Assembly (NCBI RefSeq): GCF_044324785.1
Contig: NZ_CP172127.1
Length of the DNA stretch: 64,000 nucleotides
Direction: 5' to 3' (one strand)
Source: Escherichia coli
Lineage (GTDB): Bacteria > Pseudomonadota > Gammaproteobacteria > Enterobacterales > Enterobacteriaceae
Shown: positions 1 through 64,000 of the stretch, piece after piece
Position numbering within the stretch: the stretch's first letter is position 1
Layout of the letters: each line of letters begins with the position of its first letter
Position numbers and translations under genes: made by a program
The notes under the pieces: generated by a model
The model's database searches: none
Told to the model about the DNA's origin: nothing
Seen by the model: the letters and a program-made list of their open reading frames with translations, nothing else

Positions 1-47
1 GACTTCACAGCGTAAGATAATTGTTCATTTCGCGCTGTGGAGTCGGT

Positions 48-623
48 ATGACGCAACAAATCACCCTCATTAAAGACAAAATTCTCTCCGATAACTATTT
101 CACCCTGCACAACATTACTTACGATCTCACGCGCAAAGATGGCGAAGTTATCCGCCATAAACGTGAAGTTTACGATCGCGGTAATGGTGCAACGATCCTC
201 CTGTACAACGCGAAGAAAAAGACCGTGGTTCTGATTCGTCAGTTCCGCGTCGCTACCTGGGTTAATGGCAATGAAAGCGGGCAGCTGATTGAAACCTGCG
301 CCGGGCTGCTGGATAACGACGAACCGGAAGTGTGTATTCGTAAAGAAGCGATTGAAGAGACGGGTTATGAAGTTGGCGAAGTGCGCAAATTATTTGAACT
401 GTATATGTCGCCAGGCGGTGTGACTGAGCTAATCCACTTCTTTATCGCCGAATACAGTGACAGCCAGCGCGCTAACGCGGGCGGTGGTGTCGAAGATGAA
501 GATATTGAAGTGCTCGAGTTGCCGTTCAACAAGGCGCTGGAGATGATTAAAACCGGCGAGATACGTGACGGTAAGACGGTGTTATTGCTTAACTATTTGC
601 AAATGTCACATTTAATGGACTGA
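48..623 (+). CDS. nudK: GDP-mannose pyrophosphatase (Nudix hydrolase)
   Basis: ORF 21..623; translation from internal Met [11 protein letters not shown] recognised as NudK/YffH; 191 aa from ATG at 48. Confidence 0.85.
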
Positions 624-748
624 AAAATAACAATAATATTTCGTTGTTTATTATTGGCTCAATCCGATAAATCCGATTGAGCCGCGCTACCTGCGCAACG
701 AAGATACGACTTGTGCTGTTTGTTTGAACTTCTGGGGTCGTACCGTCC

Positions 749-1792
749 ATGCGCTATCGCATTTTCCTTCTCTTTTTTTTCGCTTTGTTGCCGACGTCTT
801 TGGTGTGGGCGGCACCAGCGCAACGGGCGTTTTCCGACTGGCAGGTTACCTGTAATAACCAAAATTTCTGTGTAGCGCGCAATACGGGCGATCATAATGG
901 ACTGGTGATGACCCTGAGCCGCAGCGCCGGGGCGCATACCGATGCCGTTTTACGTATTGAGCGCGGCGGGTTGAAATCGCCGGATGCGTCTGAAGGGGAG
1001 ATAGCGCCACGGCTGCTGTTAGATGGTGAGCCGTTGGCATTAAGTGGTGACAAGTGGCGGATTTCACCATGGTTATTAGTAACCGATGATACGGCAACCA
1101 TCACCGCGTTTTTGCAGATGATTCAGGAAGGGAAGGCGATCACCTTACGCGACGGCAATCAGACCATTTCTCTGAGTGGCTTAAAAGCGGCGTTGTTGTT
1201 TATTGATGCTCAGCAAAAGCGCGTTGGCAGTGAAACCGCGTGGATCAAGAAAGGGGACGAACCGCCGCTCAGCGTACCGCCCGCGCCTGCGCTGAAAGAG
1301 GTCGCGGTGGTTAACCCAACGCCGACGCCACTCTCACTCGAAGAACGTAACGATTTGCTGGATTATGGAAACTGGCGGATGAATGGTCTGCGCTGCTCGC
1401 TTGATCCGTTACGTCGTGAGGTGAATGTCACTGCGTTGACCGATGATAAAGCACTGATGATGATTAGCTGTGAGGCAGGGGCCTATAACACCATTGATTT
1501 GGCATGGATTGTGTCGCGTAAAAAGCCGCTAGCCTCGCGCCCGGTTCGGTTGCGTTTGCCGTTCAACAACGGTCAGGAGACGAATGAACTGGAACTGATG
1601 AACGCAACATTTGATGAGAAATCGCGTGAACTGGTGACCTTAACGAAAGGGCGCGGATTAAGCGATTGTGGCATTCAGGCGCGCTGGCGCTTTGACGGTC
1701 AGCGTTTTCGCCTGGTGCGTTACGCCGCAGAACCCACCTGCGATAACTGGCATGGGCCAGACGCCTGGCCCACGTTGTGGATCACCCGTTAA
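749..1792 (+). CDS. ypfG: DUF1176 family secreted protein YpfG
   Basis: 347-aa ORF with N-terminal signal peptide (MRYRIFLLFFFALLPTSLVWA); position between nudK and tktB as in E. coli. Confidence 0.75.
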   Translation: MRYRIFLLFFFALLPTSLVWAAPAQRAFSDWQVTCNNQNFCVARNTGDHNGLVMTLSRSAGAHTDAVLRIERGGLKSPDASEGEIAPRLLLDGEPLALSGDKWRISPWLLVTDDTATITAFLQMIQEGKAITLRDGNQTISLSGLKAALLFIDAQQKRVGSETAWIKKGDEPPLSVPPAPALKEVAVVNPTPTPLSLEERNDLLDYGNWRMNGLRCSLDPLRREVNVTALTDDKALMMISCEAGAYNTIDLAWIVSRKKPLASRPVRLRLPFNNGQETNELELMNATFDEKSRELVTLTKGRGLSDCGIQARWRFDGQRFRLVRYAAEPTCDNWHGPDAWPTLWITR

Positions 1793-1823
1793 ACAAAATC
1801 CCAGATGCGCCCCTAAAAAGAGC

Positions 1824-1873
1824 ACGGACCGTCCCCTCGCCCCTCTGGGGAGAGGGTTAGGGTGAGGGGAACA
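1824..1873. repeat. GC-rich imperfect-palindromic intergenic repeat (boxC-like), copy 1
   Basis: acggaccgtcccctcgcccctctggggagagggttagggtgaggggaaca; near-identical to the copy at 15217..15266; lies between convergent ypfG and tktB. Confidence 0.5.
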
Positions 1874-1894
1874 TACAGCATCCGGCGATCACCA

Positions 1895-3898
1895 TCAGGC
1901 ACCTTTCACTCCCAGCACCTTATGCGCTTTTGCCACAATATTCTCGGCGGTAAAGCCAAAGAACGGGAACAGCTTATCCGCCGGAGCAGATTCCCCATAA
2001 CCTGTCATCCCGACAATTGCCCCTTTCAGGCCAACATATTTGTACCAGTAATCGGCAATACCCGCTTCCACCGCCACGCGAGCCGCAACGTTAGAAGGCA
2101 ACACCGACTCGCGATATTCCTCATCCTGGGCGTCGAAAATATCGGTCGAGGGCAGGGAAACTACGCGTACATTGCGACCTTCTCCCGCTAATTTCTCTGC
2201 CGCTTGCAGGGTGATTTCCATCTCTGAACCGGTGGCAATCAAAATAATATCCGGCTTGCCGCCGCTGTCTTTCAACACATAACCACCACGAGCAATCTCT
2301 TTAACCTGATCCGGCGTACGTTCCACCTGGGCCAGATTCTGCCTGGAGAGGATCAGTGCCGTCGGTCCGTTGTGGCGCTCAACCGCCAGCTTCCAGCCCA
2401 CCGCTGCTTCCACCTGATCGCACGGTCGCCAGGTGCTGAAATTTGGCGTTAAGCGCAGACTGGCCAGTTGCTCAACAGCCTGGTGCGTAGGACCATCTTC
2501 GCCCAGACCAATTGAGTCGTGGGTATAAACCATAATCTGCCGCGCTTTCATCAGTGCCGCCATCCGCGCGGCGTTACGGGCGTATTCAACAAACATCAGG
2601 AACGTCGCGGTATACGGTACAAATCCACCGTGGTGCGCGATGCCATTGGCGATAGCGGTCATACCAAATTCACGCACCCCGTAGTGAATATAGTTGCCCG
2701 CCGGATCTTCCTTCAGCGACACAGAACCTTTCCAGATGGTGAGGTTGCTGGGAGCCAGATCCGCCGAACCGCCGAGCAGCTCCGGTAGCATCGGCCCGTA
2801 AGCGTTAAGCGTATTTTGCGAAGCCTTACGGGTAGCGATTTTCGCCGGATTTGCCTGTAACTCATTGATATATTTCTGAGTCGTTTTCTCCCAGTCCTTC
2901 GGTAAACCACCGCTCATCCGACGGGTAAACTCTTCTGCCAGTTGCGGATGGGCCTTTTTGTAGGCTGCATACTTCTCATTCCAGCTCTGCTGCGCTTTTT
3001 CGCCTTTTTCGCGGGCATCCCAGGCGTGATAAATCTCTTTAGGGATTTCAAATGGCGGATGGTGCCAGCCCAGTTTTTGCCGTGCCAGCGCCACTTCTTC
3101 TTCCCCCAGCGGTGCGCCATGCGCCTCTTCCTTACCTGCTTTATTCGGCGATCCAAAGCCAATCACTGTACGACAGATAATCAGCGACGGCTTATCTTTC
3201 ACGCTTTGCGCTTCAAGGATCGCTTCCTTCACCGCCTGCGGATCGTGACCGTCGATCTCGTGGATCACATGCCAGTGATAGGCTTCAAAACGTTTTGCTG
3301 TATCGTCGGTAAACCAGCCTTCGGTTTCACCGTCGATGGAAATACCGTTGTGATCGTAAAAACCAATCAGCTTGCCCAGTCCCAGCGTGCCCGCCAGCGA
3401 ACAGACTTCGTGGGAAATACCTTCCATCAGGCAACCGTCGCCCATAAACACATAGGTGAAGTGATCGACAATTTCATGATCCGGCTGGTTAAACTGCGCC
3501 GCCAGTGTACGCTCTGCTATCGCCAGCCCGACGGCGTTCGCCAAACCTTGTCCAAGTGGACCGGTGGTGGTTTCAACACCTGGCGTATAACCAATCTCCG
3601 GGTGACCTGGGGTTTTTGAATGCAACTGACGGAAGTTCTTCAGCTCTTCCAGCGGCAGGTCGTAACCGGTCAGATGCAGCAAACTGTAGAGCAGCATCGA
3701 CGCGTGGCCGTTGGAAAGAATAAAGCGGTCGCGATCATACCAGGTTGGGTCGGTGGGGTTATGTTTAAGAAAATCGTTCCACAGCACTTCGGCAATATCA
3801 GCCATGCCCATCGGCGCGCCGGGATGACCAGAATTGGCTTTTTGTACCGCATCCATACTGAGTGCGCGAATCGCATTGGCAAGGTCTTTTCGGGACAT
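1895..3898 (-). CDS. tktB: transketolase 2
   Basis: Translation [40 protein letters not shown]... with TPP-binding motifs; 667 aa from the internal Met of ORF 1895..3961. Confidence 0.9.
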
Positions 3899-3917
3899 AT
3901 AACACTCCGTGGCTGGT

Positions 3918-4868
3918 TTATAGTTTGGCGGCAAGAAGATCTTCCAGTTTGCGTTGATCAACGGCGAACAGACGAATGCCTTCAGACAGTTTTTCTACCG
4001 CCATCGCATCCTGATTGTGCTCCCAACGGAACTCCGCTTCGCTCATGGGAGCTGGGCGTGGGAACGTCTGAGAAGATGGGATTAATTTACGTACCACTGG
4101 CGAAACTTTTTCCTGCAGCTCCTTCAGCAAATTCGGTGCGATAGTCAGTCGATCGCAGCCGGTTAAGGCGAGGATTTGTTCGGTGCGACGGAAGCTCGCG
4201 CCCATCACAATGGTTTCATAGTGGTGTTGCTTATAGTAGTCGTAGATATTGCGTACTGATTTAACGCCTGGATCTTCTTCCACCACATACGGGTCCATCG
4301 GCTTGCGTGCCTGATACCAGTCATAAATACGCCCGACAAACGGCGAAATAAGAAATACGCCTGCTTCTGCACAGGCCCGCGCCTGTGCAAAAGAAAACAG
4401 CAGCGTCAGGTTGCAGTTAATACCTTCTTTTTCCAGCTCTTCTGCCGCGCGAATTCCTTCCCAGGTTGAAGCCAGCTTGATCAAAATGCGTGATTTCTCA
4501 ACGCCTTGTTGCTGATACAAGTCCACCAGATGGCGCGCTTTCTCAATACTCTTTTCTTTATCAAAAGAGAGGCGTGCATCAACTTCTGTTGACACGCGAC
4601 CGGGTACGATTTTGAGAATTTCAGCACCGAAATTGACCGCCAGTTTGTCACACGCTGCGACCACCTGTTGTTCCTGGGTCTTGCCATTTTTTTTACCCCA
4701 GGCGATAGCATCGTCTATTAAATGCTCATATTGTGATAATCCGGCAGCCTTGAGTAACAGCGAAGGATTGGTGGTGGCATCCTGGGGATGATAATGGCGA
4801 ATGGACTCAATATCGCCGCTGTCTGCCACGACAGTGGTGAACTGTTTGATGCCGTCTAACTCGTTCAT
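3918..4868 (-). CDS. talA: transaldolase A
   Basis: 316-aa [22 protein letters not shown]...; immediately upstream of tktB on the same strand (talA-tktB operon). Confidence 0.9.
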
Positions 4869-5156
4869 AGGAAATACTCCTTGAAAAGTAAAGTGTTAGA
4901 TGAGTGCGTTAATTCACACTTCTGAGAAATTTCGCTAAACGCATCAAAAAAGCATAGCAGACAGGCATGGTATTGCTGGATTAAGCAGGTAACATCAGTG
5001 TTATAGGATTATTACCAAAACATTATATTAATGGTGAGAGTTTGGACTTGCTCAAAGTCTGTAGACTCCGGCAAGGTAATAATGTGCGCCACGTTGTGGG
5101 CAGGGGCTGTTGCCCACACACTTTACTTGTGAACGTTACGTGAAAGGAACAACCAA

Positions 5157-7436
5157 ATGGATGACCAGTTAAAACAAAGTGCACTTGATTTCCATGAATT
5201 TCCAGTTCCAGGGAAAATCCAGGTTTCTCCAACCAAGCCTCTGGCAACGCAGCGCGATCTGGCGCTGGCCTACTCACCAGGCGTTGCCGCACCTTGTCTT
5301 GAAATCGAAAAAGACCCGTTAAAAGCCTACAAATATACCGCGCGCGGTAACCTGGTGGCGGTGATCTCTAACGGTACGGCGGTGCTGGGGTTAGGCAACA
5401 TTGGCGCGCTGGCAGGCAAACCGGTGATGGAAGGCAAGGGCGTTCTGTTTAAGAAATTCGCCGGGATTGATGTATTTGACATTGAAGTTGATGAACTCGA
5501 CCCGGACAAATTTATTGAAGTCGTCGCCGCGCTTGAACCGACCTTCGGCGGCATCAACCTCGAAGACATTAAAGCGCCAGAATGTTTCTATATTGAACAG
5601 AAACTGCGCGAGCGAATGAATATTCCGGTATTCCACGACGATCAGCACGGCACGGCAATCATCAGCACTGCCGCCATCCTCAACGGTTTGCGCGTGGTGG
5701 AGAAAAACATCTCCGACGTGCGGATGGTGGTTTCCGGCGCGGGTGCCGCAGCAATCGCCTGTATGAACCTGCTGGTAGCGCTGGGTCTGCAAAAACATAA
5801 CATCGTGGTTTGCGATTCAAAAGGCGTTATCTATCAGGGCCGTGAGCCAAACATGGCGGAAACCAAAGCCGCATATGCGGTGGTGGATGACGGCAAACGT
5901 ACCCTCGATGATGTGATTGAAGGCGCGGATATTTTCCTCGGCTGTTCCGGCCCGAAAGTGCTGACCCAGGAAATGGTGAAGAAAATGGCTCGTGCGCCAA
6001 TGATCCTGGCGCTGGCGAATCCGGAACCGGAAATTCTGCCGCCGCTGGCGAAAGAAGTGCGTCCGGATGCCATCATCTGCACCGGTCGTTCCGACTACCC
6101 GAACCAGGTGAACAACGTTCTTTGCTTCCCGTTCATCTTCCGTGGCGCGCTGGACGTTGGCGCAACCGCCATCAACGAAGAGATGAAACTGGCGGCGGTA
6201 CGCGCGATTGCAGAACTGGCCCATGCGGAACAGAGTGAAGTGGTGGCTTCAGCTTATGGCGATCAGGATCTGAGCTTTGGTCCGGAATACATCATTCCAA
6301 AACCGTTTGATCCGCGCTTGATCGTTAAGATCGCTCCTGCGGTCGCTAAAGCAGCGATGGAGTCGGGCGTGGCGACGCGTCCGATTGCTGATTTCGACGT
6401 CTACATCGACAAGCTGACGGAGTTCGTTTACAAAACCAACCTGTTTATGAAGCCGATTTTTTCCCAGGCTCGCAAAGCGCCGAAGCGCGTCGTTCTGCCG
6501 GAAGGGGAAGAGGCGCGCGTTCTGCATGCCACTCAGGAACTGGTAACGCTGGGGCTGGCGAAACCGATCCTTATCGGTCGTCCGAACGTGATCGAAATGC
6601 GCATTCAGAAACTGGGCTTGCAGATCAAAGCGGGCGTTGATTTTGAGATCGTCAATAACGAATCCGATCCGCGCTTTAAAGAGTACTGGACCGAATACTT
6701 CCAGATCATGAAGCGTCGCGGCGTCACTCAGGAACAGGCGCAGCGGGCGCTGATCAGTGACCCGACAGTGATTGGCGCGATCATGGTTCAGCGTGGCGAA
6801 GCCGATGCAATGATCTGCGGTACGGTGGGCGATTATCATGAACATTTTAGCGTGGTGAAAAATGTCTTTGGTTATCGCGATGGCGTTCACACCGCAGGTG
6901 CCATGAACGCGCTGCTGCTGCCGAGTGGTAACACCTTTATTGCCGATACTTACGTTAATGACGAACCAGACGCAGAAGAGCTTGCGGAGATCACCTTGAT
7001 GGCGGCAGAAACTGTTCGTCGTTTCGGTATTGAACCGCGCGTGGCTCTGTTGTCGCACTCCAACTTTGGTTCTTCTGACTGCCCGTCGTCGAGCAAAATG
7101 CGTCAGGCGCTGGAACTGGTCAGGGAACGTGCACCAGAACTGATGATTGATGGTGAAATGCACGGCGATGCAGCGCTGGTGGAAGCGATTCGCAGCGACC
7201 GTATGCCGGACAGCCCTTTGAAAGGTTCCGCTAATATTCTGGTGATGCCGAACATGGAAGCTGCCCGCATTAGTTACAACTTATTGCGCGTTTCCAGCTC
7301 GGAAGGTGTGACTGTCGGTCCGGTGCTGATGGGCGTGGCGAAACCGGTTCACGTGTTAACGCCGATCGCATCGGTACGTCGTATCGTCAACATGGTGGCG
7401 CTGGCTGTGGTTGAAGCACAAACCCAACCGCTGTAA
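5157..7436 (+). CDS. maeB: NADP-dependent malic enzyme (malic enzyme domain fused to a phosphotransacetylase-like domain)
   Basis: 759-aa [32 protein letters not shown]...; length and sequence match MaeB. Confidence 0.9.
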
Positions 7437-7453
7437 TTCATTCTTAACTCTCA

Positions 7454-7488
7454 CGCTTACCCTGAATATTCAGGGTAAGCGGTTTTCC
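7454..7488 (+). terminator. rho-independent terminator downstream of maeB
   Basis: Perfect inverted repeat cgcttaccctgaatattcagggtaagcg followed by gttttcc, 18 bp after the maeB stop. Confidence 0.6.
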
Positions 7489-7728
7489 TGAAATATATTA
7501 GCAAAGCTTATTACTGAGTTTGCGAATAATAAAAAAAGCAGTATATAAAATATCTCGATATTATTTTATTTATATTCATGCCTCGCATATGAAAGTTTAT
7601 TCATAACAGTAAATATCTCTCCATTCTTAGTGATCTACCTCACCTTTTAAACGCGCTTGCCGAATTTTGTTATTTACTCTGACGAAAAATTGTCACGATA
7701 CACGAAAGTTTTTCACAGGCGGCGACTC
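7489..7728 (+). promoter_or_regulatory. AT-rich control region upstream of eutS (eut operon main promoter / EutR target region)
   Basis: 240 bp strongly AT-rich intergenic DNA immediately upstream of the first eut gene; exact -10/-35 and EutR site not resolved by eye. Confidence 0.35.
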
Positions 7729-8064
7729 ATGGATAAAGAACGCATCATTCAGGAATTTGTGCCCGGTAAACAGGTCACACTGGCGCATCTCATCGCGCAT
7801 CCCGGCGAGGAACTGGCGAAGAAAATCGGCGTTCCGGATGCGGGCGCAATCGGCATTATGACGCTAACTCCTGGCGAAACGGCGATGATCGCCGGTGATT
7901 TAGCACTAAAAGCCGCCGATGTGCATATCGGTTTTCTCGACCGTTTTAGCGGCGCGTTGGTGATTTATGGCTCGGTGGGTGCAGTAGAAGAAGCGTTATC
8001 ACAAACCGTCAGCGGTTTAGGGCGTTTATTAAATTATACGCTTTGTGAAATGACCAAAAGTTAA
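7729..8064 (+). CDS. eutS: ethanolamine utilisation microcompartment shell protein (permuted BMC domain)
   Basis: 111 aa from ATG at 7729 ([32 protein letters not shown]...); first gene of the eut operon. Confidence 0.85.
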
Positions 8065-8076
8065 TACGAGGCATTC

Positions 8077-8556
8077 ATGAAACGAATTGCGTTTGTGGGT
8101 ACCGTCGGGGCAGGAAAAACAACGTTATTTAATGCGTTGCAGGGAGATTATACCCTCGCCAGAAAAACGCAGGCCGTAGAATTTAATGATAAGGGTGATA
8201 TTGATACGCCGGGTGAATATTTTAGCCATCCCCGCTGGTATCACGCCTTAATTACCACGCTACAGGATGTGGACATGCTGATCTATGTCCACGGCGCGAA
8301 TGACCCGGAAAGTCGGTTGCCTGCCGGGTTGCTGGATATTGGCGTCAGCAAACGGCAAATCGCCGTCATCAGTAAAACGGACATGCCAGATGCTGACGTC
8401 GCCGCAACGCGAAAGTTATTGCTTGAGACGGGCTTCGAAGAGCCGATTTTCGAGCTAAACAGCCACGACCCGCAAAGCGTGCAGCAACTGGTGGATTATC
8501 TGGCATCTCTCACCGAACAGGAGGAAGCAGGTGAAAAAACTCATTACAGCGAATGA
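8077..8556 (+). CDS. eutP: ethanolamine utilisation P-loop GTPase/acetate kinase-like protein
   Basis: 159 aa, Walker A motif GTVGAGKTT; operon position. Confidence 0.85.
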   Translation: MKRIAFVGTVGAGKTTLFNALQGDYTLARKTQAVEFNDKGDIDTPGEYFSHPRWYHALITTLQDVDMLIYVHGANDPESRLPAGLLDIGVSKRQIAVISKTDMPDADVAATRKLLLETGFEEPIFELNSHDPQSVQQLVDYLASLTEQEEAGEKTHYSE

Positions 8557-9232
8557 TATTCGTGAAGCACACGCGCGCGGCGAACAGGCAATGTCCGTGG
8601 TTCTGCGCGCCAGCATTATTACCCCGGAAGCCCGTGAAGTGGCGGATCTGTTGGGTTTTACCATCACTGAATGTGATGAATCGACTGCGGTAACGACGTC
8701 TGTTCCCGCCAGCGTGCCAGCCGATAAAACCGAAAGCCAGCGCATCCGCGAAACCATCATCGCCCAGCTGCCGGAAGGCCAGTTTACCGAAAGCCTGGTC
8801 GCGCAGCTGATGGAAAAAGTGATGAAGGAAAAACAGTCACTGGAGCAGGGTGCAATGCAGCCGAGTTTCAAATCGGTTACCGGCAAAGGCGGCATCAAAG
8901 TTATTGATGGCAGCAGCGTCAAGTTTGGTCGTTTTGACGGCGCACAGCCACACTGCGTCGGATTAACGGATCTGGTCACCGGAGACGACGGCAGCAGCAT
9001 GGCCGCTGGTTTTATGCAGTGGGAGAACGCCTTCTTCCCGTGGACCCTGAACTATGACGAAATCGACATGGTACTGGAAGGGGAACTGCACGTTCGCCAC
9101 GAAGGCGAAACCATGATCGCCAAAGCAGGCGACGTGATGTTTATCCCGAAAGGCTCCAGCATCGAATTTGGTACGACATCCAGCGTGAAATTCCTGTATG
9201 TCGCCTGGCCGGCTAACTGGCAATCCCTATGA
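8531..9232 (+). CDS. eutQ: ethanolamine utilisation cupin-domain protein (acetate kinase activity reported)
   Basis: 233-aa ORF with GTG start overlapping the eutP end; MKKLITANDIREAHARGEQ... Confidence 0.85.
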   Translation: MKKLITANDIREAHARGEQAMSVVLRASIITPEAREVADLLGFTITECDESTAVTTSVPASVPADKTESQRIRETIIAQLPEGQFTESLVAQLMEKVMKEKQSLEQGAMQPSFKSVTGKGGIKVIDGSSVKFGRFDGAQPHCVGLTDLVTGDDGSSMAAGFMQWENAFFPWTLNYDEIDMVLEGELHVRHEGETMIAKAGDVMFIPKGSSIEFGTTSSVKFLYVAWPANWQSL

Positions 9233-10032
9233 AAGATTTCATCACCGAAGCATGGCTAAGAGCGAACCATACGCTCAGCGAAGGCGCAGAGATCCATCTC
9301 CCTGCGGACAGTCGCCTGACGCCCTCTGCCCGGGAGTTGCTGGAAAGCCGCCATCTGCGCATCAAGTTTATTGACGAGCAGGGCCGCCTGTTTGTTGACG
9401 ATGAACAGCAGCAGCCGCAGCCCGTTCATGGGCTGACCAGTAGCGATGAACATCCGCAGGCGTGCTGCGAACTGTGCCGCCAGCCGGTGGCGAAAAAGCC
9501 GGATACGCTGACTCACCTGTCGGCGGAAAAAATGGTCGCCAAAAGCGATCCGCGCCTGGGTTTTCGCGCTGTTCTCGACAGCACCATTGCGCTGGCAGTG
9601 TGGCTGCAAATTGAACTGGCAGAACCGTGGCAGCCATGGCTGGCGGACATCCGCTCGCGTCTTGGCAACATTATGCGCGCCGATGCGCTGGGGGAACCGC
9701 TGGCCTGCCAGGCGATTGTCGGGCTTTCTGACGAAGATCTGCATCGGCTTTCTCACCAGCCGCTGCGCTATCTTGGTCACGATCATCTGGTGCCGGAAGC
9801 CAGCCACGGGCGCGATGCGGCGTTGCTCAATCTGCTACGCACCAAAGTGCGGGAAACCGAAACCGTGGCGGCGCAGGTCTTTATCACCCGCAGCTTTGAA
9901 GTATTACGCCCGGACATCTTGCAGGCGCTGAACCGCCTTTCCAGCACGGTCTACGTGATGATGATCCTGAGCGTAGCGAAACAACCGCTAACGGTGAAGC
10001 AGATCCAACAACGACTGGGGGAAACGCAATGA
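9229..10032 (+). CDS. eutT: ethanolamine utilisation corrinoid adenosyltransferase
   Basis: 267-aa ORF, ATGA overlap with eutQ; Cys-rich motif [11 protein letters not shown]; operon position. Confidence 0.85.
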
Positions 10033-11045
10033 TTATTGAACGTTGTCGTGAACTGGCGTTGCGAGCGCCCGCCAGAGTGGTATTTCCGGATGCGTTAGAT
10101 CAACGTGTGCTGAAAGCTGCGCAATATTTACATCAACAAGGTCTGGCAACGCCCATTCTGGTCGCCAATCCGTTTGAACTTCGTCAGTTTGCGCTCAGTC
10201 ACGGCGTGGCGATGGACGGGCTACAGGTGATAGATCCGCATGGCAACCTCGCAATGCGGGAAGAATTTGCTCTCCGCTGGCTGGCCCGTGCGGGCGAAAA
10301 AACGCCGCCGGATGCGCTGGAAAAACTCACCGATCCGCTGATGTTCGCTGCCGCAATGGTCAGCGCCGGGACAGCGGATGTTTGCATTGCGGGCAATCTC
10401 TCTTCCACGGCGAATGTGCTGCGTGCCGGATTACGCATTATTGGCTTACAGCCAGGCTGTAAAACGCTCTCCTCCATTTTCCTGATGCTGCCGCAGTACA
10501 GCGGCCCGGCGTTGGGCTTTGCCGATTGCAGCGTGGTGCCACAGCCGACGGCGGCGCAGCTGGCGGATATCGCGCTTGCCAGCGCCGAAACCTGGCGCGC
10601 CATCACCGGAGAAGAGCCGCGCGTGGCGATGTTGTCGTTTTCCAGTAACGGCAGCGCCCGTCACCCCTGCGTTGCCAACGTCCAGCAGGCGACAGAAATC
10701 GTCCGTGAGCGCGCGCCGCAGTTGGTAGTCGATGGCGAGTTGCAGTTTGACGCCGCCTTCGTGCCGGAAGTGGCGGCGCAAAAAGCGCCTGCCAGCCCAC
10801 TACAAGGCAAAGCCAATGTGATGGTTTTTCCGTCGCTGGAAGCCGGAAATATTGGCTACAAAATCGCACAACGACTCGGCGGATATCGTGCCGTCGGGCC
10901 ATTGATACAAGGACTTGCCGCGCCGATGCACGATCTCTCTCGTGGTTGTAGCGTGCAGGAAATTATCGAGCTGGCGCTGGTGGCAGCTGTGCCGCGTCAG
11001 ACAGAAGTAAACCGTGAAAGCAGTTTACAAACACTGGTTGAATGA
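10029..11045 (+). CDS. eutD: phosphotransacetylase of the eut pathway
   Basis: 338 aa, PTA family; ATGA overlap with eutT. Confidence 0.85.
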
Positions 11046-11083
11046 ACGGTCCCGTTCTGGACCCTGATAAAGAGGAAAGCACA

Positions 11084-11377
11084 ATGGAAGCATTAGGAAT
11101 GATCGAAACCCGGGGCCTGGTTGCACTGATTGAGGCTTCTGACGCGATGGTGAAAGCTGCGCGCGTCAAGCTGGTTGGTGTTAAGCAGATTGGCGGCGGC
11201 CTGTGTACTGCCATGGTTCGTGGTGATGTTGCAGCCTGTAAAGCCGCGACCGACGCAGGTGCTGCAGCGGCACAGCGTATCGGCGAGCTGGTATCTGTAC
11301 ACGTTATCCCGCGTCCGCACGGCGACCTGGAAGAAGTCTTCCCGATCGGCCTCAAAGGCGATAGCAGCAACCTGTAA
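11084..11377 (+). CDS. eutM: BMC-H hexameric microcompartment shell protein
   Basis: 97 aa from internal Met: [40 protein letters not shown]... (canonical BMC domain). Confidence 0.9.
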
Positions 11378-11483
11378 TCACCCTGTGTGACGTCGATTCG
11401 GGCGTCACGCTCTCTCCTTTTTCATTTTACCTTCCGCGGAGGGTAGGGGGAGCTTTTACCTGAAATACGCCACGGAGGCGGGT

Positions 11484-11771
11484 ATGAAACTGGCAGTCGT
11501 CACTGGACAAATTGTTTGTACCGTACGCCATCACGGACTGGCGCATGACAAATTGCTGATGGTGGAAATGATTGATCCACAAGGTAATCCTGACGGGCAA
11601 TGCGCCGTCGCCATCGACAATATTGGCGCGGGAACCGGGGAGTGGGTGTTGCTGGTGAGTGGCAGTTCCGCCCGCCAGGCGCATAAAAGCGAAACGTCAC
11701 CGGTCGATCTGTGCGTGATTGGCATCGTCGATGAGGTGGTGTCTGGCGGTCAGGTAATTTTCCACAAATAA
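11484..11771 (+). CDS. eutN: BMC vertex (pentamer-type) shell protein
   Basis: 95 aa MKLAVVTGQIVCTVRHHGLAHDKLLMVEMIDPQGNP...; EutN/CcmL family. Confidence 0.9.
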   Translation: MKLAVVTGQIVCTVRHHGLAHDKLLMVEMIDPQGNPDGQCAVAIDNIGAGTGEWVLLVSGSSARQAHKSETSPVDLCVIGIVDEVVSGGQVIFHK

Positions 11772-11782
11772 GGCAGAACATC

Positions 11783-13186
11783 ATGAATCAACAGGATATT
11801 GAACAGGTGGTGAAAGCGGTACTGCTGAAAATGCAAAGCAGTGACACGCCGCCCGCCGCCGTTCATGAGATGGGCGTTTTCGCGTCCCTGGATGACGCCG
11901 TTGCGGCAGCCAAAATTGCCCAGCAAGGGTTAAAAAGCGTGGCAATGCGCCAGTTAGCCATTGCTGCCATTCGTGAGGCAGGCGAAAAACACGCCAGAGA
12001 TTTAGCGGAACTTGCCGTCAGTGAAACCGGCATGGGCCGCGTCGAAGATAAATTTGCCAAAAACGTCGCTCAGGCGCGCGGCACACCAGGCGTTGAGTGC
12101 CTCTCTCCGCAAGTGCTGACAGGCGACAACGGCCTGACTTTAATTGAAAACGCGCCCTGGGGCGTGGTGGCTTCGGTGACGCCTTCCACTAACCCGGCGG
12201 CAACCGTAATTAACAACGCCATCAGCCTGATTGCCGCGGGCAACAGCGTCATTTTTGCCCCGCATCCGGCGGCGAAAAAAGTCTCCCAGCGGGCGATTAC
12301 GCTGCTCAACCAGGCGATTGTTGCCGCAGGCGGGCCGGAAAACTTACTGGTTACTGTGGCCAATCCGGATATCGAAACCGCACAACGCTTGTTCAAGTTT
12401 CCGGGTATTGGCCTTTTGGTGGTGACCGGCGGCGAAGCGGTAGTAGAAGCGGCGCGTAAACACACCAATAAACGTCTGATTGCCGCAGGTGCCGGTAACC
12501 CGCCGGTAGTGGTGGATGAAACCGCCGACCTCGCCCGTGCCGCTCAGTCCATCGTTAAAGGTGCTTCTTTCGATAACAACATCATTTGTGCCGACGAAAA
12601 GGTACTGATTGTTGTTGATAGCGTAGCCGATGAACTGATGCGTCTGATGGAAGGCCAGCACGCGGTGAAACTGACCGCAGAGCAGGCGCAGCAGCTACAA
12701 CCGGTGTTGCTGAAAAATATCGACGAGCGCGGAAAAGGCACCGTCAGCCGTGACTGGGTTGGTCGCGATGCGGCGAAAATCGCGGCGGCAATCGGCCTTA
12801 AAGTTCCGGAACAAACGCGACTGCTGTTTGTGGAAACCACTGCAGAACATCCGTTTGCCGTGACTGAACTGATGATGCCGGTGCTGCCCGTCGTGCGCGT
12901 CGCCAACGTGGCGGATGCCATTGCGCTGGCGGTGAAACTGGAAGGCGGTTGCCACCACACGGCGGCAATGCACTCGCGCAATATCGAGAACATGAACCAG
13001 ATGGCGAATGCCATTGATACCAGCATTTTCGTTAAGAACGGACCGTGCATTGCCGGGCTGGGGCTGGGCGGGGAAGGCTGGACCACCATGACCATCACCA
13101 CGCCAACCGGTGAAGGGGTAACCAGCGCGCGGACGTTTGTCCGTCTGCGTCGCTGTGTATTAGTCGATGCGTTTCGCATTGTTTAA
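11783..13186 (+). CDS. eutE: CoA-acylating acetaldehyde dehydrogenase
   Basis: 467-aa aldehyde dehydrogenase family ORF at the expected operon position. Confidence 0.9.
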   Translation: MNQQDIEQVVKAVLLKMQSSDTPPAAVHEMGVFASLDDAVAAAKIAQQGLKSVAMRQLAIAAIREAGEKHARDLAELAVSETGMGRVEDKFAKNVAQARGTPGVECLSPQVLTGDNGLTLIENAPWGVVASVTPSTNPAATVINNAISLIAAGNSVIFAPHPAAKKVSQRAITLLNQAIVAAGGPENLLVTVANPDIETAQRLFKFPGIGLLVVTGGEAVVEAARKHTNKRLIAAGAGNPPVVVDETADLARAAQSIVKGASFDNNIICADEKVLIVVDSVADELMRLMEGQHAVKLTAEQAQQLQPVLLKNIDERGKGTVSRDWVGRDAAKIAAAIGLKVPEQTRLLFVETTAEHPFAVTELMMPVLPVVRVANVADAIALAVKLEGGCHHTAAMHSRNIENMNQMANAIDTSIFVKNGPCIAGLGLGGEGWTTMTITTPTGEGVTSARTFVRLRRCVLVDAFRIV

Positions 13187-13196
13187 GGAGTAACCG

Positions 13197-14033
13197 ATGG
13201 CGCACGACGAACAATGGCTCACCCCTCGACTGCAAACGGCGGCAACGCTGTGTAACCAGACGCCCGCCGCGACGGAATCTCCGCTGTGGCTGGGGGTGGA
13301 TCTGGGCACCTGCGATGTGGTGTCGATGGTTGTCGACTGCGACGGTCAGCCGGTGGCGGTATGTCTCGACTGGGCCGATGTGGTCCGCGACGGCATCGTC
13401 TGGGATTTCTTCGGTGCGGTCACCATTGTTCGTCGCCATCTCGACACCCTCGAGCAGCAATTCGGTCGCCGTTTTAGCCATGCGGCGACCTCTTTTCCTC
13501 CAGGTACGGATCCGCGTATTTCCATCAACGTGCTGGAGTCTGCCGGGCTGGAAGTGAGCCATGTGCTGGATGAGCCAACCGCAGTCGCGGATCTGCTGCA
13601 ACTGGACAACGCCGGTGTAGTGGATATCGGCGGCGGCACCACCGGCATTGCCATCGTGAAAAAGGGCAAGGTGACTTACTCGGCAGATGAAGCCACCGGC
13701 GGACATCATATCTCTCTGACTCTCGCCGGAAATCGCCGTATTTCGCTGGAAGAGGCGGAGCAGTACAAGCGCGGTCACGGTGAAGAGATTTGGCCTGCGG
13801 TGAAACCGGTGTACGAAAAAATGGCGGACATTGTCGCCCGGCATATTGAAGGGCAGGGCATTACTGATTTATGGCTGGCGGGCGGCTCTTGTATGCAACC
13901 GGGCGTGGCGGAACTGTTTCGCAAACAATTCCCGGCGTTACAGGTGCATTTACCGCAGCACAGTTTGTTTATGACCCCGCTGGCGATCGCCAGTAGCGGG
14001 CGAGAGAAAGCGGAGGGGCTATATGCAAAATGA
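13197..14033 (+). CDS. eutJ: ethanolamine utilisation chaperone-like protein (Hsp70/actin fold)
   Basis: 278 aa with DLGTCDVV and DIGGGTTGIAIV motifs. Confidence 0.85.
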   Translation: MAHDEQWLTPRLQTAATLCNQTPAATESPLWLGVDLGTCDVVSMVVDCDGQPVAVCLDWADVVRDGIVWDFFGAVTIVRRHLDTLEQQFGRRFSHAATSFPPGTDPRISINVLESAGLEVSHVLDEPTAVADLLQLDNAGVVDIGGGTTGIAIVKKGKVTYSADEATGGHHISLTLAGNRRISLEEAEQYKRGHGEEIWPAVKPVYEKMADIVARHIEGQGITDLWLAGGSCMQPGVAELFRKQFPALQVHLPQHSLFMTPLAIASSGREKAEGLYAK

Positions 14034-15210
14034 ATTGCAGACCGCGCTCTTTCAGGCGTTCGATACCCTGAATCTGCAACGGGTAAAAACATTTAGCGTT
14101 CCACCGGTGACGCTTTGCGGTCCGGGCGCGATGAGCAGTTGCGGGCAGCAAGCGCAAACGCGTGGGCTGAAACATCTGTTCGTGATGGCAGACAGCTTTT
14201 TGCATCAGGCGGGGATGACCGCCGGGCTGACGCGTAGCCTGGCCGTTAAAGGTATCGCCATGACGCTCTGGCCATGTCCGGTGGGCGAACCGTGCATCAC
14301 CGACGTGTGTGCAGCCGTGGCGCAGTTGCGTGAATCAGGTTGTGACGGGGTGATCGCGTTTGGCGGCGGCTCGGTGCTGGATGCGGCGAAAGCCGTGGCG
14401 TTGCTGGTGACAAACCCGGATAGCACGCTGGCAGAAATGTCAGAAACCAGCGTTCTGCAACCGCGCCTGCCGTTGATTGCCATTCCAACGACCGCCGGAA
14501 CCGGCTCTGAAACCACCAACGTAACGGTGATTATCGACGCGGTGAGCGAGCGCAAGCAGGTGTTAGCCCATGCCTCGCTGATGCCGGATGTGGCGATTCT
14601 TGACGCCGCATTGACCGAAGGTGTGCCGTCGCATGTCACGGCGATGACCGGTATCGACGCGTTAACTCATGCCATTGAAGCGTACAGCGCGCTGAACGCC
14701 ACACCGTTTACCGACAGTCTGGCGATTGGCGCTATTGCGATGATTGGCAAATCGCTGCCGAAAGCGGTGGGCTACGGTCACGACCTTGCCGCGCGCGAGA
14801 GCATGTTGCTGGCTTCATGTATGGCGGGAATGGCGTTTTCCAGTGCGGGGCTTGGGTTATGCCACGCGATGGCGCATCAGCCGGGGGCGGCGCTGCATAT
14901 TCCGCACGGTCTGGCGAACGCCATGCTACTGCCAACGGTGATGGAGTTTAACCGGATGGTCTGTCGTGATCGGTTTAGTCAGATTGGTCGGGCGCTGACA
15001 AACAAGAAAACTGACGAGCGCGAGGTAATTAGCGTGATAAGCGAGCTGATTGCGGAAGTTGGGATCAACAAGCGGCTGGCTGATGTGGGCGCAACCACCG
15101 GACATTACCGCGCATGGGCGCAGGCCGCGATGGAAGATATTTGTCTGCGCAGCAACCCGCGTACCGCCAGCCTGGAGCAGATTATTGGTCTGTATGCTGC
15201 GGCGCAATAA
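14023..15210 (+). CDS. eutG: iron-containing alcohol dehydrogenase of the eut pathway
   Basis: 395 aa, Fe-ADH family (GGGSVLDAAKAVA motif); overlaps the eutJ end. Confidence 0.85.
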   Translation: MQNELQTALFQAFDTLNLQRVKTFSVPPVTLCGPGAMSSCGQQAQTRGLKHLFVMADSFLHQAGMTAGLTRSLAVKGIAMTLWPCPVGEPCITDVCAAVAQLRESGCDGVIAFGGGSVLDAAKAVALLVTNPDSTLAEMSETSVLQPRLPLIAIPTTAGTGSETTNVTVIIDAVSERKQVLAHASLMPDVAILDAALTEGVPSHVTAMTGIDALTHAIEAYSALNATPFTDSLAIGAIAMIGKSLPKAVGYGHDLAARESMLLASCMAGMAFSSAGLGLCHAMAHQPGAALHIPHGLANAMLLPTVMEFNRMVCRDRFSQIGRALTNKKTDEREVISVISELIAEVGINKRLADVGATTGHYRAWAQAAMEDICLRSNPRTASLEQIIGLYAAAQ

Positions 15211-15216
15211 AAGTGT

Positions 15217-15328
15217 ACGGACAGTCCCCTCGCCCCTTTGGGGAGAGGGTTAGGGTGAGGGGAACAGAGTCGCGCCGGTGCAAACAATTACCCTCACCCC
15301 GGCCCCTCGGCTTCCAGAGTGAGGGAAA
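15217..15328. repeat. GC-rich imperfect-palindromic intergenic repeat (boxC-like), copy 2, with an extended inverted arm
   Basis: acggacagtcccctcgcccctttggggagagggttagggtgaggggaaca, then ccctcaccccggcccctcgg...gagtgaggg; sits in the 169-bp eutG-eutH gap inside the operon. Confidence 0.5.
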
Positions 15329-15379
15329 AACCCACTTTCAGCATTGGCAATAAATAACAACTAACAGGGAGTAAAGGTG

Positions 15380-16606
15380 ATGGGAATTAACGAAATCATC
15401 ATGTACATCATGATGTTCTTTATGCTGATAGCTGCCGTAGACAGGATCCTGTCGCAGTTCGGTGGTTCTGCTCGTTTCCTCGGTAAGTTCGGTAAAAGTA
15501 TCGAAGGATCAGGCGGTCAGTTCGAAGAAGGCTTTATGGCAATGGGCGCACTGGGCCTGGCGATGGTTGGTATGACCGCGCTGGCACCGGTACTGGCCCA
15601 CGTACTCGGGCCGGTGATTATCCCGGTTTACGAAATGCTCGGCGCAAACCCGTCAATGTTCGCCGGAACACTGCTGGCGTGCGATATGGGCGGCTTCTTC
15701 CTCGCCAAAGAGCTGGCGGGCGGCGACGTAGCAGCGTGGCTATACTCTGGGTTAATTCTCGGGTCGATGATGGGGCCAACGATTGTGTTTTCCATTCCGG
15801 TGGCGCTCGGCATTATCGAACCTTCTGACCGTCGTTATCTGGCGCTCGGCGTGCTGGCGGGCATTGTGACCATTCCAATTGGTTGTATCGCCGGTGGCCT
15901 GGTGGCTATGTACTCCGGTGTACAGATCAACGGCCAGCCGGTGGAATTCACCTTTGCGCTTATCCTGATGAACATGATCCCGGTACTTATCGTCGCGGTA
16001 CTGGTGGCGCTGGGGCTGAAATTCATCCCGGAAAAAATGATCAACGGCTTCCAGATCTTCGCCAAATTCCTCGTTGCATTGATCACCCTCGGTCTTGCTG
16101 CCGCGGTAGTGAAATTCCTGCTTGGCTGGGAACTGATCCCCGGTCTGGATCCTATCTTTATGGCCCCTGGCGATAAACCCGGTGAAGTGATGCGCGCCAT
16201 TGAAGTTATCGGTTCTATCTCCTGCGTTCTGTTAGGGGCGTACCCGATGGTACTGCTGCTGACTCGCTGGTTTGAAAAACCGCTGATGAGCGTCGGTAAG
16301 GTGCTGAATATGAACAATATCGCGGCAGCTGGCATGGTGGCAACGCTTGCCAACAACATCCCAATGTTTGGCATGATGAAGCTGATGGATACCCGCGGCA
16401 AAGTCATCAACTGCGCCTTCGCCGTTTCCGCTGCTTTCGCCCTGGGTGACCACTTAGGCTTCGCCGCTGCCAACATGAACGCCATGATTTTCCCGATGAT
16501 TGTCGGCAAATTGATCGGCGGCGTAACGGCGATTGGCGTGGCGATGATGCTGGTGCCAAAAGAAGACGCGACCGCGGCTAAAACCGAAGCGGAGGCACAA
16601 TCGTGA
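15380..16606 (+). CDS. eutH: ethanolamine permease/facilitator
   Basis: 408-aa polytopic membrane protein MGINEIIMYIMMFFMLIAAVDRIL... Confidence 0.85.
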   Translation: MGINEIIMYIMMFFMLIAAVDRILSQFGGSARFLGKFGKSIEGSGGQFEEGFMAMGALGLAMVGMTALAPVLAHVLGPVIIPVYEMLGANPSMFAGTLLACDMGGFFLAKELAGGDVAAWLYSGLILGSMMGPTIVFSIPVALGIIEPSDRRYLALGVLAGIVTIPIGCIAGGLVAMYSGVQINGQPVEFTFALILMNMIPVLIVAVLVALGLKFIPEKMINGFQIFAKFLVALITLGLAAAVVKFLLGWELIPGLDPIFMAPGDKPGEVMRAIEVIGSISCVLLGAYPMVLLLTRWFEKPLMSVGKVLNMNNIAAAGMVATLANNIPMFGMMKLMDTRGKVINCAFAVSAAFALGDHLGFAAANMNAMIFPMIVGKLIGGVTAIGVAMMLVPKEDATAAKTEAEAQS

Positions 16607-18006
16607 ACACTCGCCAGCTACTGAGCGTCGGTATCGATATCGGCACCACCACCACCCAGGTGATCTTCTCCCACCTGGAACTGGTTAACCGTGCGGCGGT
16701 GTCGCAGGTGCCGCGCTACGAATTCATCAAACGCGAAATTAGCTGGCAAAGCCCGGTGTTCTTTACCCCTGTCGATAAACAGGGTGGTTTAAAAGAAGCG
16801 GAACTGAAATCGCTGATTTTAGAGCAATATCAGGCTGCGGGCATTGCGCCGGAAAGCGTTGATTCTGGTGCCATCATCATCACCGGTGAAAGCGCGAAAA
16901 CCCGCAACGCTCGCCCGGCGGTGATGACGCTCTCCCAGTCGCTGGGCGATTTTGTCGTCGCCAGCGCCGGGCCGCATCTCGAATCCGTGATCGCCGGTCA
17001 CGGTGCCGGGGCGCAAACCCTTTCTGAACAACGGCTGTGTCGGGTACTGAATATCGACATCGGCGGTGGCACCGCGAACTACGCCCTGTTCGATGCCGGA
17101 AAAATCAGCGGCACTGCCTGCCTCAACGTTGGCGGTCGCCTGCTGGAAACCGACAGCCAGGGGCGCGTGGTTTACGCTCATATACCGGGGCAGATGATTG
17201 TGGATGAGTGCTTCGGTGCAGGCACTGACGCCCGTTCGCTGACCGGCACGCAGTTGGTGCAGGTTACCCGGCGGATGGCAGAACTGATTGTCGAAGTGAT
17301 TGACGGAACGCTCTCGCCGCTCGCGCAGGCATTGATGCAAACCGGTTTGTTGCCCGCAGGTGTTACGCCCGAAATCATTACGCTTTCTGGCGGCGTGGGC
17401 GAATGTTATCGCCACCAGCCCGCCGACCCGTTCTGTTTTGCCGATATCGGCCCGCTTCTGGCAACGGCGCTGCATGACCATCAGCGCCTGCGTGAGATGA
17501 ACGTGCAGTTTCCAGCGCAAACCGTGCGCGCCACGGTGATTGGCGCGGGCGCACATACCCTTTCGCTCTCTGGCAGCACAATCTGGCTGGAGGGCGTACA
17601 ACTGCCGCTGCGCAATTTGCCGGTGGCGATCCCAATTGATGAAACGGATCTGGTGAGTGCCTGGCAACAGGCGCTGATTCAGCTGGATCTTTGCCCCAAA
17701 ACTGACGCGTACGTGCTGGCGCTTCCCGCCTCGCTGCCTGTGCGTTACGCCGCGGTACTGACGGTCATCAACGCGCTGGTCGATTTCGTCGCGCGTTTTC
17801 CGAATCCGCATCCCCTGCTGGTGGTGGCCGGGCAGGACTTTGGTAAAGCTCTGGGCATGTTGTTGCGCCCACAGCTACAACAACTCCCGTTGGCAGTCAT
17901 TGACGAAGTGATTGTCCGCGCGGGGGACTATATCGACATTGGTACGCCTCTTTTTGGCGGATCGGTTGTGCCGGTGACGGTGAAATCACTCGCATTTCCT
18001 TCCTGA
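16603..18006 (+). CDS. eutA: ethanolamine ammonia-lyase reactivase
   Basis: 467-aa ORF with GTG start overlapping the eutH stop; operon position. Confidence 0.85.
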   Translation: MNTRQLLSVGIDIGTTTTQVIFSHLELVNRAAVSQVPRYEFIKREISWQSPVFFTPVDKQGGLKEAELKSLILEQYQAAGIAPESVDSGAIIITGESAKTRNARPAVMTLSQSLGDFVVASAGPHLESVIAGHGAGAQTLSEQRLCRVLNIDIGGGTANYALFDAGKISGTACLNVGGRLLETDSQGRVVYAHIPGQMIVDECFGAGTDARSLTGTQLVQVTRRMAELIVEVIDGTLSPLAQALMQTGLLPAGVTPEIITLSGGVGECYRHQPADPFCFADIGPLLATALHDHQRLREMNVQFPAQTVRATVIGAGAHTLSLSGSTIWLEGVQLPLRNLPVAIPIDETDLVSAWQQALIQLDLCPKTDAYVLALPASLPVRYAAVLTVINALVDFVARFPNPHPLLVVAGQDFGKALGMLLRPQLQQLPLAVIDEVIVRAGDYIDIGTPLFGGSVVPVTVKSLAFPS

Positions 18007-18017
18007 GGGAACGACTT

Positions 18018-19379
18018 ATGAAACTAAAGACCACATTGTTCGGCAATGTATATCAGTTTAAGGATGTAAAAGAGGTGCTGGCTAAAGCCAACGAACTGCG
18101 TTCGGGGGATGTGCTGGCGGGCGTTGCAGCGGCAAGCTCACAAGAGCGCGTGGCGGCAAAGCAGGTGTTGTCGGAAATGACCGTAGCGGACATCCGCAAT
18201 AATCCGGTGATTGCCTATGAAGATGACTGCGTGACGCGGCTGATTCAGGACGACGTTAACGAAACGGCCTACAACCAGATTAAAAACTGGAGCATCAGCG
18301 AACTGCGTGAGTATGTGCTGAGCGATGAAACCAGCGTGGACGACATTGCCTTTACCCGCAAAGGGCTGACCTCGGAAGTGGTCGCGGCGGTAGCGAAGAT
18401 TTGCTCCAACGCGGACCTGATCTACGGCGCGAAGAAAATGCCGGTAATCAAAAAGGCCAATACCACCATCGGTATTCCGGGCACCTTTAGCGCCCGTTTG
18501 CAGCCAAATGACACCCGTGACGACGTGCAAAGTATCGCCGCGCAAATCTACGAAGGGCTTTCCTTCGGGGTGGGCGATGCGGTGATCGGCGTTAACCCGG
18601 TGACTGACGATGTGGAAAACTTAAGCCGCGTGTTGGACACCATTTACGGCGTGATCGACAAATTCAACATTCCGACCCAGGGCTGCGTGCTGGCGCACGT
18701 CACCACCCAGATTGAAGCGATCCGTCGTGGCGCACCAGGCGGGCTGATTTTCCAGAGTATCTGCGGCAGCGAAAAAGGGCTGAAAGAATTTGGCGTGGAG
18801 CTGGCGATGCTCGATGAAGCACGCGCAGTGGGCGCGGAGTTCAACCGTATCGCCGGGGAAAACTGCCTCTACTTCGAAACCGGACAAGGCTCTGCGCTGT
18901 CCGCTGGCGCTAACTTCGGCGCAGACCAGGTGACGATGGAAGCACGTAACTATGGGCTGGCGCGTCATTACGATCCGTTTATCGTCAACACCGTGGTCGG
19001 CTTTATTGGGCCGGAGTATCTCTACAACGACCGCCAGATTATCCGTGCGGGCTTAGAAGATCACTTTATGGGTAAGCTGAGCGGCATCTCTATGGGCTGT
19101 GACTGCTGCTACACCAACCACGCTGACGCTGACCAGAACCTCAACGAAAACCTCATGATCCTGCTCGCCACCGCAGGCTGCAACTACATCATGGGGATGC
19201 CGCTGGGTGATGACATCATGCTCAACTACCAGACCACCGCCTTCCACGATACTGCCACTGTGCGTCAGTTACTCAACCTGCGCCCGTCACCGGAGTTTGA
19301 ACGCTGGCTGGAAAGCATGGGCATTATGGCAAACGGTCGCCTGACCAAACGGGCGGGCGATCCGTCACTGTTCTTCTGA
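18018..19379 (+). CDS. eutB: ethanolamine ammonia-lyase large subunit
   Basis: 453 aa MKLKTTLFGNVYQFKDVKEVLAKANELRSGD... Confidence 0.9.
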   Translation: MKLKTTLFGNVYQFKDVKEVLAKANELRSGDVLAGVAAASSQERVAAKQVLSEMTVADIRNNPVIAYEDDCVTRLIQDDVNETAYNQIKNWSISELREYVLSDETSVDDIAFTRKGLTSEVVAAVAKICSNADLIYGAKKMPVIKKANTTIGIPGTFSARLQPNDTRDDVQSIAAQIYEGLSFGVGDAVIGVNPVTDDVENLSRVLDTIYGVIDKFNIPTQGCVLAHVTTQIEAIRRGAPGGLIFQSICGSEKGLKEFGVELAMLDEARAVGAEFNRIAGENCLYFETGQGSALSAGANFGADQVTMEARNYGLARHYDPFIVNTVVGFIGPEYLYNDRQIIRAGLEDHFMGKLSGISMGCDCCYTNHADADQNLNENLMILLATAGCNYIMGMPLGDDIMLNYQTTAFHDTATVRQLLNLRPSPEFERWLESMGIMANGRLTKRAGDPSLFF

Positions 19380-19399
19380 TGACGCGGAGATAACACATC

Positions 19400-20284
19400 A
19401 TGGATCAAAAACAGATTGAAGAAATTGTACGCAGCGTGATGGCGTCAATGGGACAAGCGGCCCCCGCGCCGTCAGAAGCAAAGTGCGCCACCACCTATGC
19501 GGCACCGGTGACCTCGGAAAGCTGCGCGCTGGATTTAGGCTCTGCGGAAGCAAAAGCGTGGATTGGCGTTGAAAACCCGCATCGCGCAGACGTATTAACA
19601 GAACTGCGTCGCAGCACCGTGGCCCGCGTTTGTACCGGTCGTGCCGGTCCGCGTCCGCGTACCCAGGCGTTGCTGCGTTTCCTGGCCGATCACTCTCGTT
19701 CGAAAGATACCGTACTGAAAGAAGTGCCGGAAGAGTGGGTGAAAGCGCAGGGCTTGCTGGAAGTCCGCTCTGAAATTAGCGACAAAAATCTCTACCTGAC
19801 TCGTCCGGATATGGGCCGCCGCCTGTGTGCAGAAGCTGTTGAAGCGCTGAAAGCACAGTGTGTTGCTAATCCGGACGTGCAGGTCGTTATTTCTGATGGC
19901 CTGTCAACTGATGCGATCACCGTGAACTACGAAGAGATCCTGCCGCCGCTGATGGCGGGCCTGAAACAGGCCGGGCTGAAAGTCGGTACACCATTCTTTG
20001 TTCGTTATGGTCGCGTGAAGATTGAAGATCAGATCGGTGAGATCCTCGGCGCGAAAGTGGTGATCCTGCTGGTGGGGGAACGCCCGGGATTAGGGCAGTC
20101 AGAAAGCCTCTCCTGCTACGCCGTTTACTCGCCGCGTATGGCAACCACCGTTGAGGCCGATCGCACCTGCATCTCTAACATTCACCAGGGCGGCACGCCG
20201 CCGGTTGAAGCCGCAGCCGTCATTGTGGATTTGGCGAAACGTATGCTGGAGCAGAAAGCATCCGGCATCAACATGACCCGATAA
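19400..20284 (+). CDS. eutC: ethanolamine ammonia-lyase small subunit
   Basis: 294 aa [18 protein letters not shown]...; follows eutB. Confidence 0.9.
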
Positions 20285-20293
20285 GGAGGCATC

Positions 20294-20953
20294 ATGCCAG
20301 CTTTAGATTTGATTCGACCGTCGGTAACCGCCATGCGGGTGATTGCCTCCGTTAACGCCGAATTTGCGCGTGAACTGAAATTGCCGCCGCATATTCGTAG
20401 CCTCGGGCTGATTTCTGCTGATTCCGATGACGTCACCTACATTGCGGCTGACGAAGCGACCAAGCAGGCGATGGTGGAAGTGGTGTATGGACGCTCGCTG
20501 TATGCGGGAGCCGCACACGGCCCGTCACCGACTGCCGGTGAAGTGCTGATTATGCTTGGTGGGCCAAACCCGGCGGAAGTGCGTGCTGGTCTGGATGCGA
20601 TGGTTGCGCATATTGAAAATGGCGCGGCTTTCCAGTGGGCTAATGACGCAGAAAACACAGCCTTCCTGGCACATGTAGTTTCGCGTACCGGTTCTTATCT
20701 CTCATCAACCGCCGGGATCACGCTTGGCGATCCGATGGCGTATCTGGTGGCACCGCCGCTGGAAGCGACCTATGGCATTGATGCAGCCCTGAAATCTGCC
20801 GACGTGCAACTGGTGACCTACGTACCGCCGCCGTCTGAAACCAACTACTCGGCAGCATTTTTAACCGGTAGCCAGGCCGCGTGTAAAGCAGCCTGTAACG
20901 CCTTTACCGATGCAGTGCTGGAAATCGCGCGTAATCCAATCCAGCGTGCGTAA
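20294..20953 (+). CDS. eutL: BMC-T tandem-domain microcompartment shell protein
   Basis: 219 aa [57 protein letters not shown]... Confidence 0.9.
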
Positions 20954-20965
20954 CGGAGGTTGCCG

Positions 20966-21466
20966 ATGATCAATGCACTGGGATTGCTGGAAGTGGACGG
21001 CATGGTCGCCGCGATAGATGCTGCGGATGCCATGCTCAAAGCAGCTAACGTTCGTCTGCTCAGTCACGAAGTGCTTGACCCTGGTCGCCTAACGCTGGTG
21101 GTGGAAGGCGATCTGGCGGCGTGTCGTGCGGCGCTGGACGCAGGTTGTGCTGCCGCGATGCGTACCGGGCGTGTCATCAGCCGTAAGGAGATCGGTCGGC
21201 CAGACGATGACACCCAGTGGCTGGTTACTGGCTTTAACCGCCAGCCGAAGCAACCCGTAAAGGAACCCGACGCGCCAGTTATCGTCGCGGAATCTGCTGA
21301 CGAGTTGTTGGCGCTGTTAACATCAGTACGTCAGGGAATGACGGCAGGAGAAGTGGCTGCCCACTTTGGCTGGCCGCTGGAAAAAGCCAGAAATGCGCTC
21401 GAACAGCTCTTTTCTGCCGGGACGTTACGTAAACGCAGTAGTCGTTATCGTCTCAAGCCCCATTAA
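20966..21466 (+). CDS. eutK: BMC-H shell protein with C-terminal extension
   Basis: 166 aa from ATG at 20966 (MINALGLLEVDGMVAAIDAADAMLKAANV...), GGAGG 7 nt upstream; track ORF starts 6 nt earlier at a TTG. Confidence 0.85.
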   Translation: MINALGLLEVDGMVAAIDAADAMLKAANVRLLSHEVLDPGRLTLVVEGDLAACRAALDAGCAAAMRTGRVISRKEIGRPDDDTQWLVTGFNRQPKQPVKEPDAPVIVAESADELLALLTSVRQGMTAGEVAAHFGWPLEKARNALEQLFSAGTLRKRSSRYRLKPH

Positions 21467-21511
21467 CCTGTCGGAGGTGCCGGGTGTCCTACAACACCCG
21501 GCATTAACATC

Positions 21512-22564
21512 ATGAAAAAGACCCGTACAGCCAATTTGCACCATCTTTATCATGAACCCTTACCCGAAAACCTGAAGCTCACGCCGAAGGTCGAAGTGGA
21601 TAATGTTCATCAACGACAGACAACGGATGTCTATGAACATGCTTTGACAATTACCGCCTGGCAGCAGATTTACGATCAGCTGCATCCGGGCAAGTTTCAT
21701 GGTGAATTTACGGAAATTCTACTCGATGATATTCAGGTTTTTCGTGAATACACCGGTCTGGCGCTGCGTCAGTCGTGCCTGGTCTGGCCGAACTCGTTCT
21801 GGTTTGGCATTCCGGCGACGCGCGGTGAGCAGGGATTTATCGGTTCGCAATGTCTGGGAAGTGCAGAAATAGCCACGCGGCCTGGCGGCACTGAGTTTGA
21901 ATTGAGTACGCCGGACGATTACACCATCCTTGGCGTGGTGCTTTCTGAAGATGTCATTACCCGGCAGGCTAACTTTTTGCATAACCCGGAGCGGGTGTTG
22001 CATATGTTGCGTCACCAGTCGGCGCTGGAAGTGAAAGAGCAGCATAAAGCCGCGCTGTGGGGCTTTGTCCAACAGGCGCTGGCGACGTTTTGCGAGAACC
22101 CGGAAAATCTCCATCAGCCTGCAGTGCGAAAAGTGTTGGGGGATAATTTGCTCATGGCGATGGGGGCGATGCTGGAAGAAGCGCAACCAATGGTGACGGC
22201 GGAAAGCATCAGTCATCAGAGTTACCGTAGATTACTTTCCCGCGCCCGTGAATATGTGCTGGAAAATATGTCTGAGCCGGTGACGGTGCTGGACTTGTGT
22301 AATCAACTGCATGTCAGTCGCCGCACGCTACAAAACGCGTTTCACGCTATTTTAGGCATTGGCCCGAACGCGTGGCTGAAACGCATTCGCCTGAACGCCG
22401 TACGCCGCGAACTGATAAGCCCGTGGTCGCAAAGCACAACGGTAAAAGACGCCGCCATGCAGTGGGGATTCTGGCATCTGGGGCAATTCGCCACGGATTA
22501 CCAGCAGCTGTTTGCCGAGAAGCCGTCACTGACGCTGCATCAGCGGATGCGGGAATGGGGGTGA
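21512..22564 (+). CDS. eutR: AraC-family transcriptional activator of the eut operon
   Basis: 350 aa, C-terminal AraC-type HTH; last gene of the operon. Confidence 0.85.
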
Positions 22565-22569
22565 GGGAG

Positions 22570-23472
<903 letters not shown>

Positions 23473-24342
23473 TTACCGCTTTCTCGAGTGTGCTTTCTGG
23501 TTGTCAAACCAGTGAAAATAACTGATCACGCCTTCGGCAATCGCTGTGGCGATTTTCTGGCGAAATGCTGCCGTGCCTAACAGCCGCTCTTCTTCCGGGT
23601 TGGTGATAAACGAGGTTTCCACCAGCACCGAAGGAACCGACGGCGATTTCAACACCACAAACGCGGCTTGTTCGGTGTTGCGGCTGTGCAGTTTATGCAC
23701 CGGCTTAATCTTTTTCAGAATATGCGAGCCGAGCGTCAGGCTGTTTTTAATAGTATCGGTTTGCACCAGATCAAACAGCACTTGCTGCAATAGGTGATCC
23801 TTGTCAGTCGCCTTTTTACCGGCAACTTCATCGGCGCGGTTTTCGCGTTCAGACAGGTATTTCGCCATTGCGCTACTTGCCCCACGGTTAGAGAGGGCAA
23901 ATACCGAAGCACCGGCAGCTTTCGGGTTGGTAAAGCCGTCGGCATGAATTGACATAAACAGATCTGCGCCATGTTTATGGGCGATTTCAACGCGATCGTA
24001 AAGTGGGATAAACGTATCGCCAGAACGCGTTAAACGCGCATCAATCCCATGATTACGCAAAATGGAACGGACGTTTTTAGCAATCGCCAGCACCACATGT
24101 TTTTCTTTCGAACCGTTGCGCCCGATCGCTCCGGTATCAATCCCGCCGTGGCCTGGATCGAGAACAACGACACGTTTGCCGCCAGATTTTTTGGCTTTCG
24201 GCTTGCTGTGTCCGTTGCTGGTTTTTAAAGGTTCGTCTTTGGCGATGGCTTGCGACATTCCTGACAACGTCAGCGCTGCAAGTCCTGCTTTCAGCACCTG
24301 GCGGCGCGAAGTGAGTGTTTTTAGTGGTTTAAAAGTGCTCAT
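23473..24342 (-). CDS. amiA: N-acetylmuramoyl-L-alanine amidase A (Tat-exported)
   Basis: 289 aa with twin-arginine signal (SRRQVLKAGLAAL); immediately upstream of hemF. Confidence 0.9.
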   Translation of the reverse strand: MSTFKPLKTLTSRRQVLKAGLAALTLSGMSQAIAKDEPLKTSNGHSKPKAKKSGGKRVVVLDPGHGGIDTGAIGRNGSKEKHVVLAIAKNVRSILRNHGIDARLTRSGDTFIPLYDRVEIAHKHGADLFMSIHADGFTNPKAAGASVFALSNRGASSAMAKYLSERENRADEVAGKKATDKDHLLQQVLFDLVQTDTIKNSLTLGSHILKKIKPVHKLHSRNTEQAAFVVLKSPSVPSVLVETSFITNPEEERLLGTAAFRQKIATAIAEGVISYFHWFDNQKAHSRKR

Positions 24343-24555
24343 ACGGCCTGAGTTGTAATAATAAAGTTCCAGATGTTATATCGTATCGCGTAATCCGTTA
24401 CGACCGTTTGCTGTTGAGAATTGTTTTACTTTTCATTTCAATAGTTGACAACTCCCCATTATGCCACTTTTTCAACCGATTTTCGTCAGATATTGGCTAA
24501 TTCGACCGTTCACGCCATAATCAGCCTTTTAACCCGCAAAAAGGTAACGAATACC

Positions 24556-24981
24556 ATGGAGATACGCGTATTTCGCCAGGAAGATTTCGAAGAGGTCATC
24601 ACCCTTTGGGAGCGTTGCGACTTGCTGCGTCCGTGGAACGATCCGGAAATGGACATCGAGCGTAAGATGAACCATGACGTCAGTTTGTTTCTGGTCGCTG
24701 AGGTGAACGGTGAAGTGGTCGGAACGGTGATGGGCGGTTATGACGGGCATCGCGGGTCTGCTTATTATCTTGGCGTGCATCCAGAGTTTCGTGGGCGTGG
24801 GATTGCTAATGCGTTGCTTAATCGGCTGGAGAAAAAGCTGATTGCTCGCGGCTGCCCGAAAATTCAGATCAACGTGCCGGAAGATAACGACATGGTGCTC
24901 GGAATGTATGAACGCCTGGGATATGAACACGCCGACGTGCTGAGTCTGGGTAAGCGTTTGATTGAAGATGAAGAGTACTGA
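24556..24981 (+). CDS. ypeA: GNAT-family N-acetyltransferase
   Basis: 141 aa from ATG at 24556 ([23 protein letters not shown]...); GNAT motifs. Confidence 0.8.
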
Positions 24982-25417
24982 GTTTCATCCTGTCCATTAT
25001 GATGCGCACGGTCGCCTGCGTTTACCCTTGCTCTTCTGGCTTGTGCTATTGCTTCAGGCGCGAACCTGGGTGCTGTTTGTCATTGCCGGTGCGTCGCGCG
25101 AGCAGGGTACTGCGCTGCTAAATCTGTTTTATCCCGATCACGATAACTTCTGGCTGGGGTTGATTCCCGGCATTCCGGCGGTGCTGGCGTTTTTGCTGAG
25201 TGGTCGGCGGGCTTCATTTCCCCGTATCTGGCATGTGCTCTATTTTCTGTTGCTGTTGGCGCAAGTGGTTTTACTTTGCTGGCAACCGTGGCTGTGGCTG
25301 AACGGTGAATCCGTTAGCGGTATCGGTCTGGCGCTGGTAGTGGCGGATATTGTGGCGTTAATCTGGCTGCTGACCAATCGACGTTTACGCGCTTGTTTTA
25401 ATGAAGAAAAAGAATAA
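24968..25417 (+). CDS. yfeZ: inner-membrane protein YfeZ
   Basis: 149 aa hydrophobic protein [26 protein letters not shown]...; start could be 6 nt upstream (24962). Confidence 0.7.
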
Positions 25418-25477
25418 CGGCACTTTTTGGTGAATTTGCACTCCAAGCAACGTTATTGAATAACCAAAGGAAGTGAC

Positions 25478-26053
25478 ATGAAATCGCTGCGTTTAATGTT
25501 ATGCGCTATGCCGTTGATGCTGACCGGCTGTTCCACGATGTCGTCAGTTAACTGGTCTGCCGCTAACCCGTGGAACTGGTTTGGGTCGTCCACCAAAGTG
25601 AGCGAGCAGGGCGTTGGTGAATTAACGGCGTCCACACCACTGCAAGAACAAGCCATTGCTGATGCGCTTGATGGCGATTATCGCCTGCGCAGCGGAATGA
25701 AAACCGCGAACGGCAACGTGGTGCGCTTTTTTGAAGTGATGAAAGGCGACAACGTGGCGATGGTGATTAACGGTGATCAAGGCACGATCAGCCGCATTGA
25801 TGTGCTGGATAGCGATATTCCTGCTGACACCGGTGTTAAAATCGGTACACCGTTTAGCGACCTTTACAGCAAAGCATTTGGCAATTGCCAAAAAGCTGAT
25901 GGTGATGATAATCGTGCCGTCGAATGTAAAGCCGAAGGCAGTCAACATATTAGCTACCAGTTCAGCGGGGAATGGAGTGGTCCTGAAGGGTTAATGCCTT
26001 CGGACGATACCCTGAAAAACTGGAAAGTCAGTAAAATTATCTGGCGGCGTTAA
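25478..26053 (+). CDS. yfeY: lipoprotein YfeY
   Basis: 191 aa with lipoprotein signal peptide ending LTGC. Confidence 0.8.
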   Translation: MKSLRLMLCAMPLMLTGCSTMSSVNWSAANPWNWFGSSTKVSEQGVGELTASTPLQEQAIADALDGDYRLRSGMKTANGNVVRFFEVMKGDNVAMVINGDQGTISRIDVLDSDIPADTGVKIGTPFSDLYSKAFGNCQKADGDDNRAVECKAEGSQHISYQFSGEWSGPEGLMPSDDTLKNWKVSKIIWRR

Positions 26054-26064
26054 TTTGCGTCTGA

Positions 26065-27048
<984 letters not shown>

Positions 27049-27070
27049 TCGTTTCTGATTCATTGATTAA

Positions 27071-27107
27071 AGGCCAGCCAGTAACACAACTGACTGGCCT
27101 TTTTATT
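27071..27107. terminator. bidirectional rho-independent terminator after yfeX
   Basis: aggccag...ctggcct stem flanked by aaa and ttttatt. Confidence 0.55.
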
Positions 27108-27133
27108 ACTGCTTTAACGCCGCATACACTTGA

Positions 27134-27223
27134 TCAACTACTTTCTGTCAGAACAGGGTATTTTGCGGCGCTGACGCTACAACTAACAGCCAGCAGAGAA
27201 AGATAGAGCATTGTCCGTTTCAT
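27134..27223 (-). pseudogene. 29-codon 5' remnant of a secreted protein at the position expected for yfeW (PBP4B); probable deletion remnant
   Basis: Minus-strand ATG 4 nt after the murP stop encodes MKRTMLYLSLLAVSCSVSAAKYPVLTESS then stop; signal-peptide-like; only about 180 bp separate murP from yfeX. Confidence 0.4.
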
Positions 27224-27227
27224 ATTA

Positions 27228-28652
<1,425 letters not shown>

Positions 28653-28655
28653 GGG

Positions 28656-29552
28656 TTATTCCTTGTCTAAAACCTGACGAATAAAGCCGCCGTGTTGATC
28701 AAGGCGTTTTTTAGCTTCTGCGGCATCGAGATTTTTCAGCACCATCACAATGGCCGTTTTACAGTTGCGCTCGCAGGCAACCAATGCCGCTTCCGCTTGC
28801 TCTGCGCTACATCCGGTAGCGTTTTTGACGATATTGACCTGGCGCACATGCAGTTTTTCGTTGGTGGCGACCACATCAACCATCAGGTTACCGAACACTT
28901 TGCCGGATTTAATCATCAGCCCGGTGGAGAGCATGTTGAGCACCAGTTTCTGCGCCGTACCTGCTTTCATTCGCGAAGAACCTGTGACCACTTCGGCCCC
29001 AACAACTGGCGTAATGGCAAACTCAGCGGTGGTTGAAACAGCGCTCCCGGGATTACAGGAAATTCCCACTGTGCGGCAGCCGAGCTGGCGTGCGTATTCC
29101 AGTCCGGCAATCACATACGGCGTGCGTCCGCTGGCCGCAATACCAACCACCACATCCTGCGCGGTTAAATTAAGATTTTTCAGATCGTTAACACCACCTT
29201 CCCGGCTATCTTCCGCGCCTTCCACCGCGTGCTGAATGGCATATTCGCCGCCAGCAATTAATCCAACTACCAGGCCTGGCTTCACGCCGTAGGTGGGCGG
29301 ACATTCGCTGGCATCCAGAATCCCCAGACGACCGGATGTTCCCGCACCGAGATAAATCAGACGCCCGCCGCCGCTTACCTGGGCGTGGATAACATCGATC
29401 GCCGCGGCGATATCCGGCAGTACGCGCTCAACGGCAAGCGGTACGGTTTTATCTTCATCGTTGATAATCCGGCACATTTCCAGCGTTGATACGCGGTCAA
29501 TTTCAGCCGAGGCGGCGTTCGAGCCTTCGGTAATCATCTTTTCAAGTTGCAT
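28656..29552 (-). CDS. murQ: N-acetylmuramic acid 6-phosphate etherase
   Basis: 298 aa, SIS-domain etherase; directly upstream of murP. Confidence 0.9.
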
Positions 29553-29715
29553 CGGTGGTGACCTTACTATTTACGATCAAATAATTGCAGATGTATGGAA
29601 TCATATATCCCGAATTGACAGACTTAAAGGAATCATTGAGTCTACACTCGCAGAGTGTGAAGAGCGTCATAAGAACTTAAGCGGAATTTTTGCTGCCAGC
29701 CCAGGAGAGTGGAAG

Positions 29716-30573
29716 ATGTTGTACCTGACGAAAATACGCAATGCGGAAAGTGAATTTACCGAGAACGAGCAAAAAATTGCTGACTTTCTGCGGGCCAACG
29801 TGAGTGAGCTGAAATCCGTCTCTTCGCGCAAGATGGCGAAACAGCTCGGCATCAGCCAGTCGAGTATTGTGAAGTTTGCCCAGAAGCTCGGCGCGCAAGG
29901 ATTTACTGAATTGCGTATGGCGTTAATTGGCGAATACAGTGCCAGCCGGGAGAAAACGAATGCCACGGCGCTGCACCTGCACAGTTCGATTACCAGTGAT
30001 GATTCGCTGGAAGTGATTGCCCGCAAACTGAATCGCGAAAAAGAGCTGGCGCTGGAGCAAACCTGCGCGTTGTTTGACTACGCGCGGCTGCAAAAAATCA
30101 TTGAGGTCATCAGTAAAGCACCGTTTATCCAGATAACGGGCTTGGGTGGGTCGGCGCTGGTGGGGCGCGATCTGTCGTTCAAACTGATGAAAATTGGCTA
30201 TCGCGTGGCCTGTGAAGCCGACACGCACGTACAAGCCACCGTTTCTCAGGCGCTGAAAAAAGGCGATGTACAAATCGCTATCTCTTACAGCGGCAGTAAA
30301 AAAGAGATTGTCTTGTGCGCCGAGGCAGCGCGAAAGCAGGGGGCAACGGTGATTGCCATTACCTCGTTAACCGATTCTCCGCTGCGGCGGCTGGCGCATT
30401 TCACGCTCGATACCGTTTCCGGTGAAACCGAATGGCGTAGCTCGTCGATGTCTACCCGCACGGCGCAAAATTCTGTTACCGATTTACTGTTTGTTGGCCT
30501 TGTGCAACTCAATGATGTGGAGTCATTGAAAATGATTGAGCGCAGCAGTGAGCTAACGCAACGCCTGAAATGA
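29716..30573 (+). CDS. murR: RpiR-family transcriptional regulator of murQP
   Basis: 285 aa from ATG at 29716 ([25 protein letters not shown]...), HTH plus SIS domain; divergent from murQ. Confidence 0.85.
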
Positions 30574-30701
30574 TGCATAAAGCAGCGACTGAATTGAGAT
30601 TTTCCTGAATTAGTGAGCTGATCCGCAGCAATATTTTGTTTATCCTGTATTTTCAGAGGGAATGGAGTGTAACGCTCTGTATTAACAAGGAGAGCATTAA
30701 A

Positions 30702-31493
30702 ATGGGTAAACTCACGGGCAAGACAGCACTGATTACGGGCGCATTGCAAGGAATTGGCGAAGGTATTGCCAGAACTTTTGCGCGTCATGGCGCAAACCTA
30801 ATCTTGCTGGATATCTCCCCTGAGATCGAAAAGCTGGCGGACGAACTGTGTGGTCGTGGTCATCGCTGTACGGCGGTTGTCGCCGATGTGCGTGACCCGG
30901 CGTCGGTCGCCGCAGCTATCAAGCGCGCGAAGGAAAAAGAAGGGCGCATTGATATCCTGGTGAATAACGCAGGCGTTTGTCGTCTGGGCAGTTTCCTCGA
31001 TATGAGCGATGAAGATCGCGATTTCCATATTGATATCAATATTAAAGGCGTATGGAACGTCACGAAGGCGGTGTTGCCGGAGATGATTGCCCGCAAAGAT
31101 GGTCGCATTGTGATGATGTCTTCAGTCACTGGCGATATGGTGGCCGATCCGGGTGAAACGGCGTATGCCTTAACGAAAGCGGCGATTGTTGGCCTGACTA
31201 AATCGCTGGCGGTGGAGTACGCGCAGTCTGGTATTCGCGTTAACGCCATCTGCCCGGGATACGTTCGCACGCCAATGGCGGAAAGCATTGCCCGCCAGTC
31301 GAACCCGGAAGATCCAGAAGCGGTGCTGACTGAAATGGCAAAAGCAATCCCGATGCGTCGCCTCGCCGATCCGCTGGAAGTCGGTGAACTGGCGGCCTTC
31401 CTCGCATCGGATGAATCCAGCTATTTAACCGGTACACAGAATGTGATTGATGGCGGCAGCACACTGCCGGAGACGGTTAGCGTCGGCATCTGA
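30702..31493 (+). CDS. ucpA: short-chain dehydrogenase/reductase
   Basis: 263 aa from ATG at 30702 (MGKLTGKTALITGALQGIGEGIA...), Rossmann GxxxGxG motif. Confidence 0.8.
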   Translation: MGKLTGKTALITGALQGIGEGIARTFARHGANLILLDISPEIEKLADELCGRGHRCTAVVADVRDPASVAAAIKRAKEKEGRIDILVNNAGVCRLGSFLDMSDEDRDFHIDINIKGVWNVTKAVLPEMIARKDGRIVMMSSVTGDMVADPGETAYALTKAAIVGLTKSLAVEYAQSGIRVNAICPGYVRTPMAESIARQSNPEDPEAVLTEMAKAIPMRRLADPLEVGELAAFLASDESSYLTGTQNVIDGGSTLPETVSVGI

Positions 31494-31663
31494 TTCACCT
31501 CTGTTTCCTCCCTGCATTTGTGGGGAGGATTTCGTCTTGAACCCGGTTCTTATTCCCTTTTCAACTTCCAAATCACCAAACGGTATATAAAACCGTTACT
31601 CCTTTCACGTCCGTTATAAATATGATGGCTATTAGAAAGTCATTAAATTTATAAGGGTGCGCA

Positions 31664-32680
31664 ATGGCCGTTAACTTACTGAAAAAGAACTCACTCGCGC
31701 TGGTCGCTTCTCTGCTGCTGGCGGGCCATGTACAGGCAACGGAACTGCTGAACAGTTCTTATGACGTCTCTCGCGAGCTGTTTGCAGCCCTTAATCCGCC
31801 GTTTGAGCAACAATGGGCAAAAGATAACGGCGGCGACAAACTGACGATAAAACAATCTCATGCCGGGTCATCAAAACAGGCGCTGGCGATTTTGCAGGGC
31901 TTAAAAGCAGACGTTGTCACTTATAACCAGGTGACCGACGTACAAATCCTGCATGACAAAGGCAAGCTGATCCCGGCCGACTGGCAGTCGCGCCTGCCGA
32001 ATAATAGCTCGCCGTTCTACTCCACCATGGGCTTCCTGGTGCGTAAGGGCAACCCGAAGAATATCCACGACTGGAACGACCTCGTGCGCTCCGACGTGAA
32101 GCTGATTTTCCCGAACCCGAAAACGTCGGGTAACGCGCGTTATACCTATCTGGCGGCATGGGGCGCAGCGGATAAAGCTGACGGTGGCGACAAAGCCAAA
32201 ACCGAACAGTTTATGACCCAGTTCCTGAAAAACGTTGAAGTGTTCGATACTGGCGGTCGTGGCGCGACCACCACCTTTGCCGAGCGCGGGCTGGGCGATG
32301 TGCTGATTAGCTTCGAATCGGAAGTGAACAACATTCGTAAACAGTATGAAGCGCAGGGCTTCGAAGTAGTTATTCCGAAAACTAACATTCTTGCGGAATT
32401 CCCGGTGGCGTGGGTCGATAAAAATGTGCAGGCCAACGGTACGGAAAAAGCAGCAAAAGCTTACCTGAACTGGCTCTACAGCCCGCAGGCGCAAACCATC
32501 ATCACCGACTATTACTACCGCGTAAATAACCCGGAAGTCATGGACAAACTGAAAGACAAATTCCCGCAGACCGAACTGTTCCGCGTGGAAGACAAATTTG
32601 GCTCCTGGCCGGAAGTGATGAAAACCCACTTCACCAGCGGCGGCGAGTTAGACAAGCTGTTAGCGGCGGGGCGTAATTAA
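31664..32680 (+). CDS. cysP: thiosulfate/sulfate ABC transporter periplasmic binding protein
   Basis: 338 aa with signal peptide; first gene of the cysPUWA(M) cluster. Confidence 0.9.
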
Positions 32681-33513
32681 TGTTTGCAGTTTCATCAAGA
32701 CGCGTGCTGCCGGGCTTTACCTTAAGCCTCGGCACCAGTCTGCTGTTTGTGTGCCTGATTTTGCTGCTGCCGCTCTCCGCGCTGGTGATGCAGCTGGCTC
32801 AGATGAGCTGGGCGCAGTACTGGGAGGTGATCACCAACCCGCAGGTGGTCGCGGCCTACAAAGTGACGCTGCTGTCGGCGTTTGTGGCATCAATTTTTAA
32901 CGGCGTTTTCGGCCTGCTGATGGCGTGGATTTTAACCCGTTATCGCTTTCCGGGCCGCACGCTGCTTGATGCGCTGATGGATTTACCCTTTGCGCTGCCA
33001 ACGGCAGTCGCCGGTTTAACGCTGGCCTCGCTCTTTTCTGTAAACGGTTTTTACGGTGAATGGCTGGCGAAGTTTGATATCAAAGTCACCTATACCTGGC
33101 TGGGGATTGCGGTGGCGATGGCCTTTACCAGCATTCCGTTTGTGGTACGTACCGTGCAGCCGGTGCTGGAAGAGTTAGGCCCGGAATATGAAGAAGCGGC
33201 AGAAACGCTTGGCGCAACGCGCTGGCAGAGTTTCTGCAAAGTGGTGCTGCCGGAACTTTCTCCGGCGCTGGTGGCGGGCGTGGCGTTGTCGTTTACCCGT
33301 AGTCTTGGTGAGTTTGGCGCGGTGATATTTATCGCCGGGAACATCGCCTGGAAGACGGAAGTGACGTCGCTGATGATTTTTGTGCGCTTGCAGGAGTTTG
33401 ATTACCCGGCGGCGAGCGCGATTGCCTCGGTGATCCTCGCGGCATCCCTGATATTGCTGTTCTCAATTAACACTCTGCAAAGTCGCTTTGGTCGGCGTGT
33501 GGTAGGTCATTAA
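32680..33513 (+). CDS. cysU: sulfate/thiosulfate ABC transporter permease
   Basis: 277-aa membrane protein; start overlaps the cysP stop. Confidence 0.9.
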   Translation: MFAVSSRRVLPGFTLSLGTSLLFVCLILLLPLSALVMQLAQMSWAQYWEVITNPQVVAAYKVTLLSAFVASIFNGVFGLLMAWILTRYRFPGRTLLDALMDLPFALPTAVAGLTLASLFSVNGFYGEWLAKFDIKVTYTWLGIAVAMAFTSIPFVVRTVQPVLEELGPEYEEAAETLGATRWQSFCKVVLPELSPALVAGVALSFTRSLGEFGAVIFIAGNIAWKTEVTSLMIFVRLQEFDYPAASAIASVILAASLILLFSINTLQSRFGRRVVGH

Positions 33514-34388
33514 TGGCGGAAGTGACACAATTGAAGCGTTATGACGCGCGCCCGATTAATTGGGGCAAATGGTTTCTGATTGGCATCGGGATGCTGGTAT
33601 CGGCGTTCATCCTGCTGGTGCCGATGATTTATATCTTCGTACAGGCGTTCAGCAAAGGGCTGATGCCGGTTTTACAGAATCTGGCCGATCCGGACATGCT
33701 GCACGCCATCTGGCTGACGGTGATGATCGCGCTGATTGCCGTACCGGTAAACCTGGTGTTCGGCATTCTGCTGGCCTGGCTGGTGACGCGCTTTAACTTC
33801 CCCGGACGCCAGTTGCTGCTGACGCTGCTGGACATTCCGTTTGCCGTGTCGCCGGTGGTTGCCGGTCTGGTGTATCTGCTGTTTTACGGCTCTAACGGCC
33901 CGCTTGGTGGCTGGCTGGATGAACATAATCTGCAAATTATGTTCTCCTGGCCGGGAATGGTGCTGGTCACCATCTTCGTGACGTGTCCGTTTGTGGTGCG
34001 TGAGCTGGTGCCGGTGATGTTAAGCCAGGGCAGCCAGGAAGACGAAGCGGCGATTTTGCTTGGCGCGTCTGGCTGGCAGATGTTTCGCCGCGTCACGCTG
34101 CCGAACATCCGCTGGGCGCTGCTTTATGGCGTGGTGCTGACCAACGCCCGCGCGATTGGCGAGTTTGGTGCGGTGTCGGTGGTTTCCGGCTCGATTCGCG
34201 GCGAAACACTTTCGCTGCCGTTACAGATTGAATTGCTGGAGCAGGACTACAACACCGTCGGCTCCTTTACCGCCGCTGCGCTGTTGACGCTGATGGCGAT
34301 TATCACCCTGTTTTTAAAGAGTATGTTGCAGTGGCGTCTGGAGAATCAGGAAAAACGCGCGCAGCAGGAGGAACATCATGAGCATTGA
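33513..34388 (+). CDS. cysW: sulfate/thiosulfate ABC transporter permease
   Basis: 291-aa membrane protein; start overlaps the cysU stop. Confidence 0.9.
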
Positions 34389-35475
34389 GATTGCCAATAT
34401 TAAGAAGTCTTTTGGTCGCACCCAGGTGCTGAACGATATCTCACTGGATATTCCTTCTGGTCAGATGGTCGCATTGCTGGGGCCGTCCGGTTCCGGGAAA
34501 ACCACGCTGCTGCGCATTATCGCCGGGCTGGAGCATCAAACCAGCGGGCATATTCGCTTCCACGGCACCGACGTCAGCCGCCTGCATGCGCGCGATCGTA
34601 AAGTTGGTTTCGTGTTCCAGCACTATGCGCTGTTCCGCCATATGACGGTGTTCGACAATATCGCTTTCGGCCTGACGGTGCTGCCGCGTCGCGAGCGCCC
34701 GAATGCCGCAGCCATCAAAGCGAAAGTGACAAAATTGCTGGAGATGGTGCAGCTTGCGCATCTGGCGGATCGTTATCCGGCACAGCTTTCCGGCGGGCAG
34801 AAACAGCGCGTGGCGCTGGCGCGTGCGCTCGCTGTGGAACCGCAAATTCTGCTGCTTGATGAACCGTTTGGCGCGCTGGATGCGCAGGTGCGTAAAGAGC
34901 TGCGTCGCTGGCTGCGTCAGTTACATGAAGAGCTGAAATTCACCAGCGTGTTTGTGACCCATGACCAGGAAGAAGCGACCGAAGTAGCCGATCGTGTAGT
35001 GGTGATGAGCCAGGGCAATATCGAGCAGGCTGATGCACCGGACCAGGTATGGCGCGAACCAGCGACCCGTTTTGTACTCGAATTTATGGGCGAAGTGAAC
35101 CGCCTGCAGGGAACCATTCGCGGCGGGCAGTTCCATGTTGGCGCACATCGCTGGCCGCTGGGCTATACACCTGCGTATCAGGGGCCAGTGGATCTCTTCC
35201 TGCGTCCGTGGGAAGTGGATATCAGCCGCCGTACCAGCCTCGATTCGCCGCTGCCGGTACAGGTACTGGAAGCCAGCCCGAAAGGCCACTACACCCAATT
35301 AGTCGTGCAGCCGCTGGGGTGGTACAACGAAGCGCTGACGGTCGTGATGCACGGCGACGACGCCCCGCAACGTGGCGAGCGTTTATTCGTTGGTCTGCAA
35401 CATGCGCGGCTGTATAACGGCGACGAGCGTATTGAAACCCGCGATGAGGAACTTGCTCTCGCACAAAGCGCCTGA
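34378..35475 (+). CDS. cysA: sulfate/thiosulfate ABC transporter ATP-binding protein
   Basis: 365 aa with Walker A (GPSGSGKTT) and ABC signature (LSGGQKQR). Confidence 0.9.
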
Positions 35476-35549
35476 TAGGTTGAGTGAATGTTAAACGCCC
35501 GGAGGCGCTTCCCGCGATCCGGGCTTTTTAATGGCAAGGTTTGTAACCT

Positions 35550-35585
35550 GTAGGCCTGATAAGACGCGCAAGCGTCGCATCAGGC
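35550..35585. repeat. REP (repetitive extragenic palindromic) element
   Basis: gtaggcctgataagacgcgcaagcgtcgcatcaggc between cysA and cysM. Confidence 0.65.
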
Positions 35586-35608
35586 AACACCACGTATGGA
35601 TAGAGATC

Positions 35609-36520
35609 GTGAGTACATTAGAACAAACAATTGGCAATACGCCTCTGGTGAAGTTGCAGCGAATGGGGCCGAATAACGGCAGTGAAGTCTGGTTGAAACT
35701 GGAAGGCAATAACCCGGCAGGTTCGGTAAAAGATCGTGCGGCACTTTCGATGATCGTCGAGGCGGAAAAGCGCGGGGAAATTAAACCGGGTGACGTGCTG
35801 ATCGAAGCCACCAGTGGTAACACCGGCATTGCGCTGGCAATGATTGCCGCGCTTAAAGGCTATCGCATGAAATTGCTGATGCCCGACAACATGAGCCAGG
35901 AACGCCGTGCGGCGATGCGTGCTTATGGTGCGGAACTGATTCTTGTCACCAAAGAGCAGGGCATGGAAGGTGCGCGCGATCTGGCGCTGGAGATGGCGAA
36001 TCGTGGCGAAGGAAAGCTGCTCGATCAGTTCAATAATCCCGATAACCCTTATGCGCATTACACCACCACCGGCCCGGAAATCTGGCAGCAAACCGGCGGG
36101 CGCATCACTCATTTTGTCTCCAGCATGGGGACGACCGGCACTATCACCGGCGTTTCACGCTTTATGCGCGAACAATCCAAACCGGTGACCATTGTTGGCC
36201 TGCAGCCGGAAGAGGGCAGCAGCATTCCCGGCATTCGCCGCTGGCCTGCGGAATATCTGCCGGGGATTTTCAACGCTTCTCTGGTGGATGAGGTGCTGGA
36301 TATTCATCAGCGAGAAGCGGAAAACACCATGCGCGAACTGGCGATGCGGGAAGGAATATTCTGTGGCGTCAGCTCCGGCGGCGCGGTTGCCGGAGCACTG
36401 CGCGTGGCAAAAGCTAACCCCGGCGCGGTGGTTGTGGCGATCATCTGCGATCGCGGCGATCGCTACCTTTCTACCGGGGTGTTTGGGGAAGAGCATTTTA
36501 GTCAGGGGGCGGGGATTTAA
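35609..36520 (+). CDS. cysM: cysteine synthase B (O-acetylserine sulfhydrylase B)
   Basis: 303 aa from GTG at 35609 (STLEQTIGNTPLVKLQRMGP...), PLP-enzyme fold. Confidence 0.9.
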   Translation: MSTLEQTIGNTPLVKLQRMGPNNGSEVWLKLEGNNPAGSVKDRAALSMIVEAEKRGEIKPGDVLIEATSGNTGIALAMIAALKGYRMKLLMPDNMSQERRAAMRAYGAELILVTKEQGMEGARDLALEMANRGEGKLLDQFNNPDNPYAHYTTTGPEIWQQTGGRITHFVSSMGTTGTITGVSRFMREQSKPVTIVGLQPEEGSSIPGIRRWPAEYLPGIFNASLVDEVLDIHQREAENTMRELAMREGIFCGVSSGGAVAGALRVAKANPGAVVVAIICDRGDRYLSTGVFGEEHFSQGAGI

Positions 36521-36522
36521 GA

Positions 36523-36891
36523 TTATTGCGCAGGCACCGTTTTATCCGTCTGCGCAATTAGCGCATGTAAAAAAGGTTGTGCGTTCTCATCGCTTTTACC
36601 GGGCATCTTCACGATATACGGCTTCCCGGTAATCGATGACGACGAGGCTACCTTATCAATAAACTGCTCGGCAGTGTCAATGCGGTTACGGGTATTGCCG
36701 AGCTTCAGACGCAGGTGGGAAACCGCTTCATCGCAGGTATGTTCATCACCGTTGCGCACAAATATCAAATCCTTTTTCTGTGCTAATCCCTCCAGCATGG
36801 CGTTGATACGGGCTTCTTCATGGGCAGTTAACTTCGCGTAAACGGGGAGTGTCATTAGCAGCGTAATGACCAGATAAATGATTTTCTTCAT
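36523..36891 (-). CDS. yfeK: small secreted protein, YfeK-like
   Basis: 122 aa with signal peptide [19 protein letters not shown]; divergent from pdxK; stop is 2 bp from the cysM stop. Confidence 0.55.
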
Positions 36892-36916
36892 TGAATTAAC
36901 TTATCCTTGTTTTGTG

Positions 36917-36982
<66 letters not shown>

Positions 36983-36995
36983 GAGAAAAAATTAA

Positions 36996-37847
36996 ATGAG
37001 TAGTTTGTTGTTGTTTAACGATAAGAGCAGGGCATTGCAGGCGGATATCGTCGCCGTGCAGTCGCAGGTAGTGTACGGCAGCGTAGGCAACAGCATTGCC
37101 GTGCCTGCTATCAAACAGAACGGCCTGAATGTCTTTGCCGTGCCGACGGTATTGCTGAGCAATACACCGCATTATGACACTTTCTACGGTGGTGCGATTC
37201 CGGACGAATGGTTTAGCGGCTATTTGCGTGCGCTTCAGGAGCGTGATGCGTTGCGCCAACTTCGTGCTGTAACCACGGGCTATATGGGAACGGCATCGCA
37301 AATCAAAATCCTTGCCGAGTGGCTGACTGCGCTACGCAAAGACCATCCTGACCTATTGATCATGGTCGATCCGGTGATTGGCGATATTGATAGCGGAATT
37401 TATGTCAAACCTGACCTTCCCGAGGCGTATCGACAATATTTACTGCCGCTGGCGCAGGGAATTACCCCCAATATCTTTGAGCTGGAAATCCTGACCGGTA
37501 AAAATTGCCGCGATCTCGACAGTGCCATTGCTGCTGCAAAAAGTCTGCTTTCAGACACATTAAAATGGGTAGTGATAACCAGCGCCTCCGGTAATGAAGA
37601 AAATCAGGAGATGCAGGTGGTGGTGGTCAGTGCCGACAGCGTGAATGTCATTTCCCATTCACGGGTTAAAACTGACCTGAAAGGGACTGGCGACCTGTTT
37701 TGTGCTCAGCTTATCAGTGGCTTGTTGAAAGGTAAGGAATTAACTGACGCGGTACATAGCGCGGGATTACATGTGCTGGAGGTGATGCGCTATACCCAGC
37801 AGCATGGTAGCGATGAATTGATTTTGCCGCCGCTGGCGGAAGCATAA
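36996..37847 (+). CDS. pdxK: pyridoxal/pyridoxine/pyridoxamine kinase
   Basis: 283 aa [37 protein letters not shown]... Confidence 0.9.
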
Positions 37848-37875
37848 AAAAATGGCGCCGATGGGCGCCATTTTT
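37846..37875. terminator. bidirectional rho-independent terminator between pdxK and crr
   Basis: aaaaaatggcgcc gatg ggcgccattttt: 8-bp GC stem flanked by an A-tract and a T-tract. Confidence 0.65.
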
Positions 37876-37889
37876 CACTGCGGCAAGAA

Positions 37890-38399
37890 TTACTTCTTGA
37901 TGCGGATAACCGGTGTTTCACCCACAGTCACGCTACCGGACAGTTTGATCAGTTCTTTGATTTCGTCCATGTTGGAGATAACAACCGGAGTCAGGGTAGA
38001 CTTGGCTTTCTCTTCCAGCAGCGGCAGATCAAATTCAATGACAGTATCGCCAACTTTCACGCGCTGACCTTCTTCAGCAATACGCTTGAAGCCTTCGCCT
38101 TTCAGTTCAACGGTGTCGATACCGAAGTGGACGAACAGTTCAACGCCGCTATCAGATTCGATAGAGAACGCGTGGTTGGTTTCAAAGATTTTACCAATGG
38201 TGCCGTCTACAGGCGCGACCATTTTGTTTCCAGTTGGTTTGATAGCAATGCCATCACCAACGATTTTTTCCGCAAAAACGACATCCGGCACGTCTTCGAT
38301 ATTGACGATCTCGCCAGAGAGCGGAGCAATGATCTCAATAGTTCCGGTATCCTTCTTGTCGTCGGAAACCAGAGATTTCAGTTTATCGAACAAACCCAT
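37890..38399 (-). CDS. crr: PTS glucose-specific EIIA component
   Basis: 169 aa [39 protein letters not shown]... Confidence 0.95.
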
Positions 38400-38439
38400 G
38401 ATCTTCTCCTAAGCAGTAAATTGGGCCGCATCTCGTGGA

Positions 38440-40167
38440 TTAGCAGATTGTTTTTTCTTCAATGAACTTGTTAACCAGCGTCATTAACTCGTCCGTTGTC
38501 GGTTGAGCAAGAGCCTGCTCTGCTAACACCTTCGCATCTTCGAAGTTCGTGTTACGGATAATCTTCTTAATGCGCGGGATAGAAATGGCGCTCATAGAGA
38601 ATTCGTCCAGACCCATCCCCAGCAACAGAAGTGTAGCACGTTCATCGCCAGCAAGCTCACCACACATGCCAGTCCATTTGCCTTCAGCATGAGAAGCATC
38701 AATAACTTGCTTGATCAAGTTCAGCACGGACGGTGACATTGGCTGGTAAAGGTGTGAAATCATATCATTACCACGGTCAACTGCCAGAGTGTACTGCGTT
38801 AAATCATTGGTGCCGATACTAAAGAAATCAACTTCTTTGGCTAAATGACGTGCAATTGTTGCGGCAGCCGGTGTTTCCACCATTACGCCGATTTCAATTG
38901 ACTCGTCAAACGCTTTACCTTCGTCGCGCAGTTCCTGTTTGTAGATTTCGATCTCTTTGCGCAGTGCACGTACTTCTTCAACAGAGATGATCATCGGGAA
39001 CATAATGCGCAATTTACCGAAAGCCGAGGCACGCAGGATAGCGCGGAGCTGATCGCGCAGGATCTCTTTACGATCCATCGCGATACGGATAGCGCGCCAG
39101 CCAAGGAACGGGTTCTCTTCTTTCGGGAAGTTCATGTATGGCAGCTCTTTGTCGCCGCCGATGTCCATGGTACGAACGATAACCGCCTGCGAGCCACACG
39201 CTTCAGCCACTGCTTTGTAAGCAGCAAACTGTTCTTCTTCAGTGGGCAGCGCGTCGCGGTCCATGAACAGAAACTCAGTACGATACAGACCAACGCCTTC
39301 AGCGCCGTTACGCTCTGCACCTTCAACGTCACGAACCGTACCAATGTTAGCGCACACTTCTACCTGGTGACCGTCCAGCGTAATAGCTGGCAGATCTTTC
39401 AGTTTAGCAAGCTCTGCTTTTTCAGAAGCCACTTGCTCCTGAACAGCGCGCATTTTATCAATAACTTCGTTGGTTGGATTGACGTAAACCTGATTATTTA
39501 CGGCATCCAGAATCAGATAGTCGTCATTTTTCACCTGAGAGGTGACGCTACCGGTACCCACGATAGCAGGCAGTTCCAGAGAACGCGCCATGATAGAGGT
39601 GTGGGAAGTACGGCCACCCGCGTCGGTGATGAAACCCAGCACCTTCTTCAGGTTCAGCTGTGCGGTTTCGGACGGCGTCAGGTCAGCGGCAACCAGAATG
39701 ACTTCATCCTGAATGGCGCTCAGGTCGATAATCTTCAGGCCCAGGATGTTGCGCAGCAGGCGCTTACCGATATCACGTACGTCAGCCGCACGTTCTTTCA
39801 GGTATTCATCATCCAGCTCTTCCAGGGCAGAAGCCTGACCTTCGATAACTTCATGAGCAGCTGCGTCAGCTGTCATGTGCTTATCTTTAATCAGGGCTAT
39901 GATTTCCTGCTCCAGCTCCTCATCTTCGAGCAGCATAATATGCCCTTCAAAGATGGCTTCTTTTTCTTCACCGAACGTTTCACCAGCTTTCGTTTTGATC
40001 GTTTCCAGCTGGGCTGATGCCTTGGCACGACCGCTCAGAAAACGTTCAACTTCCTGATCAACCTGGTCGGCAGAAATTTTTTTCCGGTCAATGACAATTT
40101 CGTCTTCTTTCAGAAGCAGAGCTTTACCGAAAGCGATACCCGGGGATGCTAAAATGCCTGAAATCAT
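38440..40167 (-). CDS. ptsI: PTS enzyme I (phosphoenolpyruvate-protein phosphotransferase)
   Basis: 575 aa [32 protein letters not shown]... Confidence 0.95.
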
Positions 40168-40211
40168 AACCCTACCTTACTTGTGACTGATTTTTAAAAG
40201 AACCCGGGAAA

Positions 40212-40469
40212 TTACTCGAGTTCCGCCATCAGTTTAACCAGATGTTCAACCGCTTTCTGCTCGTCTTCGCCTTCTGCGGAGATAGTCACAACGGTACCTT
40301 GAGTCAGGCCCAGAGTCTGCAGTTTAAACAGGCTTTTCGCGCTGGCGCTTTTGCCGTTGGAAGTCACAGTAATTTCAGAAGTGAAGCCCTTAGCTTCTTT
40401 TACAAACTGGGCAGCAGGGCGGGTGTGCAGACCGTTCGGAGCGGTAATGGTAACTTCTTGCTGGAACAT
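40212..40469 (-). CDS. ptsH: PTS phosphocarrier protein HPr
   Basis: 85 aa [29 protein letters not shown]... (active-site His15 context). Confidence 0.95.
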
Positions 40470-40707
40470 TGTATTTCCCCAACTTATAGGTTTAGTGTTG
40501 TGGAACTAAAGTCTAGCCTGGCGGTTCGACTTTAGCCTGTATTGTTAGCGCCAGTTTTTAACAGACGCGACGCACGAAGAGCGCAATACAGTCCATTGCT
40601 GGCGGGTGTTGACCGCTGACGTTTCGTACGTCATTAAACATTATGCCGCTAAAGGAAGAATTGAACCAAATCATAAAATCGATTCAGCTTTGGCTTTTCC
40701 TGTAACG

Positions 40708-40730
40708 ATTAATTTCGCGCATCAAAATAA
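40708..40730. promoter_or_regulatory. candidate Mlc/NagC-type operator in the ptsH promoter region
   Basis: attaatttcgcgcatcaaaataa: TT-N-cgcgc-N-AA dyad resembling Mlc operators, about 240 bp upstream of ptsH. Confidence 0.35.
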
Positions 40731-40802
40731 TTAGTCTGGTTAAATACCAGTTCCGACAGGCTGAATCAATGCCAGGAGGGGCGAAAGTTTGAAGCAGGCC
40801 AC

Positions 40803-40830
40803 AAAAAAGCACCTGAAAAGGTGCTTTTTT
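40803..40830. terminator. bidirectional rho-independent terminator downstream of cysK
   Basis: aaaaaagcacc tgaaaa ggtgctttttt immediately after the cysK stop. Confidence 0.65.
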
Positions 40831-40852
40831 ACGCATTTTTAACAAGCTGGCA

Positions 40853-41824
40853 TTACTGTTGCAATTCTTTCTCAGTGAAGAGATCGGCAAACAATGCGGT
40901 GCTTAAATAACGCTCACCCGATGACGGTAGAATAACCACAATATTCTTGTTGGTAAAGCTTTCATCTTCTTGTAGTTTCAACGCCGCAGCAACAGCTGCT
41001 CCAGAAGAGATACCAGCAAGAATACCTTCTTCTTCCATCAGACGACGCGCGGTAGAAATGGCTTCTTCATTGGTGATGCCAATGACTTTGTCGACCAGCT
41101 TGAGATCGAGGTTAGCCGGGATAAAACCAGCGCCAATACCCTGAATTTTATGCGGGCCAGGTTTAATCTCTTCACCTGCCAGCGCCTGGGCGATAACTGG
41201 AGAATCGGTTGGCTCAACAGCGACAGAGATAAGATCGGTCTTGCCTTTGGTGCCTTTAATGTAGCGGCTGACACCGGTCAGCGTACCGCCAGTGCCAACA
41301 CCAGCAATAAATACATCAACCTGACCGTCGGTATCTTCCCAGATCTCCGGACCGGTGGTTTTTTCGTGAATTTCAGGGTTTGCCGGATTGCTGAATTGTT
41401 GCAGCAGCAGGTATTTCTCTGGATTGCTGGCGACAATTTCTTCTGCTTTTTGGATTGCGCCTTTCATGCCTTTAGCACCTTCGGTCAGCACCAGGTTTGC
41501 ACCTAACGCTTTCAGCAGCTTGCGGCGTTCAATACTCATGGTTTCTGGCATGGTCAGGGTGAGTTTGTAACCGCGAGCGGCAGCGACATAGGCCAGTGCA
41601 ATCCCGGTATTACCGCTGGTTGGTTCAACCAGTTCAACGCCTGGTTTCAGCACGCCGCGCTTTTCGGCATCCCAAATCATGTTGGCACCGATACGGCACT
41701 TAACGCTGAAGCTGGGGTTACGAGATTCCACCTTCGCCAGAATGCGTCCGTTACCGATGCGATTCAGGCGAACCAGCGGCGTGTGACCGATAGTCAGCGA
41801 GTTATCTTCAAAGATCTTACTCAT
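40853..41824 (-). CDS. cysK: cysteine synthase A (O-acetylserine sulfhydrylase A)
   Basis: 323 aa [44 protein letters not shown]... Confidence 0.95.
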
Positions 41825-42008
41825 GGCCTGTCCTTAACTGTATGAAATTGGGATACAACAGGTAGCATACCCGCTCAGAGAATATGCGGAAGTAAGGATT
41901 TAGCATATCTATATGCAGAAGGGAAATAATGACATGCGAGATGGAATAAGGGGCGGCATAAGCCACCCCTGTTTCACACAAACGGTTTACAAAATAACCG
42001 GTAGATTG

Positions 42009-42770
42009 TTACCGCCACATCGCGTGTTTATCGCGATAGCAATCGACCCACATCGCCGTCGCGCCACAAACGGCAACGGGCATGATGAACAGATTAAGCA
42101 ACGGGATCATCGTAAACAGGCTGGTTAAAGCACCAAACTGCATATTGGTGATTTTGCGTGTGCGCAGGGCGGTGCGCATCTCTTTAAACGGCACTTTGTG
42201 GTTATCGAAGGGGTAATCGCAATACTGGATGGCTAACATCCAGGCGCTAAACAGGAACCACAGTACCGGCGCGACGGTTTGCCCAATACCAGGGATGAAG
42301 TAAAGAATTAGCAATACAATTGCGCGCGGCAGATACCAGGCAAATTTTTGCCATTCGCGTTTCATGATTCGCGGCACATCTTTCATGATACCGAAAATCC
42401 CGGTATCTGGCGGTGTAGCGCCAGTCAATCGTGCTTCCAGTTGTTCAGCCAATAAACCGTTAAACGGAGCGGCAATCCAGTTAGCAATCGTTGAGAAGAA
42501 ATAGCCAAACACTAACAGCACGGAGATGACTGCCAGAGGCCACAACAGATAGCTCAGCCATTGTAACCAGTCCGGAACATAACTCATGAGAGTCGGGATC
42601 CAGACATCGAGTTGCGTAAATAGCCACCAGAATGCGCCCCCCATCAACAAAATATTGACCAGCAGCGGTAAAATAACGAAACGCCGAATCCCAGGTTGCG
42701 AGACGAGCTTCCAGCCTTGCGCAAAATAGTAAAAACCGCTGCGTGGGGCAGATGTGAATGATGAAACCAT
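42009..42770 (-). CDS. cysZ: sulfate transporter CysZ
   Basis: 253-aa polytopic membrane protein; position upstream of cysK. Confidence 0.85.
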
Positions 42771-42999
42771 AATCAGGATGAGCTCCTTTTGACCAATCCC
42801 AGGAAAATTCTGCGTATTTTACCGGGTAATTGCGCAATGGACAGTTAGGATATGTTCGAAAAAACAGCAAAAAGCACGATTTCATCTATCTTTGTGCTGT
42901 GAAAGTTAATAGTGCACTTGCACTTGAGGTAATCGGCAAATACTCTTAGTGAGTAAATGTTTGCCGTGGTGGCAAGGTGTTAGAACAACAGAGAATATA

Positions 43000-43944
43000 A
43001 TGATGCAGGATTTGCGTCTGATATTAATCATTGTTGGCGCGATCGCCATAATCGCTTTACTGGTACATGGTTTCTGGACCAGCCGTAAAGAACGATCTTC
43101 TATGTTCCGCGATCGGCCATTAAAACGAATGAAGTCAAAACGTGACGACGATTCTTATGACGAGGATGTCGAAGATGATGAGGGCGTTGGTGAGGTTCGT
43201 GTTCACCGCGTGAATCATGCCCCGGCTAACGCCCAGGAGCATGAGGCTGCTCGTCCGTCGCCGCAACACCAGTACCAACCGCCTTATGCGTCTGCGCAGC
43301 CGCGTCAACCGCAGCCGGTGCAGCAACCCGTGCAGCAGCCTGCCTATCAGCCGCAGCCTGAACAGCCGTTGCAGCAGCCAGTTTCGCCACAGGTCGCGTC
43401 AGCGCCGCAGCCAGTGCATTCAGCGCCGCAACCGGCACAACAGGCTTTCCAGCCTGCAGAACCCGTAGCGGCACCACAGCCTGAGCCTATAGCGGAACCG
43501 GCTCCAGTTATGGATAAACCGAAGCGCAAAGAAGCGGTGATTATCATGAACGTCGCGGCGCATCACGGTAGCGAGCTAAACGGTGAACTGCTTCTTAACA
43601 GCATTCAACAAGCGGGCTTCATTTTTGGCGATATGAATATTTACCATCGTCATCTTAGCCCGGATGGCAGCGGCCCGGCGTTATTCAGCCTGGCTAATAT
43701 GGTGAAACCGGGAACCTTTGATCCTGAAATGAAGGATTTCACTACTCCGGGTGTCACTATCTTTATGCAGGTACCGTCTTACGGTGACGAGCTGCAGAAC
43801 TTCAAGCTGATGCTGCAATCTGCGCAGCATATTGCCGATGAAGTGGGCGGTGTAGTTCTTGACGATCAGCGCCGTATGATGACTCCGCAGAAATTGCGCG
43901 AGTACCAGGACATCATCCGCGAAGTCAAAGACGCCAACGCCTGA
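43000..43944 (+). CDS. zipA: cell division protein ZipA (FtsZ membrane anchor)
   Basis: 314 aa from ATG at 43000: N-terminal TM ([26 protein letters not shown]), P/Q-rich linker, C-terminal FtsZ-binding domain. Confidence 0.85.
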
Positions 43945-44005
43945 TACACTTAAGGCATATTAACTCCTCTTCGAACCCCCGCTTGTCGGGGGTTTTTAGC
44001 ATTGA

Positions 44006-46030
<2,025 letters not shown>

Positions 46031-46031
46031 G

Positions 46032-46250
46032 ATGGAAAAAGAGCAGCTGATTGAAATAGCCAATACGATAATGCCGTTTGGCAAATACAAAGGGCGTCGC
46101 TTAATCGACCTGCCGGAGGAGTATCTTCTGTGGTTTGCCCGCAAAGATGAGTTCCCGGCAGGGAAGCTCGGTGAGCTAATGCAAATCACGCTGCTGATTA
46201 AAACTGAGGGGCTGACGCAACTGGTCCAGCCCCTGAAGCGTCCTCTTTAA
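46032..46250 (+). CDS. ypeB: small DUF3820-family protein YpeB
   Basis: 72-aa ORF starting 2 nt after the ligA stop. Confidence 0.7.
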   Translation: MEKEQLIEIANTIMPFGKYKGRRLIDLPEEYLLWFARKDEFPAGKLGELMQITLLIKTEGLTQLVQPLKRPL

Positions 46251-47245
46251 GCTTTATTGGCGCGGCTTTCCTGCTGCGCCTGTAACTGTTCGGTCTGGTG
46301 TTTGTATCGACGCGCCAGCACCGCACAGACCATCAATTGGATCTGATGGAAAATCATCAGAGGCAGCACCATCATACCGATCACCGATGTGGGGAAAAGA
46401 ATGTTTGCCATCGGGATGCCATTTGCCAGACTCTTTTTCGAACCACAAAAGACGATAGTAATTTCATCTGCCTTATTGAAGCCCAGTCGGCGTGCCATAA
46501 AGACGTTAACTACGATCACGATAGCCAGAAGAACGCAGCTGACCACCACGATAAACAGCAATGATCCCCAGCCAACTTTATGCCAGATACCATTAACAAC
46601 GGCTTCGCTAAACGCTGTATAAACCACCAACAGAATGGACGTCTGGTCAGTTTTCGCAATCCATTTTTTATTGCGCGACACCCAGTCACCAATCCACGGC
46701 CGGGAAAGATGCCCCAACACAAACGGCAGCAGCAGTTGCAGCATAATTTTACCGACCTGCTCAAGGCTGCCTCCCGCACCGTGAACATTCATCACCAGAC
46801 CAACCAGCAATGGTGAAAGGAAAATCCCCAGCAGGCTGGATGCTGACGCAGAACAAACCGCTGCCGCGACGTTACCGCCCGCCATTGAAGTAAAGGCGAT
46901 TGCAGACTGCACGGTAGCGGGGAGAATGCACAAGTAGAGAAAACCGGAGTAGAGCATCGGGTCGACATTTACCGGTTTCCACCAGGCAAACAGCACGCCC
47001 AGAATCGGAAACAATACGAAGGTGCTGCACATTACCCACAAATGCAGTCGCCAGTGCCCACCGCCAGCAATAATCGCCTCACGCGACAACTTCGCGCCGT
47101 GCATAAAAAACAGCAGGGCAATCGCTGCGGTGGTCAGATTTTCAAAGAAGGGGACGAAATCGCCTCTGGCCGGAAAGAAAGAGGCCAGCAACACCACCGT
47201 GATCAGGGTTAAGGTGAAAGGATCGAGGATACGAAAAAGTTTCAT
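46247..47245 (-). CDS. yfeH: bile acid:sodium symporter-family membrane transporter
   Basis: 332-aa polytopic membrane protein; divergent from the LysR-type regulator. Confidence 0.8.
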   Translation of the reverse strand: MKLFRILDPFTLTLITVVLLASFFPARGDFVPFFENLTTAAIALLFFMHGAKLSREAIIAGGGHWRLHLWVMCSTFVLFPILGVLFAWWKPVNVDPMLYSGFLYLCILPATVQSAIAFTSMAGGNVAAAVCSASASSLLGIFLSPLLVGLVMNVHGAGGSLEQVGKIMLQLLLPFVLGHLSRPWIGDWVSRNKKWIAKTDQTSILLVVYTAFSEAVVNGIWHKVGWGSLLFIVVVSCVLLAIVIVVNVFMARRLGFNKADEITIVFCGSKKSLANGIPMANILFPTSVIGMMVLPLMIFHQIQLMVCAVLARRYKHQTEQLQAQQESRANKA

Positions 47246-47334
47246 AAAGACTCCAGATGATCGATGGTTCTATTGTGCTTCTTCCAGTTTGAGAAATAAA
47301 ATTGATTTATTGCATCCATTCATGAAGAAAACAG

Positions 47335-48261
47335 ATGAATTATTCTTTAAAACAATTAAAGGTTTTCGTCACAGTAGCGCAGGAGAAAAGTTTTAGTCGT
47401 GCAGGAGAGCGTATCGGCCTGAGCCAGTCGGCAGTGAGTCACAGTGTGAAGGAGCTGGAAAATCATACTGGTGTTCGCCTGCTGGACAGAACCACGCGTG
47501 AAGTGGTGCTTACAGATGCAGGGCAGCAGTTGGCTTTGCGTCTTGAGCGACTGCTGGATGAACTGAACAGCACGTTGCGCGATACCGGGCGTATGGGGCA
47601 ACAACTGAGCGGAAAAGTTCGGGTCGCTGCCAGCCAGACCATTTCCGCGCATCTTATTCCGCAATGCATTGCTGAAAGCCATCGCCGCTATCCAGATATT
47701 CAGTTTGTCCTGCACGATCGTCCGCAGCAGTGGGTGATGGAAAGTATTCGCCAGGGAGATGTCGATTTTGGCATCGTCATCGATCCAGGCCCAGTGAGCG
47801 ATCTGCAATGTGAAGCGATTCTTTCCGAGCCTTTCTTTCTGCTTTGCCATCGCGATAGCGCTTTGGCCGTGGAAGATTATGTACCCTGGCAGGCATTACA
47901 GGGAGCGAAATTGGTGTTGCAGGATTACGCGTCAGGCAGCCGACCGCTGATTGACGCAGCTCTGGCGCGCAACGGTATTCAGGCGAATATTGTGCAGGAG
48001 ATTGGTCATCCGGCGACGCTGTTCCCGATGGTAGCCGCAGGCATCGGCATTAGTATTCTTCCCGCACTGGCGCTGCCGTTACCTGAAGGTAGCCCGCTGG
48101 TGGTAAAGCGCATTACGCCGGTGGTGGAACGCCAGTTGATGCTGGTGCGCAGGAAGAACCGTTCACTTTCCACCGCCGCTGAAGCGTTATGGGACGTGGT
48201 ACGAGGCCAGGGCCGTGCGCTAATGGCTGGGCGGGAAGGGGATCCGCTGTATCAGATATAG
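47335..48261 (+). CDS. yfeR: LysR-family transcriptional regulator
   Basis: 308 aa, N-terminal HTH ([42 protein letters not shown]). Confidence 0.8.
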
Positions 48262-48593
48262 ATATCGATCTGAGTCGTTTTTTCAACAGGATTTGGAAGG
48301 GATGCATTCAAAGACAAACTCTGCTCTTTCTCCTGCGCCTTTTCTGCCTGCTGTCTTTGCAACTGCGCCAGTTGTGTTTCCAGTAGGGTGATTTGCTGCT
48401 GAATCAATTCGGCCTGTTTTTGCTTGTCTTCAGCACTGCCGCTAGTGTCTGCAATCTCTTTAATTTGTTGAGTGAGTTTGATGATTTGCTGACTTATCCG
48501 CGCAATTTGTGAAGCAACATCGCTACCTTCTGATGCCCTGTTACTACTCTGTGTTTGTATGGAAGGAATTGAAGTTGAAGAGATAGTGGCCAT
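48252..48593 (-). CDS. small Q-rich coiled-coil protein, FlxA-like
   Basis: 113-aa ORF with GAGGA 6 nt upstream of ATG; S/T-rich N-terminus then heptad-like Q/L/I repeats ([18 protein letters not shown]...[23 protein letters not shown]); overlaps the yfeR 3' end by 10 bp. Confidence 0.5.
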
Positions 48594-48681
48594 TGTTCAG
48601 TCCTCGTCACTGTACGAGGTAATATCGGCAGAAGAACAAGGAACTTGAGAAGAAAAATCAATCTTACAAACCGCATATAGC

Positions 48682-48708
48682 AAAAAAGCGCCTTTAGGGC
48701 GCTTTTTT
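48682..48708 (-). terminator. rho-independent terminator of the tRNA operon (palindromic)
   Basis: aaaaaagcgcc ttta gggcgctttttt directly downstream of tRNA-Lys. Confidence 0.65.
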
Positions 48709-48712
48709 ACAT

Positions 48713-48788
48713 TGGTGGGTCGTGCAGGATTCGAACCTGCGACCAATTGATTAAAAGTCAACTGCTCTACCAACTGAGCTAACGACCC
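48713..48788 (-). tRNA. lysV: tRNA-Lys (anticodon UUU)
   Basis: Reverse complement reads GGGTCGTTAGCTCAGTTGGTAGAGCAGTTGACTTTTAATCAATTGGTCGCAGGTTCGAATCCTGCACGACCCACCA. Confidence 0.95.
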
Positions 48789-48792
48789 GAAG

Positions 48793-48868
48793 TGGTGGGT
48801 GATGACGGGATCGAACCGCCGACCCCCTCCTTGTAAGGGAGGTGCTCTCCCAGCTGAGCTAATCACCC
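48793..48868 (-). tRNA. valY: tRNA-Val (anticodon UAC)
   Basis: Reverse complement reads GGGTGATTAGCTCAGCTGGGAGAGCACCTCCCTTACAAGGAGGGGGTCGGCGGTTCGATCCCGTCATCACCCACCA. Confidence 0.95.
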
Positions 48869-48914
48869 ACTTCGGTACTTCACATTTTTACAAGAAATTT
48901 AGCTGGCGAGAAAG

Positions 48915-48990
48915 TGGTGGGTGATGACGGGATCGAACCGCCGACCCCCTCCTTGTAAGGGAGGTGCTCTCCCAGCTGAGCTAATCACCC
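48915..48990 (-). tRNA. valX: tRNA-Val (anticodon UAC)
   Basis: Identical 76-nt sequence to the preceding tRNA-Val. Confidence 0.95.
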
Positions 48991-49034
48991 ACTTCTCAAT
49001 TTCTTGCTACACGGCGGAGACTACATAAAGTAGT

Positions 49035-49110
49035 TGGTGGGTGATGACGGGATCGAACCGCCGACCCCCTCCTTGTAAGGGAGGTGCTCTCCCAGCTGAG
49101 CTAATCACCC
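49035..49110 (-). tRNA. valU: tRNA-Val (anticodon UAC)
   Basis: Identical 76-nt sequence; first gene of the four-tRNA operon. Confidence 0.95.
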
Positions 49111-49127
49111 CCGCTGTGTGGAGTCGC

Positions 49128-49155
49128 ATTATAGGGAGAGTTCAAAATGAGTCAA
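49128..49155 (-). promoter_or_regulatory. sigma70 promoter of the valU-valX-valY-lysV tRNA operon
   Basis: On the minus strand: TTGACT, 16-nt spacer, TATAAT, then GC-rich discriminator gcgactcc. Confidence 0.55.
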
Positions 49156-49368
49156 CGCATTTTCTAAAGAAATTGTTCGTTCGTCGTAAATTTAAGCAAG
49201 ATGATCGCAAAACAGACCGTGTTGCGCAATTTGTCAACGAAAACAATAATGCGTAAGGTTGCAACCCGAACTACATTGAGGAATCAGGCGGGAGTGATAG
49301 AATATCGCCCACTCAATTTTTCCAGGATTTGCCGGTTGTCGGCATCTTTCTAAACGTAAGGCCATTTC

Positions 49369-50784
49369 ATGAAAATCAAAACTCGCTTCGCGCCAAGCCC
49401 AACAGGCTATCTGCACGTTGGCGGCGCGCGTACTGCTCTTTACTCCTGGCTTTTTGCACGTAACCACGGCGGTGAGTTCGTGCTGCGTATTGAAGACACC
49501 GATCTTGAGCGTTCCACGCCGGAAGCTATCGAAGCCATTATGGATGGCATGAACTGGCTGAGCCTGGAGTGGGATGAAGGTCCGTACTACCAGACCAAAC
49601 GTTTTGATCGCTACAACGCGGTGATCGATCAGATGCTGGAAGAGGGCACAGCTTATAAATGCTATTGTTCTAAAGAGCGCCTGGAAGCGCTGCGCGAAGA
49701 GCAAATGGCGAAAGGTGAGAAGCCGCGTTATGACGGTCGCTGCCGCCACAGCCATGAGCATCATGCTGATGATGAACCGTGCGTTGTACGTTTTGCTAAC
49801 CCGCAGGAAGGTTCTGTTGTTTTTGACGATCAGATCCGTGGCCCGATTGAGTTCAGCAACCAGGAGCTGGATGATCTGATCATTCGCCGTACCGATGGTT
49901 CCCCAACCTATAACTTCTGTGTGGTTGTTGATGACTGGGATATGGAAATCACCCATGTTATCCGTGGCGAAGACCATATCAACAACACGCCGCGCCAGAT
50001 CAACATTCTTAAAGCCCTGAAAGCGCCGGTACCGGTTTACGCGCACGTTTCTATGATCAACGGCGATGACGGTAAAAAACTGTCCAAACGTCACGGGGCG
50101 GTCAGCGTAATGCAGTATCGTGATGACGGTTATCTGCCAGAAGCACTGCTGAACTATCTGGTGCGTCTGGGCTGGTCCCACGGCGATCAGGAAATCTTCA
50201 CTCGTGAAGAGATGATCAAATACTTCACCCTGAATGCCGTCAGCAAATCTGCCAGTGCGTTCAACACCGACAAGCTGCTGTGGCTGAACCATCACTACAT
50301 TAACGCGCTGCCGCCGGAGTATGTTGCTACTCACTTACAGTGGCACATTGAGCAGGAAAATATCGATACCCGTAACGGCCCGCAGCTGGCTGATCTGGTG
50401 AAACTGCTGGGCGAACGCTGCAAGACGCTGAAAGAGATGGCACAGAGCTGCCGTTATTTCTACGAAGATTTTGCTGAGTTCGATGCCGACGCCGCGAAAA
50501 AACATCTGCGTCCAGTAGCGCGTCAGCCGCTGGAAGTAGTTCGTGACAAACTGGCCGCGATTACTGACTGGACAGCTGAAAACGTTCATCACGCTATTCA
50601 GGCGACGGCGGATGAGCTGGAAGTGGGTATGGGTAAAGTTGGTATGCCGCTGCGTGTCGCCGTTACCGGTGCGGGGCAGTCTCCGGCGCTGGATGTTACC
50701 GTTCACGCAATCGGTAAGACCCGCAGTATCGAGCGTATCAACAAAGCGCTGGCTTTTATTGCTGAACGCGAAAATCAGCAGTAA
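49369..50784 (+). CDS. gltX: glutamyl-tRNA synthetase
   Basis: 471 aa [49 protein letters not shown] (HIGH-type motif) and KLSKR motif. Confidence 0.95.
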
Positions 50785-50802
50785 TTAGCGCATAAAAGAT
50801 AA

Positions 50803-50832
50803 ACGGCAGGAGAGATACCCCTGCCGTTTTTT
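50803..50832. terminator. bidirectional rho-independent terminator between gltX and yfeD
   Basis: acggcagg agagatacc cctgccgt followed by ttttt. Confidence 0.6.
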
Positions 50833-50834
50833 AT

Positions 50835-51227
50835 TTATTCTGATTCATCTATGTCGAGACGAGCAAGGAAATTACGAATTCCTTCGCGTGACAAAAATTG
50901 CGCAACTTTTTCCTGCTCACTGTGAGTCATGTTGTCTATTGCGCTGATGATTTGCCGATAAGCAGGAGTGCGAATCCCCGGTGCGTATTCGGCAAGGGGT
51001 TCTTCGGCTTCCAGAAGCATCGGCGTGTTATGGAAGGCTGGCGTGTTCTGAATAAACTCGCAAACTTGCGTATCGACCAGAATAAGTCTGGCACGACCGC
51101 CTTTCACGCCAGGAAATTTTTCCGTTTTCCAGCCTTTTTCTCTGATCCAACGGTTAACAGTTTGTTTAGCCACACCGAGGCATTCAGCCAGTTCTTCGGT
51201 GGTCATTTTATTGCGTAATCTTTTCAT
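50835..51227 (-). CDS. yfeD: DUF1323-family putative DNA-binding protein
   Basis: 130 aa MKRLRNKMTTEELAECLGVAKQTVNRWIREKGWKTEKFPGVKGGRARLILVD...; paralog of the adjacent ORF. Confidence 0.75.
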   Translation of the reverse strand: MKRLRNKMTTEELAECLGVAKQTVNRWIREKGWKTEKFPGVKGGRARLILVDTQVCEFIQNTPAFHNTPMLLEAEEPLAEYAPGIRTPAYRQIISAIDNMTHSEQEKVAQFLSREGIRNFLARLDIDESE

Positions 51228-51228
51228 A

Positions 51229-51573
51229 TTATTTGCTATCGCGAATCCCTAAGCGTTGTAATAATCCGATAATCCCTTCCCGCAGAAGCAAGGATGTAAA
51301 CTGTTTTTGTTCAACTGGCGTCATCTCTTTCGCCAGTGTCACCAGCAACACTTCAAGCGGCGCATCACCAGACAGGGCAGGCGCTTCTCCCTGACCTTCT
51401 GGACGTTCAGCATTGCGAATATATTCACGAACCTGTTCATTGACGTGAACCAGTCGGGCTTTGCCACCCTGGACGCCTGGTTTTGGTGACGTTGTCCAGC
51501 CTTCCTTGCGTACCCATTTATTAATGGTCTGGCGGCTATAGCCGGTCAGTCTGGCAAGTTCATCTGGCGTCAT
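51229..51573 (-). CDS. yfeC: DUF1323-family putative DNA-binding protein
   Basis: 114 aa from the internal ATG preceded by AAGGAGAGG (MTPDELARLTGYSRQTINKWVRKEGWTTSPKPGVQGGKARLVHVN...); track ORF extends 5 codons upstream. Confidence 0.75.
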   Translation of the reverse strand: MTPDELARLTGYSRQTINKWVRKEGWTTSPKPGVQGGKARLVHVNEQVREYIRNAERPEGQGEAPALSGDAPLEVLLVTLAKEMTPVEQKQFTSLLLREGIIGLLQRLGIRDSK

Positions 51574-51747
51574 CCTCTCCTTGAACATAACAATTCCCTG
51601 AATGTATGTGGGTCTATTAGTAGTTCATTTTATAACACCACTTTACAGGAAACCGTGACATGAATAACTACTGAATGCGAGCGGTTTTCCAAAATTGTTC
51701 ATTTGCCTGATTTTTCAGCGATTGAAACTACACGTTGCAATTTGCCG

Positions 51748-51776
51748 TTGACACATTCGGGCGGAATTCATATGAT
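51748..51776 (+). promoter_or_regulatory. sigma70 promoter of the alaX-alaW tRNA operon
   Basis: TTGACA, 17-nt spacer, TATGAT, then GC-rich discriminator gccgcccg, about 30 nt upstream of the first tRNA-Ala. Confidence 0.55.
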
Positions 51777-51808
51777 GCCGCCCGTCAACTCGACAAGCTT
51801 TACGTGAC

Positions 51809-51884
<76 letters not shown>

Positions 51885-51923
51885 AATTTTGCACCCAGCA
51901 AATTTGGTACGTAAACGCATCGT

Positions 51924-51999
<76 letters not shown>

Positions 52000-52008
52000 A
52001 ATTTCCAA

Positions 52009-52035
52009 CCCTCGCTGCAAAGCGGGGGTTTTTTG
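52009..52035 (+). terminator. rho-independent terminator after the tRNA-Ala pair
   Basis: ccctcgct gcaa agcggggg followed by ttttttg. Confidence 0.6.
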
Positions 52036-52206
52036 TCTCTGCTTTTTGCCGCTTTTGTAATACAGTCTACGTCCGGGTTAGCGCCGCCTGGTGAAAGCAT
52101 CATTGGATGAAAAATCGGCAACAGGCTGGCCCCTGTTTGCTTCGCGATGCGAATAAACTTATTATTTGTGTGCCTGAAAACCCCGATCAGTGAGAGTAGT
52201 GTACTC

Positions 52207-54396
52207 ATGTTTGTGGAGCATAACCTGATAAAAAATATCAAGATATTCACACTAGCGTTTACGCTCACCGTGGTACTTATTCAGCTATCCCGTTTTATTT
52301 CGCCACTTGCCATTATCCATTCCAGTTATATCTTTCTGGCGTGGATGCCACTGTGCGTAATGCTGTCAATCTTGTTTATCTTTGGCTGGCGCGGTGTCGT
52401 TCCCGTTTTATGCGGGATGTTTTGCACCAATCTGTGGAACTTTCATCTCTCTTTTTTACAGACTGCGGTCATGCTCGGCAGCCAGACGTTTGTCGTGTTG
52501 TGTGCCTGCGCAATATTACGCTGGCAGCTGGGGACGCGTTGGCGTTATGGTTTGACCAGCCGATATGTCTGGCAACGTCTGTTCTGGCTTGGTTTGGTGA
52601 CGCCGATCGGCATCAAATGCAGCATGTATCTTGTGGGGAGCTTTTTTGATTTCCCGCTAAAGATATCCACCTTTTTCGGCGATGCGGATGCCATTTTCAC
52701 AGTCGTTGATTTACTAAGCCTTTTCACCGCTGTGCTGATTTACAACATGCTTTTCTACTATCTCACTCGCATGATTGTAAGTCCCCACTTTGCGCAGATA
52801 TTGTGGCGCAGGGATATCGCTCCGTCGTTGGGCAAAGAGAAACGCGCATTTACCTTAAGCTGGCTGGCAGCGTTAAGCGTGCTGCTACTTCTGCTGTGCA
52901 CACCGTATGAAAATGACTTTATTGCCGGTTACCTGGTGCCCGTTTTCTTCATTATCTTTACCCTCGGGGTCGGTAAGCTCCGCTATCCGTTTTTAAATCT
53001 CACCTGGGCTGTTTCAACGCTTTGCCTTCTGAATTACAACCAGAACTTTTTGCAAGGGGTGGAAACCGAATATTCGCTGGCATTTATTCTCGCAGTGCTG
53101 ATTTCCTTTAGCGTTTGCCTGCTCTATATGGTGCGCATTTATCATCGCAGTGAATGGCTTAATCGCCGCTGGCATTTGCAGGCGCTGACCGATCCGTTAA
53201 CGCTCCTACCCAACTTTCGTGCGTTAGAACAAGCGCCGGAGCAAGAGGCGGGCAAGAGTTTTTGCTGCCTGCGCATTGATAATCTTGAGTTTATGAGCCG
53301 TCATTACGGCTTAATGATGCGCGTTCACTGTATCCGATCAATTTACCGTACGCTGCTGCCGTTGATGCAGGAAAACGAAAAGTTGTATCAATTGCCGGGT
53401 AGTGAACTGCTGTTAGTGCTGAGTGGACCGGAAACGGAAGGGCGACTCCAGCATATGGTTAACATCCTGAATAGTCGGCAAATTCACTGGAACAATACCG
53501 GGCTGGATATGGGCTATGGTGCTGCCTGGGGGCGTTTTGATGGAAATCAGGAAACCCTGCAACCCTTGTTGGGGCAGTTAAGCTGGCTGGCGGAGCAATC
53601 CTGCGCACATCACCATGTGCTGGCGCTGGATAGCAGAGAGGAGATGGTTTCCGGGCAGACCACTAAACAGGTGCTATTGCTGAATACCATTCGTACGGCG
53701 TTAGATCAGGGTGATTTGCTGCTCTACGCCCAGCCAATTCGCAACAAAGAGGGTGAAGGTTATGATGAGATCCTCGCGCGACTGAAATATGACGGCGGCA
53801 TTATGACCCCGGATAAGTTTCTGCCCCTTATTGCTCAGTTTAACCTTAGCGCGCGTTTTGATTTGCAAGTGCTGGAATCCCTGTTGAAGTGGCTGGCAAC
53901 ACATCCTTGCGACAAAAAAGGCCCGCGCTTTTCAGTCAATTTAATGCCGCTCACGCTGCTGCAAAAGAATATTGCCGGGCGGATTATTCGTCTGTTTAAG
54001 CGTTATCACATCTCCCCGCAGGCGGTCATTCTTGAGATCACCGAGGAGCAGGCGTTTTCTAACGCAGAAAGCAGCATGTACAACATCGAGCAACTGCATA
54101 AGTTTGGTTTCCGGATTGCGATTGATGACTTTGGCACCGGCTATGCCAACTACGAACGGTTAAAGCGTTTGCAGGCTGATATCATCAAAATTGATGGCGT
54201 CTTTGTGAAAGATATCGTCACGAATACGCTGGATGCGATGATTGTGAGATCAATTACCGATCTGGCGAAAGCAAAGTCATTGAGTGTAGTCGCGGAGTTT
54301 GTCGAGACGCAACAGCAGCAGGCGCTATTACATAAGCTCGGAGTGCAATATCTGCAAGGGTATTTGATTGGTCGCCCGCAGCCATTAGCTGATTAA
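52207..54396 (+). CDS. pdeA: membrane-anchored c-di-GMP phosphodiesterase (MASE1, degenerate GGDEF, EAL)
   Basis: 729 aa from ATG at 52207 (MFVEHNLIKNIKIFTLAFTL...); N-terminal polytopic region and C-terminal EAL domain. Confidence 0.8.
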   Translation: MFVEHNLIKNIKIFTLAFTLTVVLIQLSRFISPLAIIHSSYIFLAWMPLCVMLSILFIFGWRGVVPVLCGMFCTNLWNFHLSFLQTAVMLGSQTFVVLCACAILRWQLGTRWRYGLTSRYVWQRLFWLGLVTPIGIKCSMYLVGSFFDFPLKISTFFGDADAIFTVVDLLSLFTAVLIYNMLFYYLTRMIVSPHFAQILWRRDIAPSLGKEKRAFTLSWLAALSVLLLLLCTPYENDFIAGYLVPVFFIIFTLGVGKLRYPFLNLTWAVSTLCLLNYNQNFLQGVETEYSLAFILAVLISFSVCLLYMVRIYHRSEWLNRRWHLQALTDPLTLLPNFRALEQAPEQEAGKSFCCLRIDNLEFMSRHYGLMMRVHCIRSIYRTLLPLMQENEKLYQLPGSELLLVLSGPETEGRLQHMVNILNSRQIHWNNTGLDMGYGAAWGRFDGNQETLQPLLGQLSWLAEQSCAHHHVLALDSREEMVSGQTTKQVLLLNTIRTALDQGDLLLYAQPIRNKEGEGYDEILARLKYDGGIMTPDKFLPLIAQFNLSARFDLQVLESLLKWLATHPCDKKGPRFSVNLMPLTLLQKNIAGRIIRLFKRYHISPQAVILEITEEQAFSNAESSMYNIEQLHKFGFRIAIDDFGTGYANYERLKRLQADIIKIDGVFVKDIVTNTLDAMIVRSITDLAKAKSLSVVAEFVETQQQQALLHKLGVQYLQGYLIGRPQPLAD

Positions 54397-54403
54397 CAGG
54401 CGT

Positions 54404-54436
54404 AAAAAAGCCGGGGAATGATCCCCGGCTTTTTTA
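54404..54436. terminator. bidirectional rho-independent terminator between pdeA and nupC
   Basis: aaaaaagccgggga atgatc cccggctttttt. Confidence 0.7.
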
Positions 54437-54445
54437 TGTATGGTT

Positions 54446-55648
54446 TTACAGCACCAGTGCTGCGATTGACGCAGACAGCACACTCACCAGGGTAGAGCCG
54501 TAAACCAGCTTCAGACCGAAGCGAGAAACCACGTTACCTTGCTCTTCATTCAGGCCTTTAACTGCACCTGCGATAATCCCGATTGAAGAGAAGTTAGCGA
54601 AGGAAACCAGGAACACAGAGATGATGCCTTCAGCACGCGGAGAGAGCGTGGAAGCAATTTTCTGCAGATCCATCATCGCAACGAACTCGTTGGAAACCAG
54701 TTTGGTCGCCATGATACTGCCCACTTGCAGTGCTTCACTGGAAGGAACACCCATCACCCATGCAATCGGATAGAAGATGTAGCCCAGGATGCCCTGGAAG
54801 GAGATGCTGTAGCCAAACCAGCCAGTCACGGTGGCAAACAGTGCGTTCAGCGCGGCGATCAGGGCGATAAAGCCGATCAGCATCGCGGCAACGATAATGG
54901 CAACTTTGAAACCTGCCAGAATGTATTCACCCAGCATTTCGAAGAAGCTCTGACCTTCGTGCAGGTTGGACATCTGGATGTTTTCTTCACTGGCATCAAC
55001 ACGGTAAGGGTTGATCAGCGACAGCACGATAAAGGTGCTGAACATGTTCAGTACCAGTGCCGCAACGACGTATTTCGGTTCCAGCATGGTCATGTATGCA
55101 CCAACGATGGACATCGACACGGTGGACATCGCCGTGGCAGCCATGGTGTACATGCGATTGCGGGAGATTTTGCCGAGGATATCTTTATAGGCAATAAAGT
55201 TTTCAGACTGACCCAGAATCAGGGAGCTGACGGCGTTAAAGGATTCCAGTTTGCCCATGCCGTTGACTTTGGAGAGCAGGAAACCAATTGCGCGGATAAT
55301 CACCGGCAACACGCGAATGTGCTGGAGAATACCGATCAGTGCAGAGATAAAGACGATTGGGCACAGCACTTTAAGGAAGAAGAATGCCAGGCCTTGATCA
55401 TTCATGCTACCAAAGACGAAGTTAGTCCCTTCGTTGGCAAATCCGAGCAGTTTTTCAAACATTTCGGAGAAGCCTTTCACGAAGCCTAAACCAACGTCGG
55501 AGTTCAGGAAGAACCACGCCAGTAACACTTCGATAACAAGCAGTTGAATAACATAACGGATACGAATTTTTTTGCGGTCGCTGCTTACCAGCAGTGCGAG
55601 AATCGCAACAACGGCAAGTGCCAGTACAAAATGAAGGACGCGGTCCAT
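54446..55648 (-). CDS. nupC: nucleoside:H+ symporter (CNT family)
   Basis: 400 aa from ATG at 55648 ([22 protein letters not shown]...). Confidence 0.9.
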
Positions 55649-55915
55649 ATTTGCTCCAAATATGAGGCAGGTTAAATTTCCGTGCACATTCTATGTAACA
55701 TGGTTAAGGAAAACGAGATCTGACACACACTATAATGACGTCCTGTGACAAGCTTCAAAAATAGTGAGCTGTCATACATTTCTGCTATGTTGTGTATGGA
55801 AGCTGAAAGTTATGTAAATGTGCTAACATTAAACATAACCATAACATTCAAGTCATCAATCTTTTCGTAGTCATAATCCTGGTCTATCAGAGAAATCACC
55901 ACAACCCATTTAAAT

Positions 55916-55934
55916 GAATTTGATAATCATTCTC
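55916..55934. promoter_or_regulatory. Fur box upstream of mntH
   Basis: gaatttgataatcattctc matches the Fur consensus GATAATGATAATCATTATC at about 15 of 19 positions. Confidence 0.5.
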
Positions 55935-55949
55935 GTTTGGCATAGCATG

Positions 55950-55971
55950 AAACATAGCAAAGGCTATGTTT
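55950..55971. promoter_or_regulatory. MntR operator upstream of mntH
   Basis: Palindrome aaacatagc aaag gctatgttt ending 13 nt before the mntH ATG. Confidence 0.5.
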
Positions 55972-55974
55972 TAG

Positions 55975-57222
<1,248 letters not shown>

Positions 57223-57250
57223 TTCAACTGGCGTCGTACCAGGCATCACT

Positions 57251-57285
57251 GGCGGATGCGGCGTAAAACGCCTTATCCGCCCTAC
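57251..57285. repeat. REP element (first of a BIME pair)
   Basis: ggcggatgcggcgtaaaacgccttatccgccctac. Confidence 0.65.
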
Positions 57286-57303
57286 GCGTTAAAGAGACGG
57301 TTT

Positions 57304-57340
57304 GTAGGCCCGATAAGACGCACTAGCGTCGCATCAGGCC
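57304..57340. repeat. REP element (second, inverted orientation)
   Basis: gtaggcccgataagacgcactagcgtcgcatcaggcc. Confidence 0.65.
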
Positions 57341-57363
57341 TTGTGCTCCATTGGCAAATGTGT

Positions 57364-57690
57364 TTAATGGCGGTGTCCATGTCCGCGGCCTTTTCCGCGA
57401 TGATCGTCACGATCGCGCCAGCCTTCACGATAGCCACGCTCATACGCTTTACGCTTATCCCAGCCACGATGGTAGCCATTATCATGACGCCACCAGCGGT
57501 TTTTACGCCATTCATAATTGCGATGCCAGTAGTCACGGTCGCGCCAGTGACCACCGTCCCAGTAATTACCGTAATGATCGCGATCGCCAATTTGTAATTT
57601 GATTGATGGCAGTAGGGTGATTTCACCTGCGTTTGCCGCAAGCGGGGTAAATGCCATCAGGGCGGCCGCCAGAAACAGTGACCTGAACAT
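57364..57690 (-). CDS. ypeC: secreted DUF2502-family protein, His/Arg/Trp/Tyr-rich
   Basis: 108 aa with signal peptide [21 protein letters not shown]; low-complexity C-terminus ...[17 protein letters not shown]. Confidence 0.75.
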
Positions 57691-57804
57691 TGTTATTCTC
57701 CTTCACGATCGAAGCCGTCAGCGGCCTGTTAACGCAATATTACGGGGAGGTAAAGCCCCGTATCATCGCCATAACTCTTAAATCATAAAGGAGAGCATTT
57801 TTTG

Positions 57805-59061
57805 CTAAACGTTATCGTGGGGTGGCTGTTGCTTCGGACGATTGACCATCATCATCGGCTTACCTGCTAATAACAGCCATGCCGGAAGCATGACGATACA
57901 GAGCAGCGGTAGCAATGTGGTATTGGGTACAACGACTGCCGCCATAAAAAGACTTAACCAGCCATCGCGTGTTACCACCAGCACGATGCCGAGAATAGCG
58001 CAGGAAACGGTTATTGCCGCTGGAACGGCGGGAACGTGCTCATGCAGCATCAACCCTAATGCCACGCCGACAAACACTGCCGGGAAGATTCGCCCACCGC
58101 GAAAGCCACTGGCGGCAGCAACGACCAGGGCGGCAAGTTTAATTACCGCCAGCAAAAAGTAATCGCTGGTGCTGAAAGCCTGATTTGCCACCATCTGCTG
58201 CATCTCATCCAGCCCTTTAAACAGCGAAACTGGTCCACCAATAACCCCCAGAATACCGAGAATAAATCCGCCAATACCCAGCACGAGCACCGGATTTTTC
58301 ATTTGATGCATCATCGCGTGCAACCGTGGTAAGCACCATACGGCGACCATCCCTGCTGCGATGGCAATCGCCGCGACAATTGCACCGCTGAGAATATCGG
58401 TCATTTGCATCTGTCCGTAATGCGCAATGGGCAGTGAAAAATGAGGATGGAAAAATAATCCGGTAGTTAGTGCACCAGCTGCTGCCGCCATTAACGGCGC
58501 AAAGAGACGATCCCATAGCGGAACTTCACTACTGCCATTTAAGGTTTGCGAAAATATCAACGCCGCTGCAACAGGTGTGCCAAACAGCGCGCCGATGGTT
58601 CCGGCAGAGGATAAAATAGTCCACTCCATTCGGTTGACGCGCGGTAACAGACGAGCGCCAATGGCAACCGCAAGGGCGATATTGACGGTCATGATCGGAT
58701 GTTCTGGCCCCAGGCTGACGCCACCAGCAAGACCAAGAATTAATGCTACGATAAGTCCTGGTAGCGCAGAGGGCGGAACTGGTGCGCCGATCAGCGGTTC
58801 ACAGGCGGGGTCTGGTCCGGCATGACCCTGGCTGAAACGGATAACCAACCCCACTGCAATACCCGTTAGCGTTAATATACCGATGATCCAGAGAGGTGAA
58901 TCCTGGGCTATCCCCAGAGTTCCCGGCAGTCGTTGCCAGAGCAAATTCTGTAATACCGAGGCGATTTTCATCACCACAATCAGAATAAGACTGGACGCAA
59001 TCCCAATTGCCACGGCGGGGAGCGATAATAACAACATGGTTCTGGCTCGCGGATGGAGCAT
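57805..59061 (-). CDS. yfeO: ClC-family putative ion channel/transporter
   Basis: 418-aa polytopic membrane protein with ClC-like GxGIP-type segments. Confidence 0.8.
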
Positions 59062-59264
59062 GTTCTATTCCTTATGCGGGGTCAGATACTTAGTTTGCCC
59101 AGCTTGCAAAAAGGCATCGCTGCAATTGGTGCTGAAACGATAAAGTAATTGTGTGACCCAGATCGATATTTACAGGGAGCCTGCCTTTCCGGCGTTGTTG
59201 TTATGCCCCCAGGTATTTACAGTGTGAGAAAGAATTATTTTGACTTTAGCGGAGCAGTTGAAGA

Positions 59265-60230
59265 ATGACAAAGTATGCATTAGTCGGTGATGTGGGCGGC
59301 ACCAACGCACGTCTTGCTCTGTGTGATATTGCCAGTGGTGAAATCTCGCAGGCTAAGACCTATTCAGGGCTTGATTACCCCAGCCTCGAAGCGGTCATTC
59401 GCGTTTATCTTGAAGAACATAAGGTCGAGGTGAAAGACGGCTGTATTGCCATCGCTTGCCCAATTACCGGTGACTGGGTGGCAATGACCAACCATACCTG
59501 GGCGTTCTCAATTGCCGAAATGAAAAAGAATCTCGGTTTTAGCCATCTGGAAATTATTAACGATTTTACCGCTGTATCGATGGCGATCCCGATGCTGAAA
59601 AAAGAGCATCTGATTCAGTTTGGTGGCGCAGAACCGGTCGAAGGTAAGCCTATTGCGGTTTACGGTGCCGGAACGGGGCTTGGGGTTGCGCATCTGGTCC
59701 ATGTAGATAAGCGTTGGGTAAGCTTGCCAGGCGAAGGCGGTCACGTTGATTTTGCGCCGAATAGTGAAGAAGAGGCCATTATCCTCGAAATACTGCGTGC
59801 AGAAATTGGTCATGTTTCGGCAGAGCGCGTGCTTTCTGGCCCAGGACTGGTGAATTTGTATCGCGCGATTGTGAAAGCCGACAACCGCCTGCCAGAAAAT
59901 CTCAAGCCAAAAGATATTACCGAACGCGCGCTGGCTGACAGCTGCACCGATTGCCGCCGCGCGTTGTCGCTGTTTTGCGTCATTATGGGCCGTTTTGGCG
60001 GCAATCTGGCGCTCAATCTCGGGACATTTGGCGGCGTGTTTATTGCGGGTGGTATCGTGCCGCGCTTCCTTGAGTTCTTCAAAGCCTCTGGTTTCCGTGC
60101 CGCATTTGAAGATAAAGGGCGCTTTAAAGAATATGTCCATGATATTCCGGTGTATCTCATCGTCCATGACAATCCGGGCCTTCTTGGTTCCGGTGCACAT
60201 TTACGCCAGACCTTAGGTCACATTCTGTAA
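59265..60230 (+). CDS. glk: glucokinase
   Basis: 321 aa [52 protein letters not shown]... Confidence 0.95.
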
Positions 60231-60448
60231 CTCCTTCCTGTTATATCGGGAGATAACTCTCCCGATAATCTTTTAAATCATACAGTTAATTAAACTTTTC
60301 TTTGTGTCCCCTCACAAGGCCGACCTGCGTCACACTTCCGTACAGCGGGATTAATTCTCCAGTAAATGCATTATTTGTCTGGTAACGGCGATTTGTTTTG
60401 CACGTTCATAATTTCACTCGTCAACTATCACTGAACGAGGAATTAACG

Positions 60449-60775
60449 ATGAGTAAGAAACTGATTGCTTTATGTGCGTGCCCGATGGGCCTGGCTCACA
60501 CCTTTATGGCCGCTCAGGCGCTGGAAGAAGCGGCGGTAGAAGCCGGTTATGAAGTGAAAATTGAAACCCAGGGTGCGGACGGCATCCAGAATCGTCTGAC
60601 CGCGCAGGATATCGCCGAAGCGACCATCATCATCCACTCCGTGGCGGTTACGCCGGAAGATAACGAACGTTTCGAATCACGCGACGTTTATGAAATCACT
60701 TTGCAGGACGCAATTAAAAACGCTGCGGGCATCATCAAAGAAATCGAAGAGATGATTGCCTCTGAACAACAGTAA
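60449..60775 (+). CDS. fryB: PTS fructose-like EIIB component
   Basis: 108 aa from ATG at 60449 (MSKKLIALCACPMGLAHTFMAAQALEEAA...), Cys phosphorylation site. Confidence 0.8.
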   Translation: MSKKLIALCACPMGLAHTFMAAQALEEAAVEAGYEVKIETQGADGIQNRLTAQDIAEATIIIHSVAVTPEDNERFESRDVYEITLQDAIKNAAGIIKEIEEMIASEQQ

Positions 60776-60796
60776 TATTCGACAGGGATAATTGTT

Positions 60797-62044
60797 ATGG
60801 CCATTAAAAAACGCAGTGCAACCGTTGTGCCTGGCGCATCCGGTGCGGCAGCGGCAGTTAAGAATCCGCAGGCCTCTAAAAGCAGCTTCTGGGGTGAACT
60901 CTCGCAGCATGTGATGTCAGGGATTTCACGCATGGTGCCGACCTTAATTATGGGCGGTGTGATCCTCGCTTTCAGCCAGCTGATTGCTTATAGCTGGCTT
61001 AAAATTCCTGCTGATATCGGCATCATGGATGCTCTTAATAGCGGGAAATTCTCCGGTTTCGACCTCTCCTTACTGAAATTTGCCTGGTTGTCGCAGTCCT
61101 TCGGCGGCGTGTTGTTTGGTTTTGCCATTCCGATGTTTGCTGCATTTGTGGCGAACTCTATCGGTGGCAAACTGGCGTTCCCGGCTGGTTTTATCGGCGG
61201 GTTGATGTCTACCCAGCCGACGCAACTGCTGAACTTCGATCCCAGCACTATGCAATGGGCGACCTCTTCGCCGGTGCCGTCCACCTTCATTGGTGCCCTG
61301 ATTATTTCTATCGTTGCGGGTTACCTTGTGAAGTGGATGAACCAGAAAATCCAGTTACCGGATTTCCTGTTAGCGTTCAAAACCACATTTTTGCTACCGA
61401 TTCTTTCCGCCATTTTTGTCATGCTGGCGATGTACTACGTCATCACCCCCTTTGGTGGCTGGATCAACGGCGGTATCCGTACCGTGCTGACTGCCGCAGG
61501 TGAGAAGGGCGCGCTGATGTACGCGATGGGGATCGCCGCGGCGACAGCAATCGACCTTGGTGGCCCGATCAACAAAGCAGCTGGTTTCGTTGCCTTCAGC
61601 TTTACCACTGACCACGTATTACCGGTTACCGCGCGTTCCATCGCTATTGTTATTCCGCCGATTGGTCTGGGTCTGGCGACCATTATCGACCGCCGTTTAA
61701 CCGGCAAACGTCTGTTCAGTGCTCAGCTTTATCCGCAGGGTAAAACCGCCATGTTCCTGGCGTTTATGGGGATCAGTGAAGGTGCGATTCCGTTTGCGCT
61801 GGAAAGCCCCATTACCGCCATTCCGTCCTATATGGTCGGCGCGATTGTCGGCTCAACCGCCGCTGTCTGGCTGGGCGCAGTGCAATGGTTCCCGGAGTCC
61901 GCTATCTGGGCATGGCCGCTGGTCACTAACCTCGGCGTCTACATGGCGGGGATCGCGCTGGGGGCAGTCATTACTGCGCTGATGGTGGTGTTCCTGCGTC
62001 TGATGATGTTCCGTAAAGGCAAATTGTTAATCGATAGCCTGTAA
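60797..62044 (+). CDS. fryC: PTS fructose-like EIIC component
   Basis: 415-aa polytopic membrane protein directly downstream of fryB. Confidence 0.8.
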
Positions 62045-62058
62045 GAAGGAAAATCCAG

Positions 62059-63144
62059 ATGACATTACTCGCTTCGCTGCGTGACTGGCTTAAGGCGCAA
62101 CAACTGGATGCGGTGCTTCTCTCCTCACGGCAGAACAAACAGCCGCATCTGGGGATCTCCACCGGATCAGGCTATGTGGTGATTAGCCGTGAAAGTGCGC
62201 ACATTCTGGTGGACTCGCGCTATTACGCGGATGTCGAAGCCCGCACGCAAGGTTACCAGCTACATTTGCTTGACGCGACACACACGCTTGCAACCATCGT
62301 CAATAAAATCATTGCCGATGAGCAGTTGCAAACGCTCGGTTTTGAAGGCCAGCAGGTAAATTGGGAAACCGCGCACCGCTGGCAGTCTGAACTCAATGCG
62401 AAACTGGTAAGCGCCACGCCGGATGTGCTGCGGCAAATCAAAACGCCAGAGGAGGTGGAGAAAATCCGCCTCGCCTGTGGGATTGCCGATCGCGGAGCGG
62501 AGCATATTCGCCGCTTTATTCAGGCGGGGATGAGCGAATGCGAGATTGCTGCTGAACTGGAGTGGTTTATGCGCCAGCAGGGCGCAGAAAAAGCCTCTTT
62601 CGATACCATTGTCGCCAGTGGCTGGCGTGGGGCGCTGCCGCACGGCAAAGCCAGCGACAAGATTGTTGCAGCGGGCGAGTTTGTCACTCTCGATTTCGGT
62701 GCGCTGTATCAGGGCTACTGCTCTGATATGACGCGTACCTTGCTGGTGAATGGCGAAGGGGTGAGCGCCGAATCTCACCCGCTGTTTGACGTCTATCAGA
62801 TTGTCCTGCAGGCACAGCTCGCAGCAATCTCCGCGATTCGCCCCGGCGTGCGCTGCCAGCAGGTTGACGATGCCGCGCGCCGGGTCATTACAGAAGCAGG
62901 TTATGGCGACTATTTCGGTCATAACACCGGTCACGCTATCGGCATTGAAGTCCATGAAGATCCGCGTTTTTCACCGCGGGACACCACGACGCTACAGCCA
63001 GGCATGTTGCTGACCGTGGAGCCGGGGATTTATTTGCCAGGGCAAGGGGGCGTGCGCATCGAAGATGTTGTGCTGGTCACCCCGCAAGGCGTAGAAGTGC
63101 TCTACGCCATGCCGAAAACAGTGTTGCTCACGGGAGAGGCATAA
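62059..63144 (+). CDS. ypdF: Xaa-Pro aminopeptidase (M24 family)
   Basis: 361 aa with M24 metal-binding motifs ([13 protein letters not shown]). Confidence 0.8.
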
Positions 63145-64000
63145 TGGATTTATCGCTATTAAAAGCGTTGAGCGAGGCAGATGCGATCGCCTCCTCGGAA
63201 CAGGAAGTACGGCAGATCCTGCTGGAAGAAGCGGATCTCCTGCAAAAAGAAGTGCGATTTGACGGCCTGGGATCGGTGCTGATCCGCCTCAATGAATCGA
63301 CAGGTCCGAAGGTGATGATCTGTGCGCATATGGATGAAGTGGGATTTATGGTGCGCAGCATCTCCCGCGAAGGGGCGATTGATGTGCTGCCAGTTGGCAA
63401 CGTGCGCATGGCTGCCCGCCAGCTGCAGCCGGTGCGTATCACCACCCGTGAAGAGTGCAAAATTCCCGGTCTGCTTGATGGCGACCGGCAGGGAAATGAC
63501 GTCAGCACCATGCGCGTGGACATTGGCGCTCGCTCGTATGACGAAGTGATGCAGGCGGGAATTCGTCCAGGCGATCGCGTCACCTTTGATACCACTTTTC
63601 AGGTTCTCCCTCACCAGCGGGTAATGGGGAAAGCGTTTGATGATCGCCTCGGTTGCTACCTGCTGGTGACGTTACTGCGCGAACTACACAGCGCCGAACT
63701 GCCTGCGGAAGTGTGGCTGGTGGCCACCTCCAGCGAAGAGGTGGGATTACGCGGCGGGCAAACCGCTACCCGTGCGGTTTCACCGGACGTTGCGATTGTG
63801 CTGGATACCGCCTGCTGGGCGAAAAACTTTGATTATGGCGCGGCTAACCATCGCCAGATTGGTAACGGGCCGATGCTGGTATTAAGCGACAAGTCGCTGA
63901 TTGCGCCGCCAAAACTTACCGCGTGGATTGAAACCGTGGCGGCAGAAATTGGCGTACCGTTGCAGGCGGATATGTTCAGCAACGGCGGCACAGATGGCGG
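63145..64000 (+). CDS. ypdE: M42-family aminopeptidase (5' partial, runs off the window end)
   Basis: ATG at 63145 overlapping the ypdF stop; translation [51 protein letters not shown]... Confidence 0.8.

Follow-up and report, generated by a model that had tools for sequence, protein, structure and literature searches.

The divergently transcribed genes talA and maeB (malic enzyme) flank a 288-nt intergenic region in the 64,000-nt stretch of Escherichia coli DNA analysed here (the window). In the annotation of the nearly identical region of E. coli O157:H7, tktB is found beside talA and eutS follows maeB. The sequence at 5090–5130, cacgtTGTGGGCAggggctgtTGCCCACAcactttacttg, contains an inverted repeat with arms of 8 nt each, identified by a repeat finder as 100% complementary and spaced by 8 nt. 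Including a G-U pair between G5103 and U5110, the stem comprises nine pairs (five of them G-C) and closes a loop of 6 nt. An inverted repeat with a stem of 8–9 bp had been noted in an earlier sequence-only reading, and this description holds, with eight perfect pairs and one G-U. Its placement in the divergent intergenic region, ahead of the maeB ribosome-binding region, is likewise confirmed, with 38 nt separating the stem from the ATG. The features of the locus are listed in Table 1.

Folded as RNA, the hairpin (5091–5130) has an energy of −15.5 kcal/mol (z = −1.82), which is matched by 8 of 200 dinucleotide shuffles; the fold of the 91-nt context around the repeat (z = −0.22) is not unusual. 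The predicted pair probability of the stem is approximately 1 (range 0.73–1.0) and is alike in the leader contexts of both promoters described below, P1 and P2. A perfect 8-bp repeat with a loop of 3–10 nt is present in about 3% of shuffles of the intergenic region. Across the window, 26 perfect 8-bp repeats of comparable kind are found, against about 6 in shuffles. The repeat is therefore real and locally mildly non-random, and it is one among many like it in the window. Its sequence occurs as a single copy per genome. An Rfam scan of 4600–5500 gave no relevant match; two hits at chance level (E = 0.99 and 6.7) are located away from the repeat.

Table 1. Coordinates of genes, promoters and leader elements at the talA/maeB locus (window numbering)
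Feature	Position	Strand	Basis or remark
talA	3918–4868	−	ORF list and RefSeq annotation of the 99.7% identical region of E. coli O157:H7
Predicted ArcA box, four direct repeats	4987–5029	+	under ChIP-seq peak; Park et al. 2013, PMC3798270
Promoter P1: −10 TATATT (5024–5029), mapped TSS G5036	5024–5036	+	Kim et al. 2012, PMC3415461
Predicted promoter P2: −10 AATAAT (5078–5083), GC-rich discriminator GTGCGCC (5084–5090), predicted start A5091	5078–5091	+	homology
Left arm of inverted repeat, TGTGGGCA	5095–5102	+	repeat finder
Loop, GGGGCTGT	5103–5110	+	G5103-U5110 can form the ninth pair; no GGA motif
Right arm of inverted repeat, TGCCCACA	5111–5118	+	repeat finder
Tail, CACTTTACTTG: 3-nt spacer, then interrupted U-rich run	5119–5129	+	counterpart of the T5–T6 run kept in other genera
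GTTACGTGAA (also written GUUACGUGAA), complementary to Spot 42 nt 44–53	5135–5144	+	10 contiguous pairs; Spot 42 sequence verified
Shine-Dalgarno AAGGA (5144–5148), maeB start codon (5157–5159)	5144–5159	+	sequence, ORF list, annotation
maeB (malic enzyme)	5157–7436	+	ORF list and RefSeq annotation of the 99.7% identical region of E. coli O157:H7

Promoters of maeB and position of the repeat in the transcript

A scan with the sigma-70 consensus called no promoter, and the promoters were therefore taken from published maps of transcription start sites (TSSs). The genome-wide map of Kim et al. (2012; PMC3415461 supplement) gives a single maeB start, at NC_000913 2576520 on the minus strand (611 reads), with a 5′ UTR of 121 nt and an upstream sequence that ends in ...ATTATATTAATGGTG. 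This start (P1) corresponds to G5036 of the window. As the mapped start lies upstream of the repeat, by 59 nt, the repeat is transcribed and occupies +60 to +83 of the P1 mRNA, in agreement with its earlier assignment to the maeB leader. The sequence-only reading had set one combination against a function, that of a repeat that is not conserved and is located upstream of the mapped start. The first half applies, as the repeat is not conserved (see below), but the repeat is downstream of the mapped start.

P1 is overlapped by the ArcA box, which covers −49 to −7 relative to the P1 start. Park et al. (2013; PMC3798270) reported the ArcA site at 2576527–2576569, with a peak in one replicate and a fold change of 4.9 for maeB. 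ArcA binding at P1 together with the 4.9-fold control of maeB indicates that P1 transcripts read through into maeB.

In Salmonella SL1344, dRNA-seq (PMC3293720 supplement) places the primary maeB TSS 8 nt after GATAAT, giving a 48-nt UTR, and a secondary start gives a UTR of 136 nt. The corresponding −10-like box is kept across Enterobacterales as GATAAT, GATACT or TATACT and reads AATAAT in E. coli. Because this box is conserved and the Salmonella primary TSS lies at the homologous site, we place an E. coli P2 start at A5091; a second maeB start is thus predicted close to this position, 4 nt ahead of the hairpin. For maeB, the map of Kim et al. contains P1 alone and does not include the P2 start. 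No match for maeB was found in an E. coli Cappable-seq table, and the Romero 2014 supplement has no maeB entry.

P2 has no recognisable −35 element. A block at 5036–5061, GAGAGTTTGG-N5-(C/T)TCAAAGT(C/T)T, is kept in E. coli, Enterobacter, Klebsiella, Citrobacter and Salmonella, with the E. coli version the most diverged. It corresponds to +1 to +26 of the P1 mRNA and to about −55 to −30 of P2, and an activator of P2 could bind there. Within this otherwise conserved upstream block, E. coli has a small palindrome of its own (AGTCTGTAGACT, 5056–5067) with 5-bp arms and a 2-nt spacer.

Variation of the repeat within E. coli and across genera

The region 5080–5120 is identical to the window in 4819 of 5424 complete E. 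coli genomes. The substitution G5100A is found in 558 of the 5424 (about 10%; examples are SF-468, E10 and N39) and places an A across from C5113, without compensation. In this allele the predicted probability of the repeat pairs falls to about 0.01, and a weaker GGGC/GCCC hairpin (−10.3 kcal/mol) is predicted instead. The rest of the species has G5100, including one O25b:H4 strain and RMDEC465, the most divergent genome sampled, and 5100A is therefore most simply the derived state. Six genomes make up the lowest identity band over 5080–5120, of which RMDEC465 is the one examined. Its loop is changed by a 1-nt deletion, and C5114T retains the pair as G-U (−12.5 kcal/mol). Further E. coli polymorphisms, at 5071, 5074, 5121 and 5126, are located outside the stem. 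Position 5126, in the U-rich tail, is C in the window (CTTTACTTG) and T in all 5424 RefSeq complete E. coli genomes; C5126 also occurs in other public isolates (L214, L215) whose MaeB protein is identical to that of the window.

For the comparison between genera, Citrobacter, Enterobacter, Leclercia and other named genomes supplied leaders, alongside 42 distinct variants found in metagenomes and the leaders of Salmonella and Klebsiella pneumoniae. The genome scan for MaeB gave 17 Enterobacterales loci with no Escherichia outgroup among them, and the 42 metagenomic leaders all belong to other genera, the E. coli type having been left out by design. Look-ups of the MaeB and TalA clusters gave Salmonella and Klebsiella and no E. 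albertii, E. fergusonii or other Escherichia species. As no other Escherichia species is in the comparison, covariation in the E. coli arms was judged from variants within the species alone.

Three blocks are common to the leaders: GAGAGTTTGG-N5-TTCAAAGTTT; the −10 box with its GC-rich discriminator; and a T-run that leads into GA.CGATACGTGAAAGGAA and the ATG. The spacer from the discriminator to the T-run is variable, with 36 nt in Salmonella, 44–45 nt in Citrobacter, 54 nt in both E. coli and Enterobacter cloacae, up to 59 nt in most other lineages and 84 nt in one. The E. coli repeat is located in this fast-evolving spacer, between conserved blocks. Its sequence is absent in Salmonella, Citrobacter, Enterobacter, Klebsiella, Leclercia and all other genera compared. 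Conservation across the Enterobacteriaceae, which had been proposed as a check on the repeat, is thus a property of the flanking blocks and not of the repeat itself. Most other genera have a hairpin of different sequence at the same place, often abutting the T-run (for example, GCGGC/GCCGC in Salmonella and GGGTG/CACCC in the Enterobacter group). In Salmonella, the primary (P2-type) start falls inside the local hairpin, and a 5′-terminal hairpin is therefore not a conserved feature. The folding energies of the spacers are ordinary when compared with shuffles (mean z −0.3 over 44 leader variants; −0.25 and −0.7 for E. coli), and the GGGTG/CACCC helix of the other genera is 88% paired with covariation no better than in shuffles. 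The entire spacer is missing from three metagenomic contigs (L105, L133 and L172) with otherwise Enterobacter-type leaders; about 43 nt are deleted between the −10 box and the CGATACG block, and both hairpins and the T-run are gone. Given the uncompensated stem-breaking G5100A, the divergent or absent spacer elsewhere and the lack of a covariation or folding-energy signal, constraint on the stem is weak.

The sequence-only reading had offered a regulator binding site as one function of the repeat. A perfect 8-N8-8 dyad could be the DNA operator of a dimeric transcription factor, which would obstruct transcription downstream of P1 and cover the first transcribed nucleotides of P2; at the positions concerned, +60 to +83 relative to P1 and roughly +5 to +28 relative to the predicted P2, repressors can act. 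However, the palindrome is absent in all other genera compared, whereas the promoter and the ribosome-binding flanks are conserved, and the dyad is asymmetric in the 558 E. coli genomes with G5100A. The arm centres are 16 bp apart, or about 1.5 helical turns, a spacing that would be unusual for a symmetric dimer. There is one copy per genome with no regulator gene adjacent, and the ArcA site at 4987–5029 is the only published regulator site found for the intergenic region. We regard an operator as highly improbable, and the suggestion is not upheld.

The same comparison bears on whether the hairpin has any function. A GC-rich palindrome that arose by chance in a spacer with rapid turnover, and that persists in most E. 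coli merely through the young age of the species, would fit a sequence confined to E. coli, a spacer that differs elsewhere in sequence and length and has been lost in three leaders, and a derived stem-breaking allele that is uncompensated in 558 genomes. It would also fit the lack of any thermodynamic or covariation signal and the 26 comparable repeats in the window. It agrees less well with a local fold better than 96% of shuffles, with the occurrence of such a repeat in only 3% of shuffled intergenic regions, with the pairing retained via G-U in the RMDEC465-type variant and with the presence of some hairpin at this position in most genera. A neutral origin of this kind is possible though somewhat unlikely, and a functionless by-product is almost as probable as the passive structural role discussed below.

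Terminator-like tail, ribosome-binding region and RNA-binding regulators

A scan marks 5095–5118 together with CACTTTACTT as terminator-like, and the loop size and hairpin strength are typical of terminators (GC-rich stem of 5–14 bp, loop of 3–8 nt). The hairpin and its U-rich tail might then act as a leader attenuator or pause site that stops part of the P1 transcripts before maeB, with the possible release of a 5′ UTR-derived RNA of about 90 nt. The stems of Salmonella, Citrobacter and Enterobacter adjoin a T5–T6 run (tail scores −4.6 to −5.2), and in all RefSeq E. coli the tail is the U-richer TTTATTT. However, the E. coli stem is followed by a CAC spacer and an interrupted U run, with a tail score of −2.0 in the window (UUUACUU) and −2.15 in K-12 (UUUAUUU). 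Both scores are weaker than the usual terminator cut-off, and the uninterrupted U-tract directly after the stem that marks an intrinsic terminator is lacking in the E. coli tail. P1 transcripts do reach maeB, as ArcA at P1 controls the maeB mRNA. The sole available antiterminator pairing is one of 4 bp, CCAC/GUGG, and several lineages (L084, L101, L104, L112) have the hairpin without the T-run. The name maeB is absent from the accessible part of the supplementary text of an E. coli 3′-end map (Term-seq; PMC7815308). Taken together, attenuation or pausing at this site is unlikely.

The arrangement resembles the pyrBI and trp leader attenuators in having a hairpin and then a U-rich stretch within the leader. 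It differs in that the U run of maeB is interrupted and offset by CAC, there is no convincing antiterminator, and the leader ORF is not conserved. This ORF (MCATLWAGAVAHTLYL, 16 codons, 5082–5132) runs through the hairpin, as does pyrL in its leader, and has AAGG 5 nt upstream; short ORFs begin at the same ATG in Salmonella and some Citrobacter. Attenuation through a leader peptide was considered and rejected. The ORF is frameshifted in RMDEC465 by the 1-nt loop deletion, its ATG is missing in many genera, and it begins upstream of the predicted P2 start.

An effect on maeB translation via the ribosome-binding site had been the other proposal for the repeat. In the predicted fold the arms pair solely with each other, and neither takes the Shine-Dalgarno sequence or the start codon as a partner. 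For the Shine-Dalgarno region, an unpaired probability of 0.62 is predicted when the stem is present and of 0.61 when it is lost through G5100A, and the proposal thus finds no support. A structure that sequesters the Shine-Dalgarno sequence, or an RNA thermometer, was discarded since the stem does not pair with this region.

A 16-nt inverted repeat (88%) relates 4881–4896 to 5118–5133, and the two copies give near-identical RNA, ACACUUUACUU(U/G)U(C/G)AA. Each copy is located just upstream of a ribosome-binding site, that of talA and that of maeB, respectively. In Salmonella the talA copy is unchanged, and in Enterobacter it is U-rich. The likeness may merely reflect U-rich segments preceding the Shine-Dalgarno sequences. 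The talA leader also has a small hairpin of its own on the minus strand at about 4910–4928 (AGUGUG...CGCACU), which is still pairable in Salmonella (AGUGUG...CACACU).

Two post-transcriptional regulators have been connected with maeB. CsrA represses a maeB 5′ UTR reporter and has a predicted site in the Shine-Dalgarno region (PMC6028588). The small RNA Spot 42 is reported to interact with maeB mRNA, with 2.1-fold repression (PMC8534726). The segment complementary to Spot 42 is part of a conserved ACGTGAAAGGAA block, the most conserved block of the leader, just before the Shine-Dalgarno sequence. On the basis of this complementarity, we propose it as a candidate pairing site for the reported interaction. 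The energy of the Spot 42 duplex at the maeB leader, with duplexes computed on individual single-stranded leader regions, is no better than with shuffled leaders.

The hairpin itself could be a docking element for an RNA-binding regulator, either as a CsrA site or, with the U-rich tail, as an Hfq module for Spot 42 at 5135–5144. The regulation of maeB by CsrA and Spot 42 and the 10-bp Spot 42 match 17 nt downstream of the stem are in line with such a role. CAGGA, a CsrA-type motif, is present in the corresponding loop of many other genera, and a GGA arises in E. coli through G5100A. However, GGA is absent from the common E. coli loop, GGGGCUGU. In the CsrA model, most of the highest-ranking sites fall close to the Shine-Dalgarno sequence (about −13) and the others between −76 and −17, provided that the numbers following the sequence in the supplementary row are site positions counted from the start codon. 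The duplex energy noted above also counts against an Hfq module, and a literature search found no CLIP data for the hairpin site. The maeB leader is similar to the glgC type of CsrA-bound hairpin in that CsrA regulates it, GGA occurs in its Shine-Dalgarno region and a hairpin is present upstream within bridging distance; it differs in that the E. coli loop has no GGA, the CAGGA at that place being found in other genera only. We consider docking on the hairpin quite unlikely.

A combined form, in which the hairpin is a weak regulated leader terminator or an Hfq-docking module and the P1 transcripts are split between a 5′ UTR-derived small RNA (about 90 nt, from 5036 to near 5128) and the full-length maeB mRNA, appears very unlikely. 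If it were true, the split would be tuned by two natural alleles, G5100A (about 10% of E. coli genomes) and T5126C (the window's lineage).

A proposed passive stem-loop in the maeB leader

The best reading of the data is that of an ordinary leader hairpin whose structural or stabilising role is modest at most, and which is neither an operator nor a translational switch. The hairpin is an E. coli-specific GC-rich stem-loop set between the −10 box and discriminator of P2 on one side and the block of U-run, Spot 42-complementary segment and Shine-Dalgarno sequence on the other. We tentatively propose, with a probability of about 0.4, that it is a passive RNA structural element, serving as a 5′-proximal protective hairpin for the predicted P2 mRNA and as an insulator that keeps the 3′ regulatory portion of the leader accessible. 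On the predicted P2 mRNA, the stem would begin 2–4 nt from the 5′ end and could impede 5′-end-dependent decay by RppH and RNase E. In either mRNA, the hairpin would close off the upstream sequence, so that the ribosome, CsrA and Hfq/Spot 42 would find the last 38 nt single-stranded. Any such effect would be expected to be modest and dispensable.

The 5′-terminal stem-loop of the ompA 5′ UTR (hp1) is reported to hinder 5′-end-dependent decay (Emory, Bouvet and Belasco 1992). Like hp1, the maeB hairpin is GC-rich and stable, is situated close to the 5′ end of its leader and precedes an open ribosome-binding region; in the predicted P2 transcript, 2–4 nt would be unpaired ahead of the stem. It differs in that the sole mapped E. 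coli maeB start is 59 nt upstream of the stem and in that the hairpin is not conserved across genera. The stem is thus within about 4 nt of the 5′ end for the predicted start at A5091 but not for the mapped start at G5036. A search of the literature on the maeB promoter, leader structure, CLIP and intergenic binding sites found nothing on the hairpin.

By itself the hairpin is of little consequence, an unremarkable member of a familiar class, and of all parts of the maeB leader it seems to be under the least constraint. The natural G5100A allele is a ready-made test of its function. What is useful is the map of the leader, which comprises two promoters, the variable spacer that carries the hairpin, and a conserved block of U-run, Spot 42-complementary segment and Shine-Dalgarno sequence. 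maeB occupies a node in central carbon and NADPH metabolism, and control by ArcA, CsrA and Spot 42 converges on its leader.

Follow-up and report, generated by a model that had tools for sequence, protein, structure and literature searches.

Identity and integrity of the eut operon

The 64,000-nucleotide stretch of Escherichia coli DNA analysed here (referred to as the window) raises the question of whether positions 7729 to 22564 constitute a complete eut microcompartment operon, and of whether the eutA-eutB junction, at which K-12 strain MG1655 carries a prophage, is in its uninserted state. With high confidence, the interval is assigned to an intact, chromosomal EUT1-type eut microcompartment operon on the + strand, of which the CPZ-55/IntZ site is empty.

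The operon extends from the ATG of eutS to the stop codon of eutR and comprises 17 co-directional genes in the order eutSPQTDMNEJGHABCLKR (Table 1). Internal stop codons or frameshifts were found in none of the 17 ORFs, and each of the deduced proteins exceeded its curated NCBIfam cut-off over the full length. Sixteen ORFs matched the lengths of their counterparts in both E. coli O166:H15 and the K-12-type reference, the exception being EutC (294 versus 295 aa), which is one codon longer in uninterrupted E. coli references. The open frames, family matches and reference lengths thus bear out the proposal of a first-pass annotation that 17 intact, co-directional eut genes are present. Collinearity with the reference operon also held when checked gene by gene: the gene order and the flanking genes (maeB upstream; hemF and amiA downstream) are those of annotated E. 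coli genomes. Furthermore, at least 80% of the operon was matched at 95-99% identity in 5,175 of 5,426 E. coli genomes.

Domain content was consistent with a full complement of structural and enzymatic components. PF00936 (BMC) was detected in EutS, EutM, EutK and EutL, and PF03319 (pentameric vertex) in EutN, with equivalog or subfamily NCBIfam matches for all five shell proteins. Both ammonia-lyase subunits, EutB and EutC, are present, as are complete sets for core cofactor recycling (EutE, EutD and EutG) and B12 support (reactivase EutA and adenosyltransferase EutT), each member scoring above its cut-off. The Pfam domains of EutA, EutB, EutC, EutQ and the adenosyltransferase were detected in the respective enzymes. 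The regulator is the AraC-family protein EutR, encoded by the last gene as is typical of the enterobacterial type. No EutVW two-component system or riboswitch was observed, and an Rfam scan of the whole window returned only tRNAs (six, all located outside the operon).

Table 1. Features of the eut locus and its intergenic regions (NCBIfam scores in bits, given against the curated cut-off)
Feature	Position	Strand	Description	Supporting match
maeB-eutS intergenic region	7437..7728	+	292 nt	275/293 identical to K-12-type sequence
Hairpin and T-run	7454..7491	+	Terminator-like, just 3' of maeB; 12-bp stem CGCTTACCCTGA/TCAGGGTAAGCG, then GTTTTCC	
eutS	7729..8064	+	BMC shell protein	NF012012, 247 vs 123, positions 1-111/111; PF00936
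eutP	8077..8556	+	EutP/PduV-family GTPase-like acetate kinase	NF012011, 348 vs 258, full length
eutQ	8531..9232	+	Cupin-type acetate kinase, GTG start	NF012001, 500 vs 193; PF06249
eutT	9229..10032	+	Corrinoid adenosyltransferase	NF011595, 569 vs 226, full length
eutD	10029..11045	+	Phosphotransacetylase	NF007233, 408 vs 310
eutM	11084..11377	+	Major hexameric shell protein	NF012018, 213 vs 133; PF00936
eutM-eutN spacer	11378..11483	+	GC-rich hairpin (11385-11410), then T-rich run; terminator-like	105/106 identical to K-12-type sequence
eutN	11484..11771	+	Pentameric vertex protein	NF011992, 210 vs 118; PF03319
eutE	11783..13186	+	CoA-acylating acetaldehyde dehydrogenase	NF011927, 738 vs 403
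eutJ	13197..14033	+	Actin/Hsp70-fold chaperone-like protein	NF011660, 400 vs 182
eutG	14023..15210	+	Iron-type alcohol dehydrogenase	NF011998, 869 vs 556
eutG-eutH spacer	15211..15379	+	169 nt; GC-rich dispersed repeat replacing K-12 REP/BIME-type sequence	
eutH	15380..16606	+	Ethanolamine membrane transporter	NF011665, 869 vs 574, positions 1-408/408
eutA	16603..18006	+	Ethanolamine ammonia-lyase reactivase, GTG start	NF007991, 1064 vs 799; PF06277
Attachment core CTTCCTGA	17999..18006	+	Unoccupied CPZ-55/IntZ core; last 8 nt of eutA including the TGA stop	
eutA-eutB spacer GGGAACGACTT	18007..18017	+	11 nt; eutB-side attachment arm, holds the eutB ribosome-binding region	
eutB	18018..19379	+	Ethanolamine ammonia-lyase large subunit	NF011649, 665 vs 554; PF06751
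eutC	19400..20284	+	Ethanolamine ammonia-lyase small subunit	NF003971, 340 vs 230; PF05985
eutL	20294..20953	+	Tandem-BMC-domain trimeric shell protein	NF011934, 402 vs 198; two PF00936 stretches
eutK	20966..21466	+	Shell protein, C-terminal EutK_C domain	NF012010, 362 vs 218; PF00936 and PF16365
eutR	21512..22564	+	AraC-family operon activator	NF007522, 789 vs 319, positions 1-350/350

Relationship to other eut loci

The eut operon of Salmonella enterica LT2, also counted among the closest known systems, presumably has an identical complement and order of 17 genes; a 17-gene Salmonella operon was reportedly described by Kofoid et al. in 1999. Within E. coli, per-gene comparisons with the K-12 type were performed using ATCC 43886, 12 of the 17 Eut proteins of which share a RefSeq protein accession with the K-12 record, while MG1655 was used for alignment of the junction. 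The O166:H15 strain JNE070796 was shown to possess the same genes, order, flanks, overlaps (26 nt for eutP/eutQ, as also annotated in MG1655, and 4 nt for eutH/eutA) and 11-nt eutA-eutB spacer, and its Eut proteins are 98-100% identical to those of the window, including EutB (453/453), EutG (394/395) and EutD (337/338). EutS (111/111) is identical to both the O166:H15 and K-12-type proteins and EutM (97/97) to the references, whereas EutG is 94.2% identical to its K-12-type allele. Further uninterrupted loci, representing the closest kind, are those of strain Nissle 1917 and a W3110 stock (PMC11334477).

The operon is a mosaic of alleles: against any one reference, nucleotide identity in 500-nt segments ranges from 95 to 100%, and the best overall identity to one genome is 98.3%; such a mosaic is ordinary for E. 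coli. A source outside E. coli, which the low best identity might have suggested, was rejected: the whole window is collinear with its closest overall genome, that of E. coli N3, at 97.7-99.5%, and this collinearity includes the eut operon. In N3, eutT contains an internal stop and eutR is frameshifted, whereas both genes are intact in the window; these pseudogenes demonstrate that the eut operon does decay in some lineages.

Intergenic regions and the EutC variant

The distances between consecutive genes from eutS to eutR are 12, -26, -4, -4, 38, 106, 11, 10, -11, 169, -4, 11, 20, 9, 12 and 45 nt. The junctions had been characterized as short or overlapping, which applies to 14 of the 16, though not to eutM-eutN and eutG-eutH.

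The region between maeB and eutS, of which the eutS-proximal 93 nt are identical to the K-12-type sequence, is the expected site of the main EutR-dependent promoter, PI, a role deduced from published work (PMC7617246). The hairpin immediately downstream of maeB, also found in the K-12-type sequence, is terminator-like and may separate maeB transcription from this promoter region. A promoter scan revealed no strong sigma-70 consensus upstream of eutS, as would be anticipated for an activator-dependent promoter; the result is thus uninformative and counts little against the assignment of the operon.

While the eutK-eutR spacer is fully conserved (45/45 identical to the K-12 type), the eutG-eutH spacer could not be aligned with its REP-type K-12 counterpart of 216 nt and contains another repeat. 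This version of the spacer was identified in 303 of the 5,426 genomes; segments of it recur at approximately seven places per genome, including a 56-nt copy at positions 1818-1873 of the window. The joining of this copy to the main match produced a two-piece 20.9-kb match to N3; a candidate insertion behind it was rejected as an artefact.

The single length difference among the Eut proteins is located near the N-terminus of EutC: the protein agrees with the K-12 type throughout residues 1-32, then lacks N33 and has Y in place of C34, a combination present in approximately 10 of 5,426 genomes. This alteration falls within the linker that joins the encapsulation peptide to the catalytic domain, the Pfam and NCBIfam profiles commencing at residues 64 and 51, respectively. 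EutC1-20 represents an encapsulation peptide, and an EutC1-20-GFP fusion formed puncta (PMC11334477). The sequence of this peptide is retained in the EutC protein of the window.

Predicted function of the operon

The ability to use ethanolamine has been associated with fitness in the gut and the urinary tract. Based on established knowledge of the Eut protein families, EutR, together with ethanolamine and adenosylcobalamin, would activate the promoter upstream of eutS, and EutH would allow ethanolamine to enter the cell. Inside a shell composed of EutS, EutM, EutK, EutL and EutN, the B12-dependent EutBC lyase would convert ethanolamine to ammonia and acetaldehyde, supported by EutA, which would reactivate the lyase, and EutT, which would adenosylate the corrinoid. 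EutE would then generate acetyl-CoA, with EutG and EutD recycling NAD+ and CoA within the shell, while EutP and EutQ would act as acetate kinases and EutJ as an accessory chaperone-like protein. As no element is integrated, the gap between eutA and eutB is only 11 nt, which allows a common transcript of eutBCLKR and the genes preceding them.

Published experiments link an uninterrupted operon to function. In BW25113, eutB is not induced and compartments are not formed (PMC7617246). Growth on ethanolamine requires an uninterrupted eut operon and is restored in BW25113 by scarless prophage removal, and Eut compartments are formed by the W3110 stock, whose operon is uninterrupted (PMC11334477).

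The Eut proteins of the window depart from alleles of tested function by as much as 5.8% (EutG), and the operon might look intact yet be silent or non-functional, for example because of missense changes, the deletion in the EutC linker or a block of downstream expression by the eutG-eutH spacer. The rarity of the EutC change, the replacement of the spacer by a different structured repeat and the pseudogenes of the near relative N3 would fit such a scenario. It is nevertheless considered very unlikely, since all proteins are full length, uninterrupted and far above equivalog cut-offs, the EutC change is positioned outside the catalytic-domain profiles, and the number of genomes sharing the spacer variant indicates that it is not a private lesion. 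The value of the observation lies in annotation alone: it identifies the window as part of the core chromosome of E. coli, with a presumably functional ethanolamine pathway.

The eutA-eutB junction as an unoccupied attachment site

Alignment of the eutA-eutB junction with MG1655, as the first-pass annotation had proposed, defined both the insertion point and an 8-bp repeat. The predicted 11-bp gap was recovered at exactly 18007..18017, and MG1655 annotation together with the junction alignment confirmed that CPZ-55 separates the two genes in that strain and that the window is uninserted. All 17 eut genes are present in MG1655 and BW25113, with sequences around the eutA stop and eutB start identical to the window, and the window is 100% identical to the bacterial side of both MG1655 junctions. 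Exactly at this point, however, K-12 carries the small cryptic prophage CPZ-55 (2558691-2565480 in MG1655; 6,790 bp; intZ and yffL-yffS), flanked at both ends by the direct repeat CTTCCTGA. In the window, intZ and the yff genes are absent between eutA and eutB, the core being directly followed by the spacer and then by eutB.

The related island in ATCC 43886 targets this core at the end of eutA too, and CTTCCTGA again occurs on both sides of it. The window lacks this 10.3-kb element, which includes IS1, murI-like and gadC-like genes and a pseudogene for a decarboxylase. The 8-bp duplication flanking CPZ-55 has already been published as TCAGGAAG (PMC6379469). The core, which contains the eutA stop, would be used by IntZ-type tyrosine integrases.

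The first-pass annotation had placed the likely attachment sequence at this junction, which is correct as to location; the 11-nt spacer itself is not duplicated, and the core consists of the 8 nt upstream of it. A crossover within the spacer GGGAACGACTT, as might be read loosely from the first-pass annotation and from the MG1655 annotation, which sets the CPZ-55 boundary at the spacer edge, is scarcely credible, as MG1655 has a single copy of the spacer, adjoining eutB, whereas CTTCCTGA is present at both prophage ends, and both the ATCC 43886 island and PMC6379469 point to the latter.

The observation is real, its interpretation is supported, and it is already known. It had been presented as a well-described system, and we agree: the operon and the insertion site have both been published, as have the core of the attachment site, a CPZ-55 prevalence of ~8% and the finding that the operon must be uninterrupted. 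The window opens no new testable question, yet it displays the wild-type eut arrangement that is obscured by the K-12 reference annotation.

Occupancy of the site across E. coli

Of the 5,426 complete genomes of E. coli surveyed, 4,964 (91.5%) show a contiguous, and thus empty, eutA-eutB junction, whereas approximately 444 have an IntZ-type element inserted there, which is CPZ-55 of the K-12 type in some and a related island in others. An empty site is the usual state in the species and is nothing special to the window.

A more far-reaching view is that the eutA stop/eutB junction may be an attB dedicated to a broader family of IntZ-type islands with varied cargo, acting as a reversible switch: integration of an island would turn ethanolamine catabolism off and precise excision would turn it on, the window representing the 'on' state, while the EutC linker variant and the eutG-eutH repeat could tune encapsulation or expression. 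We regard this as speculative and unlikely. The notion of the junction as a hot spot has been published before (PMC6652756); novelty would be confined to the reversible switch and the cargo, and the window itself has no bearing on either.

The site might, alternatively, be empty in the window because an IntZ element once present there was precisely excised, as such an event is scarless and would leave the same sequence, and as the K-12 derivative ER2796, of which the junction was contiguous in the genome survey, lost CPZ-55 by 'precise excision' (PMC4444293). Such a history is most improbable, given that the 11-nt gap contains no element remnant and that, by parsimony, the 91.5% of genomes with an empty site indicate that this state is ancestral. 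Among the surveyed genomes, approximately 212 exhibit a left junction similar to that of the ATCC 43886 island.

Organization and gene content of the eut operon

All 17 eut genes were found as co-directional ORFs in the reference order (eutS, P, Q, T, D, M, N, E, J, G, H, A, B, C, L, K and R) and with no internal stop (0/17), which confirms the intact operon described in the first-pass annotation. Start and stop positions agree with the RefSeq annotations of E. coli O166:H15 and MG1655, including the eutP/eutQ (26 nt) and eutH/eutA (4 nt) overlaps, and 16 of the 17 proteins are of reference length, the exception being EutC (294 versus 295 aa). The successive junctions measure 12, -26, -4, -4, 38, 106, 11, 10, -11, 169, -4, 11, 20, 9, 12 and 45 nt; most are short or overlapping, as had been claimed, although eutM-eutN (106 nt) and eutG-eutH (169 nt) are not. 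The 11 nt eutA-eutB gap, with sequence GGGAACGACTT, was likewise verified. The operon is flanked by maeB, directly followed by a strong hairpin and T-run, and by hemF and amiA, as in all E. coli references.

Coordinates of features in the window
Feature	Position	Strand	Remark
56 nt repeat copy	1818-1873		between ypfG and tktB
maeB	5157-7436	+	upstream flank
Hairpin and T-run	7454-7481		after maeB
eut operon	7729-22564	+	17 genes
eutM-eutN hairpin and T-rich run	11385-11420		
eutG-eutH spacer	15211-15379		169 nt
Attachment core	17999-18006		3'-terminal 8 nt of eutA with its TGA stop
eutA-eutB gap	18007-18017		11 nt
eutC codons 33-34	19496-19501	+	variant
hemF and amiA		-	downstream flank
pbp4b (yfeW) missing	~27048-27226		between yfeX and murP in K-12
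yfeS missing	36525/36526		between cysM and yfeK
FlxA-like segment	48263-48666		404 nt, between yfeR and tRNA-Lys
tRNA-Lys(ttt)-Val(tac)x3	48713-49110	-	usual position around gltX
tRNA-Ala(ggc)x2	51809-51999	+	usual position around gltX

Using NCBIfam curated cut-offs as the threshold for assignment, each of the 17 products matched its own Eut model essentially from end to end, with a score well over the cut-off (for example, EutS 247/123, EutH 869/574, EutA 1064/799 and EutR 789/319 bits). Pfam, used as a domain check, identified BMC (PF00936) in EutS, EutM, EutK and EutL (two copies in the latter), EutN_CcmL (PF03319) in EutN, EutK_C in EutK, Cob_adeno_trans in EutT, and the respective domains in EutA, EutB, EutC and EutQ.

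The CPZ-55 attachment site

In MG1655, the CPZ-55 prophage (2558691-2565480; 6,790 bp; intZ and yffL-yffS) extends from the eutA stop codon to 11 nt before the eutB start. When the window's eutA-eutB junction was aligned with both MG1655 prophage junctions, the bacterial sequence on the eutA side was identical through ...TTTCCTTCCTGA, and that on the eutB side from GGGAACGACTTATG onwards. As both prophage ends carry the octamer CTTCCTGA, the attachment core corresponds to the last 8 nt of eutA, with the 11 nt spacer representing the eutB-proximal arm. The earlier reading of this junction as the attachment sequence is therefore supported, with the core placed by the alignment 8 nt upstream of the spacer rather than in the spacer itself. 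The eutB-side prophage end also bears a weak, gapped likeness to the eutA 3' end (AATCA-TCG-ATT-CTTCCTGA versus AATCACTCGCATTTCCTTCCTGA), and the BLAST match runs 23 nt into this end. This likeness, together with the tyrosine integrase encoded by intZ, fits site-specific integration better than transposition. The CPZ-55 octamer has already been published, with the prophage reported in 8% of 638 strains (PMC6379469).

Occupancy and conservation among E. coli genomes

Of 5,426 complete E. coli genomes, 4,964 (91.5%) gave an unbroken match to a 411 nt probe centred on the eutA-eutB junction, the empty site thus being the majority state of the species. The MG1655 eutA/CPZ-55 junction probe was complete in 232 genomes, while ~212 further genomes matched it at 90-95% identity, ~80 nt into a related element; one of them is ATCC 43886, which has an island with a similar left junction at the eutA/eutB site. 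This 10.3 kb IntZ-type island (20202-30504 of the ATCC 43886 locus, L005) encodes an intZ integrase and differs from CPZ-55 in its cargo (IS1, a murI-like gene, a gadC-like antiporter and a PLP-decarboxylase pseudogene), but shares the flanking repeat CTTCCTGA; this strain carries an internal stop in eutA, and its eutB is annotated 8 codons short. The position has been termed a "prophage insertion hot spot" (PMC6652756), and precise excision of CPZ-55 was reported for K-12 ER2796 (PMC4444293), in accordance with its contiguous junction here.

The operon itself matched 5,425 of the 5,426 genomes, a single match spanning at least 80% of it in 5,175. Identity per 500 nt against three references formed a patchwork of 95% to 100%, a recombination mosaic of the kind usual in E. 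coli core genes. The highest operon identity (98.3%) was to strain N3, also the nearest genome to the window as a whole, with which the entire 64 kb window is collinear at 97.7-99.5% identity, apart from two absent segments. In contrast to the window, where both genes are intact, N3 carries annotated pseudogenes of eutT (internal stop; 10413-11216 of the N3 locus, L003) and eutR (frameshift; 22699-23750), indicating that some natural lineages lose operon integrity in the absence of any prophage.

Predicted function

Based on family knowledge and the cited papers, EutR with ethanolamine and adenosylcobalamin would activate the promoter upstream of eutS. EutH would import ethanolamine, which EutBC would convert to acetaldehyde and ammonia within a shell made up of EutS, EutM, EutK, EutL and EutN. 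The cofactor would be maintained by EutA and EutT, EutE, EutD and EutG would process the acetaldehyde while regenerating CoA and NAD+, and EutP and EutQ would act as acetate kinases. According to PMC7617246, a weak internal promoter keeps eutR expressed. An uninterrupted operon is needed for ethanolamine use: BW25113 (eut::CPZ-55) does not grow with ethanolamine as nitrogen source and regains growth upon scarless prophage removal (PMC11334477). In the same strain, eutS and eutR are inducible but eutB fails to respond, and no compartments are formed (PMC7617246). Given its uninterrupted state and the identity to the K-12-type sequence (ATCC 43886) of the 93 promoter-proximal nt upstream of eutS, the eutK-eutR spacer and EutC residues 1-32 (including the encapsulation peptide), the operon in the window is very probably functional. 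Everything essential on the operon and site is already known from the literature.

Minor variants and other features of the window

Three peculiarities within the operon, all minor, were observed. EutC lacks N33 and carries C34Y (K-12-type TT-N-C-AA to TT-Y-AA), an in-frame 3 nt deletion plus substitution in the linker after the encapsulation peptide, upstream of the Pfam and NCBIfam profile starts; this variant is rare, as ~10 of 5,426 genomes (e.g. PT62, VCSW5/7 and MB53) matched it gap-free. The eutG-eutH spacer contains a dispersed repeat that is GC-rich and folds strongly (MFE -56 kcal/mol over 169 nt), and does not align to the 216 nt REP/BIME-type K-12 spacer; this spacer occurs in 303 of 5,426 genomes, with pieces present ~7 times per genome. 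Its first 56 nt may resemble the 56 bp 'boxC' intergenic repeat. A second copy of this 56 nt unit (52/56 nt identical, 92.9%; placed by N3 collinearity) led the genome search to join matches falsely in two pieces. Finally, the eutM-eutN spacer contains a conserved hairpin, rich in GC, with a T-rich run after it; EutM being the major shell protein and EutN the vertex protein, this hairpin could, speculatively, be a partial terminator or mRNA stabiliser setting the EutM:EutN ratio.

Elsewhere in the window, yfeS (a WGR-domain protein gene, ~957 bp in N3) and pbp4b are missing, the latter also from N3, where an 87 nt gene fragment alone is annotated. The yfeN-xapA-xapB-xapR segment, which spans 4.4 kb in both N3 and K-12, is replaced by one that other genomes annotate as a FlxA-like family protein; 1,306 of 5,426 genomes, E. 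coli 042 among them, share this arrangement.

Follow-up and report, generated by a model that had tools for sequence, protein, structure and literature searches.

At the rplL-rpoB junction, an operon-internal attenuator in the form of a partial intrinsic terminator occupies a long gap with a stem-loop between genes that are needed at different levels, and mRNA steps down downstream of it. In a microcompartment shell the hexamer (EutM) must greatly outnumber the pentamer (EutN), and we know of no established account of how one operon delivers the EutM:EutN ratio in the eut system. Differential decay through protective structures is well documented at the malE-malF REP and common among E. coli operons (PMC5927463). 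In the malE-malF case (Newbury et al. 1987, as described in PMC5927463), a stable stem-loop sits 3' of a highly needed cistron and before cistrons of lower need. The protective 3' structures reported by Dar and Sorek 2018 (PMC5927463) are conserved hairpins at the boundary between abundant and less abundant segments of one operon, mostly inside the downstream open reading frame, and their proposed role is in mRNA stoichiometry. Hairpins also follow abundant structural-subunit genes at pufA-pufL of Rhodobacter capsulatus, where segmental mRNA stability sets a high ratio of structural to low-copy components (cited in PMC5927463). The REP/BIME and Box C repeats of Enterobacteriaceae are GC-rich palindromes in intercistronic gaps.

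The eutM-eutN spacer of E. coli has features of each of these systems. It shares with rplL-rpoB the long gap with a stem-loop and the downstream mRNA step-down, but it has no canonical U-tract, its terminator discriminant is negative and its U-run is not conserved among homologues. The likeness to malE-malF extends to genuine REP/BIMEs, which stand between eutM and eutN at the homologous site in Salmonella, Klebsiella and several Citrobacter. The E. coli element itself differs, being non-REP and single-copy and containing another hairpin, which covaries, and a single-stranded motif that is conserved, and stabilisation by it would be by analogy. As in the Dar and Sorek examples, a conserved hairpin marks a boundary in mRNA abundance and may serve mRNA stoichiometry; the eut hairpin is intergenic, however, and eut lay outside their expressed set. 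With pufA-pufL the likeness is one of logic only, since organism, sequence and complex are unrelated. The two hairpins of the spacer, here P1 and P2, match neither the REP/BIME nor the Box C family. Most likely, the element is an intercistronic stabiliser or attenuator hairpin that contributes to ordinary operon fine-tuning. The general mechanism is already well known, and the gain is a specific testable example, not a new principle. Our literature search found no paper that mentions this spacer.

The window, a stretch of 64,000 nucleotides, contains the E. coli eut operon, and the 901 bases around the junction are found at ≥95% identity in 5408 of 5426 complete E. coli genomes. From the list of open reading frames and the RefSeq annotation of an identical E. 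coli locus, eutD (pta, 10029-11045) is followed on the plus strand by eutM (11084-11377; the major BMC-H shell protein, 97 aa plus stop), the 106-nt spacer (11378-11483) and eutN (11484-11771; the BMC-P vertex protein, 95 aa plus stop), with eutE starting at 11783. An in-frame upstream ATG would give a 111-aa eutM reading frame (11042-11377) that overlaps the end of eutD; the RefSeq start is at 11084 (97 aa). The earlier note on this DNA had called the spacer unusually long, and this holds: other eut junctions overlap or measure 9-45 nt. The length is not unique, as the eutG-eutH spacer has 169 nt. The eutM-eutN spacer is present in 5407 of the 5426 genomes (≥95% identity), at a single place in each, and the region is 98-100% identical among about 5400 E. 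coli genomes, a polymorphism too low for a selection test on the spacer within the species. K-12 differs from the window by a single C-to-U change, which makes a C-G pair at the P2 apex U.G. No Rfam covariance model matched positions 10500-12500 at E ≤ 10 on either strand. We found no sigma-70 promoter inside the spacer on either strand, and a minus-strand TAAAAT is not conserved in Citrobacter.

Folded as RNA, the whole spacer reaches -42.2 kcal/mol (z -2.7) and consists, in order, of P1, P2, a single-stranded UUUUACCUGAAAU stretch and the eutN Shine-Dalgarno (SD) sequence. P1 (11385-11410, plus strand, from folding and alignments) begins 7 nt past the eutM stop codon and pairs 11385-11394 with 11401-11410 around a 6-nt loop (11395-11400). 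The earlier note had described a GC stem of 6-7 bp at 11387-11408, which is real at the RNA level and larger than that, with 10 bp including two G.U pairs. Folding confirmed a stable structure, as P1 alone reaches -17.4 kcal/mol (z -4.28), a value equalled by none of 200 shuffles. The minus strand reaches just -8.4 kcal/mol because the two G.U pairs turn into A.C mismatches, and the predicted stability on the sense strand only points to P1 acting as RNA made from that strand. The core GTGACG-N10-CGTCAC (11387-11408) occurs once in the 64-kb window, where shuffles give an expectation of 0. Across genera the core stem GUGACGYC/GRCGUCAC is invariant, while the loop varies from 4 to about 20 nt and the flanks diverge. 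The stem is 100% paired in 19 sequences, with one pair varying between U.G, C-G and U-A, and Yokenella alone has a compensatory A-U in place of G-C at another pair. The earlier note had made its proposal depend on conservation of the stem in related eut operons, and there the stem is kept. We considered P1 as a DNA operator and rejected this on the variable loop between the arms (4 to about 20 nt) and the strand-asymmetric stability. Scanned against metagenomes, the P1 pattern gave 120 chance palindromes; none of them adjoined eutM or eutN, and three had an incidental ACCTGAA nearby.

P2 is a composite hairpin at 11409-11453 (plus strand), for which the MFE and centroid folds and RNAalifold give the same structure. 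It folds at -17.9 kcal/mol and comprises an outer helix, (G)CUCUCUCC/GGGGGAG(C), an inner helix, UACCUUC/GAGGGUA (11428-11445, loop CGCG), and between them a U-rich bulge at 11419-11427; the internal bulge measures 9-11 nt. The T-rich run at 11411-11428 had been taken in the earlier note for a free U-tail after the stem. It is a mixed C/U tract (UCUCUCCUUUUUCAUUUU) within which CUCUCUCC pairs with GGGGGAG, and it is predicted, with support from covariation, to form the 5' strand and bulge of P2 instead. A degenerate Box C origin for P2 found no support, as the core pattern matches at 1851 and 15244 and not in the spacer. The UUUUACCUGAAAU motif that follows (11454-11466, plus strand, from alignments) is conserved: wherever a genus has P2, UACCUGAA is unaltered or differs at a single position. 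The motif could serve as an entry point for an endonuclease or as a weak U-tail of P2. A search for a long-range partner of UACCUGAA gave none, its complement TTCAGGTA occurring only at distant, unrelated positions. Next to it, folding and alignment give a small hairpin, CGCC-ACGGA-GGCG (11468-11480, plus strand), at the eutN ribosome-binding site (RBS), which presents the SD GGAGG (11474-11478; 5-nt spacing, AUG start).

For a covariance model we used 12 spacers from Escherichia, Citrobacter and K. spallanzanii. The model finds one copy in the window and recovers, at full length, the spacers of Buttiauxella (E 7e-8 to 1e-4) and Entomohabitans (E 3e-5). In the MAFFT alignment of the 12 sequences, 98.2% of cells are paired, compared with 50-66% in slid controls, and P2 has three pairs with compensatory changes and eight double-change cells, a count reached by none of 500 shuffles. 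An alignment of 19 sequences has 96.3% of cells paired (slid controls 45-65%) and double changes at nine pairs in 25 cells, again reached by none of 500 shuffles; this alignment leans towards the structure because it was fitted to the covariance model. Most of the compensatory changes sit in P2, where the model-fitted alignment adds eight further pairs. RNAalifold run on the 19 sequences independently returns both P1 and P2.

We compared the junction across genera through a genome scan for EutN, which gave 48 loci, 42 of them (about 14 genera) with eutM directly upstream. The eutM-eutN gap is 52-211 nt long in 42 of 42 loci, the shortest, of 52 nt, keeping P1; the neighbouring gaps are mostly 36-41 nt (eutD-eutM) and 10-15 nt (eutN-eutE). 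The MFE z-score (median -3.0) falls below -2 in 39 of the 40 distinct spacers, and the first structured domain starts 0-9 nt past the eutM stop. Spacers with P1, which we refer to as class A, are found in Escherichia, the C. freundii complex, three more Citrobacter isolates, K. spallanzanii, Buttiauxella, Entomohabitans and Yokenella. Except in Yokenella, which has P1 alone, they also have a P2-type hairpin and then (U)UACCUGAA. Class B spacers contain one to three REP palindromes (…GCCGGATAAG…CTTATCCGGCCTAC…). These REP/BIME spacers occur in Salmonella, K. pneumoniae and most of the K. oxytoca group, and also in C. koseri, C. amalonaticus, C. sedlakii, Pseudocitrobacter and Pluralibacter; the covariance model gives them weak matches, confined to the end near the RBS. 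In Intestinirhabdus, Pseudomonas and two Rhodocyclales the slot is filled by other GC-rich hairpins. At least three unrelated sequence families thus fill it (the P1/P2 module, REP/BIME and other GC-rich hairpins), and judged from these comparisons the conserved feature of the slot is structure, not sequence. Citrobacter and Klebsiella each hold both spacer classes, and the content has therefore been exchanged more than once.

Several observations accompany this comparison. The E. coli spacer has no REP motif (consensus …GCCGGATG…CTTATCCGGCCTAC), and REP-type motifs occur elsewhere in the window, with CTTATCAGGCCTAC at 35550 and an inverted pair at 57272/57304 (57272-57317); REP is therefore present in the genome, yet absent from its eutM-eutN spacer. 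The C-terminal tail of EutM is hypervariable and tracks spacer class, ending in …KGDSSNL, …GDSNDM or …GSDKTID in class A and mostly in …KGDSNI in class B. K. spallanzanii combines an Escherichia-like EutM tail with a P1/P2 spacer and differs in this from its relatives in the K. oxytoca group, which suggests that recombination took place at the junction. Three short contigs (269-466 nt) labelled Gemelliphila, Prolixibacteraceae and Caballeronia (loci L018, L032 and L043) encode EutN 87-100% identical to enterobacterial EutN, and that of L018 bears a REP motif. They are probably contaminating enterobacterial reads in those assemblies.

Transcript levels across the operon were taken from an RNA-seq table for E. 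coli LF82, which gives RPKM for every eut gene in minimal medium and in bile salts (PMC6379400). In this single dataset, which has low expression and unstated strandedness and in which eutN is a short gene, the values (minimal medium, bile salts) are 20 and 76 for eutS, 39 and 166 for eutP, 24 and 192 for eutQ, 13 and 83 for eutT, 108 and 357 for eutD, 55 and 177 for eutM, 5 and 62 for eutN, 14 and 149 for eutE, 13 and 147 for eutJ, 35 and 168 for eutG, and 106 and 514 for eutH (PMC6379400). The LF82 study took the long form of eutM (gene size 335 bp), which has a slight effect on the eutM value. The earlier note had proposed comparing eutM and eutN transcripts, and in this one dataset eutN is the lower, by 11-fold in minimal medium and 2.9-fold in bile salts (PMC6379400). 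By these RPKM, eutM belongs to the upstream, more abundant mRNA segment, and the less abundant downstream segment begins with eutN. The eutD-eutM block tops both eutT upstream and eutN, eutE and eutJ downstream (PMC6379400), the signature of a 3'-protected fragment or of an internal transcript that stops within the spacer. RPKM rebounds farther downstream (eutH 514, eutB 358), and other elements therefore also shape the profile.

Other expression sources bear on the junction less directly. In MG1655 Term-seq data (LB and M63, where the eut operon is uninduced), there is no sense-strand 3' end at the spacer. The same data hold a low-count antisense 3' end within the 3' end of eutM, at about 11307 of the window on the minus strand (K-12 2572217, plus strand), 16 nt beyond an inverted repeat at 11323-11348. 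At least the final 60-70 nt of eutM must thus be covered by an antisense RNA whose start may lie in the spacer or beyond it, in eutN, and which could confound unstranded RNA-seq. The supplements of Dar and Sorek and of TERMITe held no eut entries. A 2025 study of Eut biogenesis in Salmonella found that EutN shapes the shell and did not address the junction (PMC12487888); it also relates that, in earlier transcriptomics, shell genes were expressed above cargo genes (PMC12487888).

Our tentative reading, which we regard as plausible without counting on it, is that the spacer RNA is a 3'-exonuclease barrier, or decay boundary, on the polycistronic eut mRNA, perhaps with weak attenuation. An endonuclease would cleave the mRNA at P2's U-rich bulge, at the UUUUACCUGAAAU stretch or farther downstream, and the 3'-to-5' exonucleases PNPase and RNase II would stall at P1. 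Because of this stalling, the eutS-to-eutM segment, and especially eutD-eutM, would outlive the eutN-to-eutR segment, and the ratio of eutM to eutN mRNA would go up. In Salmonella, most Klebsiella and several Citrobacter, REP/BIME palindromes would take the role of P1. We infer both the barrier and its effect on EutM:EutN stoichiometry from a stable, conserved stem-loop lying at the 3' boundary of an abundant segment, the abundance being that of the single RNA-seq dataset. A decay barrier appears to fit the comparative data better than transcriptional attenuation because structure and not sequence is conserved, REP elements interchange with P1/P2, the position after the stop codon is fixed and the RPKM profile agrees. 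Some features fit less well. The invariance of the P1 sequence exceeds what a purely structural barrier would need and speaks against a plain barrier, and the P2-UACCUGAA unit is left unexplained by a simple one. Since REP and IS911 also go into any gap with room for them, tolerance and not selection could account for part of the pattern.

A structured boundary at the exact eutM-eutN junction, assembled from unrelated sequences, points to a post-transcriptional contribution, and the hairpin and REP versions amount to a natural swap comparison. Synthetic eutSMNLK expression usually drops or rewrites this spacer, which may alter shell stoichiometry.

The earlier note had proposed a hairpin with a U-tract that acts as a partial terminator and lowers the vertex protein EutN relative to EutM. 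A leaky intrinsic terminator after P1 (tail UCUCUCCUUUUU) or after P2 (tail UUUUACC) would reduce transcription of eutN and of everything downstream, and the RPKM step-down is equally compatible with it; we consider it unlikely, yet worth keeping in view. We scored all hairpin-plus-T-tail candidates on both strands of the window (n=997), with a tail score that decays with distance from the stem and a discriminant d (d'Aubenton-Carafa 1990) that serves as a relative guide only. P1 (tail 2.01, d -20.1) ranks 58 and P2 (tail 3.24, d -19.7) ranks 56 of the 997, within the top 6% or so, but their d is negative, whereas the clear terminators of the window (for example 54410/54429, 37853/37870 and 50804/50826) take the top ranks with tail scores of 3.8-5.3 and d > 0. 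The calibration set consists of compact GC-rich palindromes with T-runs on both strands (54410-54429, 37853-37870, 50804-50826, 48688-48702 and 40809-40824), which look like bidirectional intrinsic terminators.

P1, with 10 bp, is within the range of GC-rich stem-loops of intrinsic terminators (about 5-14 bp). Its tail, UCUCUCCU, has four U in the first 8 nt, and neither this tail nor that of P2 (UUUUACCU) is a canonical U-run; the P1 tail is, moreover, predicted to be base-paired inside P2. A lenient consensus scan flags P1, but its match rate is near chance, with 13 sites in 7 kb where 8.3 +/- 2.9 are expected. Among relatives, UUUU directly follows P2 in Escherichia, Citrobacter and K. spallanzanii, and UUUCUUUAA follows P1 in B. 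noackiae. The U-run is not maintained after P2 in Buttiauxella (CUGUACC) and Entomohabitans (GUGUUACC) and after P1 in Yokenella, where CCCAGAU leaves no pyrimidine tract. Because the scores are negative, the U-run is not conserved among relatives and the REP-type spacers have no U-tail, a canonical intrinsic terminator does not appear to be what is conserved. The partial-terminator claim therefore stands in part: a conserved boundary structure is present, but on the terminator scores and U-run conservation it is probably not a hairpin-plus-U-tract terminator, and weak termination or pausing at P1 or P2 would be a possible minor contribution. The claim of lower EutN expression agrees with the mRNA drop in the one RNA-seq table. 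Attenuation at the spacer would hit all 11 downstream genes, however, including eutBC and eutL/K, and a logic that concerns eutN only is therefore flawed.

The spacer could instead be non-adaptive, an ancestral gap that is tolerated and time and again colonised by REP and IS elements, with P1 and P2 as relics that have no role in expression. REP/BIMEs in the slot in many taxa and IS911 in strain 90-1 are in keeping with this, as is the hypervariable junction formed by the EutM tail and the spacer, with both classes held by Citrobacter and by Klebsiella. We find the idea improbable, for the gap is lost in 0 of 42 loci and even at its minimum of 52 nt retains P1, the arms of P1 are invariant amid scrambled loop and flanks, and P2 covaries. 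The strand-asymmetric stability and the 98-100% identity across some 5400 E. coli genomes also argue against it. In strain 90-1 (L172, 1618-2896), IS911 lies within the UUUU immediately 3' of P2 and parts eutM, P1 and P2 from the eutN RBS, which makes this strain a natural polar mutant of the junction.

Another explanation is a translational insulator, in which the structured spacer blocks ribosomes from sliding or re-initiating after the heavily translated eutM and EutN synthesis is set independently. The structure at 0-9 nt past the stop in all taxa would suit such a role, and at all the other shell and enzyme junctions the genes lie close enough to be coupled. P1 and P2 are predicted to be self-contained and tend to leave the eutN RBS free: opening its positions -13 to +3 costs no more energy than in shuffled-upstream controls in 14 of the 16 taxa, with a fraction of 0.5-1.0 of the shuffles needing as much as the real sequence or more. 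We nevertheless regard an insulator as quite improbable, since the strong eutN SD (GGAGG, 5-nt spacing, AUG) does not suggest low independent initiation and the mRNA step-down would be left unexplained. Blocking the 13 nt that follow the eutM stop, which mimics a ribosome there, had no consistent effect on the opening of the eutN RBS. From these results we reject RBS sequestration, or structural coupling to eutM termination, as a conserved function.

It is very doubtful that the spacer is a regulated cis-element in which a factor that binds P1, P2 or UACCUGAA tunes eutN and the downstream genes. CsrA is one candidate factor: a review states that it modulates eut expression in Salmonella (PMC9397018), and GGA is found in the P2 apex (GCGGAGG) and in the SD hairpin loop (ACGGAGG), 36 nt apart, the SD being displayed as ACGGA in that small loop. 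The invariance of P1 beyond structural need and the unexplained conservation of UACCUGAA would also suit a binding site. However, GGA is expected in any G-rich SD region, the GGA of the P2 apex is not conserved in Buttiauxella, and CsrA binding here is putative. The module is absent from REP-type spacers, and the variable length of the P1 loop argues against a dimeric DNA-binding site. A stronger version, for us a long shot, would make P1-P2-UACCUGAA a dedicated, uncatalogued cis-regulatory RNA whose P1 stem or GGA loops are bound by a specific factor, for which CsrA or a microcompartment protein that has a nucleic-acid-binding domain, such as EutK, would be candidates. If so, synthesis of the vertex protein and of the downstream products would be actively tuned and not passively set.

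Least probable of all is that P1, through its nearness to the stop codon, holds up the ribosome at termination, with tmRNA-dependent loss of EutM output, as Liang, Rudd and Deutscher (2015) reportedly described for the upstream product where a REP lies within about 15 nt of a stop; the position of P1 (7 nt past the eutM stop) and of the structures in all taxa (0-9 nt) would allow it, but for the major shell protein, with an mRNA that is relatively abundant, there is no evident reason for damping.

Two further repeat-bearing gaps of the window were noted. The eutG-eutH spacer (15211-15379, 169 nt), the operon's sole longer gap, contains a Box C-like repeat, TCCCCTCGCCCCTTTGGGGAGAGGGTTAGGGTGAGGGGAA, at 15225-15264 and further inverted repeats, GGGTGAGGGGAA/TTACCCTCACCC, at 15253-15299. 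LF82 RPKM leaps across this spacer, from 35 and 168 for eutG to 106 and 514 for eutH; the spacer may act as another structured boundary or harbour an internal promoter. Another Box C-like copy, GTCCCCTCGCCCCTCTGGGGAGAGGGTTAGGGTGAGGGGAAC, is located at 1830-1873 in the gap downstream of ypfG, and its core, AGAGGGTTAGGGTGAG, is common to the copy at 15244.

Follow-up and report, generated by a model that had tools for sequence, protein, structure and literature searches.

Both copies of a GC-rich palindromic repeat in the window, i.e. the whole 64,000-nucleotide stretch of Escherichia coli DNA analysed here, are members of BoxC, a family of short non-coding repeats dispersed over the chromosomes of E. 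coli and its relatives. Judged by sequence, the copy between eutG and eutH has the usual layout of a BoxC composite, though its type B arm is decaying, and the copy between ypfG and tktB is a solo type A unit. The two are probably best seen as a structure-prone repeat that replaces a REP cluster, has no dedicated role in the eut operon and is neutral to function. The finding is already known in kind, BoxC being a long-known small dispersed repeat of E. coli; what is new, and minor, is that one copy lies inside an operon, that it stands in for a BIME at identical junctions and that the BoxC alleles of both loci are in the minority. The repeat is said to feature in Bergler et al. 1992 and in the surveys of Bachellier et al.

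The 50-nt BoxC unit, ACGGACNGTCCCCTCGCCCCTYTGGGGAGAGGGTTAGGGTGAGGGGAACA, is present at 1824-1873 and 15217-15266, in both cases on the + strand, and the two copies are identical at 48 of 50 positions. An earlier note on this DNA had described a near-identical pair of about 50 bp at these places, in agreement with a window-wide nhmmer profile of the unit, which finds just these two sites (E 1e-18 and 9e-18). The 23-nt G-rich core of the unit, GGGGAGAGGGTTAGGGTGAGGGG, occurs exactly twice in the 64 kb, with 0 occurrences expected from 100 dinucleotide-preserving shuffles of the window. BoxC palindromic repeats, PIT elements (Hoyne and Maher 2000, 2002) and TMECO are the same sequence (Holder et al. 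2015, PMC4666352), with the TMECO consensus 5'-CCCTCNCCC N3-6 GGGNGAGGG N3 GGGNGAGGG [G/T/C/-]-3' (PMC4666352) and 23 copies tabulated for MG1655 (PMC4666352, Table 1). A regular expression of the published consensus matches at 1834-1869 and 15227-15262, both on the + strand. The core at 15227-15262 (+) reads CCCTCGCCC-CTTTG-GGGAGAGGG-TTA-GGGTGAGGG-G and equals TMECO #7, #11 and #15 of MG1655 over 36/36 positions; the core at 1834-1869 equals #9, #16, #19 and #22 (36/36 each). Since the cores are identical to published members, both window copies belong to BoxC, and the guess of the earlier note at a boxC-like family proves right.

The 50-nt unit has 78,268 places among complete E. coli genomes, 5,425 of 5,426 of which contain it, as expected of the dispersed family that had been proposed; the number per genome lies between 1 and 29, the median being 16, and published copy counts for K-12 are 22-33. 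Just 34 of the 78,268 places are on plasmids. Most matches in a plasmid collection cover only part of the unit, and several of the top ones fall in records of Mb size, which are probably chromosomes. Only three phage records match the unit, all partially. The Campylobacter phages A18a and A11a (MG065686.1, MG065691.1) have 47-nt matches of 93.6% identity at three places per record, unexpected for phages of Campylobacter and perhaps due to contamination or to some G-rich repeat unrelated to BoxC. The TMECO motif has no association with mobile elements, and the family shows neither orientation nor operon bias (PMC4666352). In the RefSeq record of MG1655, no repeat is annotated at either window locus, nor at a known BoxC locus. 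That the window copies resemble each other by chance or stem from a local duplication without any family, as the presence of merely two copies in the window might suggest, has practically no probability left and was rejected on the shuffle expectation, the number of places and the exact identity to published members.

The eutG-eutH spacer is 169 nt long, between the eutG stop ending at 15210 (eutG 14023-15210, +; NCBIfam EutG, 869 bits) and the eutH ATG at 15380 (eutH 15380-16606, +; NCBIfam EutH, 869 bits; ATG following the annotation of strain N3), and the family matches of the flanking genes bear out the earlier placement of the second copy in this spacer. At 15378 the window possesses a lineage-specific C-to-T SNP (GCG to GTG), which creates an in-frame GTG at 15377, one codon 5' of the eutH ATG, and sits between the Shine-Dalgarno sequence and the start codon. 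The composite begins with a BoxC unit of type A with one mismatched triplet ('A mm'; 15217-15266, +; consensus regex, nhmmer E 1.3e-18), continues with a conserved linker (15267-15289) that aligns with the linkers at cca-bacA, gcvP-ygfF and sstT-alx and has a near-palindromic centre GCGCCGGTGC (15272-15281; consensus at the other loci GCACCGGTGC), and then contains an inverted, decayed type B unit (15290-15325, -), the minus strand of which reads CCCTCACTCTGGAAGCCGAGGGGCCGGGGTGAGGGT. The B unit is identical to TMECO #10, an intact B unit, at 26 of 36 positions, and the regex finds no BoxC consensus match on the minus strand of 15290-15325: mutations have hit the C block and the first G block but spared the CCG loop and the second G block. 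The same 15290-15325 segment is the extra inverted arm noticed earlier, and it is indeed complementary to the G-rich blocks of the type A unit (12 nt at 92% and 11 nt at 91%). Its nature as a decayed inverted BoxC unit goes beyond the earlier note, as do the REP sites of other strains and the fact that BoxC is better known as a DNA intrastrand-triplex motif.

An A-rich tail (AAAAACC; 15326-15335), which in the alignment also terminates the composite at other loci, ends the element. Left of it, a CAATAAA at 15204-15210 (+), including the eutG stop TAA (15208-15210), forms the first copy of a 7-nt direct repeat; to the right, strain comparison reveals a REP-tail-like remnant CAGCATTGG followed by the second CAATAAA at 15348-15354 (together 15339-15354, +). 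The remnant CAGCATTGG compares with ...CGCAGCATCCGCTAATAAATAAC in E. coli strain 130 and ...CGCATCCGCCAATAAATAAC in K-12. Three other E. coli loci matched by a query with the spacer were aligned, and the composites of cca-bacA, gcvP-ygfF and sstT-alx all consist of type A unit, linker centred on GCACCGGTGC, inverted type B unit and A-rich tail; the gcvP-ygfF and sstT-alx composites are the K-12 pairs #10+11 and #12+13. Inverted A+B is the rule for paired copies (PMC4666352).

The solo unit (type A mm; 1824-1873, core 1834-1869, +; regex and nhmmer) lies between the convergent 3' ends of ypfG (749-1792, +; collinear with K-12 ypfG, name from the K-12 annotation) and tktB (1895-3898, -; NCBIfam transketolase, stop at 1895, 5' end set by collinearity with the K-12 CDS), and both window copies are accordingly intergenic. 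A REP-head-like half site CCCAGATGCGC to its left (1800-1810, +) is suggested by sequence and fold; it pairs with 1877-1888 in the predicted fold of the ypfG-tktB spacer, where a REP-tail-like half site CAGCATCCGGCG (+) is shared with the K-12 REP allele in a pairwise alignment. The half sites CCCAGATGCGC and CAGCATCCGGCG flank the solo BoxC unit as if it lay inside a former REP hairpin, an arrangement that could be due to chance.

The 23 copies of K-12 include neither window locus: the corresponding MG1655 spacers are at 2.568 and 2.582 Mb, and the nearest TMECO positions in Table 1 at 1.35 and 3.05 Mb. The survey of Holder et al. (PMC4666352) covers 63 TMECO loci, and the accessible part of its supplement does not mention the locus names eutG, eutH, tktB or ypfG. 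Of 5,426 E. coli genomes, about 303 have the BoxC allele of eutG-eutH and 832 that of ypfG-tktB. In other E. coli strains the eutG-eutH spacer contains 1, 2 or 5 BIME units and measures 99-515 nt; the ypfG-tktB spacer of K-12 contains REPs according to pairwise alignment. Save for short tail-like remnants, both window spacers lack the PU consensus (GCCGGATGCGGCG...CTTATCCGGCCTAC) in alternating orientation, which K-12 and other strains have in the corresponding alleles. BoxC and REP alleles of eutG-eutH have the same boundaries, on the left GCGCAATAAA (including the TAA stop) and on the right CAATAAATAACAACTAACAGGGAG, and the CAATAAA direct repeat flanks both kinds of allele alike. Because the REP alleles carry identical flanks, the repeat is not attributable to BoxC insertion. 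In a minority of E. coli lineages, BoxC occupies the same-junction spacers that hold REP/BIME in most E. coli.

Four strains with eutG 3' ends that differ by up to 49 of 300 nt share one BoxC spacer (100% identity) between eutG and eutH, and this identity on differing eutG backgrounds argues for a single BoxC origin at this site. We infer that REP is the older state in Escherichia, a direction given by parsimony over a small outgroup sample, and that a single event put the BoxC composite in the place of a BIME; the composite, already or soon decayed, would then have spread by descent and recombination. The 3' end of eutG in the window is a mosaic patch (14926-15198) with 49 mismatches per 300 nt against other E. 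coli, which stops 12 nt before the stop codon; outside it, eutG is about 96-97% identical to K-12. No close donor of the patch was found among 50 species representatives, the best being Escherichia sp. MOD1-EC7003 with 86%, and strain MSB1_3B has an intermediate eutG mosaic. Arrival of the tract 14926-15198 together with BoxC was considered and rejected, as three other strains with the BoxC allele have a K-12-like eutG end. Downstream, the eut operon of the window is uninterrupted (17999-18461 against 18757-25557 in the K-12 locus) and lacks the cryptic prophage CPZ-55, which in K-12 is inserted between eutA and eutB.

In a scan of species representatives with EutH, 50 loci were fetched and the eutG-eutH spacer was extracted from 48; BoxC is present in none of these 48. 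REPs occupy the spacer in the other Escherichia species sampled, several Citrobacter, Pseudocitrobacter and Salmonella. Several Citrobacter possess an empty spacer of 27 nt, which aligns with the reconstructed empty site of Escherichia, and the spacers of Morganella and Hafnia are short. The composite allele of cca-bacA is present in 1,260 of 5,426 E. coli genomes; in a comparison of this spacer in three E. coli strains (L007, L063, L064) it alternates with alleles that are REP/BIME throughout and carry one to three REPs. At sstT-alx, an internal deletion in strain N39 (L066) collapses the composite into a perfect hairpin CCCCTCGCCCCTTTTGGGGAGAGGG, and in strain 7CC (L065) the composite has given way to some 300 nt of unrelated, GC-rich inserted sequence. 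Collapse to a hairpin is the 'palindrome effect' described by Holder et al. (PMC4666352).

At all three polymorphic loci for which an alternative allele was recovered (eutG-eutH, ypfG-tktB and cca-bacA), the strains without BoxC have REP/BIME in the same spacer. In 1997, Bachellier et al. reportedly noted that boxC had inserted in BIME regions. That BoxC spreads by targeting REP/BIME sites, or by replacing them through recombination, is a quite unlikely generalisation, suggested by the identical eutG-eutH junctions and the REP-like remnants around both window copies. If true, it would be a first handle on the movement of BoxC, which would then be linked either with the REP/RAYT system or with a route of structure-dependent insertion common to both. 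Elsewhere in the window, the minus strand of 57250-57339 is 77% similar to the K-12 eutG-eutH REP/BIME spacer and is probably another REP/BIME.

Folded as RNA of the eut sense strand, the 123-nt composite has a predicted energy of -50.4 kcal/mol, with a main helix between 15241-15262 and 15290-15309, and the potential for a long stem-loop in the mRNA that had been put forward earlier is thereby supported. The solo unit folds with -27.4 kcal/mol by pairing its C block with the distal G block via G-U wobble. Against composition-matched shuffles, RNA and DNA folds reach z-scores of -1.3 to -1.9 (composite about -1.6), unexceptional values because any sequence made of G runs and C runs folds well; statistics of predicted fold energy neither support nor refute a function. 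The predicted composite hairpin starts 16 nt past the eutG stop codon and is followed by AAAAACCCAC, without a U-tract. Terminator and promoter scans detect nothing inside the eutG-eutH or ypfG-tktB spacer, the only scan matches nearby being a small hairpin within eutH. Rfam at the gathering threshold yields only tRNAs in the whole window, and at E<1 two chance-level matches in the eutG-eutH spacer (18 bits against cut-offs of 40 and 71). The tRNAs are arranged in two clusters, four genes at 48716-49110 (-) and two at 51809-51996 (+). The motif GGGGAGAGGGTTAGGGTGAGGGG, at 15240-15262 and 1847-1869 (+), is also a canonical four-tract G-quadruplex motif, in the eut copy on the mRNA sense strand; G4 and hairpin would be competing RNA folds of GGGGAGAGGGTTAGGGTGAGGGG, and purine-motif triplexes are reported not to form in RNA.

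The BoxC composite would be transcribed within the polycistronic eut mRNA and could form a long imperfect hairpin that lacks a U-tract; by analogy with REPs, it might at most, like any stable 3' hairpin, present a modest barrier to 3'-exonucleases. A stronger version of this idea makes the spacer an RNA cis element, in which the hairpin shields the eutS-eutG mRNA from 3'-to-5' exonucleases and sets the ratio of proximal to distal operon expression, BoxC and REP being interchangeable. The length and predicted energy of the helix, the placement of BoxC on the sense strand of a transcribed spacer, and the REP/BIME in the same spacer of most sampled Enterobacteriaceae are consistent with it, and REPs are described as mRNA stabilisers and terminators (PMC3333891). 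Structure in the spacer is, however, not required, because empty (Citrobacter) or short (Morganella, Hafnia) spacers exist; moreover, the fold z-score is only -1.6, the decaying B arm and a REP copy number varying from 1 to 5 are as expected for unselected repeats, and the family lacks orientation and operon bias as well as any effect on RNA polymerase in published tests (PMC4666352). An RNA cis element is on balance unlikely.

A partial terminator or attenuator between eutG and eutH is very unlikely. A GC-rich hairpin does lie within the operon, and BIMEs, which reportedly attenuate transcription (Espeli et al. 2001), occupy the site in other strains. Yet the hairpin is followed by AAAAACCCAC instead of a U-tract, the terminator scans are empty at both spacers, and eutH, eutA, eutB, eutC, eutL, eutK and eutR, all required for the pathway, lie downstream. 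Hoyne & Maher 2002, as summarised in PMC4666352, found neither promoter nor terminator activity of PIT elements nor an effect on RNA polymerase, with other BoxC copies and in reporter contexts. In a 2024 multi-omics study of eut in mSystems, which gives protein abundances only, EutB and EutC are more abundant than EutG in a K-12 derivative, and a structured repeat at this position, there in the form of the REP allele, therefore does not block downstream expression. The suggestion that the element stabilises upstream mRNA or causes partial termination is not supported, in view of the missing U-tract, the empty scans, the z-score of about -1.6 and the published nulls. On the published tests of the family, a regulatory function of the eutG-eutH BoxC is unlikely, and a local effect on the eutG/eutH ratio may exist.

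At the level of DNA, the type A unit can form a purine-motif intrastrand triplex in single-stranded DNA, shown in vitro for 'type A mm' (PMC4666352), the class to which the eutG-eutH core of the window belongs. TMECO triplexes melt at 70-82 C in vitro, and CD, NMR and a Tm of 74 C are available for the 'type A mm' oligonucleotide class (PMC4666352). DMS footprinting detected no triplex in vivo (PMC4666352). In vitro, the element blocked DNA polymerase (Hoyne & Maher 2002, as given in PMC4666352), and sequence variability around TMECO loci is above controls and average, by a mechanism that the authors leave open (PMC4666352). The unit might accordingly be kept as a triplex-, cruciform- or G4-forming DNA element, either for local recombination ('adaptive instability', Holder et al.) or for the binding of nucleoid or replication proteins. 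The in vitro triplex of the 'type A mm' class and the variability of TMECO loci relative to controls (both PMC4666352) speak for such an element, together with the polymorphism of both window loci and cca-bacA, the deletion allele of sstT-alx as a perfect hairpin, and the 275-nt eutG mosaic patch that adjoins the spacer in the window lineage. But that patch is absent from three other strains with the BoxC allele, the triplex was not detected in vivo (PMC4666352), and the variability is not specific to BoxC, because REP-bearing alleles of the eutG-eutH spacer, with 1 to 5 BIME units, vary as much. Selected instability is, in addition, hard to tell from tolerated instability, and a selected DNA-level element seems distinctly doubtful.

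We return to the reading of both copies as a structure-prone repeat in the place of a REP cluster. Transient triplexes or cruciforms at replication forks would be a plausible cause of the turnover of these spacers, and local genetic instability may be the residual effect at DNA level, as the literature and the polymorphism found here suggest. Two points weigh against neutrality: with -50 kcal/mol and a start 16 nt beyond the eutG stop, the hairpin could well affect how the mRNA decays, and nearly all sampled Enterobacteriaceae keep a structured element in the spacer, which could mean that it is selected, not tolerated. The appropriate annotation of the eutG-eutH spacer is BoxC, rather than regulator or novel RNA. 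As a recurrent landing pad (one to five REPs, BoxC, or empty), the spacer provides a natural allelic series for effects of repeats on operon polarity, and the replacement of REP by BoxC at identical junctions is a small clue to the propagation of BoxC. For biology at large the finding has little weight, as it concerns a textbook-listed repeat to which direct tests have assigned no function.

Among known systems, Rho-independent terminators share with the eutG-eutH element a GC-rich stem-loop 3' of a stop codon. In contrast to them, BoxC lacks a U-tract, is negative in terminator scans and has essential operon genes downstream. MITEs such as ERIC/IRU, RUP and Correia elements are similar in being non-coding and dispersed, with a composite of about 120 nt, a long imperfect palindrome and a 7-nt direct repeat, but here the direct repeat also flanks the REP alleles, and solo BoxC half-units are common.

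REP/PU/BIME elements are, like BoxC, short, GC-rich, palindromic intergenic repeats, occupy the identical spacers and junctions in other strains, and place a stable RNA hairpin at the 3' end of a cistron. Their sequence is unrelated, and the GCCGGATGCGGCG/CTTATCCGGCCTAC motif is absent inside the BoxC element. REPs are tied to the RAYT/TnpA-REP transposase, and it is documented that they influence transcription and the stability of mRNA, whereas BoxC lacks a demonstrated effect on expression and is not known to have a mobilising enzyme, parent IS or transposase.

BoxC/PIT/TMECO is the system that the window elements match: they have 36-nt cores identical to those of named K-12 copies, the TTA loop of type A, the 'mm' class and an intergenic site, and they share with it the chromosomal dispersal, the presence or absence from strain to strain and, in the eut copy, the layout of an A unit and a decayed inverted B unit joined by a common linker. 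They differ from it in that the window loci are outside the 23 K-12 copies, the B arm is decayed and off the consensus, and the eut copy is located inside an operon, between two co-transcribed genes.

Follow-up and report, generated by a model that had tools for sequence, protein, structure and literature searches.

The eutR/hemF junction of Escherichia coli: transcript ends at a five-base-pair meeting of two convergent genes

Introduction

Where two genes are transcribed towards each other and almost nothing separates their stop codons, it has to be asked where each transcript ends and whether its end affects the neighbouring gene. The question is raised by eutR and hemF of Escherichia coli, which belong to ethanolamine catabolism and haem biosynthesis respectively, and which meet in the stretch of DNA analysed here, 64,000 nucleotides of contig NZ_CP172127.1 (assembly GCF_044324785.1; hereafter the window). 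A first-pass annotation of the window had proposed that the two stop codons leave no room for terminators, that the transcripts must therefore overlap at their 3' ends, and that this could produce mutual antisense effects or transcriptional interference between the two pathways. Here, we ask which parts of this proposal are borne out by the sequence, by comparison with other genomes and by published transcript data from K-12, and what the most probable account of the junction is.

Organization of the junction

The genes that meet at the junction, and the spacer between them, are as follows (positions in the window).

21512..22564, plus strand: eutR coding sequence (350 aa), the final gene of the eut operon, for an AraC-type activator (open reading frame list, sequence, RefSeq annotation of matching loci)
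22565..22569: GGGAG, the 5-bp spacer between the eutR and hemF stops, which is also the loop of the junction hairpin described below (sequence)
22570..23469, minus strand: hemF coding sequence, 299 aa from ATG, oxygen-dependent coproporphyrinogen III oxidase (open reading frame list, RefSeq)
23473..24342, minus strand: amiA coding sequence, ending 3 nt upstream of the hemF ATG (open reading frame list)

Direct reading of 22540-22600 gives ...ATG CGG GAA TGG GGG TGA GGGAG TTA CAC CCA ATC CCT GAC..., in which the eutR stop is TGA (22562-22564, plus strand) and the hemF stop is TAA (22570-22572, minus strand). The reading agrees with the open reading frame list, and the gene names, coordinates and 5-bp stop spacing given by the first-pass annotation are right. 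The two genes form a convergent pair, lying on opposite strands and tail to tail, with a stop spacing shorter than a terminator. A GTG start places the beginning of hemF at 23472 instead of 23469. The amiA gene abuts hemF, and the two are probably one co-transcribed unit.

The same geometry is already annotated in K-12 MG1655, where RefSeq places the end of hemF at 2554124 and the start of eutR at 2554130, an identical 5-bp gap, and where amiA ends at 2553221 and hemF starts at 2553225. The pair has stood in the K-12 annotation for decades, and genome-wide studies have covered both junctions of this kind and the overlap of 3' ends. The window differs from K-12 in having no CPZ-55 cryptic prophage between eutB and eutA (~17984-18006); because this prophage, which splits the K-12 operon, is absent, the eut operon upstream of eutR is uninterrupted. 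Also missing relative to K-12 are xapRBA-yfeN, yfeS and most of yfeW (48262-48672, 36525 and 27100-27141).

Conservation in Escherichia and related genera

Of 5,426 complete E. coli genomes, 5,395 give an unbroken match to a 121-nt probe that has the junction at its centre. In the junction region the window is 97-98.6% identical to K-12 and to E. coli N3, and the RefSeq annotation of N3 likewise has a 5-bp gap between eutR and hemF. N3 is the closest DNA match to the window, and its eutR (locus L001, 1513-2564) is annotated as a frameshifted pseudogene. With the exception of E. whittamii, the spacer is 5 bp long in every Escherichia lineage representative compared, while its bases differ (GGGAG, ATAAA or GGTAA) and both stop codons alternate between TGA and TAA. 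This exact spacing throughout the lineages is compatible with simple inheritance, and constraint is also possible. Judged from these sequences, the junction appears fixed in Escherichia, the E. whittamii insertion apart.

In E. whittamii a 1.8-kb insertion separates the two stops by 1,784 bp (locus L004, 5060-6843). Within it are a gene for a TacA-like antitoxin (PF08681, E 2.7e-25), a GNAT-like open reading frame of 171 aa with a weak, sub-threshold match to PF13508, and an open reading frame of 223 aa that matches nothing in Pfam. EutR of this species has 352 aa and the C-terminus ...QELGGG. In E. coli EC42405 the alignment of the junction probe begins only at query base 61, where the hemF stop starts, and the breakpoint of a rearrangement or deletion therefore lies exactly at the junction. 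Escherichia sp. MOD1-EC7003 and one genome of Citrobacter amalonaticus have a truncated eutR match (loci L037 and L039).

Beyond Escherichia, a scan of one genome per species yielded 63 distinct eutR loci. Convergent eutR and hemF are found in Escherichia, Citrobacter, the Klebsiella oxytoca group, Salmonella, Pluralibacter, Pseudocitrobacter and Intestinirhabdus, and the gap between their stops varies widely.

Escherichia: 5 bp
Pluralibacter (a metagenome-assembled genome): 8 bp
Intestinirhabdus: 19 bp
Citrobacter, Klebsiella, Salmonella and Pseudocitrobacter, most loci: 54-152 bp, with REP/BIME-like palindromes throughout
Four more loci: 425, 910 and 973 bp (gene ends intact) and 514 bp (eutR match truncated)
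E. whittamii: 1,784 bp

REP/BIME elements were recognized as extragenic palindromic units of ~35 nt with a GCCGGATG / GCCTGATG-type consensus. The Escherichia junction has none, 5 bp being too short for any. Distant eutR genes do not adjoin hemF, and several of them have clear hairpin-plus-T terminators downstream. The convergent order is thus inherited, and the 54-152 bp of the sister genera, together with the insertion in E. whittamii, argue that tight spacing is neither general nor required. One metagenome-assembled genome, labelled Citrobacter sp. HRGM_Genome_0066, holds two eutR-hemF loci (L003 and L035), of which one is E. coli-like, with a 5-bp gap and 97.5% DNA identity to the window, and the other is Citrobacter-like, with a 54-bp gap and REP-like palindromes; the bin is therefore probably mixed or chimeric.

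The junction hairpin

A consensus scan of 3.1 kb detected no terminator-like site at the junction; it returned two weak sites against 4.6 expected, both elsewhere. As 5 bp cannot hold a terminator and none lies nearby, each transcription unit must end inside the partner gene. In structural terms, then, the first-pass annotation was correct that terminators have no room and that the 3' ends must overlap. A search of 21000-24600 against Rfam at E <= 1 matched no family.

Local folding does reveal one structure at the junction.

22551..22583, both strands: imperfect inverted repeat of three 4-bp stem segments with single mismatches between them and a 5-nt loop formed by the spacer (local folding)

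The final codons of the two genes make up this hairpin, with both stops falling within its stem. A repeat search with a 6-nt seed found no exact inverted repeat at the junction, and the interrupted hairpin emerged only from local folding. Immediately downstream of it come GACCUUAAUAAAC on the plus strand and GCAUCCGCUGAUG on the minus strand, neither of which is a T run. An intrinsic terminator at the junction is ruled out by the scan together with this absence of a U run.

The local fold has a free energy of -16.6 kcal/mol on the plus strand and -13.5 kcal/mol on the minus strand. Against dinucleotide shuffles these values correspond to z-scores of -1.64 and -0.95, with 12 and 37 of 200 shuffles, respectively, folding as well or better. 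Longer folds around the junction have overall z-scores of -1.2 to -1.9, and on the plus strand they prefer another register. The hairpin is found in all Escherichia representatives. Over 28 loci from several genera its arms pair in 83% of cells, against 29-42% in slid controls; this advantage is no surprise, as the structure itself was taken from one of these sequences. Covariation between the arms in the same 28 loci is not above that of column shuffles (165, 342 and 313 of 500). An apparent compensatory change at the third position of an arginine codon disappeared once all loci were tabulated. A structure kept by selection was rejected, the fold being within the range of shuffles and covariation being absent.

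The arms pair because the two proteins end in similar residues: EutR ends in ...M-R-E/Q-W-G/A/M-stop and HemF in ...V-R-D-W-V-stop. The possibility that protein function fixes the C-terminus of EutR was discarded, since distant EutR tails vary and the R-x-W-x ending is clade-specific; the same ending occurs in Buttiauxella, whose eutR does not adjoin hemF. We read the junction hairpin as a by-product of coding sequence.

Rho-dependent transcript ends

A Rho-dependent terminator has C-rich, G-poor untranslated RNA, ~70-80 nt, upstream of the termination zone. This composition is found downstream of both stops, and a published K-12 region of Rho-dependent termination can be placed in the window by coordinate transfer.

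22573..22652, plus strand: candidate Rho loading (rut) region after the eutR stop, 30 C and 12 G in 80 nt (composition)
22520..22569, minus strand: candidate Rho loading region after the hemF stop, 22 C and 10 G in 50 nt (composition)
22029..22054, minus strand: window equivalent of the K-12 Rho region in eutR (K-12 copy at 34640-34665 of locus L066; coordinate transfer)

Among all 80-nt windows of the 64 kb, both strands included, the tract after the eutR stop ranks at the 99.7th percentile; among 50-nt windows, that after the hemF stop ranks at the 99.0th. Over the first 50 nt past the two stops, the C-rich, G-poor composition ranks between the 98th and the 99.7th percentile.

In K-12, a Rho termination region is listed at 2554640 on the plus strand, antisense to eutR and in the sense of hemF (Adams 2021, PMC7815308, supplementary file 2), with a Rho score of 4.5 (p = 8.9e-8). 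Reads upstream and downstream of this position number 78 and 18 in untreated cells, and 102 and 106 with bicyclomycin; as the regions are defined by 800-nt windows, the fraction of polymerases stopping near the junction is not resolvable from these counts. The position is 516 nt past the hemF stop and corresponds to ~22054 in the window. Neither hemF nor eutR has a 3' end in the curated Term-seq list of the same study, and both genes are absent from the SMRT-Cappable-seq supplements. One base 3' of the equivalent of 2554640, on the hemF-sense strand inside eutR, begins a weak 5-bp hairpin, GCGGC-TTTAT-GCTGC, followed by TCTTTCACTT. It is a match of the terminator-like scan, and such matches are not enriched over shuffles; this hairpin at 22029-22054 may mark a site of pausing or processing, or may be there by coincidence, given the 800-nt windows.

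Read-through in the hemF sense is thus documented in K-12 to end by Rho inside eutR (Adams 2021). In the opposite direction, the C-rich, G-poor tract after the eutR stop leads us to infer that eutR read-through ends by Rho inside hemF. Indirect evidence for transcription in this direction comes from the RNA duplex inside hemF described below and from E. coli 536, in which a lacZ transcriptional fusion beside the eutR stop was built to report on the eut operon; such a reporter depends on transcription running beyond this stop.

The K-12 data include a much stronger Rho region at 2558053 on the plus strand, antisense to eutB (~18.6 kb in the window, minus strand), with 523 and 24 reads upstream and downstream in untreated cells, 371 and 399 with bicyclomycin, and a Rho score of 23 (Adams 2021, PMC7815308). 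This implies that the K-12 eut operon holds substantial internal antisense transcription at eutB.

Convergent overlap and antisense RNA

Tight convergent junctions are common in E. coli. In 100 kb of the K-12 annotation, five of 16 convergent pairs have gaps of <=5 bp, and of these five all but hemF/eutR overlap outright.

yfeH/ypeB: -4
hemF/eutR: +5
zapC/ycbX: -4
sxy/yccS: -38
yccX/tusE: -4

The 5-bp gap is statistically unremarkable. Complementary 3' ends are reported for 276 of 370 convergent operons (75%), with a mean overlap of 286 nt (Conway 2014, PMC4161252), and at this frequency 3' overlap alone does not imply regulation. Among 704 convergent pairs of E. coli, 207 have a REP element between the genes (2026 preprint).

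Antisense RNA within hemF itself is indicated by one published duplex.

23149-23169, minus strand: 21-nt RNase III-type sense/antisense duplex inside hemF (p19 capture, Huang 2020 dataset)

The distance from this duplex to the junction is ~0.6 kb; its coordinates fit K-12, and there is one mismatch in the window. A scan of 21400-24500 found no sigma-70-like promoter site for an antisense RNA near the junction. The duplex shows either that antisense RNA goes deeper into hemF than a short tail would, or that it has an unmapped promoter. Duplexes captured by p19 are reported to be far rarer at 3' overlaps than at 5' overlaps. As to the gene product, HemF is a dispensable, OxyR-induced isozyme of HemN, which is the main enzyme in unstressed cells (PMC9576991).

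Explanations of the junction

Three accounts of these observations can be compared, and the first concerns the hairpin at 22551-22583. It might be a coding-embedded bidirectional terminator driven by polymerase collision, or a shared 3' stabiliser that sets both mRNA ends, and would then stand in for the REP elements of the sister genera. The hairpin is centred exactly on the spacer, folds on both strands, is present in all Escherichia representatives and has arms that pair far more often than slid controls; moreover, the bidirectional terminators that have been described are unlike intrinsic terminators and need a stem-loop (bioRxiv 10.1101/2022.10.23.513370). However, its stability is within that of dinucleotide shuffles and the longer plus-strand folds take another register, while covariation does not go beyond shuffles, conserved codons explain the pairing and the advantage over slid controls follows from the origin of the structure in one of the sequences. 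Transcript mapping points the same way, as Adams 2021 has no Term-seq end for either gene and the termination on the hemF strand is sensitive to bicyclomycin and lies 0.5 kb downstream. We regard such a role of the hairpin as very unlikely. A second account gives the overlap itself a function: induction of eut would send polymerases and antisense RNA into hemF and lower HemF, and read-through from amiA-hemF, stronger under OxyR induction, would lower EutR and raise the threshold of eut induction, the proposed mechanisms being polymerase collision and cleavage of the RNA duplex by RNase III. Transcript overlap is geometrically unavoidable, hemF-sense RNA reaches into eutR in K-12 (Adams 2021) and p19 has captured a sense/antisense duplex within hemF; full-length induction is possible in the window, where the eut operon is intact without CPZ-55, and there is a precedent in the convergent mscL/arfA pair of E. 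coli, whose 3' complementarity is regulatory (PMC10070815). Yet nothing peculiar to eutR/hemF was found; overlap of this kind is typical of convergent operons, and 3' overlaps are reported to yield p19 duplexes far more rarely than 5' overlaps do. Rho reduces hemF read-through ~fourfold by ~0.5 kb, and without stress HemF is dispensable, HemN being the main enzyme. Selection on the arrangement is not visible either, the pair being insulated by REP-like palindromes in sister genera and split by 1.8 kb in E. whittamii. Cross-regulation is in our view unlikely, if somewhat less so than a terminating hairpin. The proposal of mutual antisense and interference accordingly stands for the structural overlap, given that there is no terminator and that a hemF-sense Rho region lies in eutR in K-12, whereas a regulatory link between eut and haem genes finds no support here.

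The two ideas can be joined in a bolder one, in which the REP-free 5-bp junction makes eut induction and hemF expression mutually antagonistic, with the hairpin as the point of collision or pausing; we hold this to be highly improbable. Were it true, the O2-dependent, OxyR-induced HemF would be shut off by head-on collisions and RNase III whenever the intact 17-gene eut operon was fully induced, as in a gut that is anaerobic and replete with B12, and induction of hemF by oxidative stress would damp EutR autoinduction.

What we consider probable is an ordinary minimal tail-to-tail junction, with antisense tails ended by Rho, a hairpin that is a by-product and little regulatory consequence. On this account, a polymerase leaving either gene would continue along the antisense strand of its partner. 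Release of the ribosome at the stop codon would expose untranslated, C-rich and G-poor RNA, onto which Rho would load, and Rho would terminate the read-through of eutR or hemF within a few hundred nucleotides. The outcome would be short antisense 3' tails that cover the 3' coding region of the partner, and we infer little or no regulatory consequence of this overlap.

Significance

The practical value of the junction is mainly to strain builders, and its wider importance is small. An insert placed "in the eutR-hemF intergenic region", as in E. coli 536, lies within both 3' untranslated regions and destroys the sole short hairpin. Deletion or over-expression of either gene can alter antisense transcription across the other. 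If cross-talk did prove true, the pair would be another natural case of regulation by convergent transcription, linking a nutrient pathway of the gut to a haem isozyme of oxidative stress.

Comparison with known systems

The closest general parallel is with the overlapping convergent operons of Conway 2014 (PMC4161252), in which, as here, the transcripts are obliged to enter each other's 3' regions; the eutR/hemF locus is highly conserved in E. coli. In many of those pairs the intergenic region holds an intrinsic terminator of low efficiency, whereas between eutR and hemF there is no room for one.

In the manner of termination, the pair resembles the untranslated and antisense RNAs that are ended by Rho (Adams 2021, PMC7815308, citing Peters 2012 and Dar & Sorek 2018). 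It shares with them a bicyclomycin-sensitive hemF-sense region in eutR and C-rich, G-poor RNA directly past both stops, and for this locus the Rho evidence covers one direction, in K-12 grown in LB, at the resolution of 800-nt windows.

REP/BIME elements between convergent genes, which are described as both dual terminators and blocks to RNA decay (bioRxiv 10.64898/2026.03.23.713779), are represented by the REP-like palindromes of the Citrobacter, Klebsiella and Salmonella eutR/hemF junctions. The Escherichia junction differs in having no REP, its sole palindrome being the weak one formed from coding ends. With the bidirectional terminators of Ju 2019 and Wang et al. (bioRxiv 10.1101/2022.10.23.513370) it shares a hairpin where convergent transcripts meet, lacking a canonical U run. 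That class is Rho-independent and has uniform 3' ends, whereas termination detected at eutR/hemF is Rho-dependent and 0.5 kb away; the stem-loop maintained by selection that marks the class of Ju 2019 was not found at eutR/hemF, where the hairpin is within chance (z -1.64 and -0.95) and shows no covariation over 28 loci.

The mscL/arfA pair (PMC10070815), finally, is likewise made up of tail-to-tail genes of Enterobacteriaceae in which the 3' untranslated region of one transcript is antisense to the 3' coding sequence of its partner. An experimentally demonstrated regulatory effect sets mscL/arfA apart from eutR/hemF.

Follow-up and report, generated by a model that had tools for sequence, protein, structure and literature searches.

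An internally deleted remnant of pbp4B (yfeW) downstream of murP in Escherichia coli

The 29-codon open reading frame that follows murP in this genome is almost certainly a non-functional leftover of pbp4B (yfeW), which stands third in the MurNAc-catabolism operon murQ-murP-pbp4B, and results from an illegitimate deletion of 1184 bp; we put the probability of this reading at about 0.95, and nothing was found that contradicts it. The locus lies in a window of 64,000 nucleotides of E. coli contig NZ_CP172127.1 (assembly GCF_044324785.1), by which we mean the whole stretch of DNA that was analysed, and positions are those of the window unless another locus is named.

The 29-codon open reading frame

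The frame occupies 27134..27223 on the minus strand and is separated from the murP stop by a four-nucleotide spacer, TAAT. It starts with the ATG at 27223 and closes with a TGA at 27136–27134, and both the ORF list and the translation of 27223–27134, MKRTMLYLSLLAVSCSVSAAKYPVLTESS*, agree with the 29-codon frame four nucleotides past the murP stop that the initial annotation had described. It is composed of pbp4B codons 1–27, a codon 28 (AG|T) that spans the deletion junction and by coincidence still specifies Ser, an out-of-frame AGT, and the TGA. The first 83 nt constitute a retained 5' fragment of pbp4B (27141..27223, minus strand), identical at 83/83 nucleotides to both K-12-type and EDL933 pbp4B; the start context is the native one, with a weak GGA Shine-Dalgarno-like motif within the 3' end of murP.

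Comparison of the peptide with the YfeW N-terminus, suggested when the frame was first noticed, gives a match of the 29 residues to positions 1–28 of the NCBIfam PBP4B model NF002968 (25.7 bits, E = 4.7e-6). NF002968 is an equivalog model whose curated cut-off of 385 bits applies to the whole protein; the remnant scores below it, and the intact allele of strain ST2747 (890 bits) above it. With 83/83 nucleotide identity and the NF002968 match taken together, chance can be regarded as ruled out as the source of the resemblance to pbp4B. By inspection the N-terminus is signal-peptide-like, with MKRT followed by MLYLSLLAVSCSV and then by S-A-A ahead of K. A candidate lipoprotein signal (A-V-S-C15) was considered and dropped, as the -3 residue is atypical and the -1 Ser is replaced by Asn in one Escherichia species.

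The deletion and its junction

Two intact alleles serve as references, ATCC 98082 (locus L002), which is K-12-type, and ST2747 (locus L008), the closest intact allele found. Aligned to the K-12-type murP-yfeW-yfeX region, the window matches as far as nucleotide 83 of the gene and the match resumes 1184 nt later. Window 29700–27141 aligns to L002 1001–3560 (murQ, murP, and the first 83 nt of pbp4B), 27141–27074 to L002 4744–4814 (the last pbp4B codons, the stop, and a hairpin), and 27100–26000 to L002 4970–6070 (the hairpin and yfeX). BLAST and alignment coordinates place the junction at 27140..27141 (minus strand), with 1184 bp absent relative to the intact alleles; by alignment the missing segment is L002 3561–4744, and L008 3283–4466 in ST2747. 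Microhomology at the deletion endpoints amounts to 1–2 nt (G or GT).

Codons 29–423, about 91% of pbp4B, are gone, and the PBP4B active-site motifs SNTK (102), YSD (203), and HTG (371; positions in the K-12 protein) all lie within the deleted codons; the serine-acyl-transferase motifs (SxxK, Y-x-N/D, K/H-T-G) are accordingly absent from the remnant. As the deleted length is no multiple of 3, the reading frame shifts, and a stop is reached two codons past the junction. On the far side of the junction is a retained 3' fragment of 35 nt (27106..27140, minus strand, from the alignment), whose native frame reads ..VVDQVYAALKQ* and ends in the native pbp4B TAA at 27108–27106; it is out of frame and untranslated, and carries a deletion-linked A at 27130. 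As this fragment, the native stop, and the hairpin behind it are all kept, the lesion lies inside the gene and is no truncation that extends to yfeX. The original suggestion was that a deletion had removed almost all of yfeW and spared its initiation region, and this holds; what it lacked is that the deleted segment lies within the gene, that its loss shifts the frame, and that the last 35 nt and the presumed terminator were also left. The features expected of a pseudogene are found together at this locus: both gene ends are homologous, the interior is absent, the frame is broken, and relatives and outgroups have an intact syntenic orthologue.

Organization of the murP–yfeX region

The genes on either side of the remnant are intact. 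murP, coding for the PTS MurNAc transporter IIBC (474 codons; 27228..28652, minus strand, from the ORF list), ends with TGA at 27230–27228, and its length and position match the annotated murP in loci L001–L009. The ORF list and translations further identify murQ, the MurNAc-6-P etherase gene and first gene of the operon (28656..29552, minus strand), and the divergent repressor gene murR (285 codons; 29716..30573, plus strand). The porphyrinogen peroxidase gene yfeX (299 codons; 26149..27048, plus strand), identified from the ORF list and homologous-locus annotation, is convergent with murQP. The gap between murP and yfeX spans 27049–27227, and at 179 bp it is close to the approximately 180 bp first estimated.

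This gap includes a 14-bp stem-loop at 27069..27102 (fold -29.6 kcal/mol, z = -4.4), presumed to be a bidirectional intrinsic terminator, which is common to the convergent murQP(-pbp4B) and yfeX transcripts and is homologous to the hairpin behind pbp4B in intact alleles. Its tail is UUUAAU on the murQP strand, and the complement reads TTTTTATT but with an internal C/A mismatch. A consensus promoter and terminator scan of 26900–27400 returned no site and did not call the hairpin, and an Rfam scan of 26500–27800 found no known RNA, the sole match being a chance-level hammerhead (E = 0.57, 17 bits vs 52). In the operon scheme of Jaeger & Mayer, as reproduced in PMC5061867, murQ-murP-yfeW forms one operon with a terminator behind yfeW, accompanied by the divergent repressor murR.

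The spacer between pbp4B and yfeX varies among genomes. The window, EDL933, and ST2747 have one hairpin and a 57-bp spacer; K-12-type genomes have an extra block of ~155 bp (L002 4815–4969; window ~27066–27100) between two hairpin copies, and this block contains REP-like sequence (GCCGGATAAGGCGTTCACGCCGCATCCGGC). The spacer is 62 bp in Salmonella and 97–100 bp in Citrobacter, and is longer in other Escherichia species. We also note a 308-codon open reading frame exactly antisense to yfeX (26137–27063, minus strand), which opens with an ATG just past the hairpin and is probably a chance mirror frame. The murQ-murP segment (27150–29552) is unusually polymorphic in E. coli, with 91–98% identity per 300-nt window in a mosaic pattern, and the yfeX side of the locus is 96–100% identical among E. 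coli; the murQ-murP polymorphism suggests frequent recombination or introgression at the operon.

Intact pbp4B in E. coli and its relatives

PBP4B is a class C low-molecular-weight penicillin-binding protein related to AmpH and AmpC. The initial annotation placed a yfeW gene of roughly 430 codons after murP in the K-12 order, and the gene does have 434 codons in K-12 and lies between murP and yfeX; it is 1305 nt long in ATCC 98082 and 1302 nt in ST2747. In K-12-type genomes intact pbp4B starts 4 nt past the murP stop and converges on yfeX, and the remnant still has this place, third in the operon behind murQ and murP and in convergent orientation to yfeX. The window shares with K-12 pbp4B, at the same locus, the 83-nt 5' end, the homologous 35-nt 3' end, and the hairpin presumed to be a terminator, but codons 29–423 and the catalytic motifs that K-12 has are missing from the remnant, and its frame is shifted.

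A protein-guided scan of GTDB species representatives finds pbp4B directly after murP and convergent with yfeX in E. whittamii, two further Escherichia species, S. enterica subsp. arizonae, and two Citrobacter representatives (L015, L016). Since an intact syntenic pbp4B is present in Escherichia, Salmonella, and Citrobacter, the intact form is ancestral and the window carries the loss.

Distribution of the deletion

A probe of 120 nt centred on the junction, with coverage of at least 80%, detects the junction in 1272/5426 complete E. coli genomes (~23%), and the deleted 1184-bp segment is present in 4153/5426; the sum, 5425, comprises all genomes matching the region. The survey of other genomes that had been proposed thus identifies a common allele, not one peculiar to the window. 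Among the carriers are Nissle 1917 (EcN) and UM146, which we take to belong to phylogroup B2, pig O139:H1 ETEC strains, the dog isolate 19KM1831, and the food-animal isolate F11. RefSeq labels the locus as a pseudogene ('hypothetical protein; incomplete; missing C-terminus') in 7/7 public carriers inspected, and the RefSeq pseudogene in Nissle 1917, UM146, SCU-484, and others has the same 1184-bp deletion, junction, and 29-codon stub as the window. The remnant is therefore an ordinary, widespread, and previously annotated pseudogene. An exact search for the 27-nt junction among 100,044 GTDB species representatives gave 0 matches, and a search of the accessible literature on yfeW, PBP4B, and murR found no paper on the pbp4B deletion.

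Several sampled carriers have a further loss at the opposite end of the operon. murR is also missing in SCU-484, C7, EcN, and Z1323CEC0015 (L003, L005, L007, L073), with ~910 bp (window 29643–30551), comprising murR and a portion of the intergenic region between murR and murQ, replaced by ~40 bp (L003 1019–1059), and ucpA adjoins murQ. A probe for the murR-deletion junction matches 1047/5426 complete genomes, and should these 1047 all fall among the 1272, ~225 carriers would, like the window, have retained murR. In the murR-less strains the sequence left upstream of murQ is only 90 nt, and murQP regulation may therefore differ there. SCU-484, C7, and EcN thus differ from the window in being without murR, and the window murQP allele is only ~95.5% identical to theirs. 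The best identity to the window among the 5426 complete E. coli genomes is 98.0% for 15000–39000 and 98.6% for 40000–64000, and the lineage of the window is thus not closely represented among them.

The 29-codon frame should not be annotated as a gene, and the RefSeq label could become 'pbp4B pseudogene'. The junction (CTGACAGAAAG|TAGTTGATCAAG) provides a simple marker for two classes of E. coli, with 23% vs 77% of complete genomes, and the pbp4B junction and murR deletion together give three classes. The significance is small by itself, being that of a genome without one redundant, low-level cell-wall carboxypeptidase; the mild interest is population-genetic, with one junction on very different flanking haplotypes and 1047 genomes having the murR deletion at the other operon end.

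Alternative readings of the short locus

The 29-codon frame could instead have been kept as a functional small gene, coding for an exported or membrane peptide or serving, through its translation, as a spacer that shields the murQP mRNA at its 3' end, and some of its features would fit: it is open in 8/8 sampled carriers, its start 2–4 nt past the murP stop suits translational coupling, and its charged-then-hydrophobic layout is, by inspection, that of a signal peptide. We nevertheless consider this very unlikely. An 87-nt frame is expected to remain open by chance at the 2–6% divergence of the carriers, so its persistence is uninformative; its length is set by an accidental frameshift stop; and its 25.7 bits come only from being the PBP4B N-terminus. 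The replacements seen among carriers are Y7C, V13I, P23T, T26A, T26I, and S28G, or at least six amino-acid replacements vs 3 synonymous changes among 8 alleles. The corresponding codons of intact genes vary to a similar degree, and the stub is conserved no more tightly than they are, so nothing suggests that the peptide is under selection. As far as these alleles indicate, the stub peptide gives no sign of function.

Two other accounts deny that a deletion occurred at all. Were the short form ancestral, with pbp4B inserted between murP and yfeX in other lineages, the bare pattern of presence and absence would look the same, but the short form holds both ends of the gene, joined out of frame, and the intact gene at the same position in other Escherichia, Salmonella, and Citrobacter refutes this order of events, to which we give practically no credence. 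That the short murP–yfeX gap was produced by faulty assembly or sequencing of the window is vanishingly improbable, and is refuted by the same junction in 1272 independently assembled complete genomes.

Origin of the deletion

The deletion most likely arose once, long ago, and its flanks appear to have been reshuffled later by recombination with intact alleles. A single old origin is supported by the one junction position in 8/8 sampled carriers, 7 of which also agree in the junction sequence, and by a linked SNP, the A at 27130, which is 11 nt from the junction and is present in 7/8 carriers and in 0/7 intact alleles (all G). The claim is weakened by the very mosaic flanks. The ETEC6333 remnant equals the intact ST2747 allele on both flanks to within 16 nt of the junction, and in Nissle (EcN) the murP, yfeX, and yfeY proteins encoded around the deletion do not differ from those of K-12. 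A homologous exchange with an intact donor that preserves the deletion would have to end at the junction, and with tracts ending there each flank could be overwritten right up to the junction; the locus would then illustrate how recombination with intact alleles erases linkage as far as a deletion junction.

One carrier, Z1323CEC0015, departs from the rest. It has a junction variant, AAAGTTGTTGATCAGG (AAAGTTGTTG...; L073 7009–7190), without the linked SNP, its right flank is EDL933-like, including an extra Lys codon, and its junction haplotype occurs in no other of the 5426 genomes. Either this flank was converted by an intact donor as far as the junction, or 1184 bp were deleted independently in this genome at a site offset by 2 nt; a left-side exchange tract extending one mismatch beyond the junction would give exactly this variant.

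The same deletion could also have been repeated at a structural hotspot in different pbp4B haplotypes, which would account for the at least four different 5' haplotypes among carriers, each matching an intact allele, and under which Z1323CEC0015 is readable as an EDL933-like allele with an offset deletion and nothing else changed. We regard recurrence as improbable, as the endpoints have 1–2 nt of microhomology only and no endpoint repeat is seen on visual inspection of the flanking sequence, the derived SNP so near the junction is shared by nearly all sampled carriers and by none of the intact alleles, and donor recombination stopping at the junction explains the converted flanks, that of Z1323CEC0015 included. 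With a single origin followed by recombination as the preferred reading, a more speculative extension is that loss of PBP4B is advantageous and that this advantage explains why an ancient polymorphism has spread to, or persisted in, many E. coli backgrounds; we give it a small chance. If it were true, then in the lineage that is also without murR the two losses together would have turned MurNAc recycling into a murQP-only module free of repression, with possible relevance to extra-intestinal lifestyles, and the survival of a single junction on at least four divergent flanking haplotypes would be a selection footprint.

Consequences for the operon and the cell

What survives the loss of the 1184 bp is the start region, the final 35 nt of pbp4B, and the presumed terminator. 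With the hairpin kept, the murQP transcript should still end at its normal place, and with murR, murQ, and murP also intact, MurNAc uptake, catabolism, and regulation should be unaffected. Ribosomes that have completed murP are probably able to start again at the ATG 4 nt further on, and the product would be a 29-residue signal-peptide-like stub without catalytic residues that is presumably degraded. Judged from its genome, the cell from which the window derives is predicted to be without PBP4B. In PMC4916385, which cites Vega & Ayala 2006, PBP4B is described as one of eight redundant class C PBPs, non-essential, and produced at ~20–30 molecules per generation. We infer that its loss is phenotypically neutral.

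Other losses and distant homologues of pbp4B

Different lesions of the gene at the same locus elsewhere are in keeping with its being dispensable. In Escherichia albertii NBRC 107761 (type strain; L071 1152–1730) only residues 1–56 and 161–228 of pbp4B are left, a decay independent of the deletion in the window. In E. coli HH97 (L074 2658–3684) pbp4B appears disrupted by ~770 bp of foreign or low-quality sequence, G-rich and of low complexity, and murR is frameshifted, but this may be an assembly or base-calling error.

Homologues of PBP4B that are 55–60% identical to the E. coli protein over nearly its full length are present in Bacillaceae (L023–L043, L051–L055), in the genera Priestia, Gottfriedia, Metabacillus, Peribacillus, Neobacillus, and related ones, and in one Metabacillus locus (L027) a murP-like gene lies upstream of the PBP4B homologue. 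The unusually high identity across phyla hints at horizontal transfer of a MurNAc-linked module.

Follow-up and report, generated by a model that had tools for sequence, protein, structure and literature searches.

The cysM–yfeK boundary described here, which lies in a 64-kb stretch of an Escherichia coli genome (the window), most probably represents the common unoccupied haplotype of this locus, with yfeS being a gene of an accessory cassette and not a core gene that has been lost; we put the probability of this reading at roughly 85 per cent. An earlier note on the same DNA had singled out the apparent absence of yfeS between the convergent cysM and yfeK genes. The gene is indeed missing, but its absence is not unusual: among 5426 complete E. 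coli genomes the empty junction was found in 4036 and the yfeS segment in 1381, so that the allele of the window is the one that most strains have. Missing yfeS is ordinary presence/absence of an accessory gene at this position rather than the mark of a special deletion or a regulatory signal, and because K-12 represents the minority state its gene order should not be assumed to be the E. coli default. The finding itself matters little; a mildly interesting residue is that both haplotypes are common to E. coli and Pseudocitrobacter.

The gene upstream of the boundary, cysM (35609..36520, + strand; cysteine synthase B, 303 aa), was assigned from the list of open reading frames, a PALP domain and the RefSeq annotation of homologous loci, and its product shares 98 per cent amino acid identity with K-12 CysM. 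It is the final gene of the cysPUWAM cluster, with cysPUWA upstream and with pdxK, crr and ptsI downstream of the junction. The cysM stop codon (taa, 36518–36520) is separated by a 2-bp spacer, ga (36521..36522), from the stop codon of yfeK, which reads tta on the + strand (36523–36525). The yfeK gene (36523..36891, − strand, 122 aa) adjoins pdxK (36996..37847, + strand), confirming the synteny cysM–yfeK–pdxK–crr–ptsI, and both the sequence and the reading-frame list bear out the convergent arrangement and the 2-bp gap first described. Ahead of the annotated start the cysM frame stays open for a further 78 nt (35531–35608), giving a 329-aa reading frame from the ATG at 35531; relative to the 303-aa CysM from 35609 this is an in-frame extension that probably has no significance.

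The 122-aa reading frame is a complete, full-length protein of the DUF5329/YfeK family. It matches PF17263 (DUF5329) with 108.7 bits over residues 24–115 (cut-off 27) and the NCBIfam equivalog model NF007646 (PRK10318.1-3) with 273.9 bits over positions 1–122 of 122 (cut-off 171), and it is 97 per cent identical in amino acid sequence to K-12 YfeK. The N-terminus resembles a signal peptide and the C-terminal tail reads ...TDKTVPAQ*. The identical 122-aa sequence is already recorded for E. coli on 256 contigs, and the gene holds the position between pdxK and cysM that is conserved for yfeK in Enterobacteriaceae. It had been allowed that this reading frame might itself be a fusion containing yfeS sequence, and this was ruled out: tblastn and the domain scans detected no yfeS part, and the family models DUF5329 and PRK10318.1-3, the latter end to end, account for the protein. 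A search for defence systems with PADLOC gave no match for YfeK, for YfeS or for the genes that fill this boundary in other species.

In K-12 RV308, as annotated in RefSeq, the order is cysM, yfeS (735 nt, 244 aa, with a WGR domain), yfeK (124 aa) and pdxK, so the K-12 order given in the note, with a 244-codon yfeS between yfeK and cysM, was right. A tblastn search of the whole 64-kb window with K-12 YfeS (WGR, PF05406) returned no intact, fused or remnant copy at E ≤ 1e-5, from which it follows that the window really lacks yfeS and that the 122-aa reading frame has not taken it up by fusion. The flanking genes, their order and their orientation are otherwise alike in the window and in the K-12 pdxK–yfeK–yfeS–cysM segment (b2418–b2421), and alignment of the two, the check proposed for the absence of yfeS, gave a length difference of 959 nt with yfeS missing from the window.

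The exchange between the two alleles is sharply bounded, with breakpoints that were set from extracts of the junctions and not from the MAFFT alignment. Towards cysM the two alleles have ...GGGGATTTAAG in common, and towards yfeK CGCAGGCACCGTTTTATCC...; the sequence that separates these is seven allele-specific nucleotides long in the window, attattg (36522..36528), as established from the alignments, the junction extracts and the 959-nt difference, and K-12 has 966 nt (positions 2423–3388 of the K-12 locus, L001). The K-12 stretch contains, in order, GATTAAT, a REP/BIME element, yfeS, a second copy of GGATTAAT and TTCCTTC, and homology with the window resumes at cgcaggcacc (36529 onward). The part of yfeK that precedes codon 120 is common to K-12 and the window. 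As a consequence of this substitution of 966 nt for 7 nt, YfeK ends in PAEGN* in K-12 (124 aa) and in PAQ* in the window (122 aa). The 2-bp spacer of the window holds none of the consensus REP palindromes, which are present in K-12 (L001:2437–2583) and are repeated throughout its genome.

The survey of the junction was made with a 95-nt probe spanning it, searched against the 5426 complete E. coli genomes, and a genome was scored as empty where the probe matched contiguously and as occupied where the K-12 cassette was matched over at least 80 per cent of its length; in genomes below that coverage only the REP part matches, as a dispersed repeat. The empty form occurs in O157:H7, Nissle 1917 and ATCC 11775, and the yfeS form in K-12 derivatives and one O6:H16 strain. 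The 95 nt around the junction are 100 per cent identical between the window and O157:H7 TR01, and the majority of the remaining genomes in which the junction is contiguous show 96.8–98.9 per cent identity over it (lowest seen, 93.7 per cent), differing by point changes only; the junction sequence hardly varies among those empty alleles that were sampled. In empty junctions of the O157:H7 TR01, Nissle 1917 and 18KM2445 type, the RefSeq annotation likewise has a 122-aa yfeK at 2 bp from cysM, and the 2-bp gap recurs in 18KM2445, FORC_069, MRSN352231, GPEC1186, Br_112 and Nissle 1917, the gap in FCI29 being 3 bp. The cysM–pdxK segment of the window (35600–37900) reaches a best identity of 98.3 per cent among the 5426 complete genomes, and the stretch at 38500–58000 about 99.0 per cent over 19.5 kb; the former is more divergent than its surroundings, and none of the complete genomes is closely related to the source strain.

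Several properties of the K-12 insert point to gain of yfeS. The cassette measures about 960 bp, brings its own REP/BIME element, and contains yfeS as its only annotated gene, the one Pfam domain of that gene being WGR. The GC content of yfeS is 39 per cent, as against 56 per cent for cysM and 53 per cent for the window. The 8-bp direct repeat GGATTAAT brackets the cassette (L001:2422–2429 and 3374–3381) and also occurs in Pseudocitrobacter (L006) and in E. marmotae (L034), so that the K-12 cassette has a direct target repeat at both ends, as looked for in an insertion of the transposition type. The identity of YfeS homologues drops from 89–98 per cent (E. coli, Shigella, Pseudocitrobacter) straight to 65 per cent or less, with those named at the lower level coming from Paenibacillus, Dysgonomonas, Lysinibacillus and Clostridium in a patchy distribution. 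The low GC content, the private BIME, the direct repeats and the scattered homologues together point to acquisition of the cassette. The occupied haplotype, yfeS together with the 124-aa yfeK, is the state of roughly one in four E. coli, among them K-12. The WGR-domain gene yfeS is uncharacterised and behaves like a small mobile cassette common to E. coli and Pseudocitrobacter; as far as titles and abstract openings go, the yfeS literature does not appear to treat its function or distribution, and several of the items are not about the gene. In one strain, E. coli LR-03 (NZ_AP027474.1 1336375–1338105, hit H31), the gene is itself split by IS1A, with two WGR fragments around the IS1 transposase.

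It might be supposed instead that the ancestor was K-12-like and that the window junction is a deletion scar, the deletion having removed the BIME, yfeS and the last yfeK codons to leave the PAQ* end and the 2-bp gap. The breakpoint does fall inside the yfeK tail, where it is straddled by the left arm of an inverted repeat described below, and no clean precursor of an insertion is at hand: an unoccupied site with the 124-aa tail, a single GGATTAAT and no cassette did not turn up in any of the 5426 E. coli genomes, where that search gave empty alleles of 106–107 nt at 93–94 per cent identity as its best full-length matches. The insertion as such is thus undocumented. The 124-aa tail (PAEGN*) accompanies yfeS in every case, and its AEGN loosely resembles the tails of Klebsiella YfeK (AESQ, VAEK), which speaks against acquisition; from the tail sequences, the longer form could be older than the 122-aa one. 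Nevertheless, the empty allele is the majority state, spread across distant strains with a near-invariant junction, which a scar would have to explain by one very old deletion or by many identical ones. The seven allele-specific bases are not derivable from K-12 by a single clean deletion, the same empty junction occurs in Pseudocitrobacter faecalis, and the composition of yfeS is foreign and its distribution patchy. A deletion origin is accordingly regarded as improbable. The assessment of the ancestral state relied on counts and on a handful of outgroups; probably, the original insertion of yfeS took place outside E. coli, maybe in another genus, and the whole haplotype was then imported.

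What a deletion at this locus leaves behind can be seen in E. marmotae GCA_036294505.1 (L034:2876–3193), where about 650 bp of yfeS have been deleted from a K-12-type haplotype, so that loss of yfeS is demonstrable in that species. Of the yfeS gene a 49-codon stump of the 5′ end is left there, the BIME and the two GGATTAAT junctions persist, as does the tail of the 124-aa YfeK, and the locus is a decayed third state. No such remnant of yfeS or REP is present in the window, which is therefore most likely an unoccupied allele and not a deletion scar.

The comparison across species, made by a YfeK-based scan with one genome per species, extends both states to a second genus. Pseudocitrobacter faecalis has an empty junction like that of the window (taagtttattgcgcaggcacc), and a Pseudocitrobacter metagenome-assembled genome (MAG) and several isolates have yfeS with K-12 junctions; both haplotypes thus occur in Pseudocitrobacter with breakpoints as in E. 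coli. The DNA of the cassette is 94–99 per cent identical between K-12 and the Pseudocitrobacter MAG, above most of its flanks. Over yfeK (36523–36891 in the window), nucleotide identity to Pseudocitrobacter (L005 and L006) climbs from 58 per cent at the 5′ end to 91–96 per cent at the 3′ end, which suggests a breakpoint of inter-genus recombination inside yfeK; Pseudocitrobacter cysM is as similar as that of other Escherichia species. From this pattern, the junction region would most likely have been exchanged between Escherichia and Pseudocitrobacter by homologous recombination through the conserved flanks.

A more ambitious interpretation, which can be entertained tentatively although it seems unlikely, is that the empty haplotype with the 122-aa yfeK and the haplotype with the 124-aa yfeK, yfeS and BIME form a long-lived polymorphism that crosses genera (Escherichia coli, E. 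marmotae, Shigella and Pseudocitrobacter), shuttled by recombination through cysM and the 3′ end of yfeK and maintained by selection. Were this so, selection would act in favour of YfeS, an uncharacterised WGR-domain protein, as well as against it, and the cysM–yfeK boundary would be a small integration hotspot across the Enterobacteriaceae.

In further taxa the boundary is taken up by a short spacer or by unrelated genes, and each time homology breaks off at one and the same point of the yfeK tail. In Escherichia albertii NBRC 107761 (L007:4370–5749) the filler is 1840 bp long with 34 per cent GC and encodes reading frames of 280 and 175 aa, for which Pfam and PADLOC gave no confident match, a weak hit to DKNYY being the only one. 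The insert of Citrobacter sedlakii NBRC 105722 (L012:4431–8142) is 3.8 kb long and encodes two proteins of about 628 and 614–654 aa, at least one with TPR motifs; it had no match to a defence system. Klebsiella spallanzanii and Superficieibacter electus have a SnoaL-like/DUF4440 gene (135–140 aa) between yfeK and cysM, and Pseudocitrobacter has one between pdxK and yfeK instead (the three SnoaL-like/DUF4440 genes are at L010:4398–4805, L013:4473–4895 and L022:1981–2388), and a DUF218 gene occupies the boundary in two further Enterobacteriaceae. In Escherichia sp. E1V33 (L004:1400–1440) the two genes meet in an overlap of about 12 bp, with cysM ending in TGA and yfeK in ...TVPSNP*.

The junction also carries an inverted repeat, which had been placed inside the end of the YfeK-like frame and is confirmed there, its left arm ttgcgcag at 36526..36533 and its right arm ctgcgcaa at 36550..36557. 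The 8-bp arms and the 16-nt loop between them lie within the final 11 codons of yfeK: on the coding (−) strand the right arm reads (A)TT GCG CAG, covering two nucleotides of I112 and all of A113 and Q114, and the left arm (C)CT GCG CAA, covering two nucleotides of P120 and all of A121 and Q122. Two Ala-Gln codon pairs (GCG CAR), which share a self-complementary GCGC core, give rise to the repeat as a by-product. The right arm, which K-12 shares, belongs to coding sequence conserved across the YfeK family, and the left arm to the variable tail. Ten empty junctions were aligned, those of the window, of seven further E. coli, of Pseudocitrobacter faecalis and of Escherichia sp. E1V33, and 8 of the 10 have both arms intact. 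In L003 and in every yfeS haplotype the left arm carries a mismatch, and E1V33 has lost it by deletion, in each case with no compensating change. The window contains 86 perfect 8-bp inverted repeats with loops of 3–30 nt, about one per 750 bp, as compared with about 35 in first-order Markov simulations, and the repeat at the junction is not above what chance would give.

This repeat had been proposed as a possible shared terminator or deletion scar, and neither proposal was supported. A consensus scan of both strands returned no terminator-like site at the junction; the stem has 8 bp with a loop of 16 nt, outside the 3–8 nt of a short loop, and no T-run follows it on either side (tail ttagcgcatg on the + strand and taatcttaaatcc on the − strand). 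The minimum-energy fold of the + strand does not use the repeat, that of the − strand does so in a 9-bp stem at −14 kcal/mol, and the respective z-scores against shuffled sequence are −0.03 and −0.43. No Rfam family was found at the junction, the one sub-threshold match (mir-23, E = 0.054) being a chance match inside cysM. Given the lack of a T-tract, folding like that of shuffled sequence and loss in some relatives, the repeat is probably not a terminator, and as an intrinsic or shared terminator it was rejected on the consensus scan and on folding no better than that of shuffled sequence; the coding sequence explains it. As for a scar, the evidence favours acquisition of yfeS, and the repeat is accounted for by its two Ala-Gln pairs. 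The repeat is not a canonical terminator, nor is it the scar of a site-specific recombination event.

There is some reason to consider a less canonical role, in which the repeat would serve as a shared, bidirectional termination or pause hairpin driven by collision of polymerases and needing no U-tract. Hairpin-dependent, collision-driven bidirectional terminators that differ from intrinsic ones have been described at convergent gene pairs of E. coli (bioRxiv 10.1101/2022.10.23.513370), and the window repeat lies exactly at a convergent junction that has no intergenic space, is used in the − strand fold and is intact in most of the aligned empty junctions. With the hairpin-type bidirectional terminators at convergent pairs, as that preprint cites them from Ju et al. 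2019, it shares the convergent pair and an inverted repeat at the boundary; it differs from them in lying wholly within a coding region, in being weak and in lacking compensatory conservation. Against a functional hairpin also stand the absence of a terminator in the consensus scan, the long loop with no T-run, the + strand optimum that ignores the repeat, the constraint on the right arm as coding sequence, the uncompensated loss or mismatch of the left arm, and how often 8-bp repeats of this kind occur in the window. Such a function is therefore considered doubtful.

How transcription would end at so tight a boundary may be read in part from its geometry. With only 2 bp between the stop codons, cysM transcripts must end in antisense to yfeK and yfeK transcripts in antisense to cysM, and both would presumably be stopped by Rho-dependent termination or by collision of polymerases. 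The − strand RNA that follows the yfeK stop and lies antisense to the 3′ end of cysM (36440..36520) is rich in C and poor in G (36 per cent C and 19 per cent G over the first 80 nt), and on composition it is a possible Rho-loading region; on the + strand no C/G bias appears past cysM until about 200 nt downstream. REP elements between convergent genes have been proposed as 3′-UTR regulators and bidirectional terminators (bioRxiv 10.64898/2026.03.23.713779). The cysM–yfeS spacer of K-12 has such a REP/BIME element between its genes, and this BIME, which folds strongly (z = −4.9 versus shuffles), would supply cysM with a structured 3′ element; the window junction has no REP, and cysM is thus without that element here. 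Most E. coli have no intergenic space for a terminator between cysM and yfeK, which makes the boundary a natural test case for tight convergent termination.

Follow-up and report, generated by a model that had tools for sequence, protein, structure and literature searches.

The gene zipA lies on the plus strand of the window, the 64,000-nucleotide stretch of Escherichia coli DNA that was analysed, and is flanked in the order cysZ-zipA-ligA that is canonical for enterobacteria. The coding sequence (43000-43944) is 945 nt in length, comprising 314 codons and a stop, with the ATG at 43000 and the stop codon at 43942-43944, and encodes a protein of 314 aa. In the program-made list of open reading frames the zipA frame reaches to an upstream GTG at 42949, which would give 331 aa. 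The MMQ codon is the zipA start in the RefSeq annotation of K-12, N3 and 99_0288 and the 229 bp between cysZ and zipA (42771-42999, plus strand), a region containing the expression signals, has no mismatches to K-12. Downstream of the gene, the 70-bp spacer between zipA and ligA differs from that of K-12 at a single base, and this gap contains, at 43975-43996, a hairpin rich in G+C with a run of T after it (CCCCCGCTTGTCGGGGGTTTTT), which resembles an intrinsic terminator.

ZipA of the window scored 398.9 bits against the NCBIfam equivalog TIGR02205 (septum_zipA; cut-off 119.65), the match running end to end with residues 4-306 covering profile positions 1-284 of 284, while the Pfam profile PF04354 (ZipA_C) matched residues 180-303 with an E value of 2.8e-46. 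In keeping with this, a zipA annotation lies under the match in all 5,425 of the complete E. coli genomes that have one. ZipA is counted among the ten essential cell division proteins of E. coli (PMC5727935).

The K-12 protein has been divided into a transmembrane helix (residues 7-28), a charged region (29-85), a P/Q domain (86-185) and an FtsZ-binding domain (186-328; PMC6904479), and these limits, given in K-12 numbering, were transferred to ZipA of the window. On this basis the N-terminal transmembrane anchor (residues 7-28) is encoded at 43018-43083 and the charged region (residues 29-85) at 43084-43254, both on the plus strand, so that the predicted layout is that of a ZipA, a single N-terminal anchor followed by a charged region. 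The anchor residues are invariant across 19/19 aligned Escherichia/Shigella sequences, the charged region is the same as in K-12 and protein alignment revealed no differences between the window and K-12 over residues 1-104. The P/Q linker (residues 86-171; 43255-43512, plus strand), assigned on composition and by the fact that all length differences map to it, contains 25 P and 22 Q in 86 residues, within the range of 67-147 aa found in Escherichia/Shigella. It is followed by the C-terminal globular FtsZ-binding domain (residues 172-314, equivalent to K-12 186-328; 43513-43941, plus strand), supported by PF04354 and by the crystallised K-12 domain (PDB 1f7w), which matches residues 171-314 of the window protein at all 144 positions. 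Anchor, charged region and FtsZ-binding domain are therefore all intact, as is the upstream intergenic region.

The first-pass annotation had noted that ZipA of the window, at 314 aa, appeared 14 residues shorter than the K-12 protein, put at 328 aa. Alignment with the reference bore this out, with zipA of K-12 MG1655 (b2412, NP_416907.1) being 987 nt and encoding 328 aa, not 314 aa, and with the same 328-aa sequence present in PDB 9iue, such that the shortfall is genuine. The suggestion that the difference would be found in the P/Q-rich linker was likewise correct, since it falls wholly between residues 86-171 of the window protein and 86-185 of K-12. The K-12 protein (b2412; PDB 9iue for the full length and 1f46, 1f47 and 1f7w for the FtsZ-binding domain) and that of the window thus share the same gene context, residues 1-104, FtsZ-binding domain and upstream region, while ZipA of the window is without K-12 residues 105-122, has an additional VQQP and carries two substitutions in the linker.

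To resolve the linker at the nucleotide level the window DNA was aligned with zipA of K-12 (328 aa), strain N3 (332 aa) and strain 99_0288 (300 aa). The window gene is the N3 allele minus a single 54-bp block with no other nucleotide difference, its DNA being the same as the 332-aa E. coli allele (e.g., N3, WP_097439438.1) at all positions outside the deletion. The block codes for VQQPPEAQVPPQHAPRPA (V105-A122, residues 105-122) and corresponds to nt 313-366 of N3 zipA, or equivalently to 311-364 or 312-365, with each of these removals rebuilding the window gene with 0 mismatches. The K-12 and N3 genes differ by 10 SNPs and by one 12-bp tandem unit encoding VQQP that is missing from K-12. The window has two such units, GTGCAGCAACCC and GTGCAGCAGCCT (VQQP VQQP; 43318-43341, plus strand), as mapped from the indels in the DNA alignment, where K-12 has only one. 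The N3-type sequence of the window also differs from K-12 by the linker substitutions P148S and V178I (numbered as in K-12; residues 152 and 182 in the 332-aa protein), with a third difference between the N3 type and K-12, R for H at position 120, falling within the deleted block. The P/Q linker accordingly has 86 residues in the window, compared with 100 for K-12 and 104 for the 332-aa allele. The gap of 14 residues is the net result of two independent indels (-18 + 4 = -14), because the window lineage has lost 54 bp (18 aa) and the K-12 lineage is without 12 bp (4 aa).

The 54-bp loss is the derived state. The segment VQQPPEAQV.PQ... is kept in K-12, N3 and 99_0288 as well as in Escherichia albertii (331 aa) and Escherichia marmotae (330 aa), and the window allele is nested free of SNPs within the N3 type; on both grounds the 54 bp were lost in the window lineage and not gained elsewhere. 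The junction lies after 43311, with its placement ambiguous within 43309-43311, and adjoins the retained left copy CCGCGTCAACCG (P-R-Q-P; 43300-43311, plus strand) of an imperfect direct repeat identified by mapping of the deletion. The right copy CCGCGTCCAGCG, which is lost in the window, agrees with CCGCGTCAACCG at 10/12 positions. Imperfect direct repeats of 12 bp, spaced by 54 bp, thus bound the deletion, and the exact homology at the junction amounts to 2 bp (CG) only.

In-frame repeat slippage had been put forward at the outset as the cause of the length difference, and in the form of tandem-repeat slippage this explanation holds for one of the two indels only. The 12-bp difference from K-12 (GTGCAGCAACCC / GTGCAGCAGCCT) is, on its own, a fit to classic tandem-repeat slippage. 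For the 54-bp deletion, Tandem Repeats Finder reported no array in zipA and the block is unique sequence between 12-bp imperfect repeats, so that contraction of a tandem array was rejected. Misalignment of the QPVQQP peptide repeats, which do not bound the deletion, was also considered and is excluded, as this would have taken out 60 bp (20 aa) to leave a protein of 312 aa, when the observed loss is 54 bp. Slipped mispairing between CCGCGTCAACCG and CCGCGTCCAGCG would be the most plausible origin of the 54-bp deletion, the features of which fit either replication slippage or a microhomology-mediated deletion. This mechanism is one that we infer, since sequence rich in CAG and CCG contains many matches of this length, which could flank a random breakpoint by chance. 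The 300-aa allele of 99_0288 arose by a separate deletion of 96 bp with a junction ambiguity of 13 bp, and as this deletion is independent the same kind of event has recurred in the region.

A short linker in DNA of this composition could in principle be an artefact of sequencing or assembly, for instance if repetitive linker sequence had been collapsed in a gene that is truly 999 bp. The linker is compositionally repetitive in its P and Q codons, and searches with the complete gene and with a 101-bp probe for the junction found the junction of the 314-aa allele in none of 5,426 complete RefSeq E. coli genomes, with each match split in two. Against this, public databases already contain the identical 314-aa protein (UPI000BE13E26 and EEU9146809.1 among others). 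It occurs on 291 contigs carrying the E. coli label and in 433 collection blocks that draw on independent assemblies of NCBI, ENA and Logan, invariably in the cysZ-zipA-ligA context. Moreover the repeats on either side, imperfect and just 12 bp in length, are much shorter than any read, and the reading frame is kept. An independent assembly, GCA_050521405.1, also has zipA DNA the same as that of the window, with 21 SNPs in the 6-kb flanks and none in 42622-45447. Taken with the recurrence of the protein across assemblies, identical zipA DNA within differing flanks rules out a one-off assembly error and makes an artefact very improbable. The absence of the allele from all 5,426 complete RefSeq genomes does indicate that it is not common. 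In a sample of 40 complete genomes taken at even intervals along the ranked matches, zipA was 999 bp (the 332-aa class) in 17/40, 987 bp in 22/40 and 903 bp in 1/40. The 314-aa ZipA is a known and catalogued ordinary polymorphism, one of many natural variants of tether length.

The comparison with GCA_050521405.1 is also informative as to the background in which the allele is found. Since identical zipA lies in differing flanks, the allele is present in at least two slightly diverged backgrounds. The differing sites include 14 in cysK/cysZ and 6 in yfeH (40798-42621 and 46397-46831), with zero across zipA and most of ligA, and this distribution suggests that recombination breakpoints flank the zipA-ligA block common to the window and GCA_050521405.1.

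Over its whole length (1-64000) the window is 98.0-98.7% identical to strain N3, the nearest of the 5,426 complete RefSeq E. coli genomes, with identity to N3 climbing to ~99.5% in the 12 kb around zipA. As such the complete genomes seem to include no representative of the source lineage, and the region has a mosaic appearance. The window contains no marker of serotype or sequence type. Other differences in gene content from N3 lie elsewhere in the window. Between yfeR and the tRNA-Lys/Val cluster there is a 113-aa FlxA-like open reading frame (48252-48593, minus strand), at a site where K-12 and N3 carry yfeN-xapA-xapB-xapR over ~4.4 kb; ST69-type genomes share the window arrangement, and the site is therefore a known presence/absence polymorphism. 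In the gap between cysM and yfeK (~36525/36526) a stretch of ~957 bp with yfeS, encoding a WGR-domain protein, is missing relative to N3, and ST69-type genomes are also without it.

That a window of 98.0-98.7% identity to its nearest complete E. coli genome should carry a zipA of the N3 type raises the question of whether recombination brought the allele in from a different species or from a divergent lineage, rather than a deletion in situ giving rise to it. Outside the 54 bp, however, the gene is the same as an ordinary E. coli allele, and the ZipA proteins of E. albertii and E. marmotae, at ~86-87% identity in BLASTP local alignment, retain the segment that the window has lost. Import is on this evidence very unlikely, with deletion from the 332-aa allele remaining the preferred reading.

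Variation in ZipA length is widespread across Escherichia and Shigella. Among 123 Escherichia/Shigella ZipA sequences from a protein search there were at least 24 length classes of 292-375 aa, in which the part outside the P/Q linker was exactly 228 aa in 119/123 while the linker spanned 67-147 aa. Protein alignment showed that the indels cluster at residues ~100-150, with many different deletions and several duplications. Several alleles shorter than that of the window are abundant, the 295-aa form of Shigella flexneri being present on at least 1000 contigs, the 309-aa form on 827 and the 308-aa form on 371. Like the window allele, the other short alleles (295 aa in S. flexneri, 300 aa in 99_0288 and 301-310 aa in E. 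coli) have in-frame deletions in the same P/Q part and keep the N- and C-terminal domains invariant. Their breakpoints are unlike that of the window and most remove more residues, and because the breakpoints differ the short alleles represent independent events. Given that zipA is essential and that lineages with shorter alleles are abundant, tethers well below 86 residues must be compatible with life.

The recurrence of deletions in the linker could be taken to indicate that a shorter tether is adaptive, for example by tuning how far the Z-ring lies from the membrane or how FtsZ bundles, such that the allele has been selected and is not neutral. The same deletion hotspot has been hit repeatedly in several abundant lineages, and the persistence of the window allele across ~0.3% flank divergence with a 2.8-kb identical block around zipA is compatible with its spread by recombination. 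Shared ancestry, however, explains the identical block equally well, leaving the recurrence of indels as the sole support, and recurrence is equally explained by a mutational hotspot under weak constraint. The linker lengths of 67-147 aa show no sign of a preferred value, as would be expected of such a hotspot. An adaptive origin of the shorter tether is therefore very unlikely. The more specific proposal, that the N-proximal half of the P/Q tether is an in-frame indel hotspot in which particular lengths, 86 aa included, have been selected in individual lineages via Z-ring-to-membrane geometry or FtsZ bundling, is highly improbable.

Taking these observations together, the window very probably carries a natural length variant of ZipA, an essential protein of the divisome, produced by an in-frame deletion of 54 bp in the 332-aa allele. 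In the proposed sequence of events an ancestor with the common 332-aa allele would have undergone a single deletion of 54 bp that took codons 105-122 out of the disordered P/Q tether, in its N-proximal half. With the anchor, charged region and FtsZ-binding domain untouched, FtsZ filaments would still be tethered to the inner membrane through a tether ~17% shorter (86 aa vs 104), and within a lineage of E. coli the allele has since been inherited or has spread.

A fully functional ZipA with a shorter tether is the most likely outcome as judged from the sequence. The 314-aa protein is predicted to bind the C-terminal peptide of FtsZ and to support cell division, because its FtsZ-binding domain is identical to that of K-12, the allele persists in many isolates and zipA is essential. 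According to PMC6904479, which here cites Ohashi et al. (2002), the P/Q domain forms a tether that is flexible and unstructured. The same paper argues that the ZipA linker is possibly more compact and restrained than a free chain, in which case the length of the tether might matter somewhat. Within the literature searched, no study was found in which the length of the ZipA linker had been altered experimentally. Judging from the extent of natural variation, the functional effect is probably negligible and the variant neutral.

The discrepancy of 14 residues with K-12 is genuine strain variation and not the product of a frameshift, a pseudogene or mis-assembly, and the gene should therefore be annotated as intact zipA. 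The length of zipA could also be used as a simple marker of lineage. More broadly, natural populations tolerate tethers of 67-147 residues, a natural experiment suggesting that the length of the ZipA linker is only loosely constrained.
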